Assembly: GCA_963755715.1 (NCBI GenBank)
Contig: CAVWLW010000032.1
Coordinates: 32,001-96,000, forward strand
Direction: 5' to 3'
DNA: 64,000 bases
Origin: an uncultured delta proteobacterium
GTDB taxonomy: Bacteria; Desulfobacterota; Binatia; UBA9968
A program made the position numbers and the translations under genes. Shown here one piece after another: positions 1 through 64,000 of the stretch (positions are counted from its first letter, which is position 1; every line of letters begins with the position of its first letter). The notes below the pieces were generated by a model, which was given only the letters and a program-made list of their open reading frames with translations, was not told where the DNA came from and did not search any database.

Positions 1-454
1 TCGCTTCTTCCTCCCAGTCGCGGCAGAGCACACTCAGAAAATCATCTCCCGGTGCGATTTCTTCGGTGATCATTTCATCGCCATGGGGGCCGTAGTAGCC
101 GACGGCCGATGCGTTGATCAAGAACTGCGGTCGCTGCTTGGCTTTGGCGCAGGCCTGAACGAGACTATGCGTGGCGTCGATACGGCTTTTCTCAATGCGT
201 CGCCGTTGGGTTGGAGTCCACTTTTTCTCCGCGATCGGTTCGCCGGCGAGGTTGATCACCCCATCGGCGCCGTCCAAAGCGACGTCCCACTCTCTGAGCG
301 TGCCCGGCGTCCAATGCAGCCAGCGTTTGGTCCCGGTGTTGGCGTCGCGCGGCGAACCGCGGGTAAACAAGATCAATGCATGACCTTGCTCTAAGAGCTT
401 GTCGCATAAGGCCCTGCCAATAAAGCCCGTTGCGCCTGTAATCACCAACCTCAT
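1..454 (-). CDS. TIGR01777-family NAD-dependent epimerase/oxidoreductase (runs off the window edge)
   Basis: Manual translation from ATG at 454: MRLVITGATGFIGRALCDKLLEQGH...DGVINLAGEPIAEKKW...LINASAVGYYG. Rossmann GxxGxxG plus the NLAGE and SAVGYYG motifs. Confidence 0.85.
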   Translation of the reverse strand, partial: MRLVITGATGFIGRALCDKLLEQGHALILFTRGSPRDANTGTKRWLHWTPGTLREWDVALDGADGVINLAGEPIAEKKWTPTQRRRIEKSRIDATHSLVQACAKAKQRPQFLINASAVGYYGPHGDEMITEEIAPGDDFLSVLCRDWEEEA

Positions 455-544
455 CAACGCCTCTCCGTACGCCCTATGACTTAACGGCTCTCCGGATGAA
501 TGTTATGCTTTCAGATGAAACTATTTCCGCTCTGAAGAGTCAAG

Positions 545-1825
545 ATGAAGTCGGACAACGATCGTTCGCCGCGCCGCCGGGTGGTCATCACCGGGCTCGG
601 AGCTGTGGCGCCGAACGGCATCGGCATCGACGCTTATCGGATCGCGCTGCGTGACGGTGTCAGCGGCGTGGGCGCGATCACGCTCTTCGATGCGGAGGAT
701 CTCGAGTGCCGCGTTGCCGCCGAAGTGAAAAATCTTCCGACGGAGATTTCCCTGACCCAACAAGAGGCGCGGCGGGTCGGCCGAGCGGTGCCGTTGTTGC
801 GTGTCGCCACCGAAGAAGCTTTGCGCGGGGCGGGCGTCTGTTGGCCGCGCCTCAGTCTCGAAGAAAAACAGTCCTGGGGCGTGGTCATCGGCAGCGGCGG
901 CGGCACGCCGGATTTCACCGAAGAGCAATATCGGCGCTATTTTTCCGATCAACTACGCCGGGTGAGCGCCTACAATATTTCCAGCTCGACGCCCGGTGGC
1001 TTGTCGAGCGAAGTCTCACTCCACTTCGATTTTCACGGACCGAGCCATCTGATTTCGACGGGCTGCACCAGCTCCACCGATGCGCTCGGCTACGCGTTCA
1101 ATATGATTCGCTTTGGTCTGGCCGATCACTTGGTGAGCGGCGGCGCGGATGCGACGATCACGCCCGGCATCATGCGCGGGTTCTGTGTCATGCGCGTGGT
1201 CTCAGCTTCGCGCAACCTTGAGCCGGAGCGCGCATCGCGGCCCTTTGACCAGACGCGCGATGGTTTTGTGCTCGGTGAAGGCGCGTGGGTGCTCATCCTG
1301 GAAGAACGCGAACGAGCGCTGACGCGCGGCGCCAAGATCCATGGAGAAATCTTGGGCTACGGATCTACCTGCGACGCCTATCATCGGGTCCGGCTCAACC
1401 CGAACGGCGCGGAGCCGGCGCGGGCGATGCAGTTGGCGATCGAAGACGCGCAACTGGCCAAGGATGAAATCGGCTATATCGCGCTGCACGGCACCTCCAC
1501 GTCGCTCAACGATCGAACCGAGACTCTGGCGACCAAGCTTTGCTTCGGCGCGCGCGCCTATGACATGCCGATGAGCTCGATCAAGTCGATGATCGGCCAT
1601 CCTCAAGGCGCCTCGGGCGCGGCGGGTATCGTCGCCGCTCTGCTGGGCATGACCTTTGATTTTTTGCCGCCGACGATCAATTACGAGAAAGCCGATCCGG
1701 AGTGCGATTTAAATTATATTCCCAATCACAGCATCGCGCGGCGCACCGACGTCGCGCTTTGCAACTGCATCGGTTTCGGCTCGAAGAACTCGGCGCTGGT
1801 GGTAGCACGGGGTGAAAATGTATGA
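545..1825 (+). CDS. Beta-ketoacyl-ACP synthase II (FabF-like ketosynthase)
   Basis: RRVVITGLG start, catalytic Cys in STGCTSS, SRPFD..RDGFVLGEG, HGTST and KSMIGH His motifs, GFGSKNS end. Confidence 0.9.
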   Translation: MKSDNDRSPRRRVVITGLGAVAPNGIGIDAYRIALRDGVSGVGAITLFDAEDLECRVAAEVKNLPTEISLTQQEARRVGRAVPLLRVATEEALRGAGVCWPRLSLEEKQSWGVVIGSGGGTPDFTEEQYRRYFSDQLRRVSAYNISSSTPGGLSSEVSLHFDFHGPSHLISTGCTSSTDALGYAFNMIRFGLADHLVSGGADATITPGIMRGFCVMRVVSASRNLEPERASRPFDQTRDGFVLGEGAWVLILEERERALTRGAKIHGEILGYGSTCDAYHRVRLNPNGAEPARAMQLAIEDAQLAKDEIGYIALHGTSTSLNDRTETLATKLCFGARAYDMPMSSIKSMIGHPQGASGAAGIVAALLGMTFDFLPPTINYEKADPECDLNYIPNHSIARRTDVALCNCIGFGSKNSALVVARGENV

Positions 1826-2520
1826 AGCGCAGTTATGAGCAAGAGATGATGGATTCGCCGAATCATCCGCAAGACCTTTTAGAAGAAGACCTGAAAAATT
1901 TGCGGCTCTTTAATCGTTTCCTCGGCGGCTACCGTTGCGTCGAATCGGCGATCGCCGAGGTCGTCTGCCAGCAAAGGCTCAAAAGTTTTTCGCTTCTTGA
2001 CGTAGGCACCGGCAGCGCCGATATTCCCGGACGCATTGTTCGCTGGTGTCAGCGGCGGTCCATCGACATCAGCGTCGTCGCTCTGGATCAGGACCCGGTT
2101 ACCGCGCGATTGGCCGCGTGCCGAACCCGCTTGACGCCTGAAATCACGGTGCTGCGCGGCGATGCCGCGAATCTGCCGTTTGCGCCGCGTTCTTTCGATT
2201 TCGTCTTGGCCTCGCAATTTTTGCATCATTTTTCCGAGGAGAAGGTCGTCGCCATGCTTGAGAACTGGTCGCACTTGGCGCGCCGCGCGGTCATTGTCAG
2301 CGACTTGGTGCGTCATCCGCTGGCGTATTACGGCGTTCAAGTTCTTACCCGGCTGTGCACCGCGAACATCATGACCCGCACCGATGCGCCCCTCTCGGTC
2401 AAGCGCGCATTTACCCGGACCGAATGGCGCGAGCTTTTTCGCCGCGTGGCGGACGATCATTTTCGGCTGATCTCGGTGTTCCCGTTTCGCATCACGGCGC
2501 GATTGGAGTTTTCGCACTGA
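1822..2520 (+). CDS. SAM-dependent methyltransferase
   Basis: LLDVGTGSAD SAM motif I, FDFVLASQFLHHF and DAPLSVKRAF. ATGA overlap with the upstream KS gene. Confidence 0.85.
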   Translation: MKRSYEQEMMDSPNHPQDLLEEDLKNLRLFNRFLGGYRCVESAIAEVVCQQRLKSFSLLDVGTGSADIPGRIVRWCQRRSIDISVVALDQDPVTARLAACRTRLTPEITVLRGDAANLPFAPRSFDFVLASQFLHHFSEEKVVAMLENWSHLARRAVIVSDLVRHPLAYYGVQVLTRLCTANIMTRTDAPLSVKRAFTRTEWRELFRRVADDHFRLISVFPFRITARLEFSH

Positions 2521-3675
2521 TGCCGAGCATCTTTGACGTCGCCATCATCGGCGCCGGTCCGGCGGGCTCGGCCACCGCCATTGCGTTGGCGCGCAGCGGT
2601 TACGCCGTTGTTTTGATCGATAAGCAAATATTCCCCCGAGAAAAGCTCTGCGGTGATTTCGTCAACCCGATCAATTGGCCGATCTTTCGCGATCTGGGCG
2701 TGGAAGAGCGCCTGCTGGCGCAACCGCACACCCGCGTGACGGGTTTTCGCATTACCTCGTATTGCGGCGCGAGCGCGGCAGCAACATTTTCCCAGGTGGA
2801 CCAAAACCGATCTTTCGGTCTCGGACTCAGACGCGCGCAACTGGACCACGTGCTGCTGCAACGGGCCGAGGAAGCCGGAGTCACGATCCGCACCGGGCAG
2901 CGAGTCCAGCAGATTTCAAAACATTCGAAGGAATGGCAGTTGGACATGGGCGCGGGAGAAAGCTGGCGCGCTAAAATTCTCGTCGGCGCCGATGGACGCA
3001 ACTCCTGGGTTGCCCAACAGCTCGGCATGAACACGCGCGCCGCGATGCGCGGCCGGTCCGTCGGTTTCCAAACGCGCATCCATGGCTCGGGCGGCAGCGA
3101 CGGGCAAATCGAGATCCACCTCTTCCCGGGAGGCTATGCGGGTCTGGTCGGCGTCGGCGATGGCACGGCCAGTCTGGGACTTGCCATCGATAAACGCATT
3201 CTCCCGCGTGTTGGCGTAGATGAATTTTTGCGGACCGAGCGTCTAGCGAAAAATCCGTATCTCAAATCGGTTTTAGCGCCGCGCGAGAAAGTCCATGGGT
3301 TTCGCGCCGCCTATCCCGTCTACTTTCCCAAGCGACGTTCTTTTGCCGACGCCGTTGTTCTTGTCGGCGATGCGGCGCGAGTCACCGAGCCGATAACGGG
3401 CGAGGGAATTTATTTCGCGATGCGGAGCGGCATGCTCGCCGCGGAAACGCTCGATCGGGCGCTGCGCCAAGGCGATCTGTCCGCTAATTATCTTCGGGCC
3501 TACGAGCAAACCTGTGCACGGGCATTGCGACCGCGCGTGCTGTTAAATTCGCTCCTGCGCTTCGCTATCTACCGGCCGGCGCTGGTCCATCCGCTGATTC
3601 GTTGGTCCGCGCAGGAATGATCGTCTATTGACCACTCTCGTCGATGCCGTCTGTGTCCCCGCAACAGCGCGCTGA
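2520..3675 (+). CDS. NAD(P)/FAD-dependent oxidoreductase, geranylgeranyl-reductase-like (probable frameshift near 3612)
   Basis: DVAIIGAGPAGS, FPREKLCG, VGADGRNS and LVGDAA..EPITGEGI motifs. ATG at 2520 overlaps the upstream stop. The ORF stops at 3620 but an alternate frame continues to 3675. Confidence 0.85.
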
Positions 3676-3760
3676 TCCGGTCGCACCGACGCCCGCCGCA
3701 AGTTGTTATTCTCCGAGAACTAAATACAATGGCGCGGTGCTCATCTCGATCGGTAGCGTC

Positions 3761-3850
3761 CGTCATGCCGGTGAAAACCGGCATCCAGGAATTATTGTAG
3801 GGGCGTATGGCATACGCCCTTCCTGGATTCCGGCCTGCGCCGGAATGACG
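3761..3850. repeat. Composite REP-like palindromic element (CGTCAT-type arms enclosing a GTAGGGGCG-type hairpin)
   Basis: cgtcatgccggtgaaaaccggcatccagga ... gtaggggcgtatggcatacgccct ... tcctggattccggcctgcgccggaatgacg. Confidence 0.8.
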
Positions 3851-3930
3851 ACCATAGAAGTCGATTCATAGTTGACAGGACGATAACCCTCGCCTTTTCA
3901 AACGGGGTGTGCGCGAGAGGTAATTTCAGA

Positions 3931-5602
3931 ATGACTGCGGAATTTACTCCCGAAGAACAAGCGCGCCTTGCGCCGTTTTTTACCAATCTCGATCGTTCGA
4001 CGTTCGGCTTGAAATTGCCCCAGGAGGTCGCCGGCGCCTTGTTCTCGCGCTACAGCCGCTCGACGAAAAGTCTGCGGCGAACTTTCCTCGATGAATTTCT
4101 CGGCGATCCGACGCTTGGATTAAGCGATCTCCTTTCCGGACAAGCCGAGCCCGCAGCCGACAGCACGGCATTGAAAAAAGCGCGAGCGTTTTACGAGCGC
4201 GTGTTGGTCGGTTACGGCGACGATTCGGTCGCGCAGTTGGGCGGCGCTCATCTGGCCTGCGAAAATATTTCCAACGTCGCCGCCAAACTGCTCGAAGACG
4301 CGCGCATCGGCATCGCGCCGCTGGAAAAATCGACGCGCTATGTGCGCTTCGATCAGAAGGACGCGGCCGGGAATTATCTCTTCTACCGCGAGCCCAAGAT
4401 CATGGCGTCGCGCCACCGCGACGCTTATCTCGAAGTCATGAATCTGCTCTTCGACACTTACTCGCGGCAGATGGAGCCGATGCTGGCGTCGATTGCCAAG
4501 GCGCTGCCCATCGAGCAAGTGGAGGTGCGCGATCCGAGCAGCGGTAAATCCCTGAGTTACAGCGAAGCGCAGAAAGATGATCGACTGCGGCGCTGGGCGG
4601 AGACCGCCTATCGCGCCACCGTGCGCGCCCATGCGTGCGACGTGCTGCGCAGTTATCTGCCGGCTGCGACCTTGACCAACGTCGGCATGTTCGGCGTCGG
4701 CCAGGCGTTCGAATATCTAATCAGCAAATTCTACTCGCATGAGCTGAGCGAAGCGCAGGAACTTGGCCGCGCGATGCACGGCGAGCTGAATCAGCTCATT
4801 CCGTCGTTCGTCAAGCGCGCGCAGTTGAATGAGTATCTCGTTGGCACGACGGCGGCGGCAAAGGTGCTGGCGGCAAAGGCCGTTAATGTTTCACCGTGCG
4901 ACGCCAAAGAACCGGTGACGCTGATCGACTACGACGCCCAAGCCGAAGAGAAAACCATCGCGGCGATTCTGTACTCGCACGCGCGTCAGCCGTTGATGCA
5001 GCTGCGCGAGATCGCCGCCAAGATGAGCGATGAAGATCGTCGCAAGATTCTCAAAGAGTTTTTTAGCAAACGCCGCCACCGCCGCGACAAACTCAGCCGC
5101 GCTTTCGAGAACGTTTATTACACCTTCGATATCCTCGGCAATCTCGGCCTCTATCGCGATCTGCACCGCCATAGAATTCTTACCCAGGAGCGCCAGGACT
5201 TCACCACCGTGCACGGCTACGACACGCCGCCGGAGATCGAAGAGGCGGGTTTCAAGAGCGAGTTCGACGATTGCATGAAGCGCGCGGCGGATTTGTACGA
5301 GCGGATTTACGCCGATCTGCCGAGCGAAGCGCAGTACGTCGTGCCGTTCGCCTACAAGATCCGCTGGTACATGAAGATGAATCTGCGCGAAGCGCTGCAC
5401 ATGTGCGAGCTGCGCACGATGCCGCAAGGTCATCCCGGACTATCGTTTCATCTGCCAGGAGATGTGGCGCAGGATTCAGGAAGTTCATCCAGCGTTGGCG
5501 GAGTGCGGCAAGTTTATCGATTGGAAAAAATATCGGTTGGGACGGTTGCAATCAGAAATGCGGACGGAGTTTAAGAAATCGGCGTTGAAAAAGGGAGAAT
5601 AG
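3931..5602 (+). CDS. thyX: FAD-dependent thymidylate synthase, two-ThyX-domain type (one extra base at about 5434-5437)
   Basis: ALFSRYSRS, GYGDDSVAQL, EKSTRY, RDLHRHR and ELRTMPQGH motifs. The corrected C-terminus GHPDYRFICQEMW...EFKKSALKKGE* ends at TAG 5602. The indel is supported by the intact copy at 6917-7090. Confidence 0.88.
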
Positions 5603-5824
5603 ACCAACCGGTGAAGTTGCAAGACAGTAAATGCCAATGCAACGTGCCCATTCTGTTTTGCGCCCCTGAAGGCTGATGGTTTCTGGGCCTGAGTGGGCAA
5701 TTTCGCAGGCAGCGTCTGCGAAATCCAATTTACGTTGCGGTCAATACGAGTGTTTGTTCCAAGCCTGCGTTACCATAATAGGATTCTATGTTTTCACAAA
5801 AATATCTGCTTAGAAACTTTATTG

Positions 5825-5855
5825 TTGCGCATTTGCGCAATTGAGCAAACATGCG
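5825..5855. promoter_or_regulatory. Operator-like repeat 1 (imperfect palindrome TTGCGCAATTGAGCAA) upstream of the ArsR gene
   Basis: ttgcgcatttgcgcaattgagcaaacatgcg, repeated with 2 mismatches at 6171-6201. Confidence 0.65.
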
Positions 5856-5867
5856 GTAAAGGGCGGC

Positions 5868-6167
5868 ATGGACGAAAAGGTCTATTGCCAGTCGCGTCTT
5901 TGCCGCCTCATGGGTAACCCGATCGCTTTCGCCGTCGTCGATGCGCTCAGTCAGAATAAAGAACTAACCCCGAGCGAGATCGCGCACGCCGTTGGCCGCA
6001 GCGTGTCGCGAGTGAGCCACGTCTTGGCGTCGTTACGGTTGGCAGAGGTCGTCCGTTATGACACCGACGGGCGACAGGCGCGCTACCGCTTGAAACATCC
6101 TCGGGAAACTCGGGACCTTCTGAAGGCCCTCGCATCATTCATCGACTTGTCCTCGGCGTTTCAGTGA
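5868..6167 (+). CDS. ArsR/SmtB-family winged-helix regulator
   Basis: LMGNPIAFAVVDAL...LTPSEIAHAVGRSVSRVSHVLASLRLAEVVRYDTDGRQARYRL matches the ArsR pattern. Confidence 0.8.
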   Translation: MDEKVYCQSRLCRLMGNPIAFAVVDALSQNKELTPSEIAHAVGRSVSRVSHVLASLRLAEVVRYDTDGRQARYRLKHPRETRDLLKALASFIDLSSAFQ

Positions 6168-6170
6168 CAT

Positions 6171-6201
6171 TTGCGGACTTGCGCAATTGAGCAAACATGC
6201 G
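6171..6201. promoter_or_regulatory. Operator-like repeat 2 downstream of the ArsR gene
   Basis: ttgcggacttgcgcaattgagcaaacatgcg, 29/31 identical to 5825-5855 and followed by GGAGG. Confidence 0.65.
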
Positions 6202-6563
6202 TGTTCCCGGTGGGAGGAGCAGCAAGAGAATCTCCACGCACGAACGAACTGCAAACTGTAGAAATCAAAACTCAGTGTGTTCTTGAACGTAAGTCCGGTG
6301 ACTATGATGCCTTAGCCGAGCCGGTGGCGTCTACGTCGGTATCTCGCCCATAGCCCGGCGACCGGGTTTTCACGCTACCCGAGGTCGTTCAAGGAACAAC
6401 CGTGAGCACCGCGCAACCGTCAACCGCAAAGTCCTGGAATGCAGAATCGTGCATTGGCCAACAGCAGCACCGCGATTGTCTTTGATCCACGTCCCAGAGG
6501 CGGCCATAGAGCCACTCTCGTTTTGGCTTGGCGGACGGTCCGGCGAATGGTAATTTCTATGCG

Positions 6564-6884
6564 ATGAAAACGAGTATTGATCACGCCGGCAGATTGTTGA
6601 TACCTAAGGAAATTCGTCGGAAGTCCGGCATCAAGCCAGGAATGCCGCTTGAGGTGCGTTGGGAAAAAGGTGCCATCGCCATTACTCCGGCTCCATTACC
6701 AGTGAAGCTGCGAAGGCGAGACCGACTGCTGGTAGCGATTCGGCGCAAGAATGGCCCATCTCTTTCCACCAAGACCGTCAACTTAACCCGCAAGGCACAG
6801 CGCAAAGATTTTTGGCGACTTGTCGACCGTGCCCACAAAAGAGGGGGAAAAGAAAGGGTTTACCAAGCTCGACGATCTACCTGA
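6564..6884 (+). CDS. AbrB/MazE/SpoVT-family DNA-binding protein (orphan antitoxin-like)
   Basis: MKTSIDHAGRLLIPKEIRRKSGIKPGMPLEV swapped-hairpin motif. No PIN or other toxin gene follows. Confidence 0.8.
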   Translation: MKTSIDHAGRLLIPKEIRRKSGIKPGMPLEVRWEKGAIAITPAPLPVKLRRRDRLLVAIRRKNGPSLSTKTVNLTRKAQRKDFWRLVDRAHKRGGKERVYQARRST

Positions 6885-6916
6885 GTAAGAATCGCAGCCC
6901 AAAAGACGCCGCCGTC

Positions 6917-7090
6917 GGTCACCCCGACTATCGTTTCATCTGCCAGGAGATGTGGCGCAGGATGCAGGAAGTCCATCCAGCGTTGGCGGAGTGCGGCAAG
7001 TTTATCGATTGGAAAAAATATCGGTTGGGGCGATTACAGTCAGAAATGCGGACGGAGTTTAAGAGGTCAACAATTGAGAATAAAGCATAG
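6917..7090 (+). repeat. Duplicated thyX 3' end (copy 2), without a start codon or promoter
   Basis: Encodes GHPDYRFICQEMWRRMQEVHPALAECGKFIDWKKYRLGRLQSEMRTEFKRSTIENKA*. Direct repeat of 5428-5602. Confidence 0.95.
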
Positions 7091-7220
7091 TTGAGCGGTA
7101 GTTATGAAGGTTGCAATATTCTCGTTGCTCGGTGAGTTGTGGACCCGGTAGGGGGATTGGATTGTTTATTTGTCCAGGCCTGACCTTGGCGACCTGACCG
7201 AAGGGGAAAATCATGACAAA

Positions 7221-7952
7221 TCAGCTCTTGATCTTGCCCAGAATGTGAAGGATCTGAAGTCTGAGTGGTTTGGGAAAGGTAAGCTGACCGGCCTGGAACC
7301 TGCCAAAGCAGAAGTTAAAAATTGATAGGAAATCGTGACGCAAGGTTTGTGAAGTGTGGTGTTGATGGAGGGCGCGCAGCGCCGGGCCATGGCAATTCCG
7401 GACTTTGACTGCGCTCCCACACGGACAGGTGTGATGGCCACGATAACCCCACTCGAAAAGGAAAATTATGACGGCCAGCGCCACCAATTCATCGGCCAGG
7501 TGCAGCGTGTCAATGTAGTGTTGGACGATTCCCTCCTGCCCGTGCGCCTGTTCAGCGAAAGGATGCTGACCATGCTGTTTCCAATAGCAGTAACCGTACA
7601 AATAGGGAATGACCAGCCGGTTTACAAAACCGAGCAGTGAAGGTTGTTCGAAGAAAATCCGTCGTTCCTCCACTGGGACGGCCAGACAAAGCGACCCGTC
7701 ACTATAAATGTGTGGATAACTGCGCTCGATTCTGCCCGCGGTCTCTCTTACCCGCGGCAACATGTCTGGAAAGACAGGGGGGATGCGCAATTCGATCTCG
7801 AACTTATCCGTAACCGTTTCGAGTCCGTCGGCCGATGCTTCGAACGGCAGGCTTCCAGAGAGCAACGTTTCATGTTCCAGTTCGGTAAGGTTCGTGAGGC
7901 CCCGATAAATTTCCATTAGCTCGGCGAGCTGCCTCGTCATCTCCTCGGTCAC
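7221..7952 (-). CDS. Prokaryotic E2 (ubiquitin-conjugating-like) protein with C-terminal SEC-C-like Zn motif; CBASS accessory
   Basis: FEIELRIPPVFPDMLPRV...PHIYSDGSLCL (E2 HxxxxGxxC catalytic Cys) and CPCGS....RNCH. GTG at 7952 overlaps the CD-NTase stop (GTGA). Confidence 0.75.
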   Translation of the reverse strand: MTEEMTRQLAELMEIYRGLTNLTELEHETLLSGSLPFEASADGLETVTDKFEIELRIPPVFPDMLPRVRETAGRIERSYPHIYSDGSLCLAVPVEERRIFFEQPSLLGFVNRLVIPYLYGYCYWKQHGQHPFAEQAHGQEGIVQHYIDTLHLADELVALAVIIFLFEWGYRGHHTCPCGSAVKVRNCHGPALRALHQHHTSQTLRHDFLSIFNFCFGRFQAGQLTFPKPLRLQILHILGKIKS

Positions 7953-9153
7953 CCGGCCCTCCAAGGCTTGGCGGCGCCTGTGATGTGGATGCGAGGGGGA
8001 CTGTCGATCAGGGTTTCAGTCGGAACGACGATCTCAAAATTCTTCGAGACGACCGTCGCACCCAAAGCGCTGGATAAGTGTTTCTTCAGCTGGCTCGGAT
8101 TGGCTTCTCTCAGGATCTCAATAACGTCTTTCTGCAAGGCCCCCAACCATAAGAAGAAGGCGCGAGCGCGGGCGTGGCTATCCTCGTGCCAGCGGTCGGC
8201 AAAATTTTCTGCGGGGTTAACAGGGTTTCCGATATACCATTTCCCGTCCGGTGTTCTCTTGATCAGTCCCATCGACGAGAGAGAACGGTCAATTGCCTTA
8301 CCCTCAATGAGGCCCGCGTGTGCACCAAGTTTTTCGACAATACCGCATAGCGCCGAGTAGACATCCGTTTCATTCCCGTATAAATGCGCCGACAACGTCG
8401 TGATGATGATTGAAATCGGCGCGTATATACAAGGCGCTCTTGGTGATTGAAGCGCGAGTCCAGGTAGCGTTTCATGATCTGGATTGCGCGTTGCAGCGGT
8501 GTGCGTACCAATTGGTCGGGAACTTTGTCGATACTTTCGTAAATGTATGGGATTTGCCGCTGGATGACCCGCTTGTTCGAACACGACCTGCTCAAATGCC
8601 GCGGCATTTTTCCAGTCGAACCAGCTTCCGTAGCCTCTGGGATTGCTTACAGACCAGATATAGGAGGAATCCTTCTTGTTCGTAATTGCGATCGATGTGT
8701 CCGCATTATCGCGGAGATCAGGAACTCCGGGCAGAATGTCCAGGTGAAAGCCGACACCGTCCTGCTCGGCGTATTCCAGCGTCCAGCACCGCCGGCCTTC
8801 TGCGTCAAGCGTTTTCAGCGTAAGTCCCGTGTTCGCGGAGCCTGTTGCCGACCATGGAGTTGACCAACTGTGGATCGGTCCGCTCTTTTGCAGGGGTATT
8901 TCGCAGACGAGGTCGATGTCGTAGCTTGCCTCCAAGCCATCTCGGATGGCCTCACTACCGTTCCCAGCCGGAAAAGAACCCTGTCACGATAAGATGCTCA
9001 ACTCACCGGAGCGGCCAGGATGTTCCCGTCCTCCAGCCATGCACCAACTGTGTTGTACCGGTCCACCGCGTCCTGATATTTGCCGGGCGGGATATCAATC
9101 TCGGCGGCGACCTGCTCAAGAAAACGCGAATACTTTCTTAAATCGATCGTCAT
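7949..9153 (-). CDS. cGAS/DncV-like nucleotidyltransferase (CD-NTase) of CBASS; several indels
   Basis: Stitched frames: MTIDLRKYSRFLEQVAAEIDIPPGKYQDAVDRY..., QGSF-RLGTVVRP, YDIDLVC, RRCWTLEY, FHLDILP, SNPRGY..WF, RTPLQRAIQIMKR, PISIIITTL, NPVNPAENFADRW, ending KPWRAG*. GAGG RBS before ATG 9153. Confidence 0.88.
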
Positions 9154-9179
9154 AATGTTAACCTCGCACTCTATTGATC

Positions 9180-10196
9180 TTAAGACTTAGTTGCTGTGTC
9201 CAGCACATAGACGGGTTCAAATGCCTCGGCCGGCTCCTTAAGAACGCCAGATCGAGCGCAGGGGTGGCGGTCGCGAGCCAATGAATACCCAAGGCCCTTG
9301 AGGTCCTGAATTAATCGCCAGTCGTCCATCTTATATGTGTTGTAGGGGACGATATGGTTTATACGGTGTATGGCCGTGCGCTCATGTTCGTGGCCGGTGG
9401 CGAGCTTTGCGATACCCATGGCCCCGTGGGACTGCCCGTCCATGAAAAGCTTTACGAGCTTCGTGCCGAGCGTTCCGATCCCAGCCGATTTCGGAACGGC
9501 TAGGTTTCTTCAAGGCAACCGAGGCTCAGGATGTGCAGGGAATCCCGTGACAGCCGAGGAGCGTCACGGCCTCGACAACGGCGAGATCGATCGGATTGTT
9601 CGCCCAAATGCCGCCATCCAAGAGCCCAACACCGTGCTCTGTAATGTGTTGTGGAAAATATGTCGGTGCCGCGGCGGTCGCGAGCGCGATGTCAACGGCG
9701 AACGACTTGTAATCGTTTCTGAGGCGCGGGTGATGCGCCGTCTTGTAGATATACACAGATTGGGCAACGGGGTTCAGCGGGGATGACAAGTCGGGTTTTC
9801 GCGTCACCGAGCCTTTTTCGCCGAGCACATCATGGAGAACGGTGCGCAGAGGTGCTGGGTCATGCTTCCTCCGATACACCCAGCGGAGCGCGCGCAGATT
9901 TCGGCAAAGATAGTCGGCCACCGGGCGGTCGCCACCGAAAATCTCCGGGCCACGTTGTTCGTAAAGGTCCAGGAGATAAGAGAGGCCGAAAGGTTCATAT
10001 TCAAGACCAATAGCGATGATTCCGCCGGTTGAGGTCCCTGCGATCAGATCGAAATAGGAGACGATCGGGCGATTGAGATGTTGTTCGAGAGCGGCTAGAA
10101 AGGCCGCAGGGAATGTCTGAGAATGCCGCCGCCGTCGATGCACAGTATGCGGCGTTTTGCGGGCTCACCGTCGTTTTCAATTCCACTTAACTGCAC
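9180..10196 (-). CDS. Patatin-like phospholipase (CapV-like CBASS effector); several indels
   Basis: Stitched frames: RRILCIDGGGI, FDLIAGTSTGGIIA (GxSxG), ATAAAPTYF, LLDGGIWANNP. The C-terminal part is ORF 9180-9443. Confidence 0.85.
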
Positions 10197-10321
10197 CGAT
10201 TTTCTGCTTCTCACCACCTGAAGTTTGCGGCTAGGCCTCACTTGTGCAATCATGTTTCAGAGATGATACAATCCGTCGAATCGAATGTCAAACAGGTTTT
10301 CACATATGAAACGGAGGCCCC

Positions 10322-10688
10322 ATGTCCAAGCTAACCTTGCAAATTCTCGGCAGGAGGTTGGCAGAAAAGCGAAAGTCACGAGGCATTAGAGAGGTCGCCA
10401 AGAAATCGGTGTTAGTCCGGCGACATTGTCCGAATTGAGCGAGGCTATGTCCCTGATATAGAAACATTCGGTAAGGTTTGCCGGTGGATGGACGTCGATC
10501 CCGGTGAGATCTTAGGAGTAAAGCCGAAGGTGGCTAGTAAACCGAAAGCCGCTGTTCACTTTAAGAAGGATCAAACTTTGCAAATCGAAACTGCACAAGC
10601 TCTCGCTCAAATGATTCTCGCAGCCCAGCGCGCCATGATGGCTTCTGAGGGACAAGAGAATAGGCCGCTGTGTTGGTCCGGGGTTTAA
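10322..10688 (+). CDS. XRE-type HTH regulator (CapH-like); indels
   Basis: MSKLTLQILGRRLAEKRKSRGIREVAK..GVSPATLS..ERGYVPDIETFGKVCRWMDVDPGEILG...AQALAQMILAAQRAM. Divergent from the CBASS operon. The 3' end is uncertain. Confidence 0.7.
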
Positions 10689-11274
10689 AAGCTGGTGTGA
10701 AAATGTCTCCGTTCACCTGCGAAAGGACTTGGGGCTTATACCTAGCGCACCTCTAGACGTGAAAGCCTTGGCGGAGTGGCTGCATATAGAAATATGGACT
10801 CCTCACCAAATTCCTGGGCTTGAGTCGAAATGGACGCATGTACTTCTTAAGAAAGATCCCGATGCCTGGTCGGCAGTCACATTAGCCATAAACTCCAAGA
10901 ATTTGATTATTTTGAACTCTTCTCATTCTAAAGCACGTCAAGCAAGTGACCTGACGCACGAACTATCTCATATCTTGATAGGCCACGAGGCTGGTCGGGT
11001 AGATATCTCACCGGACGGGTTGTTGATGCTGAACACTTACAATAGAGACCAGGAGGATGAAGCAAATTGGATGGCGGGGTGCTTGCTCTTGCCAAGAGAA
11101 GCCTTGGCGGTTGCTATAAAGCAACAGGTCGACTTCGAGATTACAGCAAAAAAATACGGAGTGAACCGTGAGATGCTACGTTGGCGGCTTAACGTAACCG
11201 GCGTGCAACGTCAGTTTGCACGAGGGCATAACAGGGCTCTGGGGTCTAACTTCCTAGGTCCCGACGCTGATTAA
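10673..11274 (+). CDS. ImmA/IrrE-family Zn metallopeptidase (CapP-like)
   Basis: (R)GFKSWCENVSVHLRKDLGL N-terminus, HELSH (HExxH) and EDEANWMAGCLLLP. The start needs a 1-nt correction. Confidence 0.85.
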
Positions 11275-11478
11275 CGACGGAGCAGGGCTATTCAGGTAAA
11301 TGTGGCAATGAAACGTTCTTATCGACTTTTGATAGAGGGCCTGGCTTTTGAATCTCATCATTTCCAACAATCAAAAAGAAAGATTTGAGACAGCATCGAA
11401 AGATTCGACACTAACAGCTACTATAAAGAAATTTTGACCTGAAACGTATTCCCCGTACCGAGACCGAGTAGGGACGCC

Positions 11479-12495
11479 ATGACAGTTCGCATTGCCCAGT
11501 TCGTGCACGCCACCCACGATGTGGTGGACGAAGCTTTCCTGCGGGAATTTCCTGAAGTCGAGGCGGTGAAGGCCAATAACCTCGAAGCCCTGTCCGATGC
11601 GCTCGCCGGGGCGGAAATCTTCCATGTCTACAATTCCGCCTTTACACCGGAGTTCGCGAAGCTCGTGCGCGACAAGGGTCGTGCGCTGAAGTGGATTCAG
11701 TTCACGACCGTAGGCATCGATGTCGCGCTGAGAGTGGGACTGCCCGACGGCGTTTGGGTCACGAATTCCGGCGATGTGAGCCAGCGGGTGCTGGCCGGGC
11801 ACGCCATCGCCCTGATGCTTGGCGTGATGCGGGGATTCCGTAGATTCGAGCCGCTGCGTGCGCGGCATGATTATGCGCGGCAGAGCTTGCCCCGCTACAT
11901 GGTCGCGCCCGATGGCGCGCGCATGGTGATCCTCGGCATGGGCCGCATCGGTCAGGACATCGCGCGCAAGGCCAAGGCATTCGACATGGAGGTGATCTGC
12001 GTCACCCGCGCGCCCGCTCCCGCCGTGCCCGAGATCGACCGCGTGGTGCCCCGGGAAAAGGTGGACGAGGTGCTTCCTACTGCCGACGCGGTAATGATCG
12101 CGATGCCGCTCGACGCCGGCACTCAAGGATTTTTAAGCGCGGCAAGAATCGCGCTCATGAAAGAGACGGCTATCCTGGTAAATATCTCCCGCGGCAAGGT
12201 GGTGGACGAAGCCGCTCTGGCCCGCGCCCTCGCCGAAGGCCGCATCATGGGGGCAGGGCTCGACGCTTTCGCCAAAGAACCGTTGCCCGCGGATAGTCCG
12301 CTCTGGGATCTCCCCAACGTGCTGATGACGCCCCATGTCGGCGGTAACGGCGGGCGCGAATTGTGGCGGCGGATGAGCGAACTTGTGCGCGACAACACGC
12401 GCCGCTATCTTTCGGGTGCGCCGCTCAAACACGTAGTGAGAACACCCGATGGGACGCTTCAAGGTTTTGAAAACCCGCAGGCTGGCAACTCATAG
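11479..12495 (+). CDS. D-2-hydroxyacid dehydrogenase family protein
   Basis: ILGMGRIG, LVNISRGKVVDE, LDAFAKEPLP..SPLW and MTPHVGG. Confidence 0.9.
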   Translation: MTVRIAQFVHATHDVVDEAFLREFPEVEAVKANNLEALSDALAGAEIFHVYNSAFTPEFAKLVRDKGRALKWIQFTTVGIDVALRVGLPDGVWVTNSGDVSQRVLAGHAIALMLGVMRGFRRFEPLRARHDYARQSLPRYMVAPDGARMVILGMGRIGQDIARKAKAFDMEVICVTRAPAPAVPEIDRVVPREKVDEVLPTADAVMIAMPLDAGTQGFLSAARIALMKETAILVNISRGKVVDEAALARALAEGRIMGAGLDAFAKEPLPADSPLWDLPNVLMTPHVGGNGGRELWRRMSELVRDNTRRYLSGAPLKHVVRTPDGTLQGFENPQAGNS

Positions 12496-12521
12496 TGGGT
12501 GAATCTGAGGTCGAGAGTTTT

Positions 12522-12725
12522 ATGCGAAAGACCAAAACCACTCGCTACGACGTTGCCGAACACCTGCGAACACCGGAGGAAATGGCGGCATATCTTGAGG
12601 CTTGCCTCGATGAGGCAAAAGGAGATGCCGCCTTTATAGCCAAAGCTCTCGGCGATATTGCACGCGCCCGCGGCATGACGCAGGTGGCGCGTGACACCTT
12701 TCGGTTTCAAGCATTGGCACGCTGA
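12522..12725 (+). pseudogene. Truncated addiction-module antidote (HI1420-like HTH)
   Basis: YDVAEHLRTPEEMAAYLEACLDEAKGDAAFIAKALGDIARARGMTQVARDT, then the sequence breaks before the HTH recognition helix. No toxin gene upstream. Confidence 0.8.
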
Positions 12726-12805
12726 GGCGGCTGAGAGGTAATTAAGAGTCGTGCCGGAGCGTTGCACTGCTGCCTGGCGTGGGAATGGAAAGGGGAAACG
12801 AAAAC

Positions 12806-13468
12806 ATGATCGACGAAAGCTATAACGCAATCAAAAACGATTTCATCATGGCGCTTCGGATCATTTACCGTGAGGGACTGAGCGACGCGTTTGCTCATCT
12901 CAGCCTGCGCAGCAACGAGGGCGATGAAATGATGTTCATGCCGCGCAAGAGTCCGGCTATAGTCAAGAGCGAGGAATTGTTTTTTGTCGACTTCGATAAA
13001 TCCGTGCCGCAGTCTTCCTTGCACCAGGCGATCTATAAAGCCCGTCCCGATGTCAAAGCGGTTTTTCACTTCCACTCGCCGGCGGTGGTTCTGCTGAGCG
13101 TCGTCGGCCAAACCATTCGGCCGATGCATAACTACAGCGCGATTTTCTACGAAGGCGTGCCGCTCTATACCGGAACGGGGCAGGTCGAATCGCCGGCGCG
13201 GGCCGGGGAAATGGCCAAGTTGCTCGGCAACGCCAAGGCGTTGATGCTGCGCGGACACGGCGCCGTAGTCGTCGGACAGTCGATTCGTGAGGTTTGCATC
13301 TTGGCGCTTTTCTTAGAGGAGTCGGCGCGGCTGCAAACCGAAGCGATAAAACTGGGTACGCCGATGTTTATGGAGCGCGACGAAGCCGAGAAGATCGCCA
13401 AGCGAACCTTCAAGCCGACCTCCGTCGAACGTGCTTGGGACCATTTTGTCGCGAAATACGCCGATTGA
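12806..13468 (+). CDS. Class II aldolase/adducin family protein
   Basis: AFAHLSLR, LHQAIYKARPDVKAVFHFHSP and LMLRGHG. Confidence 0.88.
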   Translation: MIDESYNAIKNDFIMALRIIYREGLSDAFAHLSLRSNEGDEMMFMPRKSPAIVKSEELFFVDFDKSVPQSSLHQAIYKARPDVKAVFHFHSPAVVLLSVVGQTIRPMHNYSAIFYEGVPLYTGTGQVESPARAGEMAKLLGNAKALMLRGHGAVVVGQSIREVCILALFLEESARLQTEAIKLGTPMFMERDEAEKIAKRTFKPTSVERAWDHFVAKYAD

Positions 13469-13573
13469 TTTTGTTGTTCGGCCGGGCAGCCCGATCTCAT
13501 CGACTGGAAATGGTCGGTTAATATCTCTCTCGGGGATGGTTGAAAATCCCTCGCCTTCAGGCGAGTGAGAGTT

Positions 13574-13602
13574 CGTCATGCCGGCGAACGCCGACATCCA
13601 GG
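13574..13602. repeat. REP-like half element (CGTCAT type)
   Basis: cgtcatgccggcgaacgccgacatccagg, same family as 3761-3790. Confidence 0.65.
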
Positions 13603-13610
13603 TTCGTTTT

Positions 13611-13754
13611 GGAAAACTATACCGGCGCGCCGGCAATTACGAAAAGGCTAAGACGCAGCTCGCCAACGGCGTTGCAATGATGCGCGAGATGGAGATGGGA
13701 CTGTGGCTGCAAAAGGCTGAGGCTGAGTTGAGGGAACTAGAATCATTCCGTTAA
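13611..13754 (+). pseudogene. Remnant C-terminal TPR-like tail of a large adenylate-cyclase/AAA-TPR-type protein
   Basis: GKLYRRAGNYEKAKTQLANGVAMMREMEMGLWLQKAEAELRELESFR*, with no start. Abuts the REP half element. Confidence 0.55.
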
Positions 13755-13789
13755 CCAGACACCCTGTTGAAATTCTGCTTGGCCTAAAA

Positions 13790-13906
13790 ATGAAGCGCAA
13801 TGTGCGGGAAGTCGGTTCGAGCTGGAATGCGGCGAATTTATTGACTCGAAAAACTACCGGCTTGGGGCGGTTGCAATCCGAGATGCGCACGGAATACAAG
13901 AACTAA
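13790..13906 (+). repeat. Decayed thyX 3' end (copy 3)
   Basis: gaatgcggcgaatttattgactcgaaaaactaccgg(c)ttggggcggttgcaatccgagatgcgcacggaatacaagaactaa reads ECGEFIDSKNYR-LGRLQSEMRTEYKN*, versus ECGKFIDWKKYRLGRLQSEMRTEFKK in thyX. Confidence 0.9.
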
Positions 13907-13930
13907 AATTTGAATAACAAAGGGACAAAT

Positions 13931-14926
13931 ATGAAATGCCGGCTTACCTTGATGGCCGCCTTGACCGTATCGCTCTGCTTCATTCGCGCTTCGATGGCGC
14001 CGGCCCAAGTTGCGAGAATCAAAGTCGGCTACTCCTCGATCGGTGTCGGCCAGTCGCTCGTCTGGGTTGCTAAAGAGGCGGGGCTTTTCAAGGAGAACGG
14101 GCTCGATGTGCAGCTTATTTTTATCGGCAGCTCGAGTATCCTGACTCAAGCCGTGATCGCCGGCGACGTGCCGATCGCGATCATGTCCGGCACGGCGGCG
14201 ATCGGCTCGCAATTGGCGGGATCGGACGTTGTCATGGCTGCGAGCACAAAAAAAGATCCAGCCCAGGCATTTCTGGTCACCGCAAAAGGAATTTCACAAC
14301 CCGCGCAGCTCAAGGGGAAAAGACTGGCGGTGAGCCGGCTCGGCGCATCTTCGGATTTTATCCTCAGGTTGATTCTCAAAAAGATCGGCTTAGTGCCGGA
14401 CAAAGACGTGGCGATTGTGCAGATCGGCTCTTCGCCGGTCAGAATGGCCGCCTTGGTCAATGGCGCCGCCGATGGCACGGCGCTGACCTTCGAAGAGATG
14501 ATGGTGGCCAAGAAAATGGGTTTTAACGTCATGCTCAACCTCGTGGAGTTGGGTGTCGAATCGCTAAACAGCGACGTCGTGACGACGCGAAAATTTATGC
14601 GGGAGTCGCGGGAAACCGTCCAACGGTTCATCAAGGGCATGATCAAAGGAGTGAGTTTCTTCGCCGCCAATAAAAAATTTTCCATGGATGTTATTGCCCG
14701 CTACACCAAGAGCAACGACACGGAAAAGATCGAATATGGCTATGACTATGCGGCAAAAATCTTTCTCAGGAAGCCTTACCCGCCGATCAAGGGAATCCAA
14801 CTCGCCCTCGAAGAGATCGGCGAAAGAACTCCCGCGGCGAAGACAGCGAGTCCGGAGCAGTTTATCGACATCTCTATCGTAAAAGAGCTCGATCAGAGCG
14901 GCTTTATCGATGCGCTTTACAAATAG
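13931..14926 (+). CDS. ABC substrate-binding protein, NMT1/THI5/SsuA-like
   Basis: Signal peptide, VAKEAGLFKENGLDV, LKGKRLAV and ELDQSGFIDALYK. Confidence 0.85.
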   Translation: MKCRLTLMAALTVSLCFIRASMAPAQVARIKVGYSSIGVGQSLVWVAKEAGLFKENGLDVQLIFIGSSSILTQAVIAGDVPIAIMSGTAAIGSQLAGSDVVMAASTKKDPAQAFLVTAKGISQPAQLKGKRLAVSRLGASSDFILRLILKKIGLVPDKDVAIVQIGSSPVRMAALVNGAADGTALTFEEMMVAKKMGFNVMLNLVELGVESLNSDVVTTRKFMRESRETVQRFIKGMIKGVSFFAANKKFSMDVIARYTKSNDTEKIEYGYDYAAKIFLRKPYPPIKGIQLALEEIGERTPAAKTASPEQFIDISIVKELDQSGFIDALYK

Positions 14927-14941
14927 AATCGGAGAAGATCT

Positions 14942-15941
14942 ATGCGGCTTGCGGTCAGATTAACTAGCGTCATTCTCGGACTGCTGCTTGCGCCAGTGGT
15001 AGCTTCGATTGCCCGCGCGGCGTCGGTGCCCCAGAAAGCGACCTTCACTTACGGCGGCTTGAATGAACGCAGCGGTGTGCTGTTCGTCGCGCGCGATGCG
15101 GGGATTTTTCAGAAGCATGGCTTGGACGCGACGATCGTCAATGTGCGTAATGCGCAGGTCGGCATGTCGGCGCTCGCCGGAGGGGAGACTCAGTTCCACG
15201 TCGGGCTCGGCCACGGGTACCTCTATCGGAGCCATGGCGGGCGGTCTCGATCTCGCTTTTATCGCGGGGCTGATCAATAAGCTCGACGGCGCGTTTGTCG
15301 TCAATTCGAGCATTCGTTCTCCGGCGGATCTCAAGGGCAAACGGATCGGTATTCAGAGCATCGGCGGCGGTGTTTGGATGTTTACCATGCTCGCCTTCGA
15401 TCACTGGGGGCTCGATCCCGATCGCGATAAGATTCAGTTTCGCATCCTCGGCGACCAATCGGTGCAGGCCCAGGCGATCGCCCAGAACGTTATCGACGGC
15501 GGGTATCTCAGCTATTCCTACGGCGCGCAGTTGGAGCGCCAGGGATATCGAATCATGGCCGACCTGATAAAGATGGGCATTCCGTATCAGGGCCTGGGCG
15601 TCATGGCGAAGCGCAGCTTGATCGACAAAAATCCCGAACTACCGGAGCGAGCGCTGCGGGCGCTGGTGGAGACGATCACTTTCGTCAACAATCCGGCTAA
15701 CAAGAACGTCGTGGTGAAATCTCTGGTGAAAGAGCTCCGGCTAACGAAAGTCGAAGATGCCCAGGCCGGTTATGAAATGATGCGGGTGCTTTTTGAAAAG
15801 CGCATCTATCCCAATGTTGACGGTTTGCGCAACGTCATTCGCCTCCTCGGTCGTACCAGCGAGCCCATCCGCAAGCTCAAGGTCGAGGACATCATCGACG
15901 ACCGCGTGGTGCGGAAGTTGGAAAAGGAAGGGCTCTTCTAG
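14942..15941 (+). CDS. ABC substrate-binding protein, NMT1/SsuA-like (frameshift near 15205)
   Basis: ORFs 14942-15280 and 15063-15941 join. VARDAGIFQKHGLD, DLKGKRIG and KLEKEGLF. Confidence 0.8.
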
Positions 15942-16076
15942 GCAGGCTGCTGAAAAAGACCCATATGCATTCGTTGCGCACTCGATCGATTGCGCGTCAA
16001 CGTACAAGAGTACGCCTCCGCTGTGCCAGTCAGATCCTTCGCGCGCCTCGCCTCTGGATCTTTTTGAGCAGCCTGC
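15942..16076. mobile_element. MITE-like element with 17-bp terminal inverted repeats
   Basis: gcaggctgctgaaaaag ... ctttttgagcagcctgc (16/17 match), inserted right after CTAG (the gene's stop codon). Non-coding. Confidence 0.65.
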
Positions 16077-16093
16077 AAGAGGCTTTTTCACTA

Positions 16094-16178
16094 GGAATGG
16101 AGTCACTGGAATAATGGAGTGATGGAGTGATGCGTTAAGACCCAGCATTCCAACACTCCAGTACTCCATCACTCCAAC
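16094..16178. repeat. Inverted array of about 8-nt units (tggagtga / cactccaa)
   Basis: ggaatggagtcactggaataatggagtgatggagtgatg ... cattccaacactccagtactccatcactccaa forms a long imperfect hairpin. Confidence 0.7.
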
Positions 16179-16269
16179 CGTCTCGACCTTGACGCTCCCG
16201 CGCCTCTGGTGGTAGACCTGCCCGTAGATTCAAAGTACGTAAACCACGCGTTCTAAGGAGGAAAAGTTT

Positions 16270-17331
16270 ATGGCTGGCAACGGCAGTAATGCAGGATTTG
16301 AAGTTTTAATTTCTTCTGACTCCCACGTGATGGAGCCGTCAGAGATTCTCGCCGAGCGAGCGCCGCAATCATTCAAAGATCAAGTACCACGCTTTCCGAA
16401 GTTGGAAGTCGGCAGCAGTTTCCAAACTCATCCCGGCGGATCGGACCCGACGCACCGAATCAAAGAGATGGAAACCGACGGTCTCAGCGCCGAAGTGCTC
16501 TTCCCGACGTATCTGTTGCCCCACTTCGCTATGGACGATGGTAAGCTCCAGGCAGTCTGTTTCCGCGCCTACAACGATTGGCTGATCGAGTATTGCAACG
16601 TGTCGCCGAAGCGCTTGATCGGGATCGCCGCGATCTCCGTCTACGATATCGATGAAGCTGTAAAGGAACTCGAGCGCTGCGCCAAGGCCGGCATAAAGGG
16701 CTCGATCATCTGGCAGGCGCCGCACCCGGATTTGCCGTTTCACTCGGAACACTACAACAAGTTCTGGGCGGCGTCACAGGATTTAGAAATTCCCGTGCAT
16801 TTGCACATTCTGACCGGTCATGGTTACCACAAGGAGTCCGTGTTCGGGAATAAAAGGACCGGAGTTGAGGCTTATCGAGGCAGCGTCAACCTGAAGCTAA
16901 AGGAAATCATCGACGCATATTTCGAATTGATCTTTTACGGCGTGTTCGAGCGCTATCCCAAGCTAAGATTCGTCGGCGTCGAGAATGAAATCGGCTGGAT
17001 GCCCTTCATGCTGCAGCAATGGGATTACTATTACAATCGCTTCAAGAAGGTGAATCCTCTCCCGATCACCAAGAATCCTAGCGAGTATTTCAAGAATCAG
17101 ATTTTTGGAACGTTTTTTAGAGATACGGTCGCGGGACACAATTTTGAGCATTGGGGACAGGACAACTGCATGTGGTCCAACGACTATCCGCACGGCAATT
17201 CGACCTGGCCGGATTCGAAAAAATTTATCGACCGCGACCTCGGCCACTTGCCGGCCGATATTCGCAAGAAGCTGGTCTATACCAACGTGAAAAATCTCTA
17301 CGACATCGATATTCCGCATCCGGTGCAGTAG
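16270..17331 (+). CDS. Amidohydrolase_2 family protein (LigW/ACMSD-like fold)
   Basis: SSDSHVMEP, RAYNDWL, PVHLH, ENEIGW and MWSNDYPH. Confidence 0.88.
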   Translation: MAGNGSNAGFEVLISSDSHVMEPSEILAERAPQSFKDQVPRFPKLEVGSSFQTHPGGSDPTHRIKEMETDGLSAEVLFPTYLLPHFAMDDGKLQAVCFRAYNDWLIEYCNVSPKRLIGIAAISVYDIDEAVKELERCAKAGIKGSIIWQAPHPDLPFHSEHYNKFWAASQDLEIPVHLHILTGHGYHKESVFGNKRTGVEAYRGSVNLKLKEIIDAYFELIFYGVFERYPKLRFVGVENEIGWMPFMLQQWDYYYNRFKKVNPLPITKNPSEYFKNQIFGTFFRDTVAGHNFEHWGQDNCMWSNDYPHGNSTWPDSKKFIDRDLGHLPADIRKKLVYTNVKNLYDIDIPHPVQ

Positions 17332-17565
17332 GGGCGCGGATTTGGTCGTGTGACCCATTGGCGCGCTGGCGGACGAGACGAAGTCTGACAGCGCGCCATT
17401 TTTTTGGCCGTAGTGTATCGCGGAAGATATGATTCAACTCTTACCACGAAGGACAGCGATAGTTCGAACGAAGGTTTAATCTCAATTGGGATCCGAGGAC
17501 CCTTCGTGTCCATTCGCGTGACTTCGTGAGTTAAGACAAGTACAACTCGATACATAGGAGGTTTT

Positions 17566-19315
17566 ATGCCCGCACGTTACGGTTCCGATCTGGTCGTCGA
17601 TCTGCTCAAAATTCTTGGCATCGAATATGTCGCGCTCAATCCCGGCTCGAGCTTTCGCGGCATTCACGATTCTCTGGTCAATTACGAGAGCGGCCGCACG
17701 CCGAATCCCGAAATGATTCTCTGCTGCCATGAAGAGATCGCCGTGGCGGTGGCGCACGGCTACGCCAAGGCGACGGGCAAGATCATGCCGGCGATCGTGC
17801 ACAACGTCGTCGGTCTGCAGCACGCCTCGATGGCGATCTACAACGCCTGGTGCGATCACACGCCGGTGATGGTCATGGGCGGCACCGGGCCGATGAACTC
17901 CGCCAAACGCCGTCCCTGGATCGACTGGATTCACACGGCGCAGGTGCAGGGCAATCTGGTGCGCGATTTCGTCAAGTGGGACGATCAGCCGGTGGGCATC
18001 GAGGCGTTTCCGTCCTCGATCATGCGCGGCTATCGCATCGCCATGAGCGATCCGGGCGGGCCCGTGTATCTTTGCTTCGACGTCACCGATCAGGAGGCCG
18101 CGATCGAAAAAGAAATTCCCCTGCCCGATCCGAAGCGTTTCCGCCCCGCGGCGCCGCTGCAGGCGGACTACGATGCGATCAAAGAAGCGGCGCAGTTACT
18201 CGCGTCGGCGCAAAACCCGGTGATCCTCGCCGACTATGTGGGGCGGAACAACGACGCGGTGTTGAGCCTGGTGGCCCTCGCCGATCTGCTGTCGATTCCG
18301 GTCATCGATCTCGGTGCGCGCTTGAATTTCCCCAACACGCATGCGCTCAATCTCACCGGCAGGAATCGCGAGCTGATCGCCAATGCCGACGTGATCATGG
18401 GTCTCGACGTCACCGATCTTTACGGCGCGCTGGTGCGCACGGATCCCAACACGCACGCCAACGTTCCCGCGACCAAACCCGGCTGCAAAGTGATCAACGT
18501 CACGCTCAAAGATATCGTAGTGCGCGGCTGGACCAGCGACTTTCAGGAGCTGGCGCCGGTGGATTTGCCGATCGTCGCGAATACCCGAGTTTTTCTCCCG
18601 CGCTTTGGCCGAAGAGATCAGGAAGCAGGGAAAATTTTCCAAGAGCGTCGTCGATGACCGGCGCAAGGCAATGGCGGCGCAGCATGAAGAAGTCCATGCG
18701 CGCTGGCAAGCCGATCTCAAGAAGCGCTGGGACGAGCGGCCGATCGCGCCGCCGCGTTTAGCCTGGGAAATTTGGGAAGCATTAAAAAAAGAAGATTGGC
18801 TGCTGGTGGCTGGCGCTTTTCGCGGTTGGCCGAGCCGTCTGTGGACTTGGGACAAGCCCGGTCTCTTTCTCGGCGGCTACGGCGGCGGTGGTTTGGGTTA
18901 TGGTCCGGCGGCATCGGTCGGCGCGTCGCTGCCCTACCGCGGCACGGGCAAGATCTGCGTCAATCTGCAGCGCGACGGCGAGATGCTTTACACGCCGAGC
19001 GCCCTGTGGACTGCGGCGAATACCGGCGTGCCGTTCTTGACGATAATGACCAACAATCGGGTTTATTATAACGACGTGGAGCATCAGGAAAAAGTTGCGA
19101 TCCACCGCGGCCGGCCGGTTGAGAACAAACTCGTCGGTATGGAAATGGCCAAGCCCCCGGTCGACTTTGCCAACTTGGCCCGCTCCTTCAGTCTTCACGG
19201 CGAGGGACCGATCACCGAACCGGAGCAGATTCGTCCGGCGGTGGAACGGGCGATCAAGGTCATCAAAGAAGAAAAACGACCGGCCTTGGTCGATGTGTAC
19301 ATGCAGATGGTGTGA
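17566..19315 (+). CDS. Thiamine-pyrophosphate-binding enzyme (acetolactate synthase/benzoylformate decarboxylase family; frameshift near 18600)
   Basis: LNPGSSFRGIHDS, HEEIAVAVAHGYAKATG, GGGLGYG and DGEMLY...NNRVY TPP motif. Confidence 0.88.
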
Positions 19316-19350
19316 CGCATCGTCGGCGGGAGCAGAGCAGGAGATCGACT

Positions 19351-20352
19351 ATGGGCAGAGCGAAACTGCTGCGTTTGAGTTTGATCGTTGGTTTAGTCTG
19401 GGGCAGCGCTGGCGTTGTCAACGCACAGAGCAAGCCACTCAAGAAGATCCGCGTGGGCGTGCCGTCGGTCGGCGTTGCGAATATCATTATCTTTGTCACC
19501 AAGGAAGCCAAGCTGTATGAAAAGTATGGGCTCGACGGCGAAGTCATCACGATCAACGGTTCGGGAATCGCCTCGAAAGCATTGATCAGCGGCAATATCG
19601 ATATCTGTCCCGTCGCGACGCCGACGGTGATCGCCGCGAATCTCGCCGGATCGGATATGCAGATTCTTGCGCATACTATGCCCGGCGTCGTTCATGCGCT
19701 GATGGTGAGACCGGAGATCAAGCGGGTGGAAGATCTCAAAGGCAAAAAAATCGCCGTGTCGAGCCTCGGCTCGCTGACCGATTTTCTGGTGAAGGCGATC
19801 GCCAAGAAGAAGGGTCTCAATCCGGATCGCGATTTCACCTTCATCCAAATGGGTGGCGACGGCGAGCGCATCGCCGCGCTCAAGGCCGGAGTCGTCGACG
19901 CCGCGGCGCTATCCCATCCCGGCTATGGGACGGCGCGGAAAATAGGCTTTCCGATGCTGTGGGACGCGGCCAAGGAGCTCGACTATCCGTGGATGGAAAT
20001 CACGACGCGGCGGGCGACGATCAAGAGCGATCGAGAACTGGTCATGAATTACGTCAAGGCGCATCTCGATGGGATCGCACTGTTCAAAAAAGATCGCGAC
20101 TTCGGCCGCAAGGTGATCAAAAAGACCTTGCGCATGGACGATGACGAGTTGGTCAACGAGTCCTATGAAATTTATTCCAAAGCATTTATCCCGGCGCCCT
20201 ATCCCAATCTTCCCGGCATGAAAGTCAGCTTCGAATACGTCGCCGCGACACGGCCGGACGTCTGGAGCCACAAGGCCGAAGAATTCGCCGACCCAAGTTT
20301 CGTCGCCGAGCTGGACAAGAGCGGGTTTATCAAGTCGCTGTATGGGAAATAA
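19351..20352 (+). CDS. ABC substrate-binding protein, NMT1/SsuA-like
   Basis: Signal peptide, EKYGLD, DLKGKKIAV and ELDKSGFIKSLY. Confidence 0.85.
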   Translation: MGRAKLLRLSLIVGLVWGSAGVVNAQSKPLKKIRVGVPSVGVANIIIFVTKEAKLYEKYGLDGEVITINGSGIASKALISGNIDICPVATPTVIAANLAGSDMQILAHTMPGVVHALMVRPEIKRVEDLKGKKIAVSSLGSLTDFLVKAIAKKKGLNPDRDFTFIQMGGDGERIAALKAGVVDAAALSHPGYGTARKIGFPMLWDAAKELDYPWMEITTRRATIKSDRELVMNYVKAHLDGIALFKKDRDFGRKVIKKTLRMDDDELVNESYEIYSKAFIPAPYPNLPGMKVSFEYVAATRPDVWSHKAEEFADPSFVAELDKSGFIKSLYGK

Positions 20353-20396
20353 CGCTGACAGCCATGTGCGAAGCTTAAAGAATCTTTTGCCGCAGC

Positions 20397-20796
20397 TCAT
20401 CGAGCGTATAGCAAGACTTTGCCCTTGCCTCGTCTACGATCAATGCTGCGATACACGAACTCCACTCCGTCAATAGATCTTCGGTTTCCCGGCAGGTCAA
20501 TCACATGGCTGCCGTGACCTTCGCGAAAACGCGCCTGGATTTTCGGTCTAAACTTCTTGCCGTCGTCAAAGGTCACGACCATCTCGCGGATCTCGATCGG
20601 CGCATCTCTGACTTCCGATTCGCAATTCCCGGAATGGTCCGTCATTCTGTTTGACGTCAATTCGATCGTGATCGTTGTCGAAATTCACCTCTTGCTCACC
20701 TAATAGCTGCCATCGACCGCCTTTTTGTGTCGCGCCGGAAACGCCGGCGCAGAGCAGTACAATCAAAAGTATTGCGAACATGAATGACCGCTTCAT
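20397..20796 (-). CDS. Secreted beta-rich protein, DUF2541/YaaI-like (frameshift)
   Basis: Signal peptide plus WQLLGEQEVNFDNDHDRIDV, joined to VRDAPIEIREMVVTF...SHVIDLPGNRRSIDGVEFVY. Confidence 0.65.
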
Positions 20797-21143
20797 ACAA
20801 CCTCCCATAGCGCCACAATGATTATTCGCAGCCTCTCCCTATGCCTCAACGTACCTACGCAATGTGCTGTTCCGTGCTAATAATTTCCTACTCGCCATAC
20901 TGGTGAAGGCTAAGTCAAACGCATCGATGAGACCATTTAATTGTACTCGGCTTCATAACGTTTGGGCTATTACTTTTTTCCTCAAGGCAAAACGATAGTA
21001 GTTCTCAGGTCCTGATAAGATTGAAGCCAATTCTTAGGCGAAGCTGACTTGTCCGGTAATTTCTACCGGCAGATCGCCTCTAATTCCCTCCGCGCGCTTT
21101 TGCCCAAGTTTTCTAACTGGGCGAGATTTGGGCACTTTATGCC

Positions 21144-21159
21144 TGGTATGACGGTTGCT
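21144..21159 (+). promoter_or_regulatory. Sigma54-type -24/-12 promoter
   Basis: TGGTATG-ACGG-TTGCT with correct GG-N10-GC spacing, upstream of AGAGGAGG and ATG 21189. Confidence 0.6.
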
Positions 21160-21188
21160 CTACTCTTGTTCCAGAGGAGGACAACATT

Positions 21189-21413
21189 ATGAGAACCATT
21201 GCAACGATACTATTGCTGGGAAGTTTAGCTCTGACCGGTTGTGAATTTGCTGCGGGAGCTGCTACCGGCGCTTTGGCGACCGGCGCCGGCTATGAAATCA
21301 ATGCGAAGCGGCAGATGGACCGGCTTGACGATGATTATCGTCATGAGCGAATTAGCCGCCGCGAATATGAACGCCGTAAAGATCAGATAGAGCGCGGCTC
21401 GATTATTTACTAA
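21189..21413 (+). CDS. Small lipoprotein, hypothetical
   Basis: Lipobox LTGC, glycine-zipper-like GAATGALATGAG and a strong RBS. Confidence 0.75.
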   Translation: MRTIATILLLGSLALTGCEFAAGAATGALATGAGYEINAKRQMDRLDDDYRHERISRREYERRKDQIERGSIIY

Positions 21414-21444
21414 TATTCTAAGTCGAACTTCTGATCGGCTATTG

Positions 21445-21490
21445 TTCCAGGCGCCGTCTAACGCGATCTCGCGACAGGCGGCGCCTGGAA
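21445..21490. terminator. Hairpin between convergent genes
   Basis: ttccaggcgccg ... cggcgcctggaa inverted repeat. Confidence 0.5.
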
Positions 21491-21575
21491 ATGCGCTTTA
21501 CAGAAGCCAGCGCGTTTTCGCCGCTTCCGTGCATCCACCGCACATATCAAAACACAAATCTGTCAGTGGCTGGCG

Positions 21576-21827
21576 TCAAGGCTGAAAAAACGAAGACGGC
21601 ACCAAAAGAACTTGCTCATAGTTTTCTAGCTTAAACTTCTTTCCTGTTTTAAGGCACAGAGCATTGTGGCCTTTAATAGCTTGCACCTGGGGTGGGACGG
21701 GGCCTGTGCCGAAGGATTCGGCAATGCTTTGCTTGCGGTCCGGGCCGTGGTCGAGATGGATTTTCATGAGAAGCGGATGCTCGCTGCCGCAATCATTGCA
21801 AAGAACGTAGACTTCGTATGCCGGCAT
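21576..21827 (-). CDS. Small hypothetical protein with CxxC...H motif
   Basis: MPAYEVYVLCNDCGSEHP...ALCLKTGKKF. The start is uncertain. Confidence 0.55.
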   Translation of the reverse strand: MPAYEVYVLCNDCGSEHPLLMKIHLDHGPDRKQSIAESFGTGPVPPQVQAIKGHNALCLKTGKKFKLENYEQVLLVPSSFFQP

Positions 21828-22083
21828 GATGCGCTCTTTATCGCCAATCTGGTTTAAGCTGTGAAGTGCTCTCTTGTGCACTTCTCTCGCTATCCGCCTC
21901 TTCTCTAAAACATCCGGGCTATTCTACTTTCTAAAGATTAACAAAGAAAATTGTAATCTAACAGATTATTGAAGCAATATATAAAACCGGGCCCCGAAAC
22001 AGAAGGAGGAGCGTTTTCGACACCGGCAGCATAATAGTTCGGCCTAAGTCGCTTCATGGTAAATACTTGGTTACAATCACAAC

Positions 22084-23276
22084 ATGAAACGCTCTGGCGT
22101 CGCCGACCTTCCTCTCCATGGCGGCCGCGTGCCGCAATGGCTTGCCGAACGAATGACCCAACTGGGCACGGCTATCACCGAAGCCGTCGTCCAGGATTAT
22201 GGCGCCTCGGCTTTTCTCTCGCGGCTGAGCGATCCCTTCTGGTTCCAGGCGTTGGGCGCGGTGATGGGAATGGACTGGCATTCTTCGGGCATTACCACGT
22301 CAGTCATGGGAGCCCTCAAGCGCGGGCTAACACCACGAGCAAATGAGCTTGGGCATTTATATCTGCGGCGGCCGCGGCAGGTTTTCGCGCAACACGCCGC
22401 AGGAATTGCGCTCGATCGCCGAGCGATCGAGGATTCGACGGCGAAGCCCTGGTCCGCAACAGCCGGCTCACGGCGCGCATCGACAATAATGCGATCGCCG
22501 ATGGATTTCAGATCTACCTCCATAGTTTCATTGTGACTTCGGACGGCGAGTGGGCCGTCGTGCAGCAGGGTTTGAACGATCGGAGCGGCTTGGCGCGTCG
22601 GTACCACTGGCACTCCGCCGCCGTGCGCGATTTCGTCGCCGAGCCGCACAGCGCAATCGTCGGCGAGAATCAGGGCACGATCATGAACCTCGTGGATGCT
22701 CAAGCCAAGCCCGCGCAAACCGCTTTGCTTGACATCGCGCGCGAAAATCCAGACACGACTTTAAGGGCGGCGCGCCACCTGCGCCTGCCGGGTCATCACG
22801 AAGTACGCGCGGAGAACATCGATCTCAAGCGTCTCGGCGCCGTGCTCGCCGTCGCGTACGAAAGGGATCTGCACCAGTTCGCCGAACTTCTGCTCTTGGA
22901 GAAACTCGGTCCACGCACTCTTCAGTCGCTCGCCTTAATTGCCGAAGTTGTCCACGGCGCACCGAGCCGTTTCACCGATCCCGCGCGCTTTTCATTCGCG
23001 CACGGCGGCAAGGATGGTCATCCATTTCCGGTCCCGTTGAGGACCTATGACGAATCCCTTAACTGCCTCAGAACGTCACTCGAGCTAGCCAAGCTCGGCG
23101 ACAAAGACAAACTCGAGGGCTTTCACCGCCTCGAACGATTCGTCCGGACCATCGAAACCCGCCTCCAACCCGAAGCCGACTTCGATGCGGTCATTGCCCA
23201 CGAAAAAGCGATCTCTCCCTCGCTCGACGGCCGTTCCGTCTTTGACGATAAGCCCCGACAGCTGTCACTTTTCTGA
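22084..23276 (+). CDS. DUF763 family protein (frameshifts near 22350-22430)
   Basis: ADLPLHGGRVPQWL, LSDPFWFQALGAVMGMDWHSSGITT and FSFAHGGKDGHPFPV. Confidence 0.88.
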
Positions 23277-23402
23277 TTTCAGGACGGAGGAGAGTTCGCT
23301 CAGGACAAACTCCGGCGCAGGGAGCCATGAACCGAACTGTCACAAAGGTTGGCGGTCGGTGACTTCACTTGCGAGACACAACGCTTCCGAACATCAAGCC
23401 GA

Positions 23403-24272
23403 TCAGCGAACGGTAATAAATAAAACGCCGGCAACCATGAGCACTGCGCCGAGAATGATGCGCAAATTTACCGTCTCGATTTTGCGCAGGAAGATCGCAC
23501 TGAAGAAAACGGTGAAAAGCGGCGTCGTGTTGAGCAGCGGTATGATCACGGACAGCTGACCGCGGCCGAGCGCGATGAAGTTCGCCACCTGCGCGAGCGT
23601 TGCCAATGAAGCCGCGCCGACGAAGAAAACCAGGCTGCGCCCCGGTAGGAGGAATTGGGCGGTTCGTTTGGTGGTGAATGCGAACAGCAGCAGCAAGATC
23701 AGCGACACAGTAGTCACCACCGCCACGGCGACGAATGGATCGGGGATAATTTTCAACCCTTGCTTGCGCAGGCTTTGTGAGACCGCCGAGATGAGGCCGG
23801 CGCTGATCGGCAGGAGCGCGTCGACCAAGCGCCATTTCGTATCGCCTTGCTGCCTTCCCGAGATCACCCAAAGGCTGCCGACAATCAGAACCGTGCCGAG
23901 GAAGACCCACCAACCAGGCTGTTCGTGGAAGATGGTAATTGCGATGGCGGTCGCGAAGAGCGGCTCGCTGCCGCGCAGCGGCCCGGCGCGGGCGACGCCG
24001 ATACGCGTGATGCCCTCGTAAAAAAGCGCGCGCGCAAAAAGCGGTTGCATGGAGCCGCTGATCAAATAGTAGATCATTGCCGGCGAGCGGAGAAAATCGA
24101 GCGAGGTCGTGGTGATCAAATAGCTCCACATGCAGGTGATCGACACCGTATAACTCACTAACATGGCGGCGAAGATATTCGACTGGCGCAAGCCGAAGCG
24201 GACCAAGATAGAATCTCCCGCCCAACCCATGGCGGAACCGATGGCGATAATTTCAGCGGACAGCGGCGTCAA
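23403..24272 (-). CDS. EamA/DMT-family membrane transporter
   Basis: About 10 hydrophobic segments and two EamA repeats (EPLFAT..., TPLFTVFFS..FLRK.E). Confidence 0.85.
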   Translation of the reverse strand: MTPLSAEIIAIGSAMGWAGDSILVRFGLRQSNIFAAMLVSYTVSITCMWSYLITTTSLDFLRSPAMIYYLISGSMQPLFARALFYEGITRIGVARAGPLRGSEPLFATAIAITIFHEQPGWWVFLGTVLIVGSLWVISGRQQGDTKWRLVDALLPISAGLISAVSQSLRKQGLKIIPDPFVAVAVVTTVSLILLLLFAFTTKRTAQFLLPGRSLVFFVGAASLATLAQVANFIALGRGQLSVIIPLLNTTPLFTVFFSAIFLRKIETVNLRIILGAVLMVAGVLFITVR

Positions 24273-24447
24273 GTGTCGTCTCGTTTGCGGAAGTGTCAGA
24301 TAAGCCGAGTGCGCGGGCATTTGCAAATGTGCGGCTGGAGAAAGAGCCAAATGCCGCAAACTGGATCGACATGGCTTGCGCTCTCGGCAAATACTGGCCT
24401 AAGATCGACTTCGCCGGGAACAGAAATTCTTCAGTCGAGGAGGAAAT

Positions 24448-24885
24448 ATGGAAAAGCAAGCGAAGGTCGTGCAGCTAAAGACTCAACTGGTGAAAGAGGG
24501 GCACACGCGGGAGTTGCTCGCGGAAACCGATCTGATGACCTTGAGGATCCATTGCTATGCGCCGGGGATCGGCGAAAACGCGCTGCATTCGCACACCAAG
24601 GAAGATCATATGTTCCTGGTGCTGCAGGGGACGGCGCAGTTCACCACCGGACGCGACGGCAAGATGGTCGTCACGGCGGGAAAAAATCAAGCGGTCGTGC
24701 TCCCGGCTGGTTGTTACTATCAGTTCTGCAACTCGGGCAGCGATCCACTCGTGATGGCGCGCGTCGGCGCGGGATCGGACAAGGCCGATCAACGAATCAA
24801 CCCCGACGGATCGGCGATTCCAGGAAGAACCCATGAGCAGGGCGCGGCGAAACCAGTTTTGATCGAAGGAGCTTTCTTTGAATAG
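24448..24885 (+). CDS. Cupin-domain protein
   Basis: ENALHSHTKEDHMFLVLQG and VLPAGCYYQF. GAGGAGG RBS. Confidence 0.85.
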   Translation: MEKQAKVVQLKTQLVKEGHTRELLAETDLMTLRIHCYAPGIGENALHSHTKEDHMFLVLQGTAQFTTGRDGKMVVTAGKNQAVVLPAGCYYQFCNSGSDPLVMARVGAGSDKADQRINPDGSAIPGRTHEQGAAKPVLIEGAFFE

Positions 24886-24911
24886 CGTCAATGGTTCGGG
24901 CTTTCGTGGGC

Positions 24912-25350
24912 TCACCGCAGAGACGCTGAGAACCCTGAGACGGTTGTTATCAACGGACTAACCGAGAAGATTATCGGGGCAGCGATAGTGGTTCATAAAA
25001 CCCTCGGACCCGGCTTCTGGAATCGGCTTATGAAGAATGTTCGGCGTACGAGCTTTCCCTTGCCAACATTTTCTTCGAATGTCAGCTGGCACTGCCGGTA
25101 AGCGACAAGTCACTTCAGCTCGACTGCGGATATCGACTCGATTCTTAATTGAAAAGACCGTGATTTTGGAACTGAAAGCGGTGGAGACGTTACAACCGAT
25201 TCACGAGGCTCAACTTTTGACCTATCTGAAACTAGGTGGATGGCCGATCGGTTTGCTGATCAACTTCAACGTGCCTATTCTCAAGAAGGGAATCAGGCGA
25301 CTGGTAAATAATTTTTAGTAACCTCTGCGAACTCAGCGTCTCTGTGGTGA
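24912..25350 (+). pseudogene. Degenerate GxxExxY gene (about 24944-25318) enclosed by inverted repeats
   Basis: LTEKIIGAAIVVHKTLGPG-LESAYEE...ELKAVE...HEAQLLTYLK...GLLINFN with two frameshifts and no clear ATG. Arms are tcaccgcagagacgctgag (24912) and ctcagcgtctctgtggtga (to 25350). Confidence 0.85.
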
Positions 25351-25401
25351 AACTCCTAACAGGAAATCGCAAGTCATCGGAAACCTTTGAATAGAGGGAG
25401 G

Positions 25402-25438
25402 GACAAGCCCGCGCTCGTGGGGGGAGCACGGGCTTGTC
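25402..25438. terminator. Hairpin between convergent genes
   Basis: gacaagcccgcgctc ... gagcacgggcttgtc. Confidence 0.5.
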
Positions 25439-25473
25439 GGGAGAGCTTCCCCTACGGGAAGTGGCGGAACTGC

Positions 25474-25683
25474 TTAGGCAATGTCTCTCATGTGCGTGAA
25501 AGTGTACTGCAGCTTTCTAATCTCGGCGTTGAACCAACGTTGACGTCGGCGATGGCGCGTCAGGTGCGGTTTGAGAAGCGACTGCGGGTACATCTTGGCG
25601 CCGCATTTCTCACACTTGACGGCTTCAAAGTCACTCCGAGCCAACGATATTATTTTCGATTCCTCTTGTGAACCTGGCCGCAT
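25474..25683 (-). CDS. Small basic protein with a C2H2 zinc-finger pattern
   Basis: CEKC-GAKMYPQSLLKP-HLTRH is C-x2-C-x12-H-x3-H. GAGGAGG RBS and a sigma54 motif upstream. Confidence 0.7.
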   Translation of the reverse strand: MRPGSQEESKIISLARSDFEAVKCEKCGAKMYPQSLLKPHLTRHRRRQRWFNAEIRKLQYTFTHMRDIA

Positions 25684-25715
25684 GATCTTCCTCCTCGGCT
25701 GTTGCGGCTTGAAGG

Positions 25716-25731
25716 AGCAAGTGACATGCCA
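25716..25731 (-). promoter_or_regulatory. Sigma54-type -24/-12 promoter
   Basis: Minus strand TGGCATG-TCAC-TTGCT, about 30 nt upstream of ATG 25683. Confidence 0.65.
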
Positions 25732-26000
25732 GCATCCCTAAACCCCTTTGATCATGGATTTCTGAATCTTTTTGCGCGGTAAATAGGATGGACGGCTGGC
25801 TATTGGTTTGACGTAGATGTCAGGGACGTGTCACGGGTGACAGCGGACAATCCAGCACTCACAATTACTGCCACGTCATCGGCGCAGAAGAGCGGAAATT
25901 TCAATACCCAGCAGGCTCAACTTGACAATTGCGCCAGGTGATTTTCTTGCGCGGCGCGGGCGAGTTTGGAAGAGTTGGCGACGAGGGGCGTAAAAGTTTT

Positions 26001-26250
26001 TTACAAGCCACCCGGCAAGTCGAAAAATTCGGCGGCAGTGCTGCCCAATAAATTATCGAAGTCTTGCGAGCTCAGACCGGAGCAGGTTTGACGCGCAGCG
26101 GTTTGATGTGCGCTGGCACGTACGGTGCGCGCGCCGGATAGTCGATCCGATAACGGCCCGTGGGCAAGGCGACGACGTGCGGTCCCTGCTCGGCATATTT
26201 CAGGTCCAGACCGGCAAAGGCGTCGAGGGGAGTAAAATGAGTATCGATTA
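26001..26250 (-). pseudogene. Amidohydrolase remnant with a large internal deletion
   Basis: N-terminal-like KIIDTHFTPLDAFAGLD...PLRVKP is fused out of frame to C-terminal-like GLSSQDFDNLLGSTAAEFFDL*. Confidence 0.5.
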
Positions 26251-26287
26251 TCTTCTACCTCCGGTTCGAAACCAATCCACATTCATG

Positions 26288-27265
26288 TTACCGCACGCCG
26301 ACGACTCTTCGCACCGCATCGATAATATGCTCTTTGCCGGGTACAAACTGCGCCTTCAACGCCGAGCTCGCGGGCACAGGCGCGAACGGCGCGGCGATGC
26401 GCAATATCGGGCTGTCTAGATAATAGAAAGCTTCCTGTTGAATGCGCGCGACGATTTCCGCGCCGATGCCGCCTTGCTCGACAGCTTCGTGCACGACGAT
26501 CAGCCGGCTGGTTTTTTTTACCGAGTCGACAATTGATGCCACGTCAAGCGGCGAGATGCTGCGCGGATCGATTACTTCGGCGGAAATTCCTTCATTCGCT
26601 AACTCTTCGGCCGCGGCGAGCGCCAGTGCAAGCATGCTCGACAGAGCGACTATCGTCACGTGATCGCCTTGCCGCAGAACCTTGGCTTTACCAATCGGGA
26701 CGATGTGATCGCTATCGGGAACTTGCCCTTTCGACCAATAGAGCCCGCGATGCTCGATGAAGACCACTGGGTTGTCGTCGCGAATAGCTGTCTTCAGCAA
26801 TCCTTTGGCATCGGCGGGATTGGACGGCATCACTACTTTCAAACCAGGGACATGTGCGAGCCAGGCTTCGAGGCTTTGCGAGTGATGCGCACCCATGGTG
26901 CCGCTGATGCCGCACTGGACGCGCACGGTGAGCGGAATTTTTAGCTGCCCGCCGGACATGTAATGGAGTTTCGCGGCATGGTTGACCAACTGATCCATCG
27001 CCAGGGTGATGAAGTCGATGAACATGATCTCGACAACGGGTCTGAGCCCTGCCGTTGCCGCGCCGACAGCGAGACCCATGACCGTGCCTTCGCTGATCGG
27101 CGTGTTGACCATCCGATTCGCGCCAAGCTCTTCAGCGAGTCCTTTGGTGACGCCGAAAGGGCCGCCGAGGGCGACGTCTTCGCCGAAGACGTAAACGGAT
27201 AAATCGCGGCGCATTTCCTCGGCGAGACCGGCGCGGATAGCATCAAGATAGGTTTGTTCAGGCAT
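26288..27265 (-). CDS. 2-oxoacid/acetoin dehydrogenase E1 beta subunit
   Basis: VFGEDV, NTPISE, EIMFIDF, GAHHSQSLEAW and EVIDPRSISPLD. Confidence 0.92.
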   Translation of the reverse strand: MPEQTYLDAIRAGLAEEMRRDLSVYVFGEDVALGGPFGVTKGLAEELGANRMVNTPISEGTVMGLAVGAATAGLRPVVEIMFIDFITLAMDQLVNHAAKLHYMSGGQLKIPLTVRVQCGISGTMGAHHSQSLEAWLAHVPGLKVVMPSNPADAKGLLKTAIRDDNPVVFIEHRGLYWSKGQVPDSDHIVPIGKAKVLRQGDHVTIVALSSMLALALAAAEELANEGISAEVIDPRSISPLDVASIVDSVKKTSRLIVVHEAVEQGGIGAEIVARIQQEAFYYLDSPILRIAAPFAPVPASSALKAQFVPGKEHIIDAVRRVVGVR

Positions 27266-27319
27266 TGCGAATAAGAATTTCGGAAGGGCGCAGCATGCTA
27301 CGCCCCTACAATTCGCACG

Positions 27320-28292
27320 TTATGTCGATACTGCGTAGACTTGATCGTCGCTGTCGTCTTGCTGTGGGCCAAGGAGATGACAGCGCGAATTCGGCGGCTT
27401 TCTCGACAAGCTCGCGTGCTTCGCTTTCGATCGATTCAAGTTGCTTTGTCTGTAATCATCTTTCTTGCTTTCAGCGCACGGGCGACACGCGCGATGGGAT
27501 CTCTTCTTTTTCCATTCGGCGAGCTGCGACAACTCGCGATATTTTGCCGGGTCGCCTTCGTAGTGGCCGCGCATGCGGTGCGTCAAGCATTCGACGAAAA
27601 TCGGTCCTTTGCCGGCGCGGCATTGCTCACGGCTTTCTCATCGCTTCGCGCACGGCGAAGAGGTCGTTGCCATCGACGGTGCTGGCCGGAATCCCGTAGG
27701 TCTTCGCATGCTGCGCCAAGCGTTCAATTTTCGTGTGCGCCGACAGCGGCGTAAACTCGGCGTAGCCGTTGTTCTCACAGACGAAGATGACCGGTAACTT
27801 CCAGAGGCTGGCGATATTAAGCGACTCGTGAAACGGCCCGGCTTGACCGGCGCCGTCGCCGAAAAAAACCACGGCAACTTGATGTTTCTTCCGTTCTTTG
27901 GCCGCAAAGGCTGCGCCTAAGGCAAGCGGAATCGTGCCGCCGACAACGCCGGTGGCGGTGATGAAGCCGGTTTCTTTGGCGACGATATGCATCGAGCCGC
28001 CTTTGCCACCGCAATAGCCGGTGGCACGGCCGGCGATTTCGGCCATGAGCTTGTTGATATCGGCGCCCTTGGCGATGGCATGGCCGTGCGAGCGATGACC
28101 GCCGAAGACATAATCGTCATTCTCCAGCAAGCTGCAGACACCGACCGCGACGGCTTCTTGGCCGATGCCCAAATGCAGCAAGCCGACGATCTGACGCTCG
28201 GCGTAAAGCGCCGAGGCTTTTTCCTCGAAGGCGCGAATGAGCCACATGCGGCGCAGCAAGGCGATAAGGTCGGAAGAATTTTTTTTAGCCAT
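27320..28292 (-). CDS. 2-oxoacid/acetoin dehydrogenase E1 alpha subunit (frameshifts in the 3' third)
   Basis: HLGIGQEA, HRSHGH, GKGGSMH, FGDGA...ENN and THRMRGHYEGDP. Confidence 0.9.
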
Positions 28293-28375
28293 GACGTAGT
28301 AGGGTATTCAAAACGAAACCGCCGGCAATCGACATAAGCAAGTCGAATTGTGCTGCGATGAGAATCAAAGGAAGA

Positions 28376-28427
28376 AAGATTTCTCGCGGCGCCTGCCCTG
28401 AGCATTGCCGAAGGGCTCGAAATGACA
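28376..28427. repeat. REP-like palindromic repeat
   Basis: agatttctcg...ccctgagcattgccgaagggctcgaaatgaca, intergenic. Confidence 0.55.
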
Positions 28428-28487
28428 CGCAAGGAGCTGAATAGCAACGCATTCTAAAAAGTAGAAAACTTGGAACTAGAAACTACC

Positions 28488-29459
28488 TCAGCGCAGCGCT
28501 GCCTTGACCGCATCCATGATGCGTGACTCCGAGGGGCCGATATGCGCTTCGAGCGGCGGGCTGTACGGCACGGGCACGTCTAACGTCGAGACGCGGCGGA
28601 TGGGCGCTTTCAATTTGTCGAAGCCGCTCTCGGCGATGCGCGCGGCAATCTCGGCGGCGACGCCACAGCTCTGATGGGTTTCGTCGGCAATGACAACTCT
28701 ATGGGTCTTTTCGATCGAGGAGAGAATCGTTGCCAAATCGAAGGGCACGAGCGTCCGCGGATCGACGACTTCCACTTCGATGCCTTCTTTTGCGAGTTTC
28801 TCGGCGGCCTGAAGACCGACTTGCACGGTATAGGACGTCGCGACCAATGTGACGTGGCTGCCTTTGCGTTTCACATCGGCAACACCGAACGGTATCGGCT
28901 TGTCGTTGTCCGGGATTTCACCGCGAATATCCAACAGCCTGGTGTGATCGACGAAGATGGTCGGGTTATCGCTGGCGACGGCGGTCTTGAGCAAGCCTTT
29001 TACGTCGCGCGGCGAAGAGGGAATTGCGATCTCCAAACCGGGAACATTCCACAGCATGGCCTGGGGACTGCCGGAGTGTTGCGCCGCGCCGCCGCCGCGC
29101 AGGCCGTGAAATAGATGAAACACCACCGGTACGCGCGTCTGACCGCCGGACATGGAAAAAGCGTTGGCCGCTTCGTTGGCGACTTGCGGCCAGGCTTCAT
29201 AGATAAAACTGCCGGTGCTGAGATCGACGACCGGCCTTAAGCCTGCCATCGCCGCGCCGGTGGCGAGACCGCAAAAGCCAAGCTCGGAGATTGGCGGCGA
29301 GATCATGCGCTCGGCGTATTTATTTTTGAGATTTTGGTAGACGTGGCGGTGCGGGCTCAGACTCAAAAAAGTCCCGTTGATCAGATGGACTCTCTCGTCC
29401 GCCGCCATGATCTCTTCCAGCGCCTCGAATTTGGCTTCGTAATAGGCAAGCTCTTTCAT
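28488..29459 (-). CDS. Second E1 beta-like (transketolase C-terminal family) subunit
   Basis: PPISELGFCG, AAQHSGSP and EVVDPRTLVPFD. Confidence 0.9.
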   Translation of the reverse strand: MKELAYYEAKFEALEEIMAADERVHLINGTFLSLSPHRHVYQNLKNKYAERMISPPISELGFCGLATGAAMAGLRPVVDLSTGSFIYEAWPQVANEAANAFSMSGGQTRVPVVFHLFHGLRGGGAAQHSGSPQAMLWNVPGLEIAIPSSPRDVKGLLKTAVASDNPTIFVDHTRLLDIRGEIPDNDKPIPFGVADVKRKGSHVTLVATSYTVQVGLQAAEKLAKEGIEVEVVDPRTLVPFDLATILSSIEKTHRVVIADETHQSCGVAAEIAARIAESGFDKLKAPIRRVSTLDVPVPYSPPLEAHIGPSESRIMDAVKAALR

Positions 29460-29461
29460 AA

Positions 29462-30487
29462 TCAGCTCTGCGCAAAAAAATCTTTTTCGGCTTCTTCCGG
29501 TTTTGGATAGGGACTGTTGAGCGCGAAGTCGACGGCAACGGCGATCTCGCCTTTTACTCGGCCTTCGATAGCGGCGATTTCATCGCGGCTCGCTTGTTCG
29601 GCTTCGACCAATTCACGAATGAAAATCAGCAACGGGTCGCAGGAATGATACCACTCGCGGGCTTTTTCCGGCACGCTGCTGACATCCCAGGCGAGCGAAG
29701 TGTGGGTCGGCTGCGGCACGGTGGGCCAATTGGTTTCGCTGCCGGGAAAGCGAACCGTTTGTGCTTCGATGAATTGAGGGCCTTCGCCGTCGCGGATTTT
29801 CTGCAACGCTGCGCCGATCGTCGCGTGCACGAGCCCCGCATCCATGCCGTCGATCTGCTGCGCCGGGATTTTGTAGGCTTTCGGTAAATCCGTGAGCGGA
29901 TACGCAGCCATGGAAGACGATTGCGCCGCAGCCACGGCGCGGCCGGCGCCGTATTTACCGTTGTTCTCGCAGAGAAACAGCACCGGCAGTTTATAAAGCG
30001 ATGCCAGATTGAAAGCTTCCGGCGCGGCGCCTTCTTCGAGCGAGCCGTCGCCAAACAGACAAACGGTGATGCGCCCGTTTTTCTGCGCTTTCGATGCGTA
30101 GGCCGTGCCCGTCGACAGCGGAATGATGCCGGCGACGACCCCCGAGCTGTGCAGAAAGCCGAGCGACGGCGCGACCGAATGAAACGACCCGCCTTTCCCT
30201 TTATTCAGCCCGTCGGCGCGGCCGAGAATTTCGGCAAAAAGTTTCTTCGGCTCGACGCCGCGGGCGAGCAGATGGCCATGGTTTCTGTGCGTGGTGAAGA
30301 GATAGTCGTCGGCGCGCAGGCATGAGATCGCCGGCACGCCGGTGCCTTCTTGGCCAACGTAAAGATGATAGTGTCCGCCGAACACGCCTTTGTCGTGGAG
30401 CGGCACGAGATTCTCTTCGAAGTGACGAATGACAAACATCCGCCGGCACAGATCCAACAACGCTTCACGCGGTAGTTTGGGTAACAT
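29462..30487 (-). CDS. Second E1 alpha-like TPP-dependent subunit
   Basis: HLYVGQEG, HRNHGH, GKGGSFH and FGDG...ENN. Confidence 0.9.
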   Translation of the reverse strand: MLPKLPREALLDLCRRMFVIRHFEENLVPLHDKGVFGGHYHLYVGQEGTGVPAISCLRADDYLFTTHRNHGHLLARGVEPKKLFAEILGRADGLNKGKGGSFHSVAPSLGFLHSSGVVAGIIPLSTGTAYASKAQKNGRITVCLFGDGSLEEGAAPEAFNLASLYKLPVLFLCENNGKYGAGRAVAAAQSSSMAAYPLTDLPKAYKIPAQQIDGMDAGLVHATIGAALQKIRDGEGPQFIEAQTVRFPGSETNWPTVPQPTHTSLAWDVSSVPEKAREWYHSCDPLLIFIRELVEAEQASRDEIAAIEGRVKGEIAVAVDFALNSPYPKPEEAEKDFFAQS

Positions 30488-30606
30488 ATGGGTTGTGACT
30501 TATTGCAAAAGCCGGGGGCTTGTCAACGTCCGTTCGCTCGATTGACAAGGCTTCGACGGCGGGACTAAATGCCAAATAGGAAAGGCATTCGGACGGAGGC
30601 AATTCC

Positions 30607-31607
30607 ATGATTTCAAAACGGTGGCCGTTGGTTATATTCATGGCGAGTCTTTTCGTTTCGCCTTCAGTTCTCTTCGCTCAATCCCGCGCGCTGAAAAAGG
30701 TCCAAGTCGGTGTCCCTGCGATCAGCATGGGGAACATCATCATCTACTTTACCAAAGAGGCAAAAATTTTTGAGAAGTATGGTCTCGACGTCGATCCGGT
30801 CGCGGTGGCGGGCTCCGGCATCGCTTCAAAGGCGCTGATCTCGGGCAGCGTGCTGATCTCGCCGATCGCGACGCCGACGGTCATGACCGCAGTGCTCGCC
30901 GGCTCCGACATGGTGATTTTGGCTCACACCATGCCGGGCGTCATCCAATCGCTCATGGTGCGGCCGGAGATTAAACGCGACGAAGACCTCAAAGGAAAAA
31001 CCATCGGCGTGACCACCTTTGGTTCGCTCACCGATTTTCTCGTCAAGTATCTCGCCCGACAGAAGGGGCTCATACCCGGACAAGGATTTTGCGCTCCTGC
31101 AGATCGGTACCGACAGTGACCGCTTTGTGGCGCTGCAGCAGGGAAGAATCCAGGGGGCGACCTTGTCGCATCCGAATTTTATTTTCGCGCAGCGCGCCGG
31201 CTTTCACGTGCTCTGGGATTTCTTCCGCGACGTCGACTATCCCTGGAGCGAGATCGCGACCACGCGCACCCAGATCAAGCAGGATCGCGATCTGGTCATG
31301 CGCTACATGCGCGCCCATATAGAAGGCATCGCCCGATTTCAAGCAGGAGCCTGAGCTCGCGAAGAAGGTCATCAAGAAGATGCTGCGACTGGACGACGAT
31401 TCGTTAGCGCAGGAGTCTTGGGAGCTATTTGCGAAACATCGTATTGCCGCGCCGTACCCAAACATCAAGGGCATGAAAACGAGTTATGAGTACGTCGCGG
31501 CGACGCGACCGGACGTCTACAAACACAAGCCGGAAGAATTTATCGACTCAAGCTTTGTCGAAGAGCTCGACAAGAGCGGATTCATCAAGAAACTGTACGA
31601 GAAATAA
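30607..31607 (+). CDS. ABC substrate-binding protein, NMT1/SsuA-like (frameshifts near 31075 and 31335)
   Basis: Three ORF pieces join into a close paralog of 19351-20352. Confidence 0.85.
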
Positions 31608-31616
31608 TCTGCCGGC

Positions 31617-32550
31617 ATGAAGGTTCGCATCGGAATAGCGCTCGGACAATGGCCGATTCAAGACCACTCCGCTGACGCCATTCTCGATCTTATCGACTAC
31701 TTCGAAGCGCTGGACGTCGATTCACTCTGGGTAAGCGATCGCCTGGTTTCGTCCGCACTCATTCTCGAGCCCGTTACTTTTCTCGCCTACATCGCCGGCC
31801 ATTTGCGCAAAATGAAGCTCGGCACGAGCACGCTGGTGCTGCCGACGCGCAATCCGATCGTCCTCGCCAAAGAACTGGCCACACTGGACTTCCTTTCGCG
31901 GGGCCGGTTATTTCCTGCTTTCGGCTTGGGCGGCGATGAATCCAAGGATTTGCTCGCCGTTGGCGTGAACAAGAAAGAGCGCGCGGCTCGCGCCGATGAG
32001 GCGATCCGTCTCATGCGACTCCTGTGGACGGAAGAAAATATCACGTTTGAAGGAAAATTTTATTCCGTGCAAAACGTCACGATTATGCCACGACCGTGGC
32101 AGAAAAACGGTCTGCCGATCTGGATCGGCGGGCGGAGTCAAGCGGCGCTGCGCCGCACCGGGCGTTTAGGCGACGGCTGGCTAGTCTCTTCGGTGTCGCC
32201 GGTGGAAGTCGAAGCGGGGATCAAGACGATTCGAGAACACGCCGCGGCAGCTGGACGTGAAGTTCCGGAAGATCATTATGGGGTTTTGATTCCGTTTTAC
32301 TTCGCGGCGAGCGCGGAAAAAGCTTTGGAGCTTGGCGGACAGTCCGTGCGCCCGCGCGCCGACATGCCGATAGCGCGAATTCACCGCCTTTGGAAATTCC
32401 GATCAGGTGCGTGCAAAAGTCCAAGCCTATATCACCGCGGGTGCAACAAAATTCGTCATGCGTCCATGCGGACCGTTCGAAGCCTGGCGCGAGCAGATAG
32501 AAATGCTCGCGCGTGAGGTGATTCGGCCGCTGCAGACATCGGCTGAGTGA
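31617..32550 (+). CDS. LLM-class flavin-dependent oxidoreductase (frameshift near 32370)
   Basis: DSLWVSDR, LGTSTLVLPTRNPIVLAKELATLDFLSRGR and PIWIGG. Confidence 0.88.
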
Positions 32551-32618
32551 AGTACTCGCCAACATTTCACCGACCAATCGCCGAGCTGCGGATGTAGTAT
32601 CAGGCACGCGGAGTTCGC

Positions 32619-32651
32619 CTGGATTCCCGCTAAAAGCATGCAGGAATGACG
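32619..32651. repeat. REP-like half element
   Basis: ctggattcccgctaaaagcatgcaggaatgacg, same family as 3821-3850. Confidence 0.6.
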
Positions 32652-32688
32652 GACCCCAAACGCACTAGTAGATTTCTTGGCAAGGCTC

Positions 32689-33687
32689 TCAGGCAGAGGT
32701 TGACTTGGTCACCAGCACTGCCGCGCCGTGAATCTTTCCAGCGCGCAAGCGATTCAACGCTTCGTTCGCTTCTTCCAGCGGAAATGTTTCTATTTCGGTG
32801 CGCACGGGAATTTTGGGCGCTAGCGCCATGAACTCTTCGCCGTCGCGGCGGGTGAGATTGGCGACGGAGCAGATCGAGCGTTCTTCCCAGAGAATTGAGT
32901 ACGGAAAAGACGGGATGTCGGTCATGTGGATGCCGCCGCAGACGACGGTGCCGCCTTTGCCGACGGCTTTAAGAGCTTGCGGCACGAGCTCGCCTACCGG
33001 CGCAAAGATGATAGCCGCATCAAGTTTTTTCGGCGGCAGTTCGTTCGAGCCGCCGGCCCAAACCGCACCGAGATCGAGAGCGAATTTTTTTGCTTCTTCG
33101 TCTGTGGGCCGGGTGAAAGCATAGATTTCCCGCTGTTGATACTTTGCCACTTGCGCGACGATGTGCGCGGCAGCGCCGAAGCCGTAAATGCCGAGCCGCT
33201 TGCCGTTCCCTGCTTTAACCAAACTTCGGTATCCGATCAGACCCGCGCACAAAAGTGGCGCGGCTTCCGTATCGCTATAGAAATCTGAGATCGGAAAACA
33301 GAAGCGCTGATCGGCGACAGTACATTCGGCATAGCCGCCGTCGAGCGTGTAGCCGGTGAACTTCGCCTGGTCGCAGAGATTTTCTTGCCCGCTCCGACAG
33401 TAGGCACATTGGCCACATGTCCAACCCAGCCACGGCACGCCGACGCGGTCGCCGATTTTAAAGCGAGTCACCGCGTCACCCAAATCGGCAATGGTGCCGA
33501 CGATTTCATGGCCGGGCACAAGCGGCAATTTAGGCTGTGTCAATTCGCCATCGACGACGTGAAGATCCGTCCGGCACACCGCGCACGCGTGAACGTGGAT
33601 CAAAACTTGGCCGGTGCCAGGCTTGGGGATTGGCAGATCCGCCAAATGCAGAGGTCGGCCGGCTTTTTCAAAGACCATGGCCCGCAT
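32689..33687 (-). CDS. Zinc-dependent alcohol dehydrogenase (AdhP-like)
   Basis: CRTDLH, GHEIVG, CGQCAYC....ENLC and GIYGFGAAAH. Confidence 0.93.
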   Translation of the reverse strand: MRAMVFEKAGRPLHLADLPIPKPGTGQVLIHVHACAVCRTDLHVVDGELTQPKLPLVPGHEIVGTIADLGDAVTRFKIGDRVGVPWLGWTCGQCAYCRSGQENLCDQAKFTGYTLDGGYAECTVADQRFCFPISDFYSDTEAAPLLCAGLIGYRSLVKAGNGKRLGIYGFGAAAHIVAQVAKYQQREIYAFTRPTDEEAKKFALDLGAVWAGGSNELPPKKLDAAIIFAPVGELVPQALKAVGKGGTVVCGGIHMTDIPSFPYSILWEERSICSVANLTRRDGEEFMALAPKIPVRTEIETFPLEEANEALNRLRAGKIHGAAVLVTKSTSA

Positions 33688-33830
33688 CAGTTAAATGTTT
33701 ATCGAAAGTGATTTCAGAAGCCAAATGGCGGAACGCGCCAATGCGCTTTTTCTTGCCGAATTCTCCTCCGTGTTATAGTGAGCGTCAATTTGCAGATACA
33801 AATCTAAGCGTGATCCAAAGGAGCGGCCAA

Positions 33831-34265
33831 GTGGGATACATCGAATCGAATCTGTTGCCCGATGAGAAAATCATCTACAAAGCTAGATTGCACTGGATCA
33901 TCTTTTGGAAATCGTGCGCGCTGGTAATTCTTGGAGGAATTTTTCTACTCATTCAACCGATCATCGGCGGCGTTGTCATCTTGATCGGATTTTTTGCTTT
34001 ACTTTTTCCGCTGATCGATTACGCAACATCAGAGTTCGGCGTCACCAATAAGAGGGTGATTATCAAAGTCGGGTTTCTGCGCCGAAAAACACTGGAGTTG
34101 TTGCTACGCCACGTGGAAGCGATATCGGTGGACCAAAGCGTGATGGGCAGGTTGCTAAATTACGGCTCCGTGACGCTCACGGGGACCGGCGGCGTGAGAG
34201 AAGTGTTTCATAATATTTCAAAGCCACTGGAGTTTCGCCGGCAGATCCAAGGGGGGGCGTCTTAA
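33831..34265 (+). CDS. Bacterial PH-domain (bPH_2/DUF304) membrane protein
   Basis: YIESNLLPDEKIIYKARLHW, two TM helices, VTNKRVIIKVG and QSVMGRLLNYG. Confidence 0.8.
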   Translation: MGYIESNLLPDEKIIYKARLHWIIFWKSCALVILGGIFLLIQPIIGGVVILIGFFALLFPLIDYATSEFGVTNKRVIIKVGFLRRKTLELLLRHVEAISVDQSVMGRLLNYGSVTLTGTGGVREVFHNISKPLEFRRQIQGGAS

Positions 34266-34309
34266 GGTTCTATCGACAGGTCGAATCAGTTGGACCGATC
34301 GGCGCGGCG

Positions 34310-34620
34310 TCAATCCAAGTCGATATCTCTAATCGGCTTTGTGATGGGCTCTTCTTTGGCTTTCTTGAACAGCTCTTGAAATTTCGCTTCTAACACTTTC
34401 GACCTGTTCTTTTCCGCTTCGGCGATTTTCTGATATTTTTCATCGCGCCGGCCGGCTTCTTCATTGACCTGCTTTACCGCATCTTTCAGCGCCACCGCCA
34501 TTTGCGGTTTAACCGGCAATTTATGGTCAAGAACAACGCCGAGCACCGGATCGATTGTTAGTGCCGCATCGCAGCAGGGGCAAGTGATCTGGATTGCGTT
34601 ATTAGCTTTTCGTCTGGCAT
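34310..34620 (-). CDS. Conserved hypothetical protein with CPCC motif (5' frameshift)
   Basis: IQITCPCCDAALTIDPVLGVVL followed by a charged helix ending KPIRDIDLD. Confidence 0.65.
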
Positions 34621-34679
34621 GACATCGTGAGTTCCTCTCGTTTGAAACATTCGGAGGGCGGGTTCAAGCCGCCGTTTCG

Positions 34680-35048
34680 TTATCCTCTCAACTCGATCTG
34701 CTCTCCATCCGGGCCGCCGAAGACGACCCGACGCCAACCGTTTTCTCTTGGTTCGCGCGCGGCGGTATCGTGTGGGGCGCGGACCAATTTGACTCCATCC
34801 CTTTGAAGCTTTTCGATAGTCCCAGTAAAATCGTCGGTCTCAAGACAAAAGTGAAAACCCGACATGGTCTCGCCGGGATGATGGGTCAATTCGAGCACCG
34901 TATCGCCCAGTTTTAGGTAAGCAATCTGCAAGCCGCCGCCGGCGACCTGCTGGAAGTAGTGGCTAAAGCCGAAATGATGCTCGTAAAATTTTACCGAGCG
35001 ATCCAGGTCTGACACGTGGATCGCGACATGATCGATGCGTTTGAACAT
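34680..35048 (-). CDS. VOC/glyoxalase family protein
   Basis: IDHVAIHVSDLDRSVKFY ... GPDGEQIEL. Confidence 0.88.
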   Translation of the reverse strand: MFKRIDHVAIHVSDLDRSVKFYEHHFGFSHYFQQVAGGGLQIAYLKLGDTVLELTHHPGETMSGFHFCLETDDFTGTIEKLQRDGVKLVRAPHDTAAREPRENGWRRVVFGGPDGEQIELRG

Positions 35049-35164
35049 AACTGCTTCTCCAACTAAAAGGATAGGCTTTTCCCAGGTCAGTTTGCAAGCT
35101 TGGCTCGACGGTGTGCAAATCATGCGCAGAGCGCTAAAATAGCGGCGCGACAAATTTAATAGTT

Positions 35165-35851
35165 ATGCCTATTTTTCGACTTGTCGAGGACACGGTTTTT
35201 CCACCGCCGGATTACGCTGATCCGAGCGGTTTGATCGCCATTGGCGGCGACCTTTCCAGTGAGCGCTTACTGGAAGCTTACCGGGTTGGTATTTTTCCGT
35301 GGTATTCGGAGGATCAGCCGCTGCTCTGGTGGTCGCCCGACCCGCGTTTTGTCCTCGAACTCGACAATTTTAAAATATCGCGCAGCTTGCAAAAGACGCT
35401 GCGAAGAGGAGTTTTTCACGTGACCTTCGACCGGGTGTTTGAGGATGTGATCGCGGCTTGCTCCGTTGTGGCCCGGGAAGGGCAAAGCGGCACTTGGATC
35501 ACGCCGGAGATGCAGCAAGCTTATATTCACTTGCACGGGCTGGGTTTTGCTCATTCGGTAGAATCCTGGTTCGAGGGTGAGCTCGTCGGCGGGCTTTACG
35601 GCGTGTCCTTGGGCAAGGCGTTTTTCGGCGAGTCGATGTTTCACCGTAAAACCGACGCGTCGAAAGTCGCGCTGGCGATCTTGGTGGAGAAACTCAAGGT
35701 CTGGGGGTTTCACTTTGTCGACTCGCAGATGACGACGGATCATATGTATCGGCTCGGCGCCAGAGAAATTTCGCGGCGGATTTTTTTGAAAAAACTGCAA
35801 TCGGCGCTGCGCCATTCGACCAAGCGCGGCAAGTGGCACGTGGAAGATTGA
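35165..35851 (+). CDS. aat: Leucyl/phenylalanyl-tRNA--protein transferase
   Basis: GGDLS.ERLL.AY..GIFPW, WWSPDPR, GGLYGV..G..FFGESMF and DASKVAL. Confidence 0.95.
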   Translation: MPIFRLVEDTVFPPPDYADPSGLIAIGGDLSSERLLEAYRVGIFPWYSEDQPLLWWSPDPRFVLELDNFKISRSLQKTLRRGVFHVTFDRVFEDVIAACSVVAREGQSGTWITPEMQQAYIHLHGLGFAHSVESWFEGELVGGLYGVSLGKAFFGESMFHRKTDASKVALAILVEKLKVWGFHFVDSQMTTDHMYRLGAREISRRIFLKKLQSALRHSTKRGKWHVED

Positions 35852-35859
35852 AACGAGGT

Positions 35860-36411
35860 TTACGAATTTGTTTTGCTAGGGAGCGGCGCTTGCTCCACCG
35901 TGCGAACCAGAGCTTCGAGAGATTTTTCAGACGGAAATTCCAACACTAAAAGCGCGATGCTCAAAGCCGAGAGCCAATATTGATCTTGAACAAAGCGGCC
36001 AAGGATAGCCAACACCAAGCCATAGACCGCGACTGCTTCGATGATTGCGAAAATCACAACTTTGCGGGTGACGTAAGTAGACACCACGTAGGCGGCGCGT
36101 TCTTCGATGCCGCCTTTGAATTCTTCCAAGGCGCGAAAGAGCTTGGTCGCGCGCGCGGCGCGCAGGATCGCCTCGGACGATAAATTTTGTTTGCGCCAGT
36201 AGGCGTAGTAACCGAGATCGACGACGGTGAGCAGCCAAAGCACGACTCTGGCCGTCTCAGCCAAAGAGCGATTGCTGCCGATGTTGGGATTGCCCAGCAC
36301 GTTGCGCGCGATCACGAGATAGATCGGGATCGAGATAACAAAGGCGCTCCACAAAATCACCGCAGCGCCGCGCTGATCGAGCAAAATTTTTCTAAACTCG
36401 GGTCGAATCAT
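35860..36411 (-). CDS. Hypothetical membrane protein (about 4 TM)
   Basis: 183-aa ORF with four hydrophobic segments. Confidence 0.65.
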   Translation of the reverse strand: MIRPEFRKILLDQRGAAVILWSAFVISIPIYLVIARNVLGNPNIGSNRSLAETARVVLWLLTVVDLGYYAYWRKQNLSSEAILRAARATKLFRALEEFKGGIEERAAYVVSTYVTRKVVIFAIIEAVAVYGLVLAILGRFVQDQYWLSALSIALLVLEFPSEKSLEALVRTVEQAPLPSKTNS

Positions 36412-36555
36412 GGGTTTCCCTCATCTGCGGTCTTAGCACAGCCGAACGCGCCCTGTCTTGCGAATGCGGAAAAATTCGTTGGCTAGCGCGATCGCCTTGT
36501 CGCCTCTGAGGCGCGGTGATATAGCCACGTTGAAAACTCACTTTTGGAGGACAAG

Positions 36556-38148
36556 ATGGCTGAGTTCGATATCGTCATCCACGGCGGCAGACTGATCGAC
36601 GGCACGGGTAATCCCTGGTTTTACGGCGACCTCGGGATCAAAGACGGCAAGATCGCGTCGATCGGCAAAATTAATCCGGAAGCTGGAGCGCGGGCTATCT
36701 CGGCTAAAGACTACGTCGTGACGCCCGGCTATATCGACATGCACACGCACAGCGACCAACCGATCGTCAACGACGGCAACGCCGAAAGCAAAGTGCGCCA
36801 GGGCGTGACGCTGGACATTATCGGCGAGAGCCAAACCGTGGCGCCGCTCGAGGGCGCGATCTTGGAAGAATACCGGGCCGAGCATCGCAAACGCAACGGC
36901 ATCGAAACCGACTGGGAAACTTTTACCGGCTACTTCAATACGGTGATGCGCGGCGGTATTTCGATCAACGTCGGTTCCGGTGTATCGCCACAACAGGTGA
37001 AACGCGTGGTTTGCGGTTTCGAAGAACGTCCGGCGAACGCCGCCGAGCAGGAGAAGATGAATCGGCTGGTGGCCCAAGCGATGGAAGAGGGCGCGCTCGG
37101 TCTTACTGCGGCTTGGCATGCCAAGGGACCGGAGAGTCCCGGTGAGGTCGTCGAGATGGCGAAAGTCGCCAAGCGCTACGGCGGTTACTACGGCGTACAC
37201 GTCGGCAGCGAAGGCTTCGATATTTTTGAAGAGTTGGCCAAGACCCTGCGCATCGCGCGCGAGTCGCAGATTCCGATCCACGTTTATCATTTAAAAATGC
37301 GCGCCAAAGCCAACTGGGGACGGGTGCGCGAAGTGGTCGAACAGATCGAAGAAGCGCGGCGCGAGGGTTTGGATATTACCGCCAATCAATATCCTTACAC
37401 GGCGATGCAACATCCGTGGCGCCGTCTGTTTCCGCGCTGGGTTCAAGACGGCCCGGTCGGCGAAACGATCTCGCAGTTCAAGAGTCCTTCGTTTCGCGAG
37501 CGCGTCATGAAAGATCCCGAGTTCAGCCAATATGTCGATGAACACGGCGGCTGGGAAGGTGTCGTGGCGGCGCGGTTGGATACCGCGGCCCTTAAGAAGT
37601 TCGAGGGCATGACGATCGCCGAGATCGCCAAGATCCGCGAACAGGATCCGGTGAGCACGTGCTTCGATCTGATTTACGAAGAAGGCGCGTTCATTCACGG
37701 CGTGCATCACACGATGAACGAGGACGACGTGAAGGCGGTGATGCGCGTGCCTTGGGTTTCGATCGGCTCTGACGGCAGCGCGCTCAATCTAAAATATCCC
37801 GGCAAGCCGCACCCGCGCAGCTTCGGCACCAACCCGAGAGTGCTGGGTAAATATACGCGCGAGGAAAAAGTACTTACACTCGAAGACGCCGTGCGCAAGA
37901 TGACCTCGATGCCGGCGCAAGTCCTCGGGCTCAAAGATCGCGGTCTGTTGCGCGAGGGATATTGGGGAGACGTGGTGGTGTTCGATCCGGATCGGGTCGC
38001 CGATATGGCGACCTACGAGAATCCCAAGCAGTATCCCAAAGGAATCGATTACGTATTGGTCAACGGCTCTGTGGTGATCGACAACGGCCAGCACACCGGC
38101 GCGCGGCCGGGCAAAGTCGTATATGGGCCGGGATATGTGGGAAAATGA
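36556..38148 (+). CDS. N-acyl-D-amino-acid deacylase (D-aminoacylase)
   Basis: IDGTGNP, PGYIDMHTHSD, IGSDG, PHPRSFGT and AVRKMTS.PA. Confidence 0.92.
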   Translation: MAEFDIVIHGGRLIDGTGNPWFYGDLGIKDGKIASIGKINPEAGARAISAKDYVVTPGYIDMHTHSDQPIVNDGNAESKVRQGVTLDIIGESQTVAPLEGAILEEYRAEHRKRNGIETDWETFTGYFNTVMRGGISINVGSGVSPQQVKRVVCGFEERPANAAEQEKMNRLVAQAMEEGALGLTAAWHAKGPESPGEVVEMAKVAKRYGGYYGVHVGSEGFDIFEELAKTLRIARESQIPIHVYHLKMRAKANWGRVREVVEQIEEARREGLDITANQYPYTAMQHPWRRLFPRWVQDGPVGETISQFKSPSFRERVMKDPEFSQYVDEHGGWEGVVAARLDTAALKKFEGMTIAEIAKIREQDPVSTCFDLIYEEGAFIHGVHHTMNEDDVKAVMRVPWVSIGSDGSALNLKYPGKPHPRSFGTNPRVLGKYTREEKVLTLEDAVRKMTSMPAQVLGLKDRGLLREGYWGDVVVFDPDRVADMATYENPKQYPKGIDYVLVNGSVVIDNGQHTGARPGKVVYGPGYVGK

Positions 38149-38287
38149 AAAACTGAAAAGGTAACAGTAAAAATTAGCATTGACTTGGAACAAATCGACC
38201 GCGACTTGAGGAGACGAAGTCTTTGATCCCGGGCGCTGTTTCGGATAGCGTTCCCGCGAACTCAATTCCCTACAAGGAGGCAACCGT

Positions 38288-39206
<919 letters not shown>

Positions 39207-39321
39207 AGCTGGTTAGTCGGTCCATCATTGCGAGCGACGCCACTTGGGCGCGCTCGCTCTGATGACACCGGAACGGACTCGTCGGCGCTGTAACAGGCGG
39301 TACGCACCGCGCATCGGCTTT

Positions 39322-40153
39322 TTAACTCTGCAGATTTTTCTTAAAAAATTCTAAAGTCCGGCCCCAGGCCTCTTTCGCCGCGTCTTCCCTATAACTCTGT
39401 GGGCTCGTGTCCGAATTGAATGAATGCGGCGCGCCGGGATAGATTTTGTACTCGAAAGATTTACCGTACTTTTTCATCGCCTCTTCCAGTTGCGGCACGG
39501 CCGAGGTGATCGGCTCATCTGCCCCACCATATTGGCCCAAAACCGGCGCCGTAATGTTTTTAACATCTTCAAGGTTCCGTGGATTGCTGCCGTAGTATAT
39601 CACGGACGCCGCCAAGTCTTTGCTCCGCGTCGTAAAGAGCAGAGCTTTACCCCCGCCCCAACAGAAACCAATCACACCGATCTTGTTAGCGCCGACAAAA
39701 CTTTGGCCTTTTAAATAATTGATTCCGCCGGTGAGATCTTTGGTGAGCGTGTCATCGTCCAATTTTCTACCCGCCGCGATGGCCGCTTCGCTACTTGCAA
39801 ACGAACTCGTTCCTCCCTGGCGCGACAAAAGGTCAGGCGCCAGCGCCACGTAACCGGCTTTGGCAAGCCTTCGCGCCACGTCCCGAGTGTGATCACTGAT
39901 CCCGTCCCAGGCATGAATTACCACTACGGCGGGACGCGCAACGTCCCCTTTGGGTCGGGTGATATAGCCGCCGATTGCGGTTCCATCGGTCGAGGCATAT
40001 TTGATCTCCGATGATGTCAATCCAGGATCGTTGGGATCCACCTGTGCGGCATGTGCGATCACCGGCGCCAGCGGATCGATCAGTAGCTTTCCCCGCCGCT
40101 AGACCCCCGGTAACCAGCACGCTCTTTTGGAGAAACTCCCGGCGCGTAACCAT
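39322..40153 (-). CDS. Dienelactone hydrolase family protein with Tat-like signal (indel near 40065)
   Basis: MVTRREFLQK, GFCWGG and YPGAPHSF. Confidence 0.88.
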
Positions 40154-40170
40154 GTCCCTACTCCTTGATG

Positions 40171-41049
40171 CTAACCTTGCAAATGTTTCTTGAAGAACTC
40201 TAACGTCCGGCCCCACGCATCCTTCGCCGCCTCTGGACGGTAACGGTCCTCCCGCACATCACTGTTAAACGCGTGCGGTGCGTCGGGGTAAATCTTATAG
40301 TCGTACGACTTGCCGTTTTTCTTCATCTCTTCCGCGAGCCTTGGCACTTGCGAAGAAATGGGTTTATCCAGCTCGCCATAGTTGCCCAAGACCGGCGCGG
40401 TAATATTTTTGACTGCATCGAGATCCTTTGGAATCGGCCCGTAGTATATAACCGTCGCCGCCAAATCTTTGCTCTGGGTGGTGAAAAGAAAAGTTTTACC
40501 GCCGCCCCAACAAAATCCGATAACTCCAATTTTGTTGGGCTGGACGAAACTTTGACTCTTGATATAGTTTTGCGCACCCATCAAGTCTTTCATGACGTTG
40601 TCGTCGCTGAGTTGGTTAATCGCTTTCGCGACCTCTTCTCGGCTCGCGAACGAACTAGTGCCGCCCACTCGCGAAACGACGTCCGGCACAATCGCAACGT
40701 AACCCGCTTTAGCCAATCTCCGGCCGACGTCCCGATTATGGTCGTCAAGCGCCCAGTTGTCGCTGACCACGATCACTGCCGGTCGTCTGCCATCTCCCTT
40801 CGGACGGGTAACATAGGCGTTAATTGACGCCCCGTCGTCGGCGGCATATTTAACATCCGTCGATATCAGCGCCGGGTCGTTCGGATCCACTTGATTGGCG
40901 GCATGGACAGCAGTTGGACTCAGCGAATCGAGCAATGACGACGCAACAGCCATACTGCCCGTCCAGAGCATGGCCCGTCGTAGAAACTCTCGACGAGTGA
41001 TCGTTCCCGCTCGATAACTGTCCATCAAATATTTGAGATCTTCTAGCAT
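40171..41049 (-). CDS. Dienelactone hydrolase family protein with Tat-like signal
   Basis: TRREFLRR, GFCWGG and YPDAPHAF. Confidence 0.9.
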   Translation of the reverse strand: MLEDLKYLMDSYRAGTITRREFLRRAMLWTGSMAVASSLLDSLSPTAVHAANQVDPNDPALISTDVKYAADDGASINAYVTRPKGDGRRPAVIVVSDNWALDDHNRDVGRRLAKAGYVAIVPDVVSRVGGTSSFASREEVAKAINQLSDDNVMKDLMGAQNYIKSQSFVQPNKIGVIGFCWGGGKTFLFTTQSKDLAATVIYYGPIPKDLDAVKNITAPVLGNYGELDKPISSQVPRLAEEMKKNGKSYDYKIYPDAPHAFNSDVREDRYRPEAAKDAWGRTLEFFKKHLQG

Positions 41050-41075
41050 GTATTCCTCCTTGTGTTTTTTGCCTG

Positions 41076-41744
41076 CTATTTGATCATATCGATTTTGGTC
41101 AACGTCACTTGCTGCCCTACGCCGGGAGCATTGCCCAGATGATAAGCGGTATACTGCTCAAAATAAGTATTTTCAGACGACATCCCGTCTACAGGGATAA
41201 TAACTTGCAACCCCCGGAACGCAGCCTGACTGGCTGTATTGAGCACGGCACCGTGGGCAGCGGTTCCTACCACTACCACCGTCTTGATTCCCTTATCGTT
41301 TAGGATCTTTTCCAGATCGGTCTTAAAAAACTTATCGGCCGCCGATTTCACTATAGGTTCCCCCTCAAGCGGAGCCACGTCTTTGAGTATATCAGCCGGA
41401 GTGGCTGCCGTCGTGATGCTATGGACGACCAATACGCCTTTGTCTCTGGCGAGTTTCAACAAGGCTTGAACGTGAGGAACCGAAGTCAGACAACGCGGCC
41501 GCCTCTCGGTATTACAAGTCTGTTTTACAAAATCGAGAACCAGCAGGGCCGTCGTCTTAGGATCGAGCGTTACAGTCTTCAATTCGGGAGGTTTTGGCGC
41601 CTGCACTTTGGACCAATCATCGACAATCGTTTGCGCAGATGCTGGAATGGCGCCTTGATAGAAAAAAAAACCAACCACTATTGTAAGCGCATAAAAAACC
41701 GAGGTGAGAATTGAATGGCTTTTCCGAAAAGATATTTTTGCCAT
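41076..41744 (-). CDS. Secreted isochorismatase/cysteine-hydrolase family protein
   Basis: LDPKTTALLVLDF, DKFFKTDLEKIL...GIKTVVVVG and a signal-peptide-like N-terminus. Confidence 0.85.
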   Translation of the reverse strand: MAKISFRKSHSILTSVFYALTIVVGFFFYQGAIPASAQTIVDDWSKVQAPKPPELKTVTLDPKTTALLVLDFVKQTCNTERRPRCLTSVPHVQALLKLARDKGVLVVHSITTAATPADILKDVAPLEGEPIVKSAADKFFKTDLEKILNDKGIKTVVVVGTAAHGAVLNTASQAAFRGLQVIIPVDGMSSENTYFEQYTAYHLGNAPGVGQQVTLTKIDMIK

Positions 41745-41921
41745 AGGCTCCTCCAAATCAATAAATTATCGCCTGAGAAGCTGCGCAACTTATAACACCT
41801 CCCCCAGGCCCTCGCAAAAGTTCTCGTAAGGCAGTTAAACAATCCTCCGCTAAAAGCCGAGGAATTTAAACGTGGTCGGTTGGCAATCGACTATCTTGCT
41901 ATTTCGTTACTCCCGCCTTTT

Positions 41922-42044
41922 CGTCACCCCGGTGAAAACCAGGGTCCAGCCCATCCCCTAAGCCTGGGTACCGTTTCCCAATGGTATGAGGGACCCTCTC
42001 CGTCACTGAGCTGGCCAGAGTTTATCCGAGCGCCCTCGAAGGGG
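41922..42044. repeat. Degenerate REP-like repeats
   Basis: cgtcaccccggtgaaaaccagggtccag resembles 3761-3788, followed by decayed arms. Confidence 0.45.
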
Positions 42045-42175
42045 CTGCCATAAGCATAGCGTAATTTGCCCTCGACCCAAGTACGCCCTGATCTTTGTTT
42101 TAAAGCTTTTGATTCGTGCATAACGTTCAAGCCGTTAAAAAAAATCCAACGGCGCATTTATCGCCGCGACTTTAC

Positions 42176-43246
42176 TCAGCGTCCGAGAAAAATTTGACCG
42201 AATTCCTTGCCGCTCTGATCGAGAATCGGCCCGATAAAGTCCACGTCGATCAGGAGATATTCCTTTTCAGCCAACTCGGCGAATCTTTGCTTGACGCCCT
42301 TGCGAGCGACGACGCGACCGAAGGTCGTGATCATGCTTTGGCCTTCTTCGGAAAGTGCCCAATCGACAAACAGCGCGGCGGCGTAAGGATGGGGCGCGTG
42401 GCGCGCCAGCATGAGTTTGTTCGCCTGAGCAAAATAAGGATCGAGGATCATTTGATCGATCGGTGCGCCGCGAGCTTTCAAGTCCAGGACGGTGTGGCCT
42501 GAAAGCGCAATCGCTAAGGGCCTTTCGCCAGCAGCGATTAACTGGCTTTGCGCAGTACGGCCGCGGACCAGCCGCAAATCCTGTTTGGCGAGATTCCGCA
42601 TGTACTGAAGTCCTTTATCTCGCCCCATCTGTTTAAGTAGCACCGCGAACCACTCGTAGGATTCGTCGTCGAGAAACATGTTGCTTTTCCACTTTGGCTG
42701 TAACAGATCGTCGTAGGTTTTCGGTGCGTCCGGGCGTTTGACGAGATTAGTATTGTAGCCGAGCACGATTGGAATCACGTACAGGGATGTAAAGTAGCCG
42801 TCCTTGTCCTTATTCGGGGTATTGAAGAACTGGCGCTGCGGCGATTGATAGGGATCGATGGCGCCGATTTTCTTGAGCGCCGATGCCTGCTCGGCAGAAC
42901 CGTTGGTTACGTCGAACAAGTGATTTCCCGCATTCATCTCCGTTTGAATCTTAATCACCTGGCGGTTACCAGAGACGCGGTAGGGATTTACCTTTATGAA
43001 CGGATAACGCTTTTGAAAGACGCGGATGAACGGGTCGATCTGCTGGGCTTGGAGAGAACTATAAAACGCTACTTCGCCTTCGGCTCGAGCCTTCTCGACT
43101 AGAGTTTTCTGCCGTTGTTCCGGCGCCAGATTGTTTAGCTTGGCCAGAACTTGACCAGCGGTTTCGGGTGGGGTGCCTGCAAACGTTGCGTTTGCTGCAA
43201 AAATTACCAGCAATAGGATAACAGCGCGGAAATTCCACCGCTTCAT
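42176..43246 (-). CDS. Extracellular solute-binding protein (Fe3+/thiamine ABC family)
   Basis: KARAEGEVAFYSS, GYNTNLV....PKTYDDLL.PKWK and APHPYAAALFVDW.LS.EGQ. Confidence 0.85.
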   Translation of the reverse strand: MKRWNFRAVILLLVIFAANATFAGTPPETAGQVLAKLNNLAPEQRQKTLVEKARAEGEVAFYSSLQAQQIDPFIRVFQKRYPFIKVNPYRVSGNRQVIKIQTEMNAGNHLFDVTNGSAEQASALKKIGAIDPYQSPQRQFFNTPNKDKDGYFTSLYVIPIVLGYNTNLVKRPDAPKTYDDLLQPKWKSNMFLDDESYEWFAVLLKQMGRDKGLQYMRNLAKQDLRLVRGRTAQSQLIAAGERPLAIALSGHTVLDLKARGAPIDQMILDPYFAQANKLMLARHAPHPYAAALFVDWALSEEGQSMITTFGRVVARKGVKQRFAELAEKEYLLIDVDFIGPILDQSGKEFGQIFLGR

Positions 43247-43433
43247 TCGTCAAGCCTCGCTTAGAACGAATCGTGGTCTTCGGTTACCCGAATGACAGCG
43301 CGCTGTCAAGCAAGCTAAATATTTCACGCGCGCGAGCGGTCGTTTGTTGACAGCTATTTTGGTATTCGATAGCGTCGCGTCACAATGCGTGGATAGCTTG
43401 CCACTTCCGCGTTAACTGATATTGGAGGTGCCA

Positions 43434-44288
43434 GTGGAAGATCTCAAGCCGATTAAAAGCGGGAAAGTCAAAGTCGACGACGTCAATCTTTATTACGAAT
43501 TATACGGCGAGGGCGATCCGCTGGTGCTTGTCGCCGGCACCGGTATCAGTCTCGCGCCTTGGCGCGTCTCTCAGGTGCCGGAGTTCGCCAAACACTATCA
43601 GGTTTTGATCTACGATCATCGCGGTTTGGGCCGGAGCGACAAGCCGGACATGCATTATACGACTCGGCTGTTTGCCAAGGACTGCGTCGGTCTAATGGAC
43701 GCGCTCGGCATCAAAAAGGCCCATATGATGGGACATTCGATGGGCGCGCGCGTGTGCCAATGGATCGCATTGGATTACCCGGATAAGGTGCGTAGCCTGG
43801 TTCTTTCGGGGCCGGGCTCGGGAAAATATAGCGAGGAGCTCGAAGATTATCCGCGCGGCGTGCCGATGGACGCGGCTTTGGAAATGATCGAGAAGGGCTA
43901 CGAAAAATATCAGAGCGATCACTGGGGCCCCGGTTTCATGTTCAGCGACAGTTTCGTCAAGGAGCACCCGGAGATCGTAAAAAAATATCAGGAGCTGATC
44001 GTCGACGAAGTGCCGCCGTTAAAATGTTATCTGCGCCACGTGGTGGCGCGCCAATGCCACGAAACGACTCATTTAATTCACAAAATCAAAGCGCCGACCT
44101 TGGTCATCGTCGGCAGCAAGGACATTCACGAGGGCGGCACCGGGAGCCACGTCGAGTCGGCTAAGGTGCTGGCGGAAAAAATGCCCAATGCAGAGCTTGT
44201 GCTCATCGAGGGCGGCAGGCATGGTTATCTGCGCGAGATGCCGGACAAAGGCCATCCGCCGATCCTCGATTTTCTTAGACGTCATTGA
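43434..44288 (+). CDS. Alpha/beta hydrolase
   Basis: YDHRGLGRS, GHSMG nucleophile elbow and PTLVIVG. Confidence 0.9.
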   Translation: MEDLKPIKSGKVKVDDVNLYYELYGEGDPLVLVAGTGISLAPWRVSQVPEFAKHYQVLIYDHRGLGRSDKPDMHYTTRLFAKDCVGLMDALGIKKAHMMGHSMGARVCQWIALDYPDKVRSLVLSGPGSGKYSEELEDYPRGVPMDAALEMIEKGYEKYQSDHWGPGFMFSDSFVKEHPEIVKKYQELIVDEVPPLKCYLRHVVARQCHETTHLIHKIKAPTLVIVGSKDIHEGGTGSHVESAKVLAEKMPNAELVLIEGGRHGYLREMPDKGHPPILDFLRRH

Positions 44289-44296
44289 CGCGAGAG

Positions 44297-45832
44297 ATGC
44301 CCATGTTCATCAAGCGAGATCTGTCGATCAGCCGGCGTGAATTTGCTCGCGCCGTGGTCGGCGCTGCGGCCGGTATCGCGGGGAGCAGCAAGCTGGGCTG
44401 GGCGGCGGCGCCACGCGACCGCATTGTCGTGGCGATGAGCGTCGGCATCGATAGCGTCAACCCTTATGCTCACAGCGATTCGCCTCTCTACGGCTTATGG
44501 GGCCATATCATGGAATCGCTGGTGGACACGGATTACGAGCGCAAGAATTTTTCGCCCGAGCTGGCGACGGCTTGGAGCCCCAAAGGCAATGAATGGACTT
44601 TCCAACTGCGCAAGGGCGTGACGTTTCACGACGGCTCGCCGTTTACGGCCAAGGATGTGGCCTATTCCTACGAGCGTTTGGTTAAAGACAAACAGAGTCT
44701 CCAGGCGCCAAATCTGAGCGATATTAAAGAAGTCAAAGCGCCGGATGATTACACTTTGGTCATCGTCACGCAGCGCCCTAAAGTTGCGCTGCTCGGCTTG
44801 CTCTACAATCGCGTGATCCTGAGCCAAAAGGCGGCCGAGCGTTTAGGCGAGAAGCTCGACGATCAGGCGATCGGCACGGGTCCTTACCGTTTTGCCGGAT
44901 GGCAGCGCGGCGCGCATTTCACCATGCGCCGGAACGATAAATATTGGGGCGCGCCGCCAAGCGTTCGTGAAATCGTCTGGCGGCCGGTCAAGGAAGACGC
45001 TGCCAGAATCGCGGCGATCGAATCGGGACAGGCGGATATCATCAATCAAGTGCCGGTTCACGAAATCGACCGGCTTAAACGCAATCCGCGAGTGCGTGTC
45101 GAGATGCTGCGCGGCTTGAGAGTGCTTTATATTGGTTTGAACCCGGCGCACAAACCGTTCGACAACAAGCTGGTCCGCCAAGCTTTCAATTACGCGGTCG
45201 ACCAGGAAGCGATTATCAAGCATGTGCACGAAAATCAGGTTTATGGCCTCAAAGGGTTATTGGGCCCGCAGATGCTCGGTTACGACGATCAACTGGAAAA
45301 TTATCCGTACGATCCCGAGAAGGCAAAAAAACTGCTAGCCGAGGCTGGCTATCCGAACGGCCTCACCGTGGATTTCAACACTCATGCCGGCCGTTATCAG
45401 AAAGACCGTGAAACCGCCCAAGCGATCGCCAGCCAAATGGCCAAGGCGGGTATCAAGACCGATATCAAGGCGCCGGAATACGCGATCTACGAAGAAGAAT
45501 TCAACAACGGCAAGTACGGCATGTACATGTTCGGCCGGGGCTCGATTACGGATCCGGAAGCTTTCTACATCCGTTATTTTCGCTCGGGGCGGGGCAAGCG
45601 GCTGTCGTATAAGAATCCTGACTTCGACCGGATTTTCGACCAGCAGAGCGAGACTTTCGATTCGGCCAAGCGGGAGGAAATGCTGCGCCAATTGGGCAAG
45701 ATCTTGCACGAGGATTGCCCGGTCATTCCGCTTTACAACACGGCCGATGTCTATGCGGTGCGCCGAGAAGTCATCTGGAAGCCGCGGCCCGATGAGAAAA
45801 TTCCCGTCATCAATGCCCGGTTCCAAAGCTAG
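44297..45832 (+). CDS. ABC substrate-binding protein family 5 (Dpp/Opp-like), Tat signal
   Basis: SRREF, LRKGVTFHDGSPFTAKDV, GTGPY and PFDNKLVRQA. Confidence 0.9.
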   Translation: MPMFIKRDLSISRREFARAVVGAAAGIAGSSKLGWAAAPRDRIVVAMSVGIDSVNPYAHSDSPLYGLWGHIMESLVDTDYERKNFSPELATAWSPKGNEWTFQLRKGVTFHDGSPFTAKDVAYSYERLVKDKQSLQAPNLSDIKEVKAPDDYTLVIVTQRPKVALLGLLYNRVILSQKAAERLGEKLDDQAIGTGPYRFAGWQRGAHFTMRRNDKYWGAPPSVREIVWRPVKEDAARIAAIESGQADIINQVPVHEIDRLKRNPRVRVEMLRGLRVLYIGLNPAHKPFDNKLVRQAFNYAVDQEAIIKHVHENQVYGLKGLLGPQMLGYDDQLENYPYDPEKAKKLLAEAGYPNGLTVDFNTHAGRYQKDRETAQAIASQMAKAGIKTDIKAPEYAIYEEEFNNGKYGMYMFGRGSITDPEAFYIRYFRSGRGKRLSYKNPDFDRIFDQQSETFDSAKREEMLRQLGKILHEDCPVIPLYNTADVYAVRREVIWKPRPDEKIPVINARFQS

Positions 45833-45847
45833 CACTTGGGGGAAAGA

Positions 45848-47134
45848 GTGGACAAGAAAGAAATCATCGACAAGCAGAAGAAATATCTTTTTAGCTGCGT
45901 CGCGACTTACTATGACGAGCCGCTGGTCGTCGATCATGCCAAAGATCAATATGTCTATGACGCCGACGGCAAGGAATTCTTGGACTTTTTCGGCGGCATC
46001 CTGACCGTCAGCGTCGGCCATTGCAACGAGAAAGTAACTAAGGCGATCGACGAGCAGACCCACAAAGTGCAGCACATGTCGACGCTCTACGCCAACGAGC
46101 CGCAGGTGCTTCTGGCGGAGAAGCTGGCGCAGATCACACCGGGACGGCTGGAAAAATCTTTTTTCACCAACAGCGGCACAGAGGCCAACGAGACGGCGGT
46201 CTTACTGGCACAGATTCACACCCAGTGCCAGGACGTCATCACGCTGCGCCACAGCTACAGCGGCCGTTCTTATCTCGCGTTGAGCCTCTCGGCGCAGTCG
46301 AGCTGGCGGCTGATGCCCAACGTCGTGCCCGGCGTGCATCACATCGCCAACGCTTACTGCTATCGCTGCCCCTTCGGCTTGACTTATCCCAGTTGCGATT
46401 TGAAGTGCGCTAAAGACGCCGAAGAAGCGATTCAAACCATGACTTCGCAGGGACGAGTCGCTGCGTTTCTCGCCGAGCCGATTCAAGGCGTCGGCGGATT
46501 CATCGTGCCGCCCAAAGAATATTTCAAAGAGATCGTCGGCATCATTCGAAAATACGGCGGCCTGTTCATCTGCGACGAAGTGCAGACCGGCTGGGGCCGC
46601 ACCGGCGGCAAGATGTTCGGTATCGAACACTGGGGCGTCGATCCCGACATCATGACTTTCGCCAAAGGCATGGCCAATGGCGTGCCCATCGGCGCGACCA
46701 TCGCCACGCCGGAGGTCGCCGACAGCATGAAGGGCAACACGATTTCGACTTTCGGCGGCAATCCGGTCACTTGCACCGCGGCGCATGCGACGATCCAAGT
46801 GATCGAAGAGGAAAATCTCGTCGAAAACGCGCGCGTGCTCGGCAACCGTTTGCGCGACGGCTTAAACGCGTTGAAAGACAAATATCCGATCATCGGCGAC
46901 GTGCGCGGCATGGGGCTGATGCAGGGCATGGAGTTGGTCGGCGAGCAAAAGAAACCCGACATTGAAAACACCAAACGAGTGATGGAATTGACCAAGAAGC
47001 ATGGACTGTTGGTCGGCAAGGGCGGCACTTACGGCAATGTTTTGCGCGTCGCGCCGCCGCTCAACACGAACAAGGATCAGATCGACCAGGCGCTGAAAGT
47101 TTTGGATCAGTCTTTCGGTCAGTTAGGTCAATGA
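45848..47134 (+). CDS. Class III PLP aminotransferase (AGXT2-like)
   Basis: NSGTEANE, AEPIQGVGG, DEVQTGWGRTG, FAKGMANG and STFGGNP. Confidence 0.92.
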   Translation: MDKKEIIDKQKKYLFSCVATYYDEPLVVDHAKDQYVYDADGKEFLDFFGGILTVSVGHCNEKVTKAIDEQTHKVQHMSTLYANEPQVLLAEKLAQITPGRLEKSFFTNSGTEANETAVLLAQIHTQCQDVITLRHSYSGRSYLALSLSAQSSWRLMPNVVPGVHHIANAYCYRCPFGLTYPSCDLKCAKDAEEAIQTMTSQGRVAAFLAEPIQGVGGFIVPPKEYFKEIVGIIRKYGGLFICDEVQTGWGRTGGKMFGIEHWGVDPDIMTFAKGMANGVPIGATIATPEVADSMKGNTISTFGGNPVTCTAAHATIQVIEEENLVENARVLGNRLRDGLNALKDKYPIIGDVRGMGLMQGMELVGEQKKPDIENTKRVMELTKKHGLLVGKGGTYGNVLRVAPPLNTNKDQIDQALKVLDQSFGQLGQ

Positions 47135-47206
47135 AGACGCTGCTCGGTCTCCGGTTATCATTAAAGTCATGATTGCAGCATTGCTCCTGATTAAACTGCC
47201 AACCGC

Positions 47207-48205
47207 ATGAACAAGCTTAGTCGCAGGATCATTGGCGCGATTCCGGTCCTCCTGGGTATCTCTTTTCTCATTTTCCTACTGATGCATATCGCGCCGGGCG
47301 ATCCGGTGAGTCTCTTGCTCGGCGACGACGCCACGCCTGCGGATATCGAGCGGACGCGCCACGAATGGGGCTTGGATCGACCGCTGATCGTGCAGTATTG
47401 GGACTTTCTCACTCGGGCGGTGACCGGCGACTTCGGCAAGTCGCTCAAGTTCAACGAGCCGGTGACAAAATTGGTCAGCGAGCGCTTGCCGGCGACGCTT
47501 GAACTGGCGTTTGCCGCCTTGTGCGTCGCGATCCTGATCGCGGTGCCGCTCGGCGTTTATTCGGCGATCCGGCACAATTCGCTGCTCGATCACGCCGGCA
47601 TGAGCGTCGCGCTCATCGGCGTCTCCTTGCCCAATTTTTGGCTCGGTATCATGTTGATATATTTTCTCGGCGGCCAGCTGAATTGGCTGCCGGTCGCCGG
47701 CCGCATCGAATACGGCATTGAAGTCAGATCCATCACCGGGCTCTATTTACTCGACAGTGTGCTGACCGGTAATTACGCCGCCTTTTGGAGTGCGTTGCAG
47801 CACTTGTTGATGCCGGCTTTCACCCTGGGATCGGCGCTGGCGGCGATCGTGACGCGCATCTCGCGCTCGAGCGTGCTCGAAGTCATGCGCCAGGATTACG
47901 TAACGACGGCGCGGGCCAAGGGCTTGAGCGAGTCGACGGTAATCTGGCGCCACATTCTGCGTAACGCGCTGATCACGATCGTGACGATCCTCGGTCTTCA
48001 GTTGGGCGCATTGCTGAGCGGCTCGGTGATCACCGAAACGGTCTTTTCCTTTCCAGGCATCGGCGACCTGTTGATCCAGTCGATCTCGGCGCGGGACTAT
48101 AAGCTCACCCAGGTATTGATTCTCATGTTTGCCGTCACCTATTTCGTCGTCAATCTATTGGTCGATCTGCTCTACAGTTGGATCGACCCGAGGATCAGGT
48201 TTTAA
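47207..48205 (+). CDS. Dipeptide/oligopeptide ABC permease (DppB-like)
   Basis: PGDP, RLPATLELA, QDYVTTARAKGL and ETVFSFPGIG. Confidence 0.92.
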   Translation: MNKLSRRIIGAIPVLLGISFLIFLLMHIAPGDPVSLLLGDDATPADIERTRHEWGLDRPLIVQYWDFLTRAVTGDFGKSLKFNEPVTKLVSERLPATLELAFAALCVAILIAVPLGVYSAIRHNSLLDHAGMSVALIGVSLPNFWLGIMLIYFLGGQLNWLPVAGRIEYGIEVRSITGLYLLDSVLTGNYAAFWSALQHLLMPAFTLGSALAAIVTRISRSSVLEVMRQDYVTTARAKGLSESTVIWRHILRNALITIVTILGLQLGALLSGSVITETVFSFPGIGDLLIQSISARDYKLTQVLILMFAVTYFVVNLLVDLLYSWIDPRIRF

Positions 48206-49044
48206 TGTTTTCGCTGCGCTATTTAAAAATCTGGGTGGGCGGCGCAATCTTGCTGTTGCTCTGCGTGTGCGGTCTGGCGGCGCCGTTGTTGGCGCCGCGC
48301 GATCCGCAGGCGCAGACCTTGGAGGATCGCCTGCGGCCGCCGCGCTGGACCGAAAACGGTTCGTCCGCCTACCTGCTTGGCACGGATAATCTCGGCCGAG
48401 ATATGCTCAGTCGGATTATTTACGGCTCGCGGATTTCCCTGATGGTCGGCGCCGCCACCGTGATCTTCGCCGGCTTTGTCGGCTGCACGCTCGGCGCAGT
48501 CGCGGGCTATTTCGGCCACACGACCGATGAAGTGGTCAGCAAAGTCTCGGAAATATTTCTTGCCTTTCCATTTTTGTTGATCGCGATCGCGATCATGGCA
48601 TTCCTCGGCCAAGGAGTCGGCAATTTGATCATGGCGCTGATGCTCAGCCGATGGGTGCAATACTGCCGCGTCGTGCGCGGCGAGGTGTTGTCAATCCGAG
48701 AGCGGGATTTCGTCACCGCCGCCAAAGCGTTGGGCGCCAAAGACTGGTATGTGCTCTTCCGCCACGTGGTGCCGAATACGCTGGCCAGCGTGACGGTGAT
48801 CGCGACCTTCGGCATGGCGATCGTTATCATCACCGAAGCGAGCCTGAGCTTTCTCGGGCTCGGCGTGCCGGTCCATATCCCGACTTGGGGGTCGATGCTG
48901 AGCGAGGGGCGAAGCTACATCAACCGCGCGCCGTGGCTCACAATATTTCCAGGGCTGGCGATTTTTATCACCGTATTCGGCATCAACCTATTGGGCGACG
49001 GCCTGCGCGATATTCTCGATCCGAAGTTGCGCCGGCAGAGGTAG
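48205..49044 (+). CDS. Dipeptide/oligopeptide ABC permease (DppC-like)
   Basis: LLGTDNLGRD, EASLSFLGLG..PTWGSML and GDGLRDILDP. Confidence 0.92.
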   Translation: MFSLRYLKIWVGGAILLLLCVCGLAAPLLAPRDPQAQTLEDRLRPPRWTENGSSAYLLGTDNLGRDMLSRIIYGSRISLMVGAATVIFAGFVGCTLGAVAGYFGHTTDEVVSKVSEIFLAFPFLLIAIAIMAFLGQGVGNLIMALMLSRWVQYCRVVRGEVLSIRERDFVTAAKALGAKDWYVLFRHVVPNTLASVTVIATFGMAIVIITEASLSFLGLGVPVHIPTWGSMLSEGRSYINRAPWLTIFPGLAIFITVFGINLLGDGLRDILDPKLRRQR

Positions 49045-49107
49045 TTGGACAACGGAGCGGATGCGGAGCGGAGAAATTCGATTGGATATTCGATATAGGA
49101 GATTTCT

Positions 49108-50640
49108 ATGGCAAAGAAGGTATTCAGTCGTAGACAATTTTTGATGCAGACGGCGGCCTTGGGTGTCGGCGCGGCCACGGCGCCGTTTTTTTTGCGCAAC
49201 GGCTACGCCGCTTCGCGCGATCGGGTGACGATTTATCACAGCAGCGTCGCCGACTCGATTCATCCTTACAATCACAGCTCGAGCCCGATTTACGGCGACT
49301 GGCAGCACGTCATGGAGCCGCTCATCGAGCTCGACTACAACAAAAAAGATTATGTCGGCGTGCTCGCCGACTCGTGGCAATTCCAGGGTAACAAATGGCT
49401 CTTCAAGCTCAAAAAGGGCATCAAGTTTCACAATGGCGCGCAGTTGACGTCGAAGGACGTGGCATTTTCGATCGAGAAAATGCGCGATGAAAAAGGCGGC
49501 AGCTTGCAGGCGCCGAATTTCAAAGACGTCACCGAAGTTCAAACGCCCGACGACCTGACCGTGATCTTCGTCACCAAACAACCGCTGGCGATTTTTCTGG
49601 ATCGTTTGGAGAACCGATTTATTTTAAGCAAAGTCGCCGGCGATAAATTCGGCGACAAGCTTTATGACAACCCGATCGGCACCGGCCCTTACAAATTCGT
49701 CAGCTATCAGCGCGGCGGCAACATGGTTTTCACGCGCAACGAGGAATATTGGGGCGGCAAAGCGGCGATCAAAGAAGTGATCTTTCGCAAAGTCACTGAA
49801 GACGCCGCTCGCTTGGCGGCGCTCGAGTCCGGTCAGGCGGATTTCATCAACAACGTGCCCGATCACGAGGTCGCGCGCTTGCAAAAGCACCCGCGGGTGA
49901 GAATCGACAAGGTGGAAGGGCTGCGGATGTTTTTTCTCGCCTTCAACATGGCATTCAAGCCCTGGGACAACAAACTCGTGCGCCAGGCGGCGAATTATTC
50001 TGTCGATGCGCCGGCGATTGTGAAAAACATTTTTGACGGCATCGGCTATCCCTGTAATGGTCCGGTGGGCGCCAACGTGATCGGCGCCGATCCTAAGCTC
50101 AAGCGCTATCCCTACGATCCACAGAAGGCGAAGCAACTGCTGACTCAGGCCGGCTTTCCCAACGGTTGCGACATCCAGCTCTATTATTCCGCCGGGCGCT
50201 ACCCCAAAGACAAAGAAGTCTGTCAGGTCGTCGCGGCGCAGATGGTGAAAGGCGGATTTCGCGTCGAACTGATTTCTCAGGAGTGGGCGTTATTCTGGGA
50301 CAAGCAGGGAGTCAACGGCGGCAAGCTGCCGTTCTATTACATCGGGCGCGGCTCCCTCACCGACGCCGACACGCTCTATGATCAATATTTTCGCACCGGC
50401 ACAACCAAACGCACGAATTATAGCAATCCGGAGCTCGACAAGGTCATAGAGGAGCAACAAAAAACCGCGGATCAGAAAAAGCGCGTCGCCTTGTTGCAGC
50501 AAGCCGGCAAAACGATCATGGAGGAAGCGACTTTCATCCCGCTTTACAATCTCGCCGACATCTACGGCGTGGCGCGAAACCTGATCTGGCAGACGCGGCC
50601 GGATGAAAAAGTTTTGGGTTGGGACATGAAAATAAAGTAA
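49108..50640 (+). CDS. ABC substrate-binding protein family 5, Tat signal
   Basis: SRRQFL, KFHNG, PIGTGPYKF and VRQAANY. Confidence 0.9.
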   Translation: MAKKVFSRRQFLMQTAALGVGAATAPFFLRNGYAASRDRVTIYHSSVADSIHPYNHSSSPIYGDWQHVMEPLIELDYNKKDYVGVLADSWQFQGNKWLFKLKKGIKFHNGAQLTSKDVAFSIEKMRDEKGGSLQAPNFKDVTEVQTPDDLTVIFVTKQPLAIFLDRLENRFILSKVAGDKFGDKLYDNPIGTGPYKFVSYQRGGNMVFTRNEEYWGGKAAIKEVIFRKVTEDAARLAALESGQADFINNVPDHEVARLQKHPRVRIDKVEGLRMFFLAFNMAFKPWDNKLVRQAANYSVDAPAIVKNIFDGIGYPCNGPVGANVIGADPKLKRYPYDPQKAKQLLTQAGFPNGCDIQLYYSAGRYPKDKEVCQVVAAQMVKGGFRVELISQEWALFWDKQGVNGGKLPFYYIGRGSLTDADTLYDQYFRTGTTKRTNYSNPELDKVIEEQQKTADQKKRVALLQQAGKTIMEEATFIPLYNLADIYGVARNLIWQTRPDEKVLGWDMKIK

Positions 50641-50701
50641 GTCATCGATGGCCGCTTAGGCGCAGAAAACTTTTTTTGCGAATCTCGAAGGCTCGGGAGG
50701 C

Positions 50702-52237
50702 ATGATGCGTTCGGATTCACCTGCAATCAAACGAAGAACGTTTTTGAAGCAAGGCGCCTTAGCCGGCCTGGGCGTTCTCGCGCCTACGGCATGGCCGCAG
50801 CTCAGTTGGTCCGCGTCCAAAGAGCGGCTGATGATTCTGAGCAGCATCGGTTTAGACACGCTTCATCCCTACGCGCACAGTTCCGGTCCGCAGTATGGCA
50901 TCTGGCAACACATGATCGAGCCGCTGGTCGAGATCAACTACGCGCGCAAAGATTATTACGGCGTGCTCGCCGAGTCTTGGAAATTCCAGGGGAACACATG
51001 GGTGTTTCGCCTGAGAAAAGGGATTCGTTTCCACGATGGCTCGCCGTTTACCGCCCAAGATGTGATCCATTCGGTCAATCGCATTAGAAATGATAAGCGC
51101 AGCCTGCAGAAATCAAATTTCGACGACCTGACCGAAGTCCAAGCGCCGGACGATTATACCGTGGTGTTCACGACTGCAGTGCCGAACGCGGTTATGCTCG
51201 ACCGGTTGCAAAACCGCTTTATTCTCAGCAAGAGCGCGGCGGAGAAATACGGCGACGACGTCGATCAACACGCGATCGGGACCGGGCCGTATAAGTTCGT
51301 GAGTTGGCAGCGCGACGGTAATCTCGTCATGACGCGCAACGATGATTACTGGGGACCGAAGGCCGCCATCAAAGAAGTCGTGCTGAAAAAGGTCGGCGAG
51401 GATGCGGCTAGAATGTCCGGCTTGCTCGCAGGACAGTGCGACGTGGTCAACAATGTTCCGGTGGAGGAGATCGCCCGCTTGGACAAGCATCCGCGGGTGC
51501 GTGCGGAAAAAATCGAAGGGCTGAGAATGTATTTCTTGGCGATGAACGTCACGCACAAGCCGTTCGACAACAAGCTCGTGCGCCAGGCGTTTAACTACGC
51601 GGTCGACCCAACGGTGGTGATCAAGCATATCTATGAAGGCCAGGGTTATGTGATGAGCGGGCCGCTTGGCGCCAACGTGATCGGCTTCGATCCCAAAATT
51701 AAGCGCTATGCCTACGATCCGAAGAGGGCCAAGGAATTGTTGGCACAAGCCGGCTTCGCCAATGGCTTGGAGGTCAAGCTGTACTTTTCTCCGGACCGCT
51801 ATCCCAAGGCGAAAGAAGTCTGCCAGGTCATCGCCGATCAGCTTGCCAAGGCGGGGGTAAAGGTCGAGCTCGTCTCTCAAGAATTTGCCATCTTCTGGGG
51901 TTCGGACGGAGTCAACGGCGGCAAGATTCCCTTTTACTATGTCGGCCGTCCAGCCATCGATGCGGATACGGTTTACGACCAATATTACCGTTCGGGCAGA
52001 ACCAAGCGGGTCAGCTTTCAAAATGCCGAGGTCGATCGGCTGATCGATGAACAGCACAAGACCGAAGATCAAAAAAAGCGCGTTGCGCTATTGCAACAAA
52101 TCGGTCGTATTCTGATGGACGAGGCGGCACTGGTGCCCTTGTACACGCTCGCGGAGATCTACGGTGTGGCGCGCAATGTGATCTGGAAAGCGCATCCGGA
52201 AGAAAAGGTTCTCGCCTTTGATATGAAAATTCGCTAG
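50702..52237 (+). CDS. ABC substrate-binding protein family 5, Tat signal
   Basis: KRRTFLK, RFHDGSPFTAQDV and GTGPYKF. Confidence 0.9.
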   Translation: MMRSDSPAIKRRTFLKQGALAGLGVLAPTAWPQLSWSASKERLMILSSIGLDTLHPYAHSSGPQYGIWQHMIEPLVEINYARKDYYGVLAESWKFQGNTWVFRLRKGIRFHDGSPFTAQDVIHSVNRIRNDKRSLQKSNFDDLTEVQAPDDYTVVFTTAVPNAVMLDRLQNRFILSKSAAEKYGDDVDQHAIGTGPYKFVSWQRDGNLVMTRNDDYWGPKAAIKEVVLKKVGEDAARMSGLLAGQCDVVNNVPVEEIARLDKHPRVRAEKIEGLRMYFLAMNVTHKPFDNKLVRQAFNYAVDPTVVIKHIYEGQGYVMSGPLGANVIGFDPKIKRYAYDPKRAKELLAQAGFANGLEVKLYFSPDRYPKAKEVCQVIADQLAKAGVKVELVSQEFAIFWGSDGVNGGKIPFYYVGRPAIDADTVYDQYYRSGRTKRVSFQNAEVDRLIDEQHKTEDQKKRVALLQQIGRILMDEAALVPLYTLAEIYGVARNVIWKAHPEEKVLAFDMKIR

Positions 52238-52284
52238 CGGAAACGACACAGATAAAGTTCACGCCAGGTCGATTGGAGAATCGA

Positions 52285-53818
52285 ATGAGTTCACTGAACC
52301 CGAGCATCAAGCGCAGAGATTTTCTCAAACAAGGAGCCCTCGCCGGCTTCGGCGCGCTACTTGGCAATTCCATCGTCAGGGCGAGTTACGCCGCGTCGCG
52401 AGAACGGCTGACGTTCCTGGCCGCGGTCGGACTGGACACGCTTCATCCCTACGCGATCAGCGCGAGCCCGCATTATGGCATCTGGGAGCATATGATCGAG
52501 CCGCTGATCGAGATCAACTACGCTAAAAAAGAATATTACGGCGTGCTCGCCGAGTCATGGGAATTCCAGGACAAGAAGTGGGTGTTCAAATTGCGTAAGA
52601 ACGTGCGCTTTCACGACGGTAGCCCGTTCACATCGAAGGACGTGATTCACTCCGTCAACCGAATTAAGACCGATAAGCAAAGCTTGCAGGCGGAAAATTT
52701 TCGCGACTTGACCGAGATGCAGGCGCCGGACGATTACACTGTGATTTTTACGACCGAAGTGCCGAATGCGGTTTTTCTCGATCGCTTGTACAACCGCTAC
52801 ATGGTCAGCAAAGCCGCGGCGGACAAGTACGGTGATCAAGTCGACCAGCACCCGATCGGCACGGGTCCCTATAAATTCGTCAGTTGGCAGCGCGGCGCCA
52901 ATCTAGTGCTCACCCGCAACGAGGACTATTGGAACGGCAAAATGGCGATCAAAGAGATCGTTATAAAAACCGTCAAGGAAGACTCCGGGCGGGTCTCGGG
53001 TCTGATGGCGGGCCAAGGCGACGTGATTAACAACGTGCCGGTCGAAGAGCTTTCGCGCTTCGACAAACATCCGAGGATCCGATCCGGAAAAAGTCGAAGG
53101 ACTGCGCATGCACTTTCTCGCGATGAACGTCACGCACAAGCCGTTCGACAATAAGCTGGTGCGCCAGGCCTTCAACTATGCGGTCGATCCGGCGCAAATC
53201 ATCAAATACATCTATGAAGGCAACGGCTATGTCATGAACGGGCCGATGAGCGCCAACGTGATCGGCTTCGATCCCAAGATCAAACGCTATCCCTACGATC
53301 CGAAAAAAGCCAAAGAGCTGTTAGCGAAGGCGGGATTCAATGACGGCTTGGAGGTGAAGCTCTACTTTTCACCCGACCGCTATCCGAAAGCGCGCGAAGT
53401 CTGCCAAGTGGTCGCCGATCAATTGGCCAAGGCCGGAGTGAAAACCGAATTGATCGCGCAAGAGTTCGTTATTTTTTGGGGTAAAGAAGGCGTCAACGGC
53501 GGCAAGACGCCTTTTTATTATGTCGGGCGGCCCGCCATCGACGCCGACACGGTTTACGATCAATACTACCGCTCCGGGGTGAGCCCGCGCATTCAGTACA
53601 AGAATCCGGAGTTCGACAAGTTAATCGACGAAGAACAGAAAACCGGCGATCCCAAAAAGCGCATCGCGATTTTGCAACAGGCTGGACGGATCTTGATGGA
53701 AGATGTGCCGTTTGTGCCGTTATATACCTTGGCGGAAAATTATGGCGTGGCGCGCAACGTGATTTGGAAGCCGCGGCCCGATGAAAAAGTTTTGGCTGCG
53801 GAGATGAAAATTAAATAA
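52285..53818 (+). CDS. ABC substrate-binding protein family 5, Tat signal (frameshift near 53085)
   Basis: ORFs 52273-53154 and 53108-53818 join into a close paralog of 50702-52237. Confidence 0.88.
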
Positions 53819-53974
53819 CATTGGCTCAATATTGCGTGCCGCAATACTTGCTGCCGCTCGGCACTCACCGCCGGCGGTTGATGTTGCAGAACGAGTTTGT
53901 TTTCGCTTCGGACAATTTTGCACGGCGATCATAGGGTCGACGGGAAACCAGCAGAATCCGCTGTCGGAATTTCT

Positions 53975-53990
53975 TGGCATAGTCGTTGCT
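53975..53990 (+). promoter_or_regulatory. Sigma54-type -24/-12 promoter
   Basis: TGGCATA-GTCG-TTGCT upstream of ORF 54004. Confidence 0.6.
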
Positions 53991-54003
53991 CTAGCGTCAT
54001 TTC

Positions 54004-54546
54004 ATGCCGACGAATGCTACTGGCGTAGCCGATGGAGCGGCGGCGAAAATGCGCTACTCCTCAACCCTACGATGCATCGGTCAATCCCTCGAAGCGATGG
54101 AACTGAAGTCGCTGGAGATAAAAACGCACGGCGATGATTTCATTGTCCAAGTGTGGAACCGCGGCCCGTCGATGGCCATGGATCTGGAAAAGCATTATTC
54201 GCCGCAAGATTTACGTAATCTCGACGCCGAAGGACGCGAAAAGCGCAAACCGTTCGCCGGACCGCCGAATCTTTTGAGCTTATCGCAGGTCTTGCGACTT
54301 GCCGGGAACTACGTCGATCGTATGCGCGGGCGGCTTCTCAGGGTTTCTTGGCAGGATCAATCAGACAAGATTCAATCGATCACCGTGCAATGGGAGCCTG
54401 TCATACCGGTTATGGGAGCGAGTGAATCCCAACCGACGAGCATCGAAGAGTTGTGCATCCATATCTACAAGCAGCGCAAAAAAATCCCGTTTAGCTCGGA
54501 GCGTCAGGCACACCGACCGTTTGTGAGCGTCGCCCGTAACAGATGA
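54004..54546 (+). CDS. Hypothetical protein
   Basis: 180-aa ORF with an internal repeat-like pattern (YSSTLRCIGQSLE / LSQVLRLAGNYVD). The true start may be ATG 54049. Confidence 0.65.
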   Translation: MPTNATGVADGAAAKMRYSSTLRCIGQSLEAMELKSLEIKTHGDDFIVQVWNRGPSMAMDLEKHYSPQDLRNLDAEGREKRKPFAGPPNLLSLSQVLRLAGNYVDRMRGRLLRVSWQDQSDKIQSITVQWEPVIPVMGASESQPTSIEELCIHIYKQRKKIPFSSERQAHRPFVSVARNR

Positions 54547-54560
54547 TCGGTGCGGCAGCT

Positions 54561-56206
54561 TTAAGCTTGATACTTCACCTCGCCGCCGACCAGCGTCATC
54601 TCGACTTTTAGATCTTTGATTTTTTCCGCTTGAATCTCGAAGGGGTCTTCGGCGAGCACCGCGATATCCGCGAGCTTGCCGACTTCGAGCGTGCCCTTGT
54701 CATTCTCTTCGAAAGCCGACCCACGCGGCGGTCGTCGTGTGCATGGCGAAGGCTTCGCCAACGCTGATTCTTTCCTCCGGCACCCAGACTTCGCCCCAAC
54801 GCATCTTGCGCGACACGCAAGCGGCGATATCGCGCAACGGATCGACCGGCCAATAGCCGGGCGAGTCCGAGCCGCCGGCGATAATCACGCCGTTTTTCAA
54901 TAGAGTCCGAAACGGGAATGCTTTGGTCAGCCGCTTTTCGCCGACGCAGTCGAGGATTGCATCGCCGACGTAGTAGCCGATGGCGATGTTTGGTATCGCG
55001 ACGATGCCGTCTCGTACCATACGCTGCATTCGCTCGGGCGTGCACAGCCAGTTACCCATGTGCTCTATGCGGTGGCGGTGATCTTTGCGCGGCGAGTGCC
55101 CGATGGCATTCTCGTACGCATCCAGCGCCATATCGAAAGCGCGGTCGCCAATCGCGTGCACGCAGCAGCGCAAGCCGGCGTCGTGGCAGATCTGGACGGT
55201 GTGGCTCAGTTCATCTTGCTGGATGCGGATGATGCCGTGATTGTGCTCGTCGTCTTCGTACGGCTCGTAGAAGCAGGCGTTGCGCCCGGTGATGCCGCCG
55301 TCGATGCTCATCTTGACGCCGCCGACCCGCAGCCATTCGTTGCCGAATCCGGTGATGAGGCCGAGCTCGATCAAGCTCTTCGATTCGATCATCGATTCGA
55401 TGACGCGCGGCAGGATGCTCACGCGCGCATGCATGTTGCCTTCTTTGTAGATTTCTTGATAAGCGCGCACCGGCTCGGCATAGCGCACGATGTCGTGGAC
55501 GGTTGTCACGCCGCGTTCAAGGCACTGCTGCAACGCGAACACGATACCGTCTTTAAGCTGAAGATAATTAAATTCCGGCGCAACTTTTTTGACGATCAAC
55601 TGGGCGCGCTCGTGCAGCTCGCCGGTAGGCTCGCCGCTTTGGGGATCATGCTTGATGTGGCCGCCGGCCGGATCGGGCGTGTCGCGCGTGATCTTCGCCG
55701 CGGCCAACGCGAGAGTGTTCGCAACCGTAATATGCGCGCCGAAAGAAATCGGAAACCGGATTGTCCGGCACGGCGCGATCGAGATCATGCTTATCCGGAA
55801 AGCGTTTGTCATTGAGCCGAAAATCTTGCATCGGGCTGCCATGAGCAACGATCCACGATCCTTTGGGCGCGCCAGCGGCGGCATTGGCGAGGCGTTGCAA
55901 GATATCGGCGACGGAATGGACGTCGACGTAAAAATCGCGGCAGTCGACAAGCTCCATCTCCGCCGTGCCTTTTTCCGAGAGATGCACATGAGTGTCGGTG
56001 AGCCCCGGAATCGCCGTCCGACCTTTGAGATCGATCGCTTGAGTTTCCGGGCCGGCGAGGCGGCGAACTTCGTCGGAATTTCCCGTGGCGACAATGCGCG
56101 AACCGACGCAGGCGAGGGCTTCACAAATTGCGGTCTCGCTCGTGAAGGTGCGGACTTTGCCGTTGTATAGAATCAGATCGGGATAGGGTAAGGGTCGCTT
56201 GGTCAT
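54561..56206 (-). CDS. Amidohydrolase_3 (YtcJ-like) protein (frameshifts)
   Basis: IDLKGRTAIPGLTDTHVH, HAIGDRA, RHRIEH, GGSDSP and KGTLEVGKLAD across three ORF pieces. Confidence 0.9.
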
Positions 56207-56255
56207 TGGCTGGTTCGCTCCTTGTTTGTTCTGCTATGATGGGGAATCCGATACG

Positions 56256-57323
56256 TTATCTTCTTTTCACAAACAATTGGCGCATCAGATTCTCCCATTG
56301 GCTGAATTTCACTTCAAGTTCTTCGAGGGAGAATTTTTCATCGAGGTAAATCTTTTTGAACTTCTGGTCCCGCGTTCCAGTATCCTCGCGCGGCGACCAG
56401 AGTCCGCCTTTCATCATCAGTTGCTGCCCTTCCTTTGAGTGAACGTAGTCGAGGAAGAGCAGGGCGGCATGCGGGTGGGAAGCTTTGGATGACAAACCTG
56501 AATAGCCCACAGTCGTGACCACCGGCTCCAGCGGACGCCACTCGATTGGCGCGCCTTTTTGTTTCGCCACGGTCACGTCGGCGTCGAAAATTGTCGGCGA
56601 CAAGGGCACTTCGCCTGACGCCACCAGCCCGGCCAACGCGGCGCCGGACATGTCCTGGACCTTGATATCCTGTTCCGCCAACTTGTCGAGGAACTCGCGG
56701 CCCATGATCTCGATAGTGCTGCCGATCCAGCGCACTCCGGTGGAAGTGCCGGCGATAGACATTTTGCCTTTCCATTTCGGATCGAGCAGGTCCTTGATCG
56801 TCTTCGGACCTTCGTTCGTTGAAATCAAAGTGGTGTTGAATCCCAAGCTGTTGTAAGTCTCGCGATTGCCGAGATAATAGACACCGGTTTTTCCTTTCGA
56901 CTTGACGGTGTCGGGGTAGAAGCGCGCTTCCGGAGTAAAATATTCTTGAAACAAGCCGTCGCGTTTCATCAATCCCATGCCTTCAGAAGTCGTTTCGACA
57001 ACGTCGACAATGGCGCGGCTGGAGTTGAACTCCTCCATCGCCCGGCGGATCAGGTTCTTTGAATCATTGCGCCACTCGGAAACCTTGATGAAAGGATACT
57101 TTTTCTCGAATTCCTTGACGTAGGTGCGAAACCAGGTGTGCGAATCATAAAGAGTGAATTGTCCTTCGCGCTTGGCGCCTTCGATGAGAATCTTTTCCCG
57201 ATCCGCGCCTTGATACAGAGCTAACTGCGCGATTGTCATCGGCGCCGCAGCGTTAGCTTGGAGTGCGGCGGACGTCAGACAAATAAAGCTAGCCAAGATC
57301 AAGCGTAAAATCTTCGTTTGCAT
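56256..57323 (-). CDS. Extracellular solute-binding protein (Fe3+/thiamine ABC family)
   Basis: GAKREG, LLDPKWKGK and HPHAALLFLDY..SKEGQ. Confidence 0.85.
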   Translation of the reverse strand: MQTKILRLILASFICLTSAALQANAAAPMTIAQLALYQGADREKILIEGAKREGQFTLYDSHTWFRTYVKEFEKKYPFIKVSEWRNDSKNLIRRAMEEFNSSRAIVDVVETTSEGMGLMKRDGLFQEYFTPEARFYPDTVKSKGKTGVYYLGNRETYNSLGFNTTLISTNEGPKTIKDLLDPKWKGKMSIAGTSTGVRWIGSTIEIMGREFLDKLAEQDIKVQDMSGAALAGLVASGEVPLSPTIFDADVTVAKQKGAPIEWRPLEPVVTTVGYSGLSSKASHPHAALLFLDYVHSKEGQQLMMKGGLWSPREDTGTRDQKFKKIYLDEKFSLEELEVKFSQWENLMRQLFVKRR

Positions 57324-57363
57324 GCTTAAAGTTGTCTCCCTCCCTACGCGCCGGTAGGGCTAT

Positions 57364-58440
57364 CTATCTTTTGCGGATGAAGAGCTGGCGCAGCAGCCCT
57401 TCCCACTGGCCGATTTTTGCTTCCATCTCTTCGGACGAATACTTTTCGTCTAAATAATTTTTCGTAAATTTCTGCTCCAAAGAGCCCAAATCTTCGCGCG
57501 GCGACCAGAGTCCACCCTTCATGATCAATTGCTGGCCTTCCTTGGAAAGCAGGAAGTCGATGAAGAGAAGAGCCGTATGCGGGTTGGCCGCTTTGGCTAA
57601 GAGCGCCGCTGAACCGACGGTCGTGACGACAGGCTCCAGAGGACGCCATTCCACCGGCGCGCCCTTCTGTTTGGCTAGTGTTACGTTGGCATCGAAGATC
57701 GTCGGCGACAGCGGGATTTCACCGGAAACGACCAAGTTGATCAGCGATGCCGGCGCCATATCTTGCACGCTCATTTCCTGGTCGGCCAACTTATTCAAAA
57801 ATTCGCGCCCCAAAGTTTCCAGCACGTTGCCGATCCAGCGAGCGCCGGTCGTCGTGCTGGTGATCGCCATCTTGCCTTTCCATTTCGGATCGAGCAGGTC
57901 TTTGAGGTTGCGCGGCGCGACGGCCGGAGGAATGAGCTGCGTGTTGAACCCCAAGCTGTTGTAAGTTTCACGGTTCGGCAGATAAAAGAAGCCGGTTTTG
58001 CCTCGCGGCTTAAGCTCGTTCGGATAAAAGCGCGCTTCAGGAGAATAGTACTCCTGAAACAATCCTTCGCGTTTCAAAACGCCCATGCCGTCGGCGGTGG
58101 TTTCGACGATGTCCGCGATCGCGCGTCCTGATTTGTTTTCCTCCAGCACTTTGCGAATAATGTTTTTGGAATCATTGCGCCATTGCGTGGCGCGCACGAA
58201 GGGATATTTTTTCTCGAAGCTCGCGACGAAGGTTTTGAACCAGGTATGCGAAGTGTAGAGCGTGAATTGCCCCTCGCGCTTGGCGCCGTCGATGAGAATT
58301 TTCTCCCGATCGGCGCCTTGGTAGACGGCCAGTTGCGCCGGAGCCATCGGCGGGGTGGCAGCCATTGCTGCCGTAGCGCACGACCAGTAGACGAGACAAA
58401 TGAAGGTATCGAAGAACGATCGGGCGCGCCGTAGAAACAT
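57364..58440 (-). CDS. Extracellular solute-binding protein (paralog of 56256-57323)
   Basis: Same motifs and clear similarity to the adjacent gene. Confidence 0.85.
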   Translation of the reverse strand: MFLRRARSFFDTFICLVYWSCATAAMAATPPMAPAQLAVYQGADREKILIDGAKREGQFTLYTSHTWFKTFVASFEKKYPFVRATQWRNDSKNIIRKVLEENKSGRAIADIVETTADGMGVLKREGLFQEYYSPEARFYPNELKPRGKTGFFYLPNRETYNSLGFNTQLIPPAVAPRNLKDLLDPKWKGKMAITSTTTGARWIGNVLETLGREFLNKLADQEMSVQDMAPASLINLVVSGEIPLSPTIFDANVTLAKQKGAPVEWRPLEPVVTTVGSAALLAKAANPHTALLFIDFLLSKEGQQLIMKGGLWSPREDLGSLEQKFTKNYLDEKYSSEEMEAKIGQWEGLLRQLFIRKR

Positions 58441-58466
58441 TGTCCGTCTCCTTCAGCTGAACCATC

Positions 58467-59412
58467 TCACAACCGCAAGGTGTTTTTGTTCTCTTTCAAC
58501 CAGGCCGCCAGCCGTGCGATGCCTTCTTCCAAATAGATTTTTGGTGTCCAGCCCAGCTCGCGTTTTGCCAGCGAGATGTCCAGCGGATCGCGATTCCGGT
58601 GGGGTGCGACTTCGGCGGCGTTCGGGTGCTGGCCGATTTCAAACTTCAAATCAGGCAGCGCTTTTTGAATCGCGCGCTGCAAATCTTCACTCACGTATGA
58701 TTGATCAAGGCCGATATTGTAAGCGCGACTGAGCGGCTTGTCGGCGAACAACGCTCGACTAATGGCATCTACGACATCATCGATGTAGATCAAGTCGTCG
58801 AGCGGGCGGGTGAGAAAAGGCCGGCAGGGCTGGCCGAGGATGCCTTTTTTTAACTCCAGTGGGATGCTCCGGTATAAGCCCGGGCCGTAAACCGACGAAT
58901 ATCTAAGGGCGACGAAATCGACGCCATGTTTCTCTTTGTAGAAGTCGCCCATCCATTCTGACACGGTTTTCGCGGCGCGATAAAAATAAGTGGGATAAAT
59001 CGAGACGGCGTCTTCTTCTTTGACCAAACTTCCGTCCGGTTTTTTAAGTTGACCGTAGATCGAAGCAGAGCTTGAATAGACAATTCGTTTCATGCCGAAT
59101 TCTTTTGCCGCTTCCAGGATGTTCGTCATCGCGTGATAGCAGTAGTTAATCACGGAGGGATCTTCATTCCGCGGCGGGTGCGCAGCATGGAAAACATGCG
59201 TGGGCCGCTCCTTTTCGCAGAGCGCTCGGAAAGCTGCAGCATCGGTCACATTCATGATGTGGCTCGGCGTTTTGATACCGAGCAGCGAGAGGTCCGGCGA
59301 GCGCGGCACGACGTCGATGGGAACGATTTTATGTCCAAGAGCCTCGATCAATCGACTCGCGTGCGAGCCGATGAAGCCGTTGGCACCGGTGATCAAGACC
59401 GTGCAGTGACAT
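58467..59412 (-). CDS. NAD-dependent epimerase/dehydratase
   Basis: VLITGANGFIG, YSSSASIYG, YRAAK (YxxxK) and LRYSSVYGPG. The start has a probable indel. Confidence 0.88.
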
Positions 59413-59431
59413 GATATTATCTCGTTCGGTG

Positions 59432-60508
59432 TCAGTGCCTGCTGATGAACAGGCGGCGCTTCAAGCCTTCCCACTCGGCGAATTTTCGCTCCATGACCTC
59501 GGGCGGATATTTGCTCTCGATGTAAACTTTCTTGAATTTTTGGCCCGGCGAAGCAACATCTTTTCGCGCCGAGCTTAATCCGCCTTTCAGCACCGCTTCC
59601 TGTCCCTCTTTGGAGTGGAGGTAATCAAGGAACAGCAACGCCGCGTGCGGATTGGGCGCTTTGGCCACCATGCCGGAAGTGCCGGTGGTCGCAATTACGG
59701 GATCGATCGGCCGCCACTCCACCGGCGCGCCTTTTTGTTTGGCGACAGTGATATTCGAATTGAAGATTGTCGGCGACAGCGGCACTTCGCCCGATGCGAT
59801 GAGCTCAGCAAGGGCGGCGCCGGAAATGTTCTGCACGTTGACGTCTTGCTTGGCGATCTTCTCGAGAAACTCGCGGCCGTAGGCTTCGATTACGGCGCCG
59901 ATCCATTGCGTGCCCGTGGTCGTGCCGGCAATGGACATTTTGCCTTTCCATTTCGGGTCGATCAGATCTTTCATCATTCTTGGCGCGTCAGCAGGCGGAG
60001 TAAGACTCGTGTTGAACCCCAGGCTGATGTAAAGCTCACGACTGGTCCAATGGAACACGCCGCTTTTGCCCTTGACTTTGACATTTTTATCGTAGGCACC
60101 GAGTTCCGGCGAGAAAACTTCTTGAAACATATGGGCTGGGATCAACAGCGCCATGTAATCGGGACTGGTTTCGACCACGTCGGCGATGAAACGTACCCGC
60201 CGCAGCTTCGTCGGTCAAGCGCTTGAGCAATTCTTTCGAGTCGCTGCGCCAGACGTTGGTCTTGATGAACGGATATTTGCGGCCGAATTCCTGTGACACA
60301 TAGTCCTGCCATCCAAGTATTCGAAGTGTAAAAGGTGACTTGCGCCTTCTTTCTTCGCGCCTTCGAGCAGGATCTGTTTCGCGATCTTTTCCTTTATAAA
60401 GAGCCAGCTCGGCGACGGACATCGGCTTTGCCTGAGCCGCCAAGCGACAAAGAAACTGGCCAACCACATGATCAGTGCGACGAGAACGAGTAAGCATCTG
60501 ACAGACAT
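59432..60508 (-). CDS. Extracellular solute-binding protein (frameshifts in the 5' part)
   Basis: MSVRCLLVL signal, LLEGAKKEG, DPKWKGK and NPHAALLFLDY. Confidence 0.8.
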
Positions 60509-60540
60509 CGAAAATCCTCCTTGAGAGACCGGCCGCGCTA

Positions 60541-61721
60541 TTAGTCGAAATAACCGTTCTTGTAGGCCCAGAGCCAGAGATAGGCGATTTTTTCGTTGTA
60601 CAGTTCGGAATAACCGACGTGGCCATAGCGCGGGATCAAAACCACGTGCGCGCCGCGCGTCGCTCGCGGCGTACTTGGCGCCCATGAACATCTCGCGCTT
60701 GTGCTCGAGCTTCTCACCTTTGACCCAGTGGCCTTTGTCGTTTTCGCCGACAGTGAGCAGCACACGAATGGTTTTCAACCAGTTCGGATCGGGTTCCTGC
60801 AAATGATCGAAATATTCTTCGCGCGGCAGACCGGTGCGCTTGGGATATTCTTCGAGAATGCCGACGGCGGCATTGTGCTGATTGTCGCAGAGACTCGTTT
60901 TCATCTGCGAGCGCAGCGGGCTGATGAGACGAATGTAATCGTCGGCGCCACCCCAGGGCGTTAAATCCTCGGGATCGACGTAACCTGATTCCTTGAACGA
61001 ATCGGGTGAGCGCCGTGAGACGTGATCGATGGGTTTTTCGGTGTACTTTTCCGCGCCGGTTTTATTTCTCCATTCGAGCCGCCAGCCGTCGGGACCGCCG
61101 CTGCCGAAGCCGACGATGCCAATGACCTTCGTTTTCTTTGAAAACCGCGTGAGATGCGCGGCCATCGGTCCACCCGTGGAATGACCGAAGCCGATGATTT
61201 CCCTTCCGGCAAAGTGCTCGTCAGTCAGCAGCCCGGCGCCCTGCAGGATGACGTTGAAGGTGCATTTCAGGTTGCGGTCTAAAACTTCGTCTTGGGGCAG
61301 ATCGCGATCTTTGAGGTAGATCGGATTTCGCTCGGCGATCGGTTGTTTCCATACGCCGCCGAGCGGGTAATGGCCCGGATAGGTAAGCGCCAGCACTTTG
61401 AATCCTTGTGCCGCGAGCACGCGCGCCAATCCGGGCCGCCCGTCAGGCGTCAGATCCATGATCTTTTCGCTGCCCGCGCCGCCGTGAAAGAAAACAAAAG
61501 CCCGACGCGGATCGGTTTCTTTTTCCGGCGTGTATAAGCGTGCCGTGCATGTCCCAGTCATAGCCGTTGCGCTGATAACGAGTCCAAGCATCGGCAGTGG
61601 TTACTTGGGTGGCGCTGTAAGGCGGTTCTATCGCCAGCCATTCATCCCAGCTCAGCTTCAACAGCAAGTCGTTCGATTTTAGGCCGGCAAGAAATTTTTC
61701 GGTGGCGCTATTCATCGACAT
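60541..61721 (-). CDS. Alpha/beta-hydrolase-fold protein (frameshifts)
   Basis: FFHGGAG, GHSTGG, VGENDKGH and PRYGH across ORF pieces 61721, 61591 and 60765. Confidence 0.7.
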
Positions 61722-61734
61722 GCAACTTCCCCTT

Positions 61735-62569
61735 TTAACCTTTGGCTACGTAGTGGTCGAGGTAATACTTGGCGATTTCCCCTTTGGTCGCAAACCATAC
61801 ATTGGGAAAACCCTTGGCGTAACGGATGCACTCTTCAAAAACGCCGATGATGTTCGGCCGCCCGCCGATGTGCGCATGCACGAGACAATCGATGAGCTTG
61901 GGCGCGCCGGCTTGGCCTTCGGCATATAGACAGTCGAAGGCTGCCTTGAAGCTGTCGAAATAAACCCGTGCGGGATTTTTGTGAGTGAACAGGAGGCTCA
62001 AGTCGTTGGCGTAATCCAACCGCGGCATGATGACGATCGGTTTGCCATTGACAATCGCGATGCTGCGGGATATCGGGTCCCGGCAGGTCACCGGTCCAGA
62101 AAATGCCTTCATCCACATAGTGGCCCAAACTGTATTCATTGATTCGATGGCCGGGACTGACCCACCCCACCGGGCGCTTACCGGTCACGGAGCCGAGGGC
62201 GTCGAGAGTTCGCCGGATGAGATTTTTCTCCGCCTCGGCATCCAATGAAGATAGCGCGGTGTCATTGACCCAGCCGTGGCCGACGATCTCATGACCGCCG
62301 GCGTGAAGTTCCTTCAACGCATCGGGAAAATCTTCGGCAATACGGCCGTTGGTGTCGATAGTGCCTTTGACGCCATTGCGGTTTAGCGCGTCCATGATGC
62401 GCCAGATGCCGGCTTTGCCACCGTATTCGCCATAAGCAAGCGAGGCGTAGTCGGGTTTGCCGTCTTCGCTGCGGCGATATTGGGAGGATTTTTCAAAGGC
62501 CTCGAAGGCGACAAAAAAGCTGACGGCGATTTTTGCGTCATTGGGCCACTTGATCGGTTTGAGTCTCAT
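61735..62569 (-). CDS. Polysaccharide deacetylase family protein (PuuE-like; indel near 62065)
   Basis: WPNDAKIAVSF, EYGGKAGIWRI, HEIVGHGW, RPVGWVSP, HAHIGGRP and VWFAT. Confidence 0.85.
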
Positions 62570-62582
62570 AGCTTTGTCCTTT

Positions 62583-63596
62583 CTAGGATTTTGGCGCCCC
62601 GAAAATATTCCGGAAGAGCTCGTTGTATCGGTTGAAGTCTTCGCCCGCGCCGATGTCGTCGATGACGTAGTTTAGCTTATCGATGCCTTGAGCCGTTGTC
62701 GGTATGCCGCGTCGTGTCGGCACGCGGCCGAAGGAAGCGATGATCTTTTGACCTTCCTCGCCGAGCATGAAATCGATGTACAGCCTTGCCGCATTGGGAT
62801 GAGCGGCCTTGGAGCCAACGCCGATTGGTTGAAACTTGGTAAAAACCGGATCCTGCGTAACCCAATCCACCGGCGCGCTTTTACGCTTGGCGTCTTCGAC
62901 ATTGTGCAAATAGGTGTTCAGCACGAGAGGAAACTCGCCTGCGGCCAGAAGGCCGGTCAGAATGGTCAGGCCCGAGTATAGCTTGAATTCCTGGGCGCCG
63001 AGTTTTTTCATGTAAGCCAACCCCTTTTCTTCTCCCATGCGCTTGACCTTCCAGGAAAACCATTCGGGCTTGGAATGATCCATGCCGATCTTGCCCTTCC
63101 ATTTCGGATGCAACAATTCTTCATCGGACTTGGGCACCTCGTTGCGCTTGACCAGGCGCGTGTTGTAGCCGATCACGTTCGGCATCATGTAGACCGCCGC
63201 CCAATATCCGTCGGGATCGAAGAACGGTTTTTGGATATTTTTCACTTCGGGCGAAACATACTTGGCAAGCAAGTTCTTTCTTTTGAGAAAATAGGCTTGG
63301 GTCTCGGCGGACTGAACGACATCGAAATCATACTTGCCGGCTTGCGCCTCGGCCATGATCTTGGTCAGCAAGCGTTCGCCGACGGCGCGAAACATGGAGG
63401 GTTGGATAAACGGATATTTGGCTTTAAAGGCGTCATTCAGTTTCTGCGCCTGGTCGACTGTCATCGAGGTGTAGATTACCAACGCGCCTTCTTTTTTGGC
63501 GCCTTGAATGAACGCCTCGTCGCTAGCGCGGACTTCGGCACTGATAATAAAAAACATCGTCAGTGCCACGAAAAAAAATCCACGACTTACGCGCAT
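62583..63596 (-). CDS. Extracellular solute-binding protein (Fe3+/thiamine ABC family)
   Basis: GAKKEGALVIYTS, GYNTRLV, HPKWKGK and HPNAARLYIDF. Confidence 0.85.
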   Translation of the reverse strand: MRVSRGFFFVALTMFFIISAEVRASDEAFIQGAKKEGALVIYTSMTVDQAQKLNDAFKAKYPFIQPSMFRAVGERLLTKIMAEAQAGKYDFDVVQSAETQAYFLKRKNLLAKYVSPEVKNIQKPFFDPDGYWAAVYMMPNVIGYNTRLVKRNEVPKSDEELLHPKWKGKIGMDHSKPEWFSWKVKRMGEEKGLAYMKKLGAQEFKLYSGLTILTGLLAAGEFPLVLNTYLHNVEDAKRKSAPVDWVTQDPVFTKFQPIGVGSKAAHPNAARLYIDFMLGEEGQKIIASFGRVPTRRGIPTTAQGIDKLNYVIDDIGAGEDFNRYNELFRNIFGAPKS

Positions 63597-63727
63597 GATC
63601 ACACCTCGAAATAGAATCGAGGCGAATAGTATCAAGCGGCGGTGAAGAGCGTCAACCGGTTAGACCGAATAGGCAGATTTGTTCGCGTCGCGGCGGAGAA
63701 GGTCGCCGAATTAAATCAGCTCGGTGA

Positions 63728-64000
63728 TCAATTTTCCGGACATTTGCCGGTGGTGAGGTGGGCTGCGAAATCGGCGGGAAAAAGTTTTAGTGCGCTCTCG
63801 ATCGGCGGACCGGGCATCCCGATGAGGCTACAAAACCCTTTGCCTTTATTGAAGGCCAGTATTTTTCCGAACTGCTCTAAGATCGGCTGACCGCCTTGTC
63901 CCGCCTGGACTTTCTTTAGCATCATCGTCAGTGTGCTGGTCTCCATGCGACAGGCGGGACATTGGCCGCAGGATTCCGCGGTGAAAAATTCCGAAATCTT
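63728..64000 (-). CDS. C-terminus of a NuoF-like NADH-binding/4Fe-4S subunit (partial)
   Basis: FFTAESCGQCPACR...GFCSLI...GKCP matches the NuoF CxxCxxC...C cluster motif. Confidence 0.75.
   Translation of the reverse strand, partial: KISEFFTAESCGQCPACRMETSTLTMMLKKVQAGQGGQPILEQFGKILAFNKGKGFCSLIGMPGPPIESALKLFPADFAAHLTTGKCPEN

Follow-up and report, generated by a model that had tools for sequence, protein, structure and literature searches.

A repeated gene end behind the only thymidylate synthase gene

Why should the 3' end of an essential gene occur three times in a row, with unrelated genes between the copies? The question is raised by thyX in a window of 64,000 nucleotides, the whole stretch of DNA analysed here, which is part of the 170-kb contig C32 of G000, a 7.4-Mb assembly of an uncultured soil bacterium (Candidatus Binatia) recovered as a metagenome bin of 76 contigs with 4.2% contamination. 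The answer that we favour, at a probability of roughly 0.55, is homology-anchored insertion without an integrase, accompanied by displacement of the gene end, as in the C-terminal displacement of rhs and T6SS loci but at a housekeeping gene. The 3' end of the sole thymidylate synthase gene would then be a recombination hotspot, where insertion of foreign gene blocks directly behind thyX has happened repeatedly and has left spare thyX ends.

The body of thyX (3907..5436, forward strand) encodes the long ThyX form of ~560 aa (Pfam Thy1, E 4.4e-36) and provides the single Thy1 match in the whole of G000; no thyA was found in this genome, and thyX is its only thymidylate synthase gene. The thyX genes of relatives are 82-90% identical to it. 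On the same strand follow the resident end (copy 1, 5428..5602, TAG stop at 5600-5602), a displaced end whose frame is still open (copy 2, 6917..7090, TAG at 7088-7090) and a decayed end with a broken frame (copy 3, 13790..13906, TAA at 13904-13906). A sequence-only reading had reported these three ends, and we find them nowhere else in the genome: the thyX 3' end matches only 3 places in the assembly (E 3e-91, 8e-61 and 5e-12), and the 15 further matches to the tail all have E values of at least 0.34.

Over 143 nt (5434-5576 versus 6922-7064) copies 1 and 2 share 95% identity, and a common lead-in, GGTCAY CCC, gives the tails their full extent. Over the first 46 codons from GAC (5438/6926) there are 6 differences, all at third positions and with one amino-acid change (I/M), while the His codon just 5' of GAC (CAT/CAC) adds a seventh third-position difference. 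The similarity breaks sharply at 5576/7064; the final 8 codons contain 13 nucleotide differences, and both copies end with TAG in the same register. These details agree with the sequence-only reading, which had concluded that copy 2 was itself a working thyX end. Divergence at third positions only is consistent with that conclusion, or with copy 2 being a duplicate of a working end; over these 46 codons it suggests that the donor of the thyX end was a close relative. Copy 1 is 97-100% identical to the resident tail of metagenome contig L078. Copy 3 is the more decayed, as had been noted: it is matched at 13824-13902 with 80% identity (E 4.6e-12), extends weakly back to ~13790, is put out of frame by indels and lies directly 5' of an NMT1-type binding protein gene (13910-14926).

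The sequence-only reading had missed that the assembly has an additional base at 5437 (forward strand), which shifts copy 1 out of the reading frame of the thyX body. Copy 1 reads CAT CCC G GAC at 5431-5440, where copy 2 reads CAC CCC GAC. The body is in frame as far as the Gly-His-Pro codons (5428-5436), its frame then ends wrongly at 5574, and the conserved tail sits in the +1 frame; owing to the extra base, the body covers only positions 1-169 of the 191 of the Thy1 profile, the remaining part being in the +1 frame, whereas in relatives (L040) the match reaches position 191. In three of four runs, public contigs lack a letter at 5433 or 5437, the nearest metagenome contig, L078, reads CATCCCGAC at the copy-1 junction, the resident thyX tails of relatives are all in frame, and other split genes are spread across the window. 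The extra base is therefore most likely an assembly or consensus error, and errors of this type may account for part of the gene debris in the window. The earlier claim that each insertion restored thyX is not supported in the form given, since the window's own thyX, as assembled, is frameshifted.

Genes between and behind the ends

Block 1 (5603..6916, forward strand), between copies 1 and 2, carries an ArsR-type regulator (5841-6167, forward), whose gene is flanked by 31-nt direct repeats of family D4 (5825-5855 and 6171-6201), and an AbrB/MazE-type antitoxin (6528-6884, forward) with no toxin partner; Pfam confirms both assignments of the sequence-only reading. Contigs L076 and L078 share the ArsR module at 91-100% identity, the AbrB protein is 58% identical to the AbrB behind the third tail of G004, and public contigs from other studies join tail 1 to this block.

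Behind copy 2 lies a CBASS block on mixed strands (7221..11274; PADLOC, Pfam). On the reverse strand it contains the E2 gene (7221-7964, PADLOC 1.5e-71), a cyclase in two frames (7949-8935 and 8998-9153, PADLOC 2e-56 and 1.1e-08) and a patatin-type phospholipase effector in three pieces (9180-9443, 9526-10143 and 10095-10253; PADLOC 7.4e-54 and 1.7e-04, Pfam Patatin), and on the forward strand a small ORF without a match (10488-10688) and a CapP-like ImmA/IrrE peptidase (10729-11274; PADLOC 3.1e-11, Pfam Peptidase_M78). The oligonucleotide cyclase and effector by which CBASS is defined are both present, accompanied by an E2-like accessory gene. Across the cyclase and effector, which are split as assembled, public contigs differ from the window by 2-4 gaps, so these two genes may in fact be intact. 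In the stretches 3' of thyX in 20 relatives (20 kb, some shorter), the E2, cyclase and patatin ORFs are unmatched, and the CapP-like ORF has no match at the tblastn cut-off.

The genes that follow (11454..13789, forward strand; Pfam and comparison with relatives) are a 2-hydroxyacid dehydrogenase (11479-12495), a truncated antidote protein (12495-12725), a class II aldolase (12779-13468) and a TPR fragment (13578-13754) that is the remnant of a giant cyclase-AAA-TPR gene, all in forward orientation. The sequence-only reading had treated everything from 7091 to 13790 as one cargo block. The dehydrogenase, however, adjoins the thyX tail in G016, G019 and contig L076, and the aldolase and TPR pieces are present downstream in G015 and G019, so that, relative to the closest relatives, only 5603-11453 is inserted, and the dehydrogenase and aldolase belong to an older neighbourhood and not to recent cargo. 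The CBASS part entered the spacer between thyX and the dehydrogenase without a tail on its right side, so insertion at this site does not always duplicate an end. In L076 a tail remnant is found 35 nt 5' of the dehydrogenase; since the dehydrogenase directly follows thyX in G016 and G019, this old end stands where displacement would have put it.

Recurrence in relatives and at other genes

Among the 64 genomes of the source genome's own family (f1) with a tail match, 12 carry two to four thyX tails, the extra ones downstream on the same contig; the same holds for 1/5 genomes of a second family (f2) and 0/28 of a third (f3). At least 15 of 77 soil metagenome contigs, each with only 2 kb of flank, likewise carry extra tails, in some cases three in all. 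The cassettes bounded by tails are small and consist mostly of toxin-antitoxin pairs, nucleases, regulators and defence genes, and the cargo behind thyX varies among close relatives. The proposal that insertions recur at the thyX 3' end and push older ends downstream is thus borne out. Its corollary that decay increases with distance does not always hold, since in G004 the second tail is less well kept than the third.

The 5' edges of displaced tails vary from -85 to +60 relative to the Gly codon, and the young copies alone have edges at -85 (L109), -41 (the third tail of G004) and -9 (copy 2 of the window). Across lineages, the same ATPase cassette is bounded by edges at -41, -25, -22, +38 and +60, although erosion could also yield such variation. 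This cassette is as diverged as thyX itself (76-80% nt) and colinear, which makes this insertion, at least, an old one passed on by vertical descent and not a freshly mobile one. Between L076 and the window, the thyX body is ~95% and the ArsR module 93-100% identical but the intervening tail only ~78%, and together with the 97-100% identity of the L078 tail this shows that tails recombine independently of their flanks.

The sequence-only reading described the hotspot as anchored at thyX. A search of G000 for genes accompanied by an orphan fragment of themselves gave 60 pairs, and in 32 of them, all at genes other than thyX, a 3' fragment lies downstream of the intact gene; this count comes from G000 alone, with no control genome, and may be too high where paralogue families have expanded or the assembly has frameshifts. 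The reverse arrangement, with a 5' fragment upstream of the gene, accounts for 8/60 pairs, and a 3' fragment upstream, which end displacement does not predict, for 10/60. At 85% identity or more, 15 of 23 pairs have the 3' fragment downstream and 4 the 5' fragment upstream. The insertion site is not special to thyX.

Alternative explanations

The locus could represent decayed site-specific islands, that is, tandem accretion of cis-mobilisable elements using the thyX end as attB, in which elements with a tyrosine or serine integrase supplied the replacement end and the integrases were later lost or act in trans. We consider this unlikely, although it deserves serious weighing. As in such islands, the insert enters a conserved gene at its 3' end and restores it, and textbook site-specific integration with accretion gives just this kind of insertion and tandem stacking. 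Many array-linked tails, moreover, share a longer ending (...GAATAG followed by GCT) that is absent from single-copy genes, and G000 contains 13 PF00589 matches elsewhere. Near thyX the picture is different. As the sequence-only reading had stated, the window contains no integrase or transposase, nor does its 170-kb contig; PF00589 has no match near thyX in 5 genomes and none on C32. Around the thyX tails of ~150 genomes and contigs, 0 of 418 ORFs belong to integrase, transposase or resolvase families (batches of 83, 74, 124 and 137 ORFs, the last limited to ORFs of 170-750 aa with a strict Pfam cut-off of 1e-10), twenty similar loci elsewhere in G000 likewise yielded no recombinase among 122 ORFs, and orphan tails on other contigs (G073, G094) adjoin cyclase or binding-protein genes, not integrases. 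An integrase acting in trans would be compatible with the missing cis genes. Short att repeats with a fixed crossover were not found: the repeat unit measures 110-250 nt, against 8-60 bp for att repeats in a review (PMC5704250), and its 5' edges vary, which erosion could blur. Third-position conservation in the tail (0.46-0.72, gene mean 0.60) is not raised. The circular contigs or attP with a thyX fragment that the sequence-only reading envisaged were not seen: the tail core is on 0 viral contigs, and the short public contigs of four runs contain no circle or empty-site junction and never join tail 1 to tail 2 or to the dehydrogenase. The lack of such junctions also tells against the reading that we favour.

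It is improbable that nucleases drive the insertions, with PD-(D/E)XK-type genes behind the tail cutting cassette-less thyX ends, repair from a cassette-bearing template copying the cassette in, as with free-standing homing endonucleases, and occasional misaligned repair duplicating the tail. A 377-388-aa AAA_14-DUF4143 gene does lie directly behind the thyX tail in G014, G004, G065, L085, L142 and L144, as does YhcG (DUF1016) in G020, L077 and L145. However, the cutting activity and target of these genes are putative, as is the placement of DUF4143 in the PD-(D/E)XK clan. Most cassettes (toxin-antitoxin pairs, ArsR, CBASS) have no nuclease, the ATPase cassette looks vertically inherited, homing itself does not duplicate a flank, and the other G000 loci are without such genes.

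Local duplication, which would make the tails remnants of tandem segmental duplications or decayed paralogues with later insertions between them, is quite improbable. G000 does have many tandem paralogues (NMT1, ABC_sub_bind and amidohydrolase families), and the ten fragment pairs on the unexpected side of their gene would suit this process; yet thyX is single copy, the sequences behind each tail are mutually unrelated, the third-position-only differences between copies 1 and 2 point to two selected alleles and not to a neutral duplicate, and fragments are strongly biased to the 3' end and to the downstream side. That the assembler merely chained strain variants of the thyX end is exceedingly improbable: a contaminated bin with likely indel errors, and a frameshift at 5437 that resembles a blend of two alleles, would allow it, but 12 further genomes, with contigs as long as 1.5 and 3.6 Mb among them, have the same architecture, as do the independently assembled metagenome contigs, each tail has unique flanks, and public contigs bridge tail 1 and block 1.

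Comparison with known systems

Integrons consist of an IntI integrase and attI beside an array whose attC sites fold as single strands. Like chromosomal integrons, the thyX arrays contain small one- or two-gene cassettes, often toxin-antitoxin, added at one array end and separated by a repeated unit; unlike them, they have no adjoining IntI, and the repeat is coding sequence without a significant single-strand fold on either strand (z -1.44 to +1.55).

Tandem accretion and CIME (review, PMC5704250) similarly involve a targeted and restored 3' end of a conserved gene, stacked elements and some elements without recombination genes; accretion arrays derive there from integrase-bearing elements, whereas no integrase was found at ~150 thyX sites. 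In Tycheposon islands of Prochlorococcus (preprint 10.1101/2020.12.28.424599), newcomers at fixed conserved sites push older elements inwards, partial target copies (tRNAs) are scattered and the cargo serves defence or adaptation, all of which resembles thyX. By definition, Tycheposons have a site-specific integrase together with hallmark replication genes and insert at tRNA or tmRNA genes; the thyX cassettes carry neither integrase nor replication genes, and their target is a protein-coding gene.

The closest likeness is to rhs, CdiA and T6SS arrays, in which a constant upstream gene part is the anchor, a new 3' end and downstream genes are inserted, and old 3' ends are shifted back into a string of orphans; no integrase takes part, and the proposed cause is homology-facilitated illegitimate recombination (Kirchberger et al. 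2017, PMC5361080, a paper that also refers to Jackson et al. 2009). At thyX, too, we find a constant gene and orphaned 3' ends without an integrase. In the T6SS account the displaced ends are variable toxin domains with immunity genes, and end diversity is the purpose; at thyX no polymorphic toxin domains with immunity genes occur as displaced ends, the tails being conserved sequence from an enzyme with a housekeeping role. The cargo at thyX has no relation to the tails (toxin-antitoxin, regulators, nucleases, CBASS), and the pattern recurs at many ordinary genes of G000.

A proposed route of gene gain

What the sequences show directly is the anatomy and its recurrence, the variable edges and mosaic tails of the displaced ends, the bias across the genome and the lack of recombinase genes; from these we infer the mechanism of homology-anchored insertion with end displacement. 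DNA from a related strain would arrive bearing a thyX end plus whatever followed it in the donor, and would be anchored by homologous pairing in thyX. One homologous anchor suffices to bring in non-homologous DNA, and a single crossover of a circle bearing a gene end leaves an intact gene and a partial copy. Fixation might thus follow when a circularised fragment recombines in one crossover (Campbell type) or when the far end is joined illegitimately. The incoming end would complete the essential gene, and the resident end, cut at an arbitrary 5' point, would be shifted downstream; through repeated rounds the ends would stack, and later recombination between tails would remove cassettes or exchange tail sequence while displaced tails erode. 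A dedicated integrase would be unnecessary, as only end-restoring events would survive selection for an intact gene. Homology-facilitated illegitimate recombination (PMC3240628) and insertion-duplication by single crossover are known from transformation genetics. They are low-frequency laboratory observations, whereas the thyX footprint would be natural and family-wide. In favour of the reading, G000 encodes three Ku homologues and ComEC. The same process may operate at many other G000 genes, and thyX would stand out because it is conserved enough for pairing across strains and borders a variable region. If this reading is true, the footprint would mark a major means by which a whole bacterial family gains genes in nature.

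The thyX gene and its three 3' ends

A long-form ThyX open reading frame (ORF) lies at 3907-5574 (Pfam Thy1, E 4.4e-36, profile positions 1-169 of 191 only) and is the only Thy1 match in the genome to which the window belongs (G000; 7.4 Mb, 76 contigs); no thyA (PF00303) was found in this genome, which is 93.6% complete. In the form that relatives have, the final 58 codons of the gene are present at 5428-5602 (copy 1, the resident tail) and again at 6917-7090 (copy 2), and a third copy in decayed form is found at about 13790-13906, just before the gene for an NMT1-type binding protein. A whole-genome search with copy 1 confirmed the three copies noticed in the sequence-only reading and placed them nowhere else: three places match (E 3e-91, 8e-61 and 5e-12), and the other 15 matches have E values of at least 0.34. 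That reading had also described the substitutions between copies 1 and 2 as limited to third positions with one non-synonymous change, and this holds: from the GAC codon on, 6 sites differ in 46 codons, all at third positions and one altering the residue (I/M), and a seventh third-position change falls in the His codon directly upstream. The final 8 codons show 13 nucleotide differences, with the TAG stop in register in both copies. This jump in divergence from ~4% to ~50% at 5576/7064 is a recombination breakpoint, not gradual drift.

An Rfam scan of 3500-15000 with E up to 1 gave no match, none of the three tails showed a significant attC-like single-strand fold on either strand (z -1.44 to +1.55), and raised synonymous-site conservation, sought in the tail as a sign of a DNA-level site, was not found in 10 genomes of the genus (0.46-0.72, gene mean 0.60); the pattern in 11 genomes of family f3 is alike. 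The middle of thyX (4700-5040) is 52-83% identical to the metagenome contig L078, elsewhere 90-100% identical, and its identity is low also against the related genomes G012 and G015; this stretch is a linker of variable sequence or else a recombined patch within the gene.

As assembled, copy 1 has an additional base (CAT CCC G GAC at 5431-5440), which makes the thyX body end in the wrong frame at 5574 and puts the conserved tail in the +1 frame. Copy 1 as the end of thyX stands as far as the tail sequence is concerned, but in the assembly it is out of frame with the body. An error in the assembly or the consensus is the most likely source of the additional base, because matching public contigs omit one letter at 5433 or 5437 in three of four runs, either omission restoring the frame (CAC CCG GAC or CAT CCC GAC), the nearest metagenome contig, L078, reads CATCCCGAC at this site, the resident tails of relatives are all in frame, and the same kind of split into two frames affects genes beyond the island, namely those for a TPP enzyme (17566-18657 and 18605-19315), for an Opp-type binding protein (52273-53154 and 53108-53818) and for another NMT1-type protein (14942-15280 and 15063-15941). 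The split ordinary genes point to assembly indel errors at a rate of ~1 per 6-8 kb. PDH E1 alpha (27627-28292) is also among the ordinary genes split over two frames or truncated. The CBASS cyclase in two pieces and the patatin effector in three may have the same cause as the thyX frameshift, and public contigs show 2-4 gaps against the window in the CBASS region. It is a practical warning that the frameshift and part of what had been read as gene debris probably stem from assembly.

Inserted cargo and the older neighbourhood

In G016 and G019, which are the nearest genomes within the genus, thyX is 90-91% identical to that of the window and is directly followed by the 2-hydroxyacid dehydrogenase gene (11479-12495 in the window). 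Homology to them picks up again at 11454, and 5603-11453 is therefore inserted relative to them. The insertion contains the ArsR and AbrB cassette (5603-6916), tail 2, the CBASS genes with an E2, and a CapP-like peptidase. The dehydrogenase, the aldolase and a TPR fragment belong to an older neighbourhood common to G015, G019 and several metagenome contigs, the fragment being the remnant of a giant cyclase-AAA-TPR gene that is whole in G019 and G091. The stretch between tails 2 and 3, taken in the sequence-only reading for one cargo block, is thus not one, a practical warning that repeat-bounded blocks need not be single cargo units. Tail 3 marks an insertion that is older still. The CBASS block (7221-11274) is located in the thyX-dehydrogenase spacer and has no tail on its right side, so the hotspot also accepts insertions that duplicate no end.

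The ArsR gene is flanked exactly by a 31-nt direct repeat (5825-5855 and 6171-6201) containing the palindromic TTGCGCAA, also present in G012 (locus L045) and in the contigs L076, L078, L098 and L150; it is probably the operator of the regulator, placed ahead of the regulator's gene and again ahead of the unit that follows. Several genera have giant zinc-ribbon, adenylate-cyclase, AAA_16, TPR (STAND-like) genes next to their thyX tails (L058 1630-4931, L063 1106-4513, L068 10174-15942), and the last 58 codons alone of such a gene are left in the window, at 13578-13754.

No public sequencing run contains more than 0.30 of the sampled words, so the source sample was not found among them. Four runs of short contigs, in which tail 2 is barely covered, gave neither a tail 1-tail 2 joint nor a tail 1-dehydrogenase joint nor a circle junction for block 1 (5603-6916), which does not show that such joints are absent. 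One contig of run X1 joins 12942 back to 11333 and may derive from another organism or arrangement; public contigs of three runs have 98 other letters in place of 12698-12717, and one public contig skips the antidote fragment at 12507-12833.

Recurrence across relatives

The sequence-only reading had proposed a capture hotspot anchored on thyX, and both the number of tails and the cargo in relatives agree with it. We scanned the tail protein against all 123 genomes of the order and counted extra tails downstream on the thyX contig. Stacked tails occur in 12 of the 64 genomes of family f1 with a tail match (G000, G004, G007, G014, G065, G071, G077, G089, G091, G107, G112 and G119), in 1 of 5 in f2 and in 0 of 28 in f3; behind thyX in f3 are conserved EthD, CDP-alcohol transferase and GTPase genes. 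These tallies take in four genomes flagged unpublished (G005, G076, G079 and G093), with a single tail each, and leave out of the arrays G083 and G052 (a full gene on each of two contigs), G121 (a single tail, frameshift-split) and G073 and G094 (orphan tails away from the thyX contig). Among 77 distinct metagenome contigs with the tail core, at least 15 have a second or even a third tail inside the 2 kb of flank.

The cassettes between tails measure ~0.9-1.5 kb, with some longer blocks, and encode toxin-antitoxin pairs (PIN/Phd, HigB/HigA, MazE-PIN or MazF), a 377-388-aa AAA_14-DUF4143 ATPase, a YhcG nuclease, ArsR regulators, DUF7700 proteins, STAND and SIR2 proteins, and giant cyclase-AAA-TPR proteins. 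The first cassette varies among close relatives, being ArsR and AbrB in the window, MazE-PIN in contig L109 and another in L076, L098 and L150.

The ATPase gene is the most widespread directly behind the thyX tail (L040 451-1584, L042 17470-18603, L065 1575-2708, also L085, L142 and L144), and a displaced tail then follows it; DUF7700 proteins are also frequent in this position (L062, L085, L089, L096, L102 and L116). A few kb behind the thyX array of G004 (L042, oriented ~6600-9400 downstream of thyX) are a dCTP-deaminase-like gene, a 5-hmdU DNA kinase (PF18723, E 1.8e-95) and a MazG with a MazG_C domain, a set that looks like thymidine hypermodification genes adjoining the gene for thymidylate synthase. 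One Binatia genome has a gene with a phage tail-sheath C-terminal domain 0.4 kb behind thyX (L206 6533-7741).

Edges, mosaics and decay of displaced tails

Many displaced tails begin at the Gly-His-Pro codons in protein alignments. A single fixed crossover at these codons was dropped, since nucleotide alignments give edges from -85 to +60 nt relative to the Gly codon. Young displaced tails start at -85 (L109), -41 (third tail of G004) and -9 (window copy 2), and older ones as late as +60. Behind one and the same ATPase cassette the tail begins at -41, -25, -22, +38 or +60 according to lineage, so the variation in edges is partly erosion. The divergence of this cassette equals that of thyX, with which it is colinear; it is therefore old, and we rejected it as a recent horizontal mobile unit.

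Contig L076 resembles the window in the thyX body (~95%) and the ArsR module (93-100%), and the intervening tail is only ~78% identical; the tail of L078 is 97-100% identical to that of the window. Tails thus also recombine independently of their flanks. L076 has in addition, 35 nt upstream of the dehydrogenase, the remnant of a tail (-60 to +40), which shows an old end at the position that displacement predicts. Decay had been expected to rise with distance from the gene and does not always do so, as the third tail of G004 is complete and the second is truncated and frameshifted.

No recombinases found at tail sites, and orphan ends beyond thyX

The window had been described as free of integrases and transposases, and this extends to the tail sites of relatives: integrase, resolvase and transposase families match 0 of 418 ORFs at thyX-tail sites (~150 sampled sites). 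These ORFs are 83 of 70 aa or more from 5 genomes (E up to 1e-4), 74 of the 103 from 11 further loci, omitting tail ORFs and ORFs far from tails (E up to 1e-4), 124 of the 126 of 110 aa or more from metagenome loci (E up to 1e-5), and 137 of the 189 of 170-750 aa in the 6 kb downstream of thyX in further species (E up to 1e-10), a set that leaves out eleven loci with conserved f3 synteny, ORFs above 750 aa and 15 loci already examined. There is no PF00589 match near thyX in G000, G004, G014, G015 or G077, where all matches are far off, nor on the window's contig; 50 ORFs elsewhere in the window include no recombinase by comparison with NCBIfam, and the tail core pattern has 0 matches in viral contigs.

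The 3' end of the dehydrogenase in G019 (L058, 1370-1489) is duplicated 6.9 kb downstream (8372-8490 and 9403-9449), and the block between the copies holds a giant cyclase-AAA-TPR gene and unknown ORFs.

Self-comparison of G000 gives 170 local direct repeats of 80-600 nt, 0.4-25 kb apart. Retaining those with one copy inside an ORF of at least 200 aa and the other outside, and removing duplicates, leaves 60 pairs, 23 of them at 85% identity or more, counts from one genome, without a control genome, that paralogue families and assembly frameshifts may inflate. A 3' fragment lies downstream of its gene in 32 of the 60 pairs (15 of the 23 more similar ones) and upstream in 10 (2 of 23), a 5' fragment lies upstream in 8 (4 of 23) and downstream in 3 (0 of 23), and the middle of the gene is involved in 7 (2 of 23); the gene-preserving classes (3' downstream and 5' upstream) are the majority. 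The genes at 20 of these orphan-end loci include cytochrome c552, asparaginase (its end in three copies), amidohydrolases, binding proteins, an AMP-binding enzyme and an O-methyltransferase, and none of the 122 ORFs at these loci is a recombinase. G000 encodes ComEC and three Ku homologues (C9:10188-10727, C30:30495-31046 and C25:157352-157783, one with an internal stop), and Ku is present in 1 of 14 control genomes; these genes make end joining and DNA uptake plausible, and nothing beyond.

Proposed mechanism and significance

The usual explanation for insertion hotspots and defence islands is an integrase, or else exchange across a pair of conserved flanks. The restored gene end, the stacked old ends and the variable cargo are together the footprint of insertion at the 3' end of a gene. 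The main rival explanation is site-specific accretion with loss of the integrase, as outlined in PMC5704250, or tycheposon-like islands, as in the preprint 10.1101/2020.12.28.424599. Four results stand against a thyX-specific integrase: the 0 of 418 ORFs, the long repeats with variable edges, the origin of the incoming end in a close relative, and the genome-wide orphan ends. An integrase may nevertheless act in trans, and no excision product was observed. The four results favour homology-anchored insertion, in which a fragment from a related strain would pair within the conserved gene and be fixed by a single crossover once circularised, or else through illegitimate joining of the end away from the gene. 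Of the outcomes, selection would keep those with an intact gene, and recombination between tails would afterwards delete cassettes or convert tail sequence.

We give about one chance in three to the fuller proposal that integrase-free end displacement is the main way in which this Binatia family, and possibly others, acquires genes. Fragments from relatives, each with a conserved gene end and strain-specific genes, would be anchored by homology and fixed either by end joining or, once circularised by Ku, by a single crossover, stacking orphan ends throughout the genome. The thyX array would then be integron-like, with toxin-antitoxin and defence cassettes and the coding end of an essential gene as repeat unit, and cassettes could exit as tail-plus-cargo circles by tail-tail recombination.

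The closest parallel described so far is at T6SS and rhs loci, where effector 3' ends are displaced and the resulting strings of orphaned 3' regions are ascribed to homology-facilitated illegitimate recombination, with no evidence of an integrase (PMC5361080). Unlike those loci, thyX is a housekeeping gene, and the displacement recurs across a bacterial family; new here are this family-wide displacement at a housekeeping gene and the signs of a general route of gene gain in G000. A surface screen of the literature found no report of thyX as an integration target (attB/integrase or genomic island) and nothing relevant on genomic islands in Binatota/Binatia.

A hotspot at an essential gene of a widespread uncultured soil lineage thus bears the footprint of site-specific integration with no recombinase at ~150 sampled sites, and the same footprint is found at dozens of ordinary genes within one genome. 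If the homology-anchored reading is true, C-terminal displacement, known until now from polymorphic toxin loci, would be a general route of gene addition, and orphan gene ends would be a simple marker by which metagenome genomes could be scanned for past insertions. It would also let toxin-antitoxin and anti-phage cassettes pass between strains without recognisable mobile elements.
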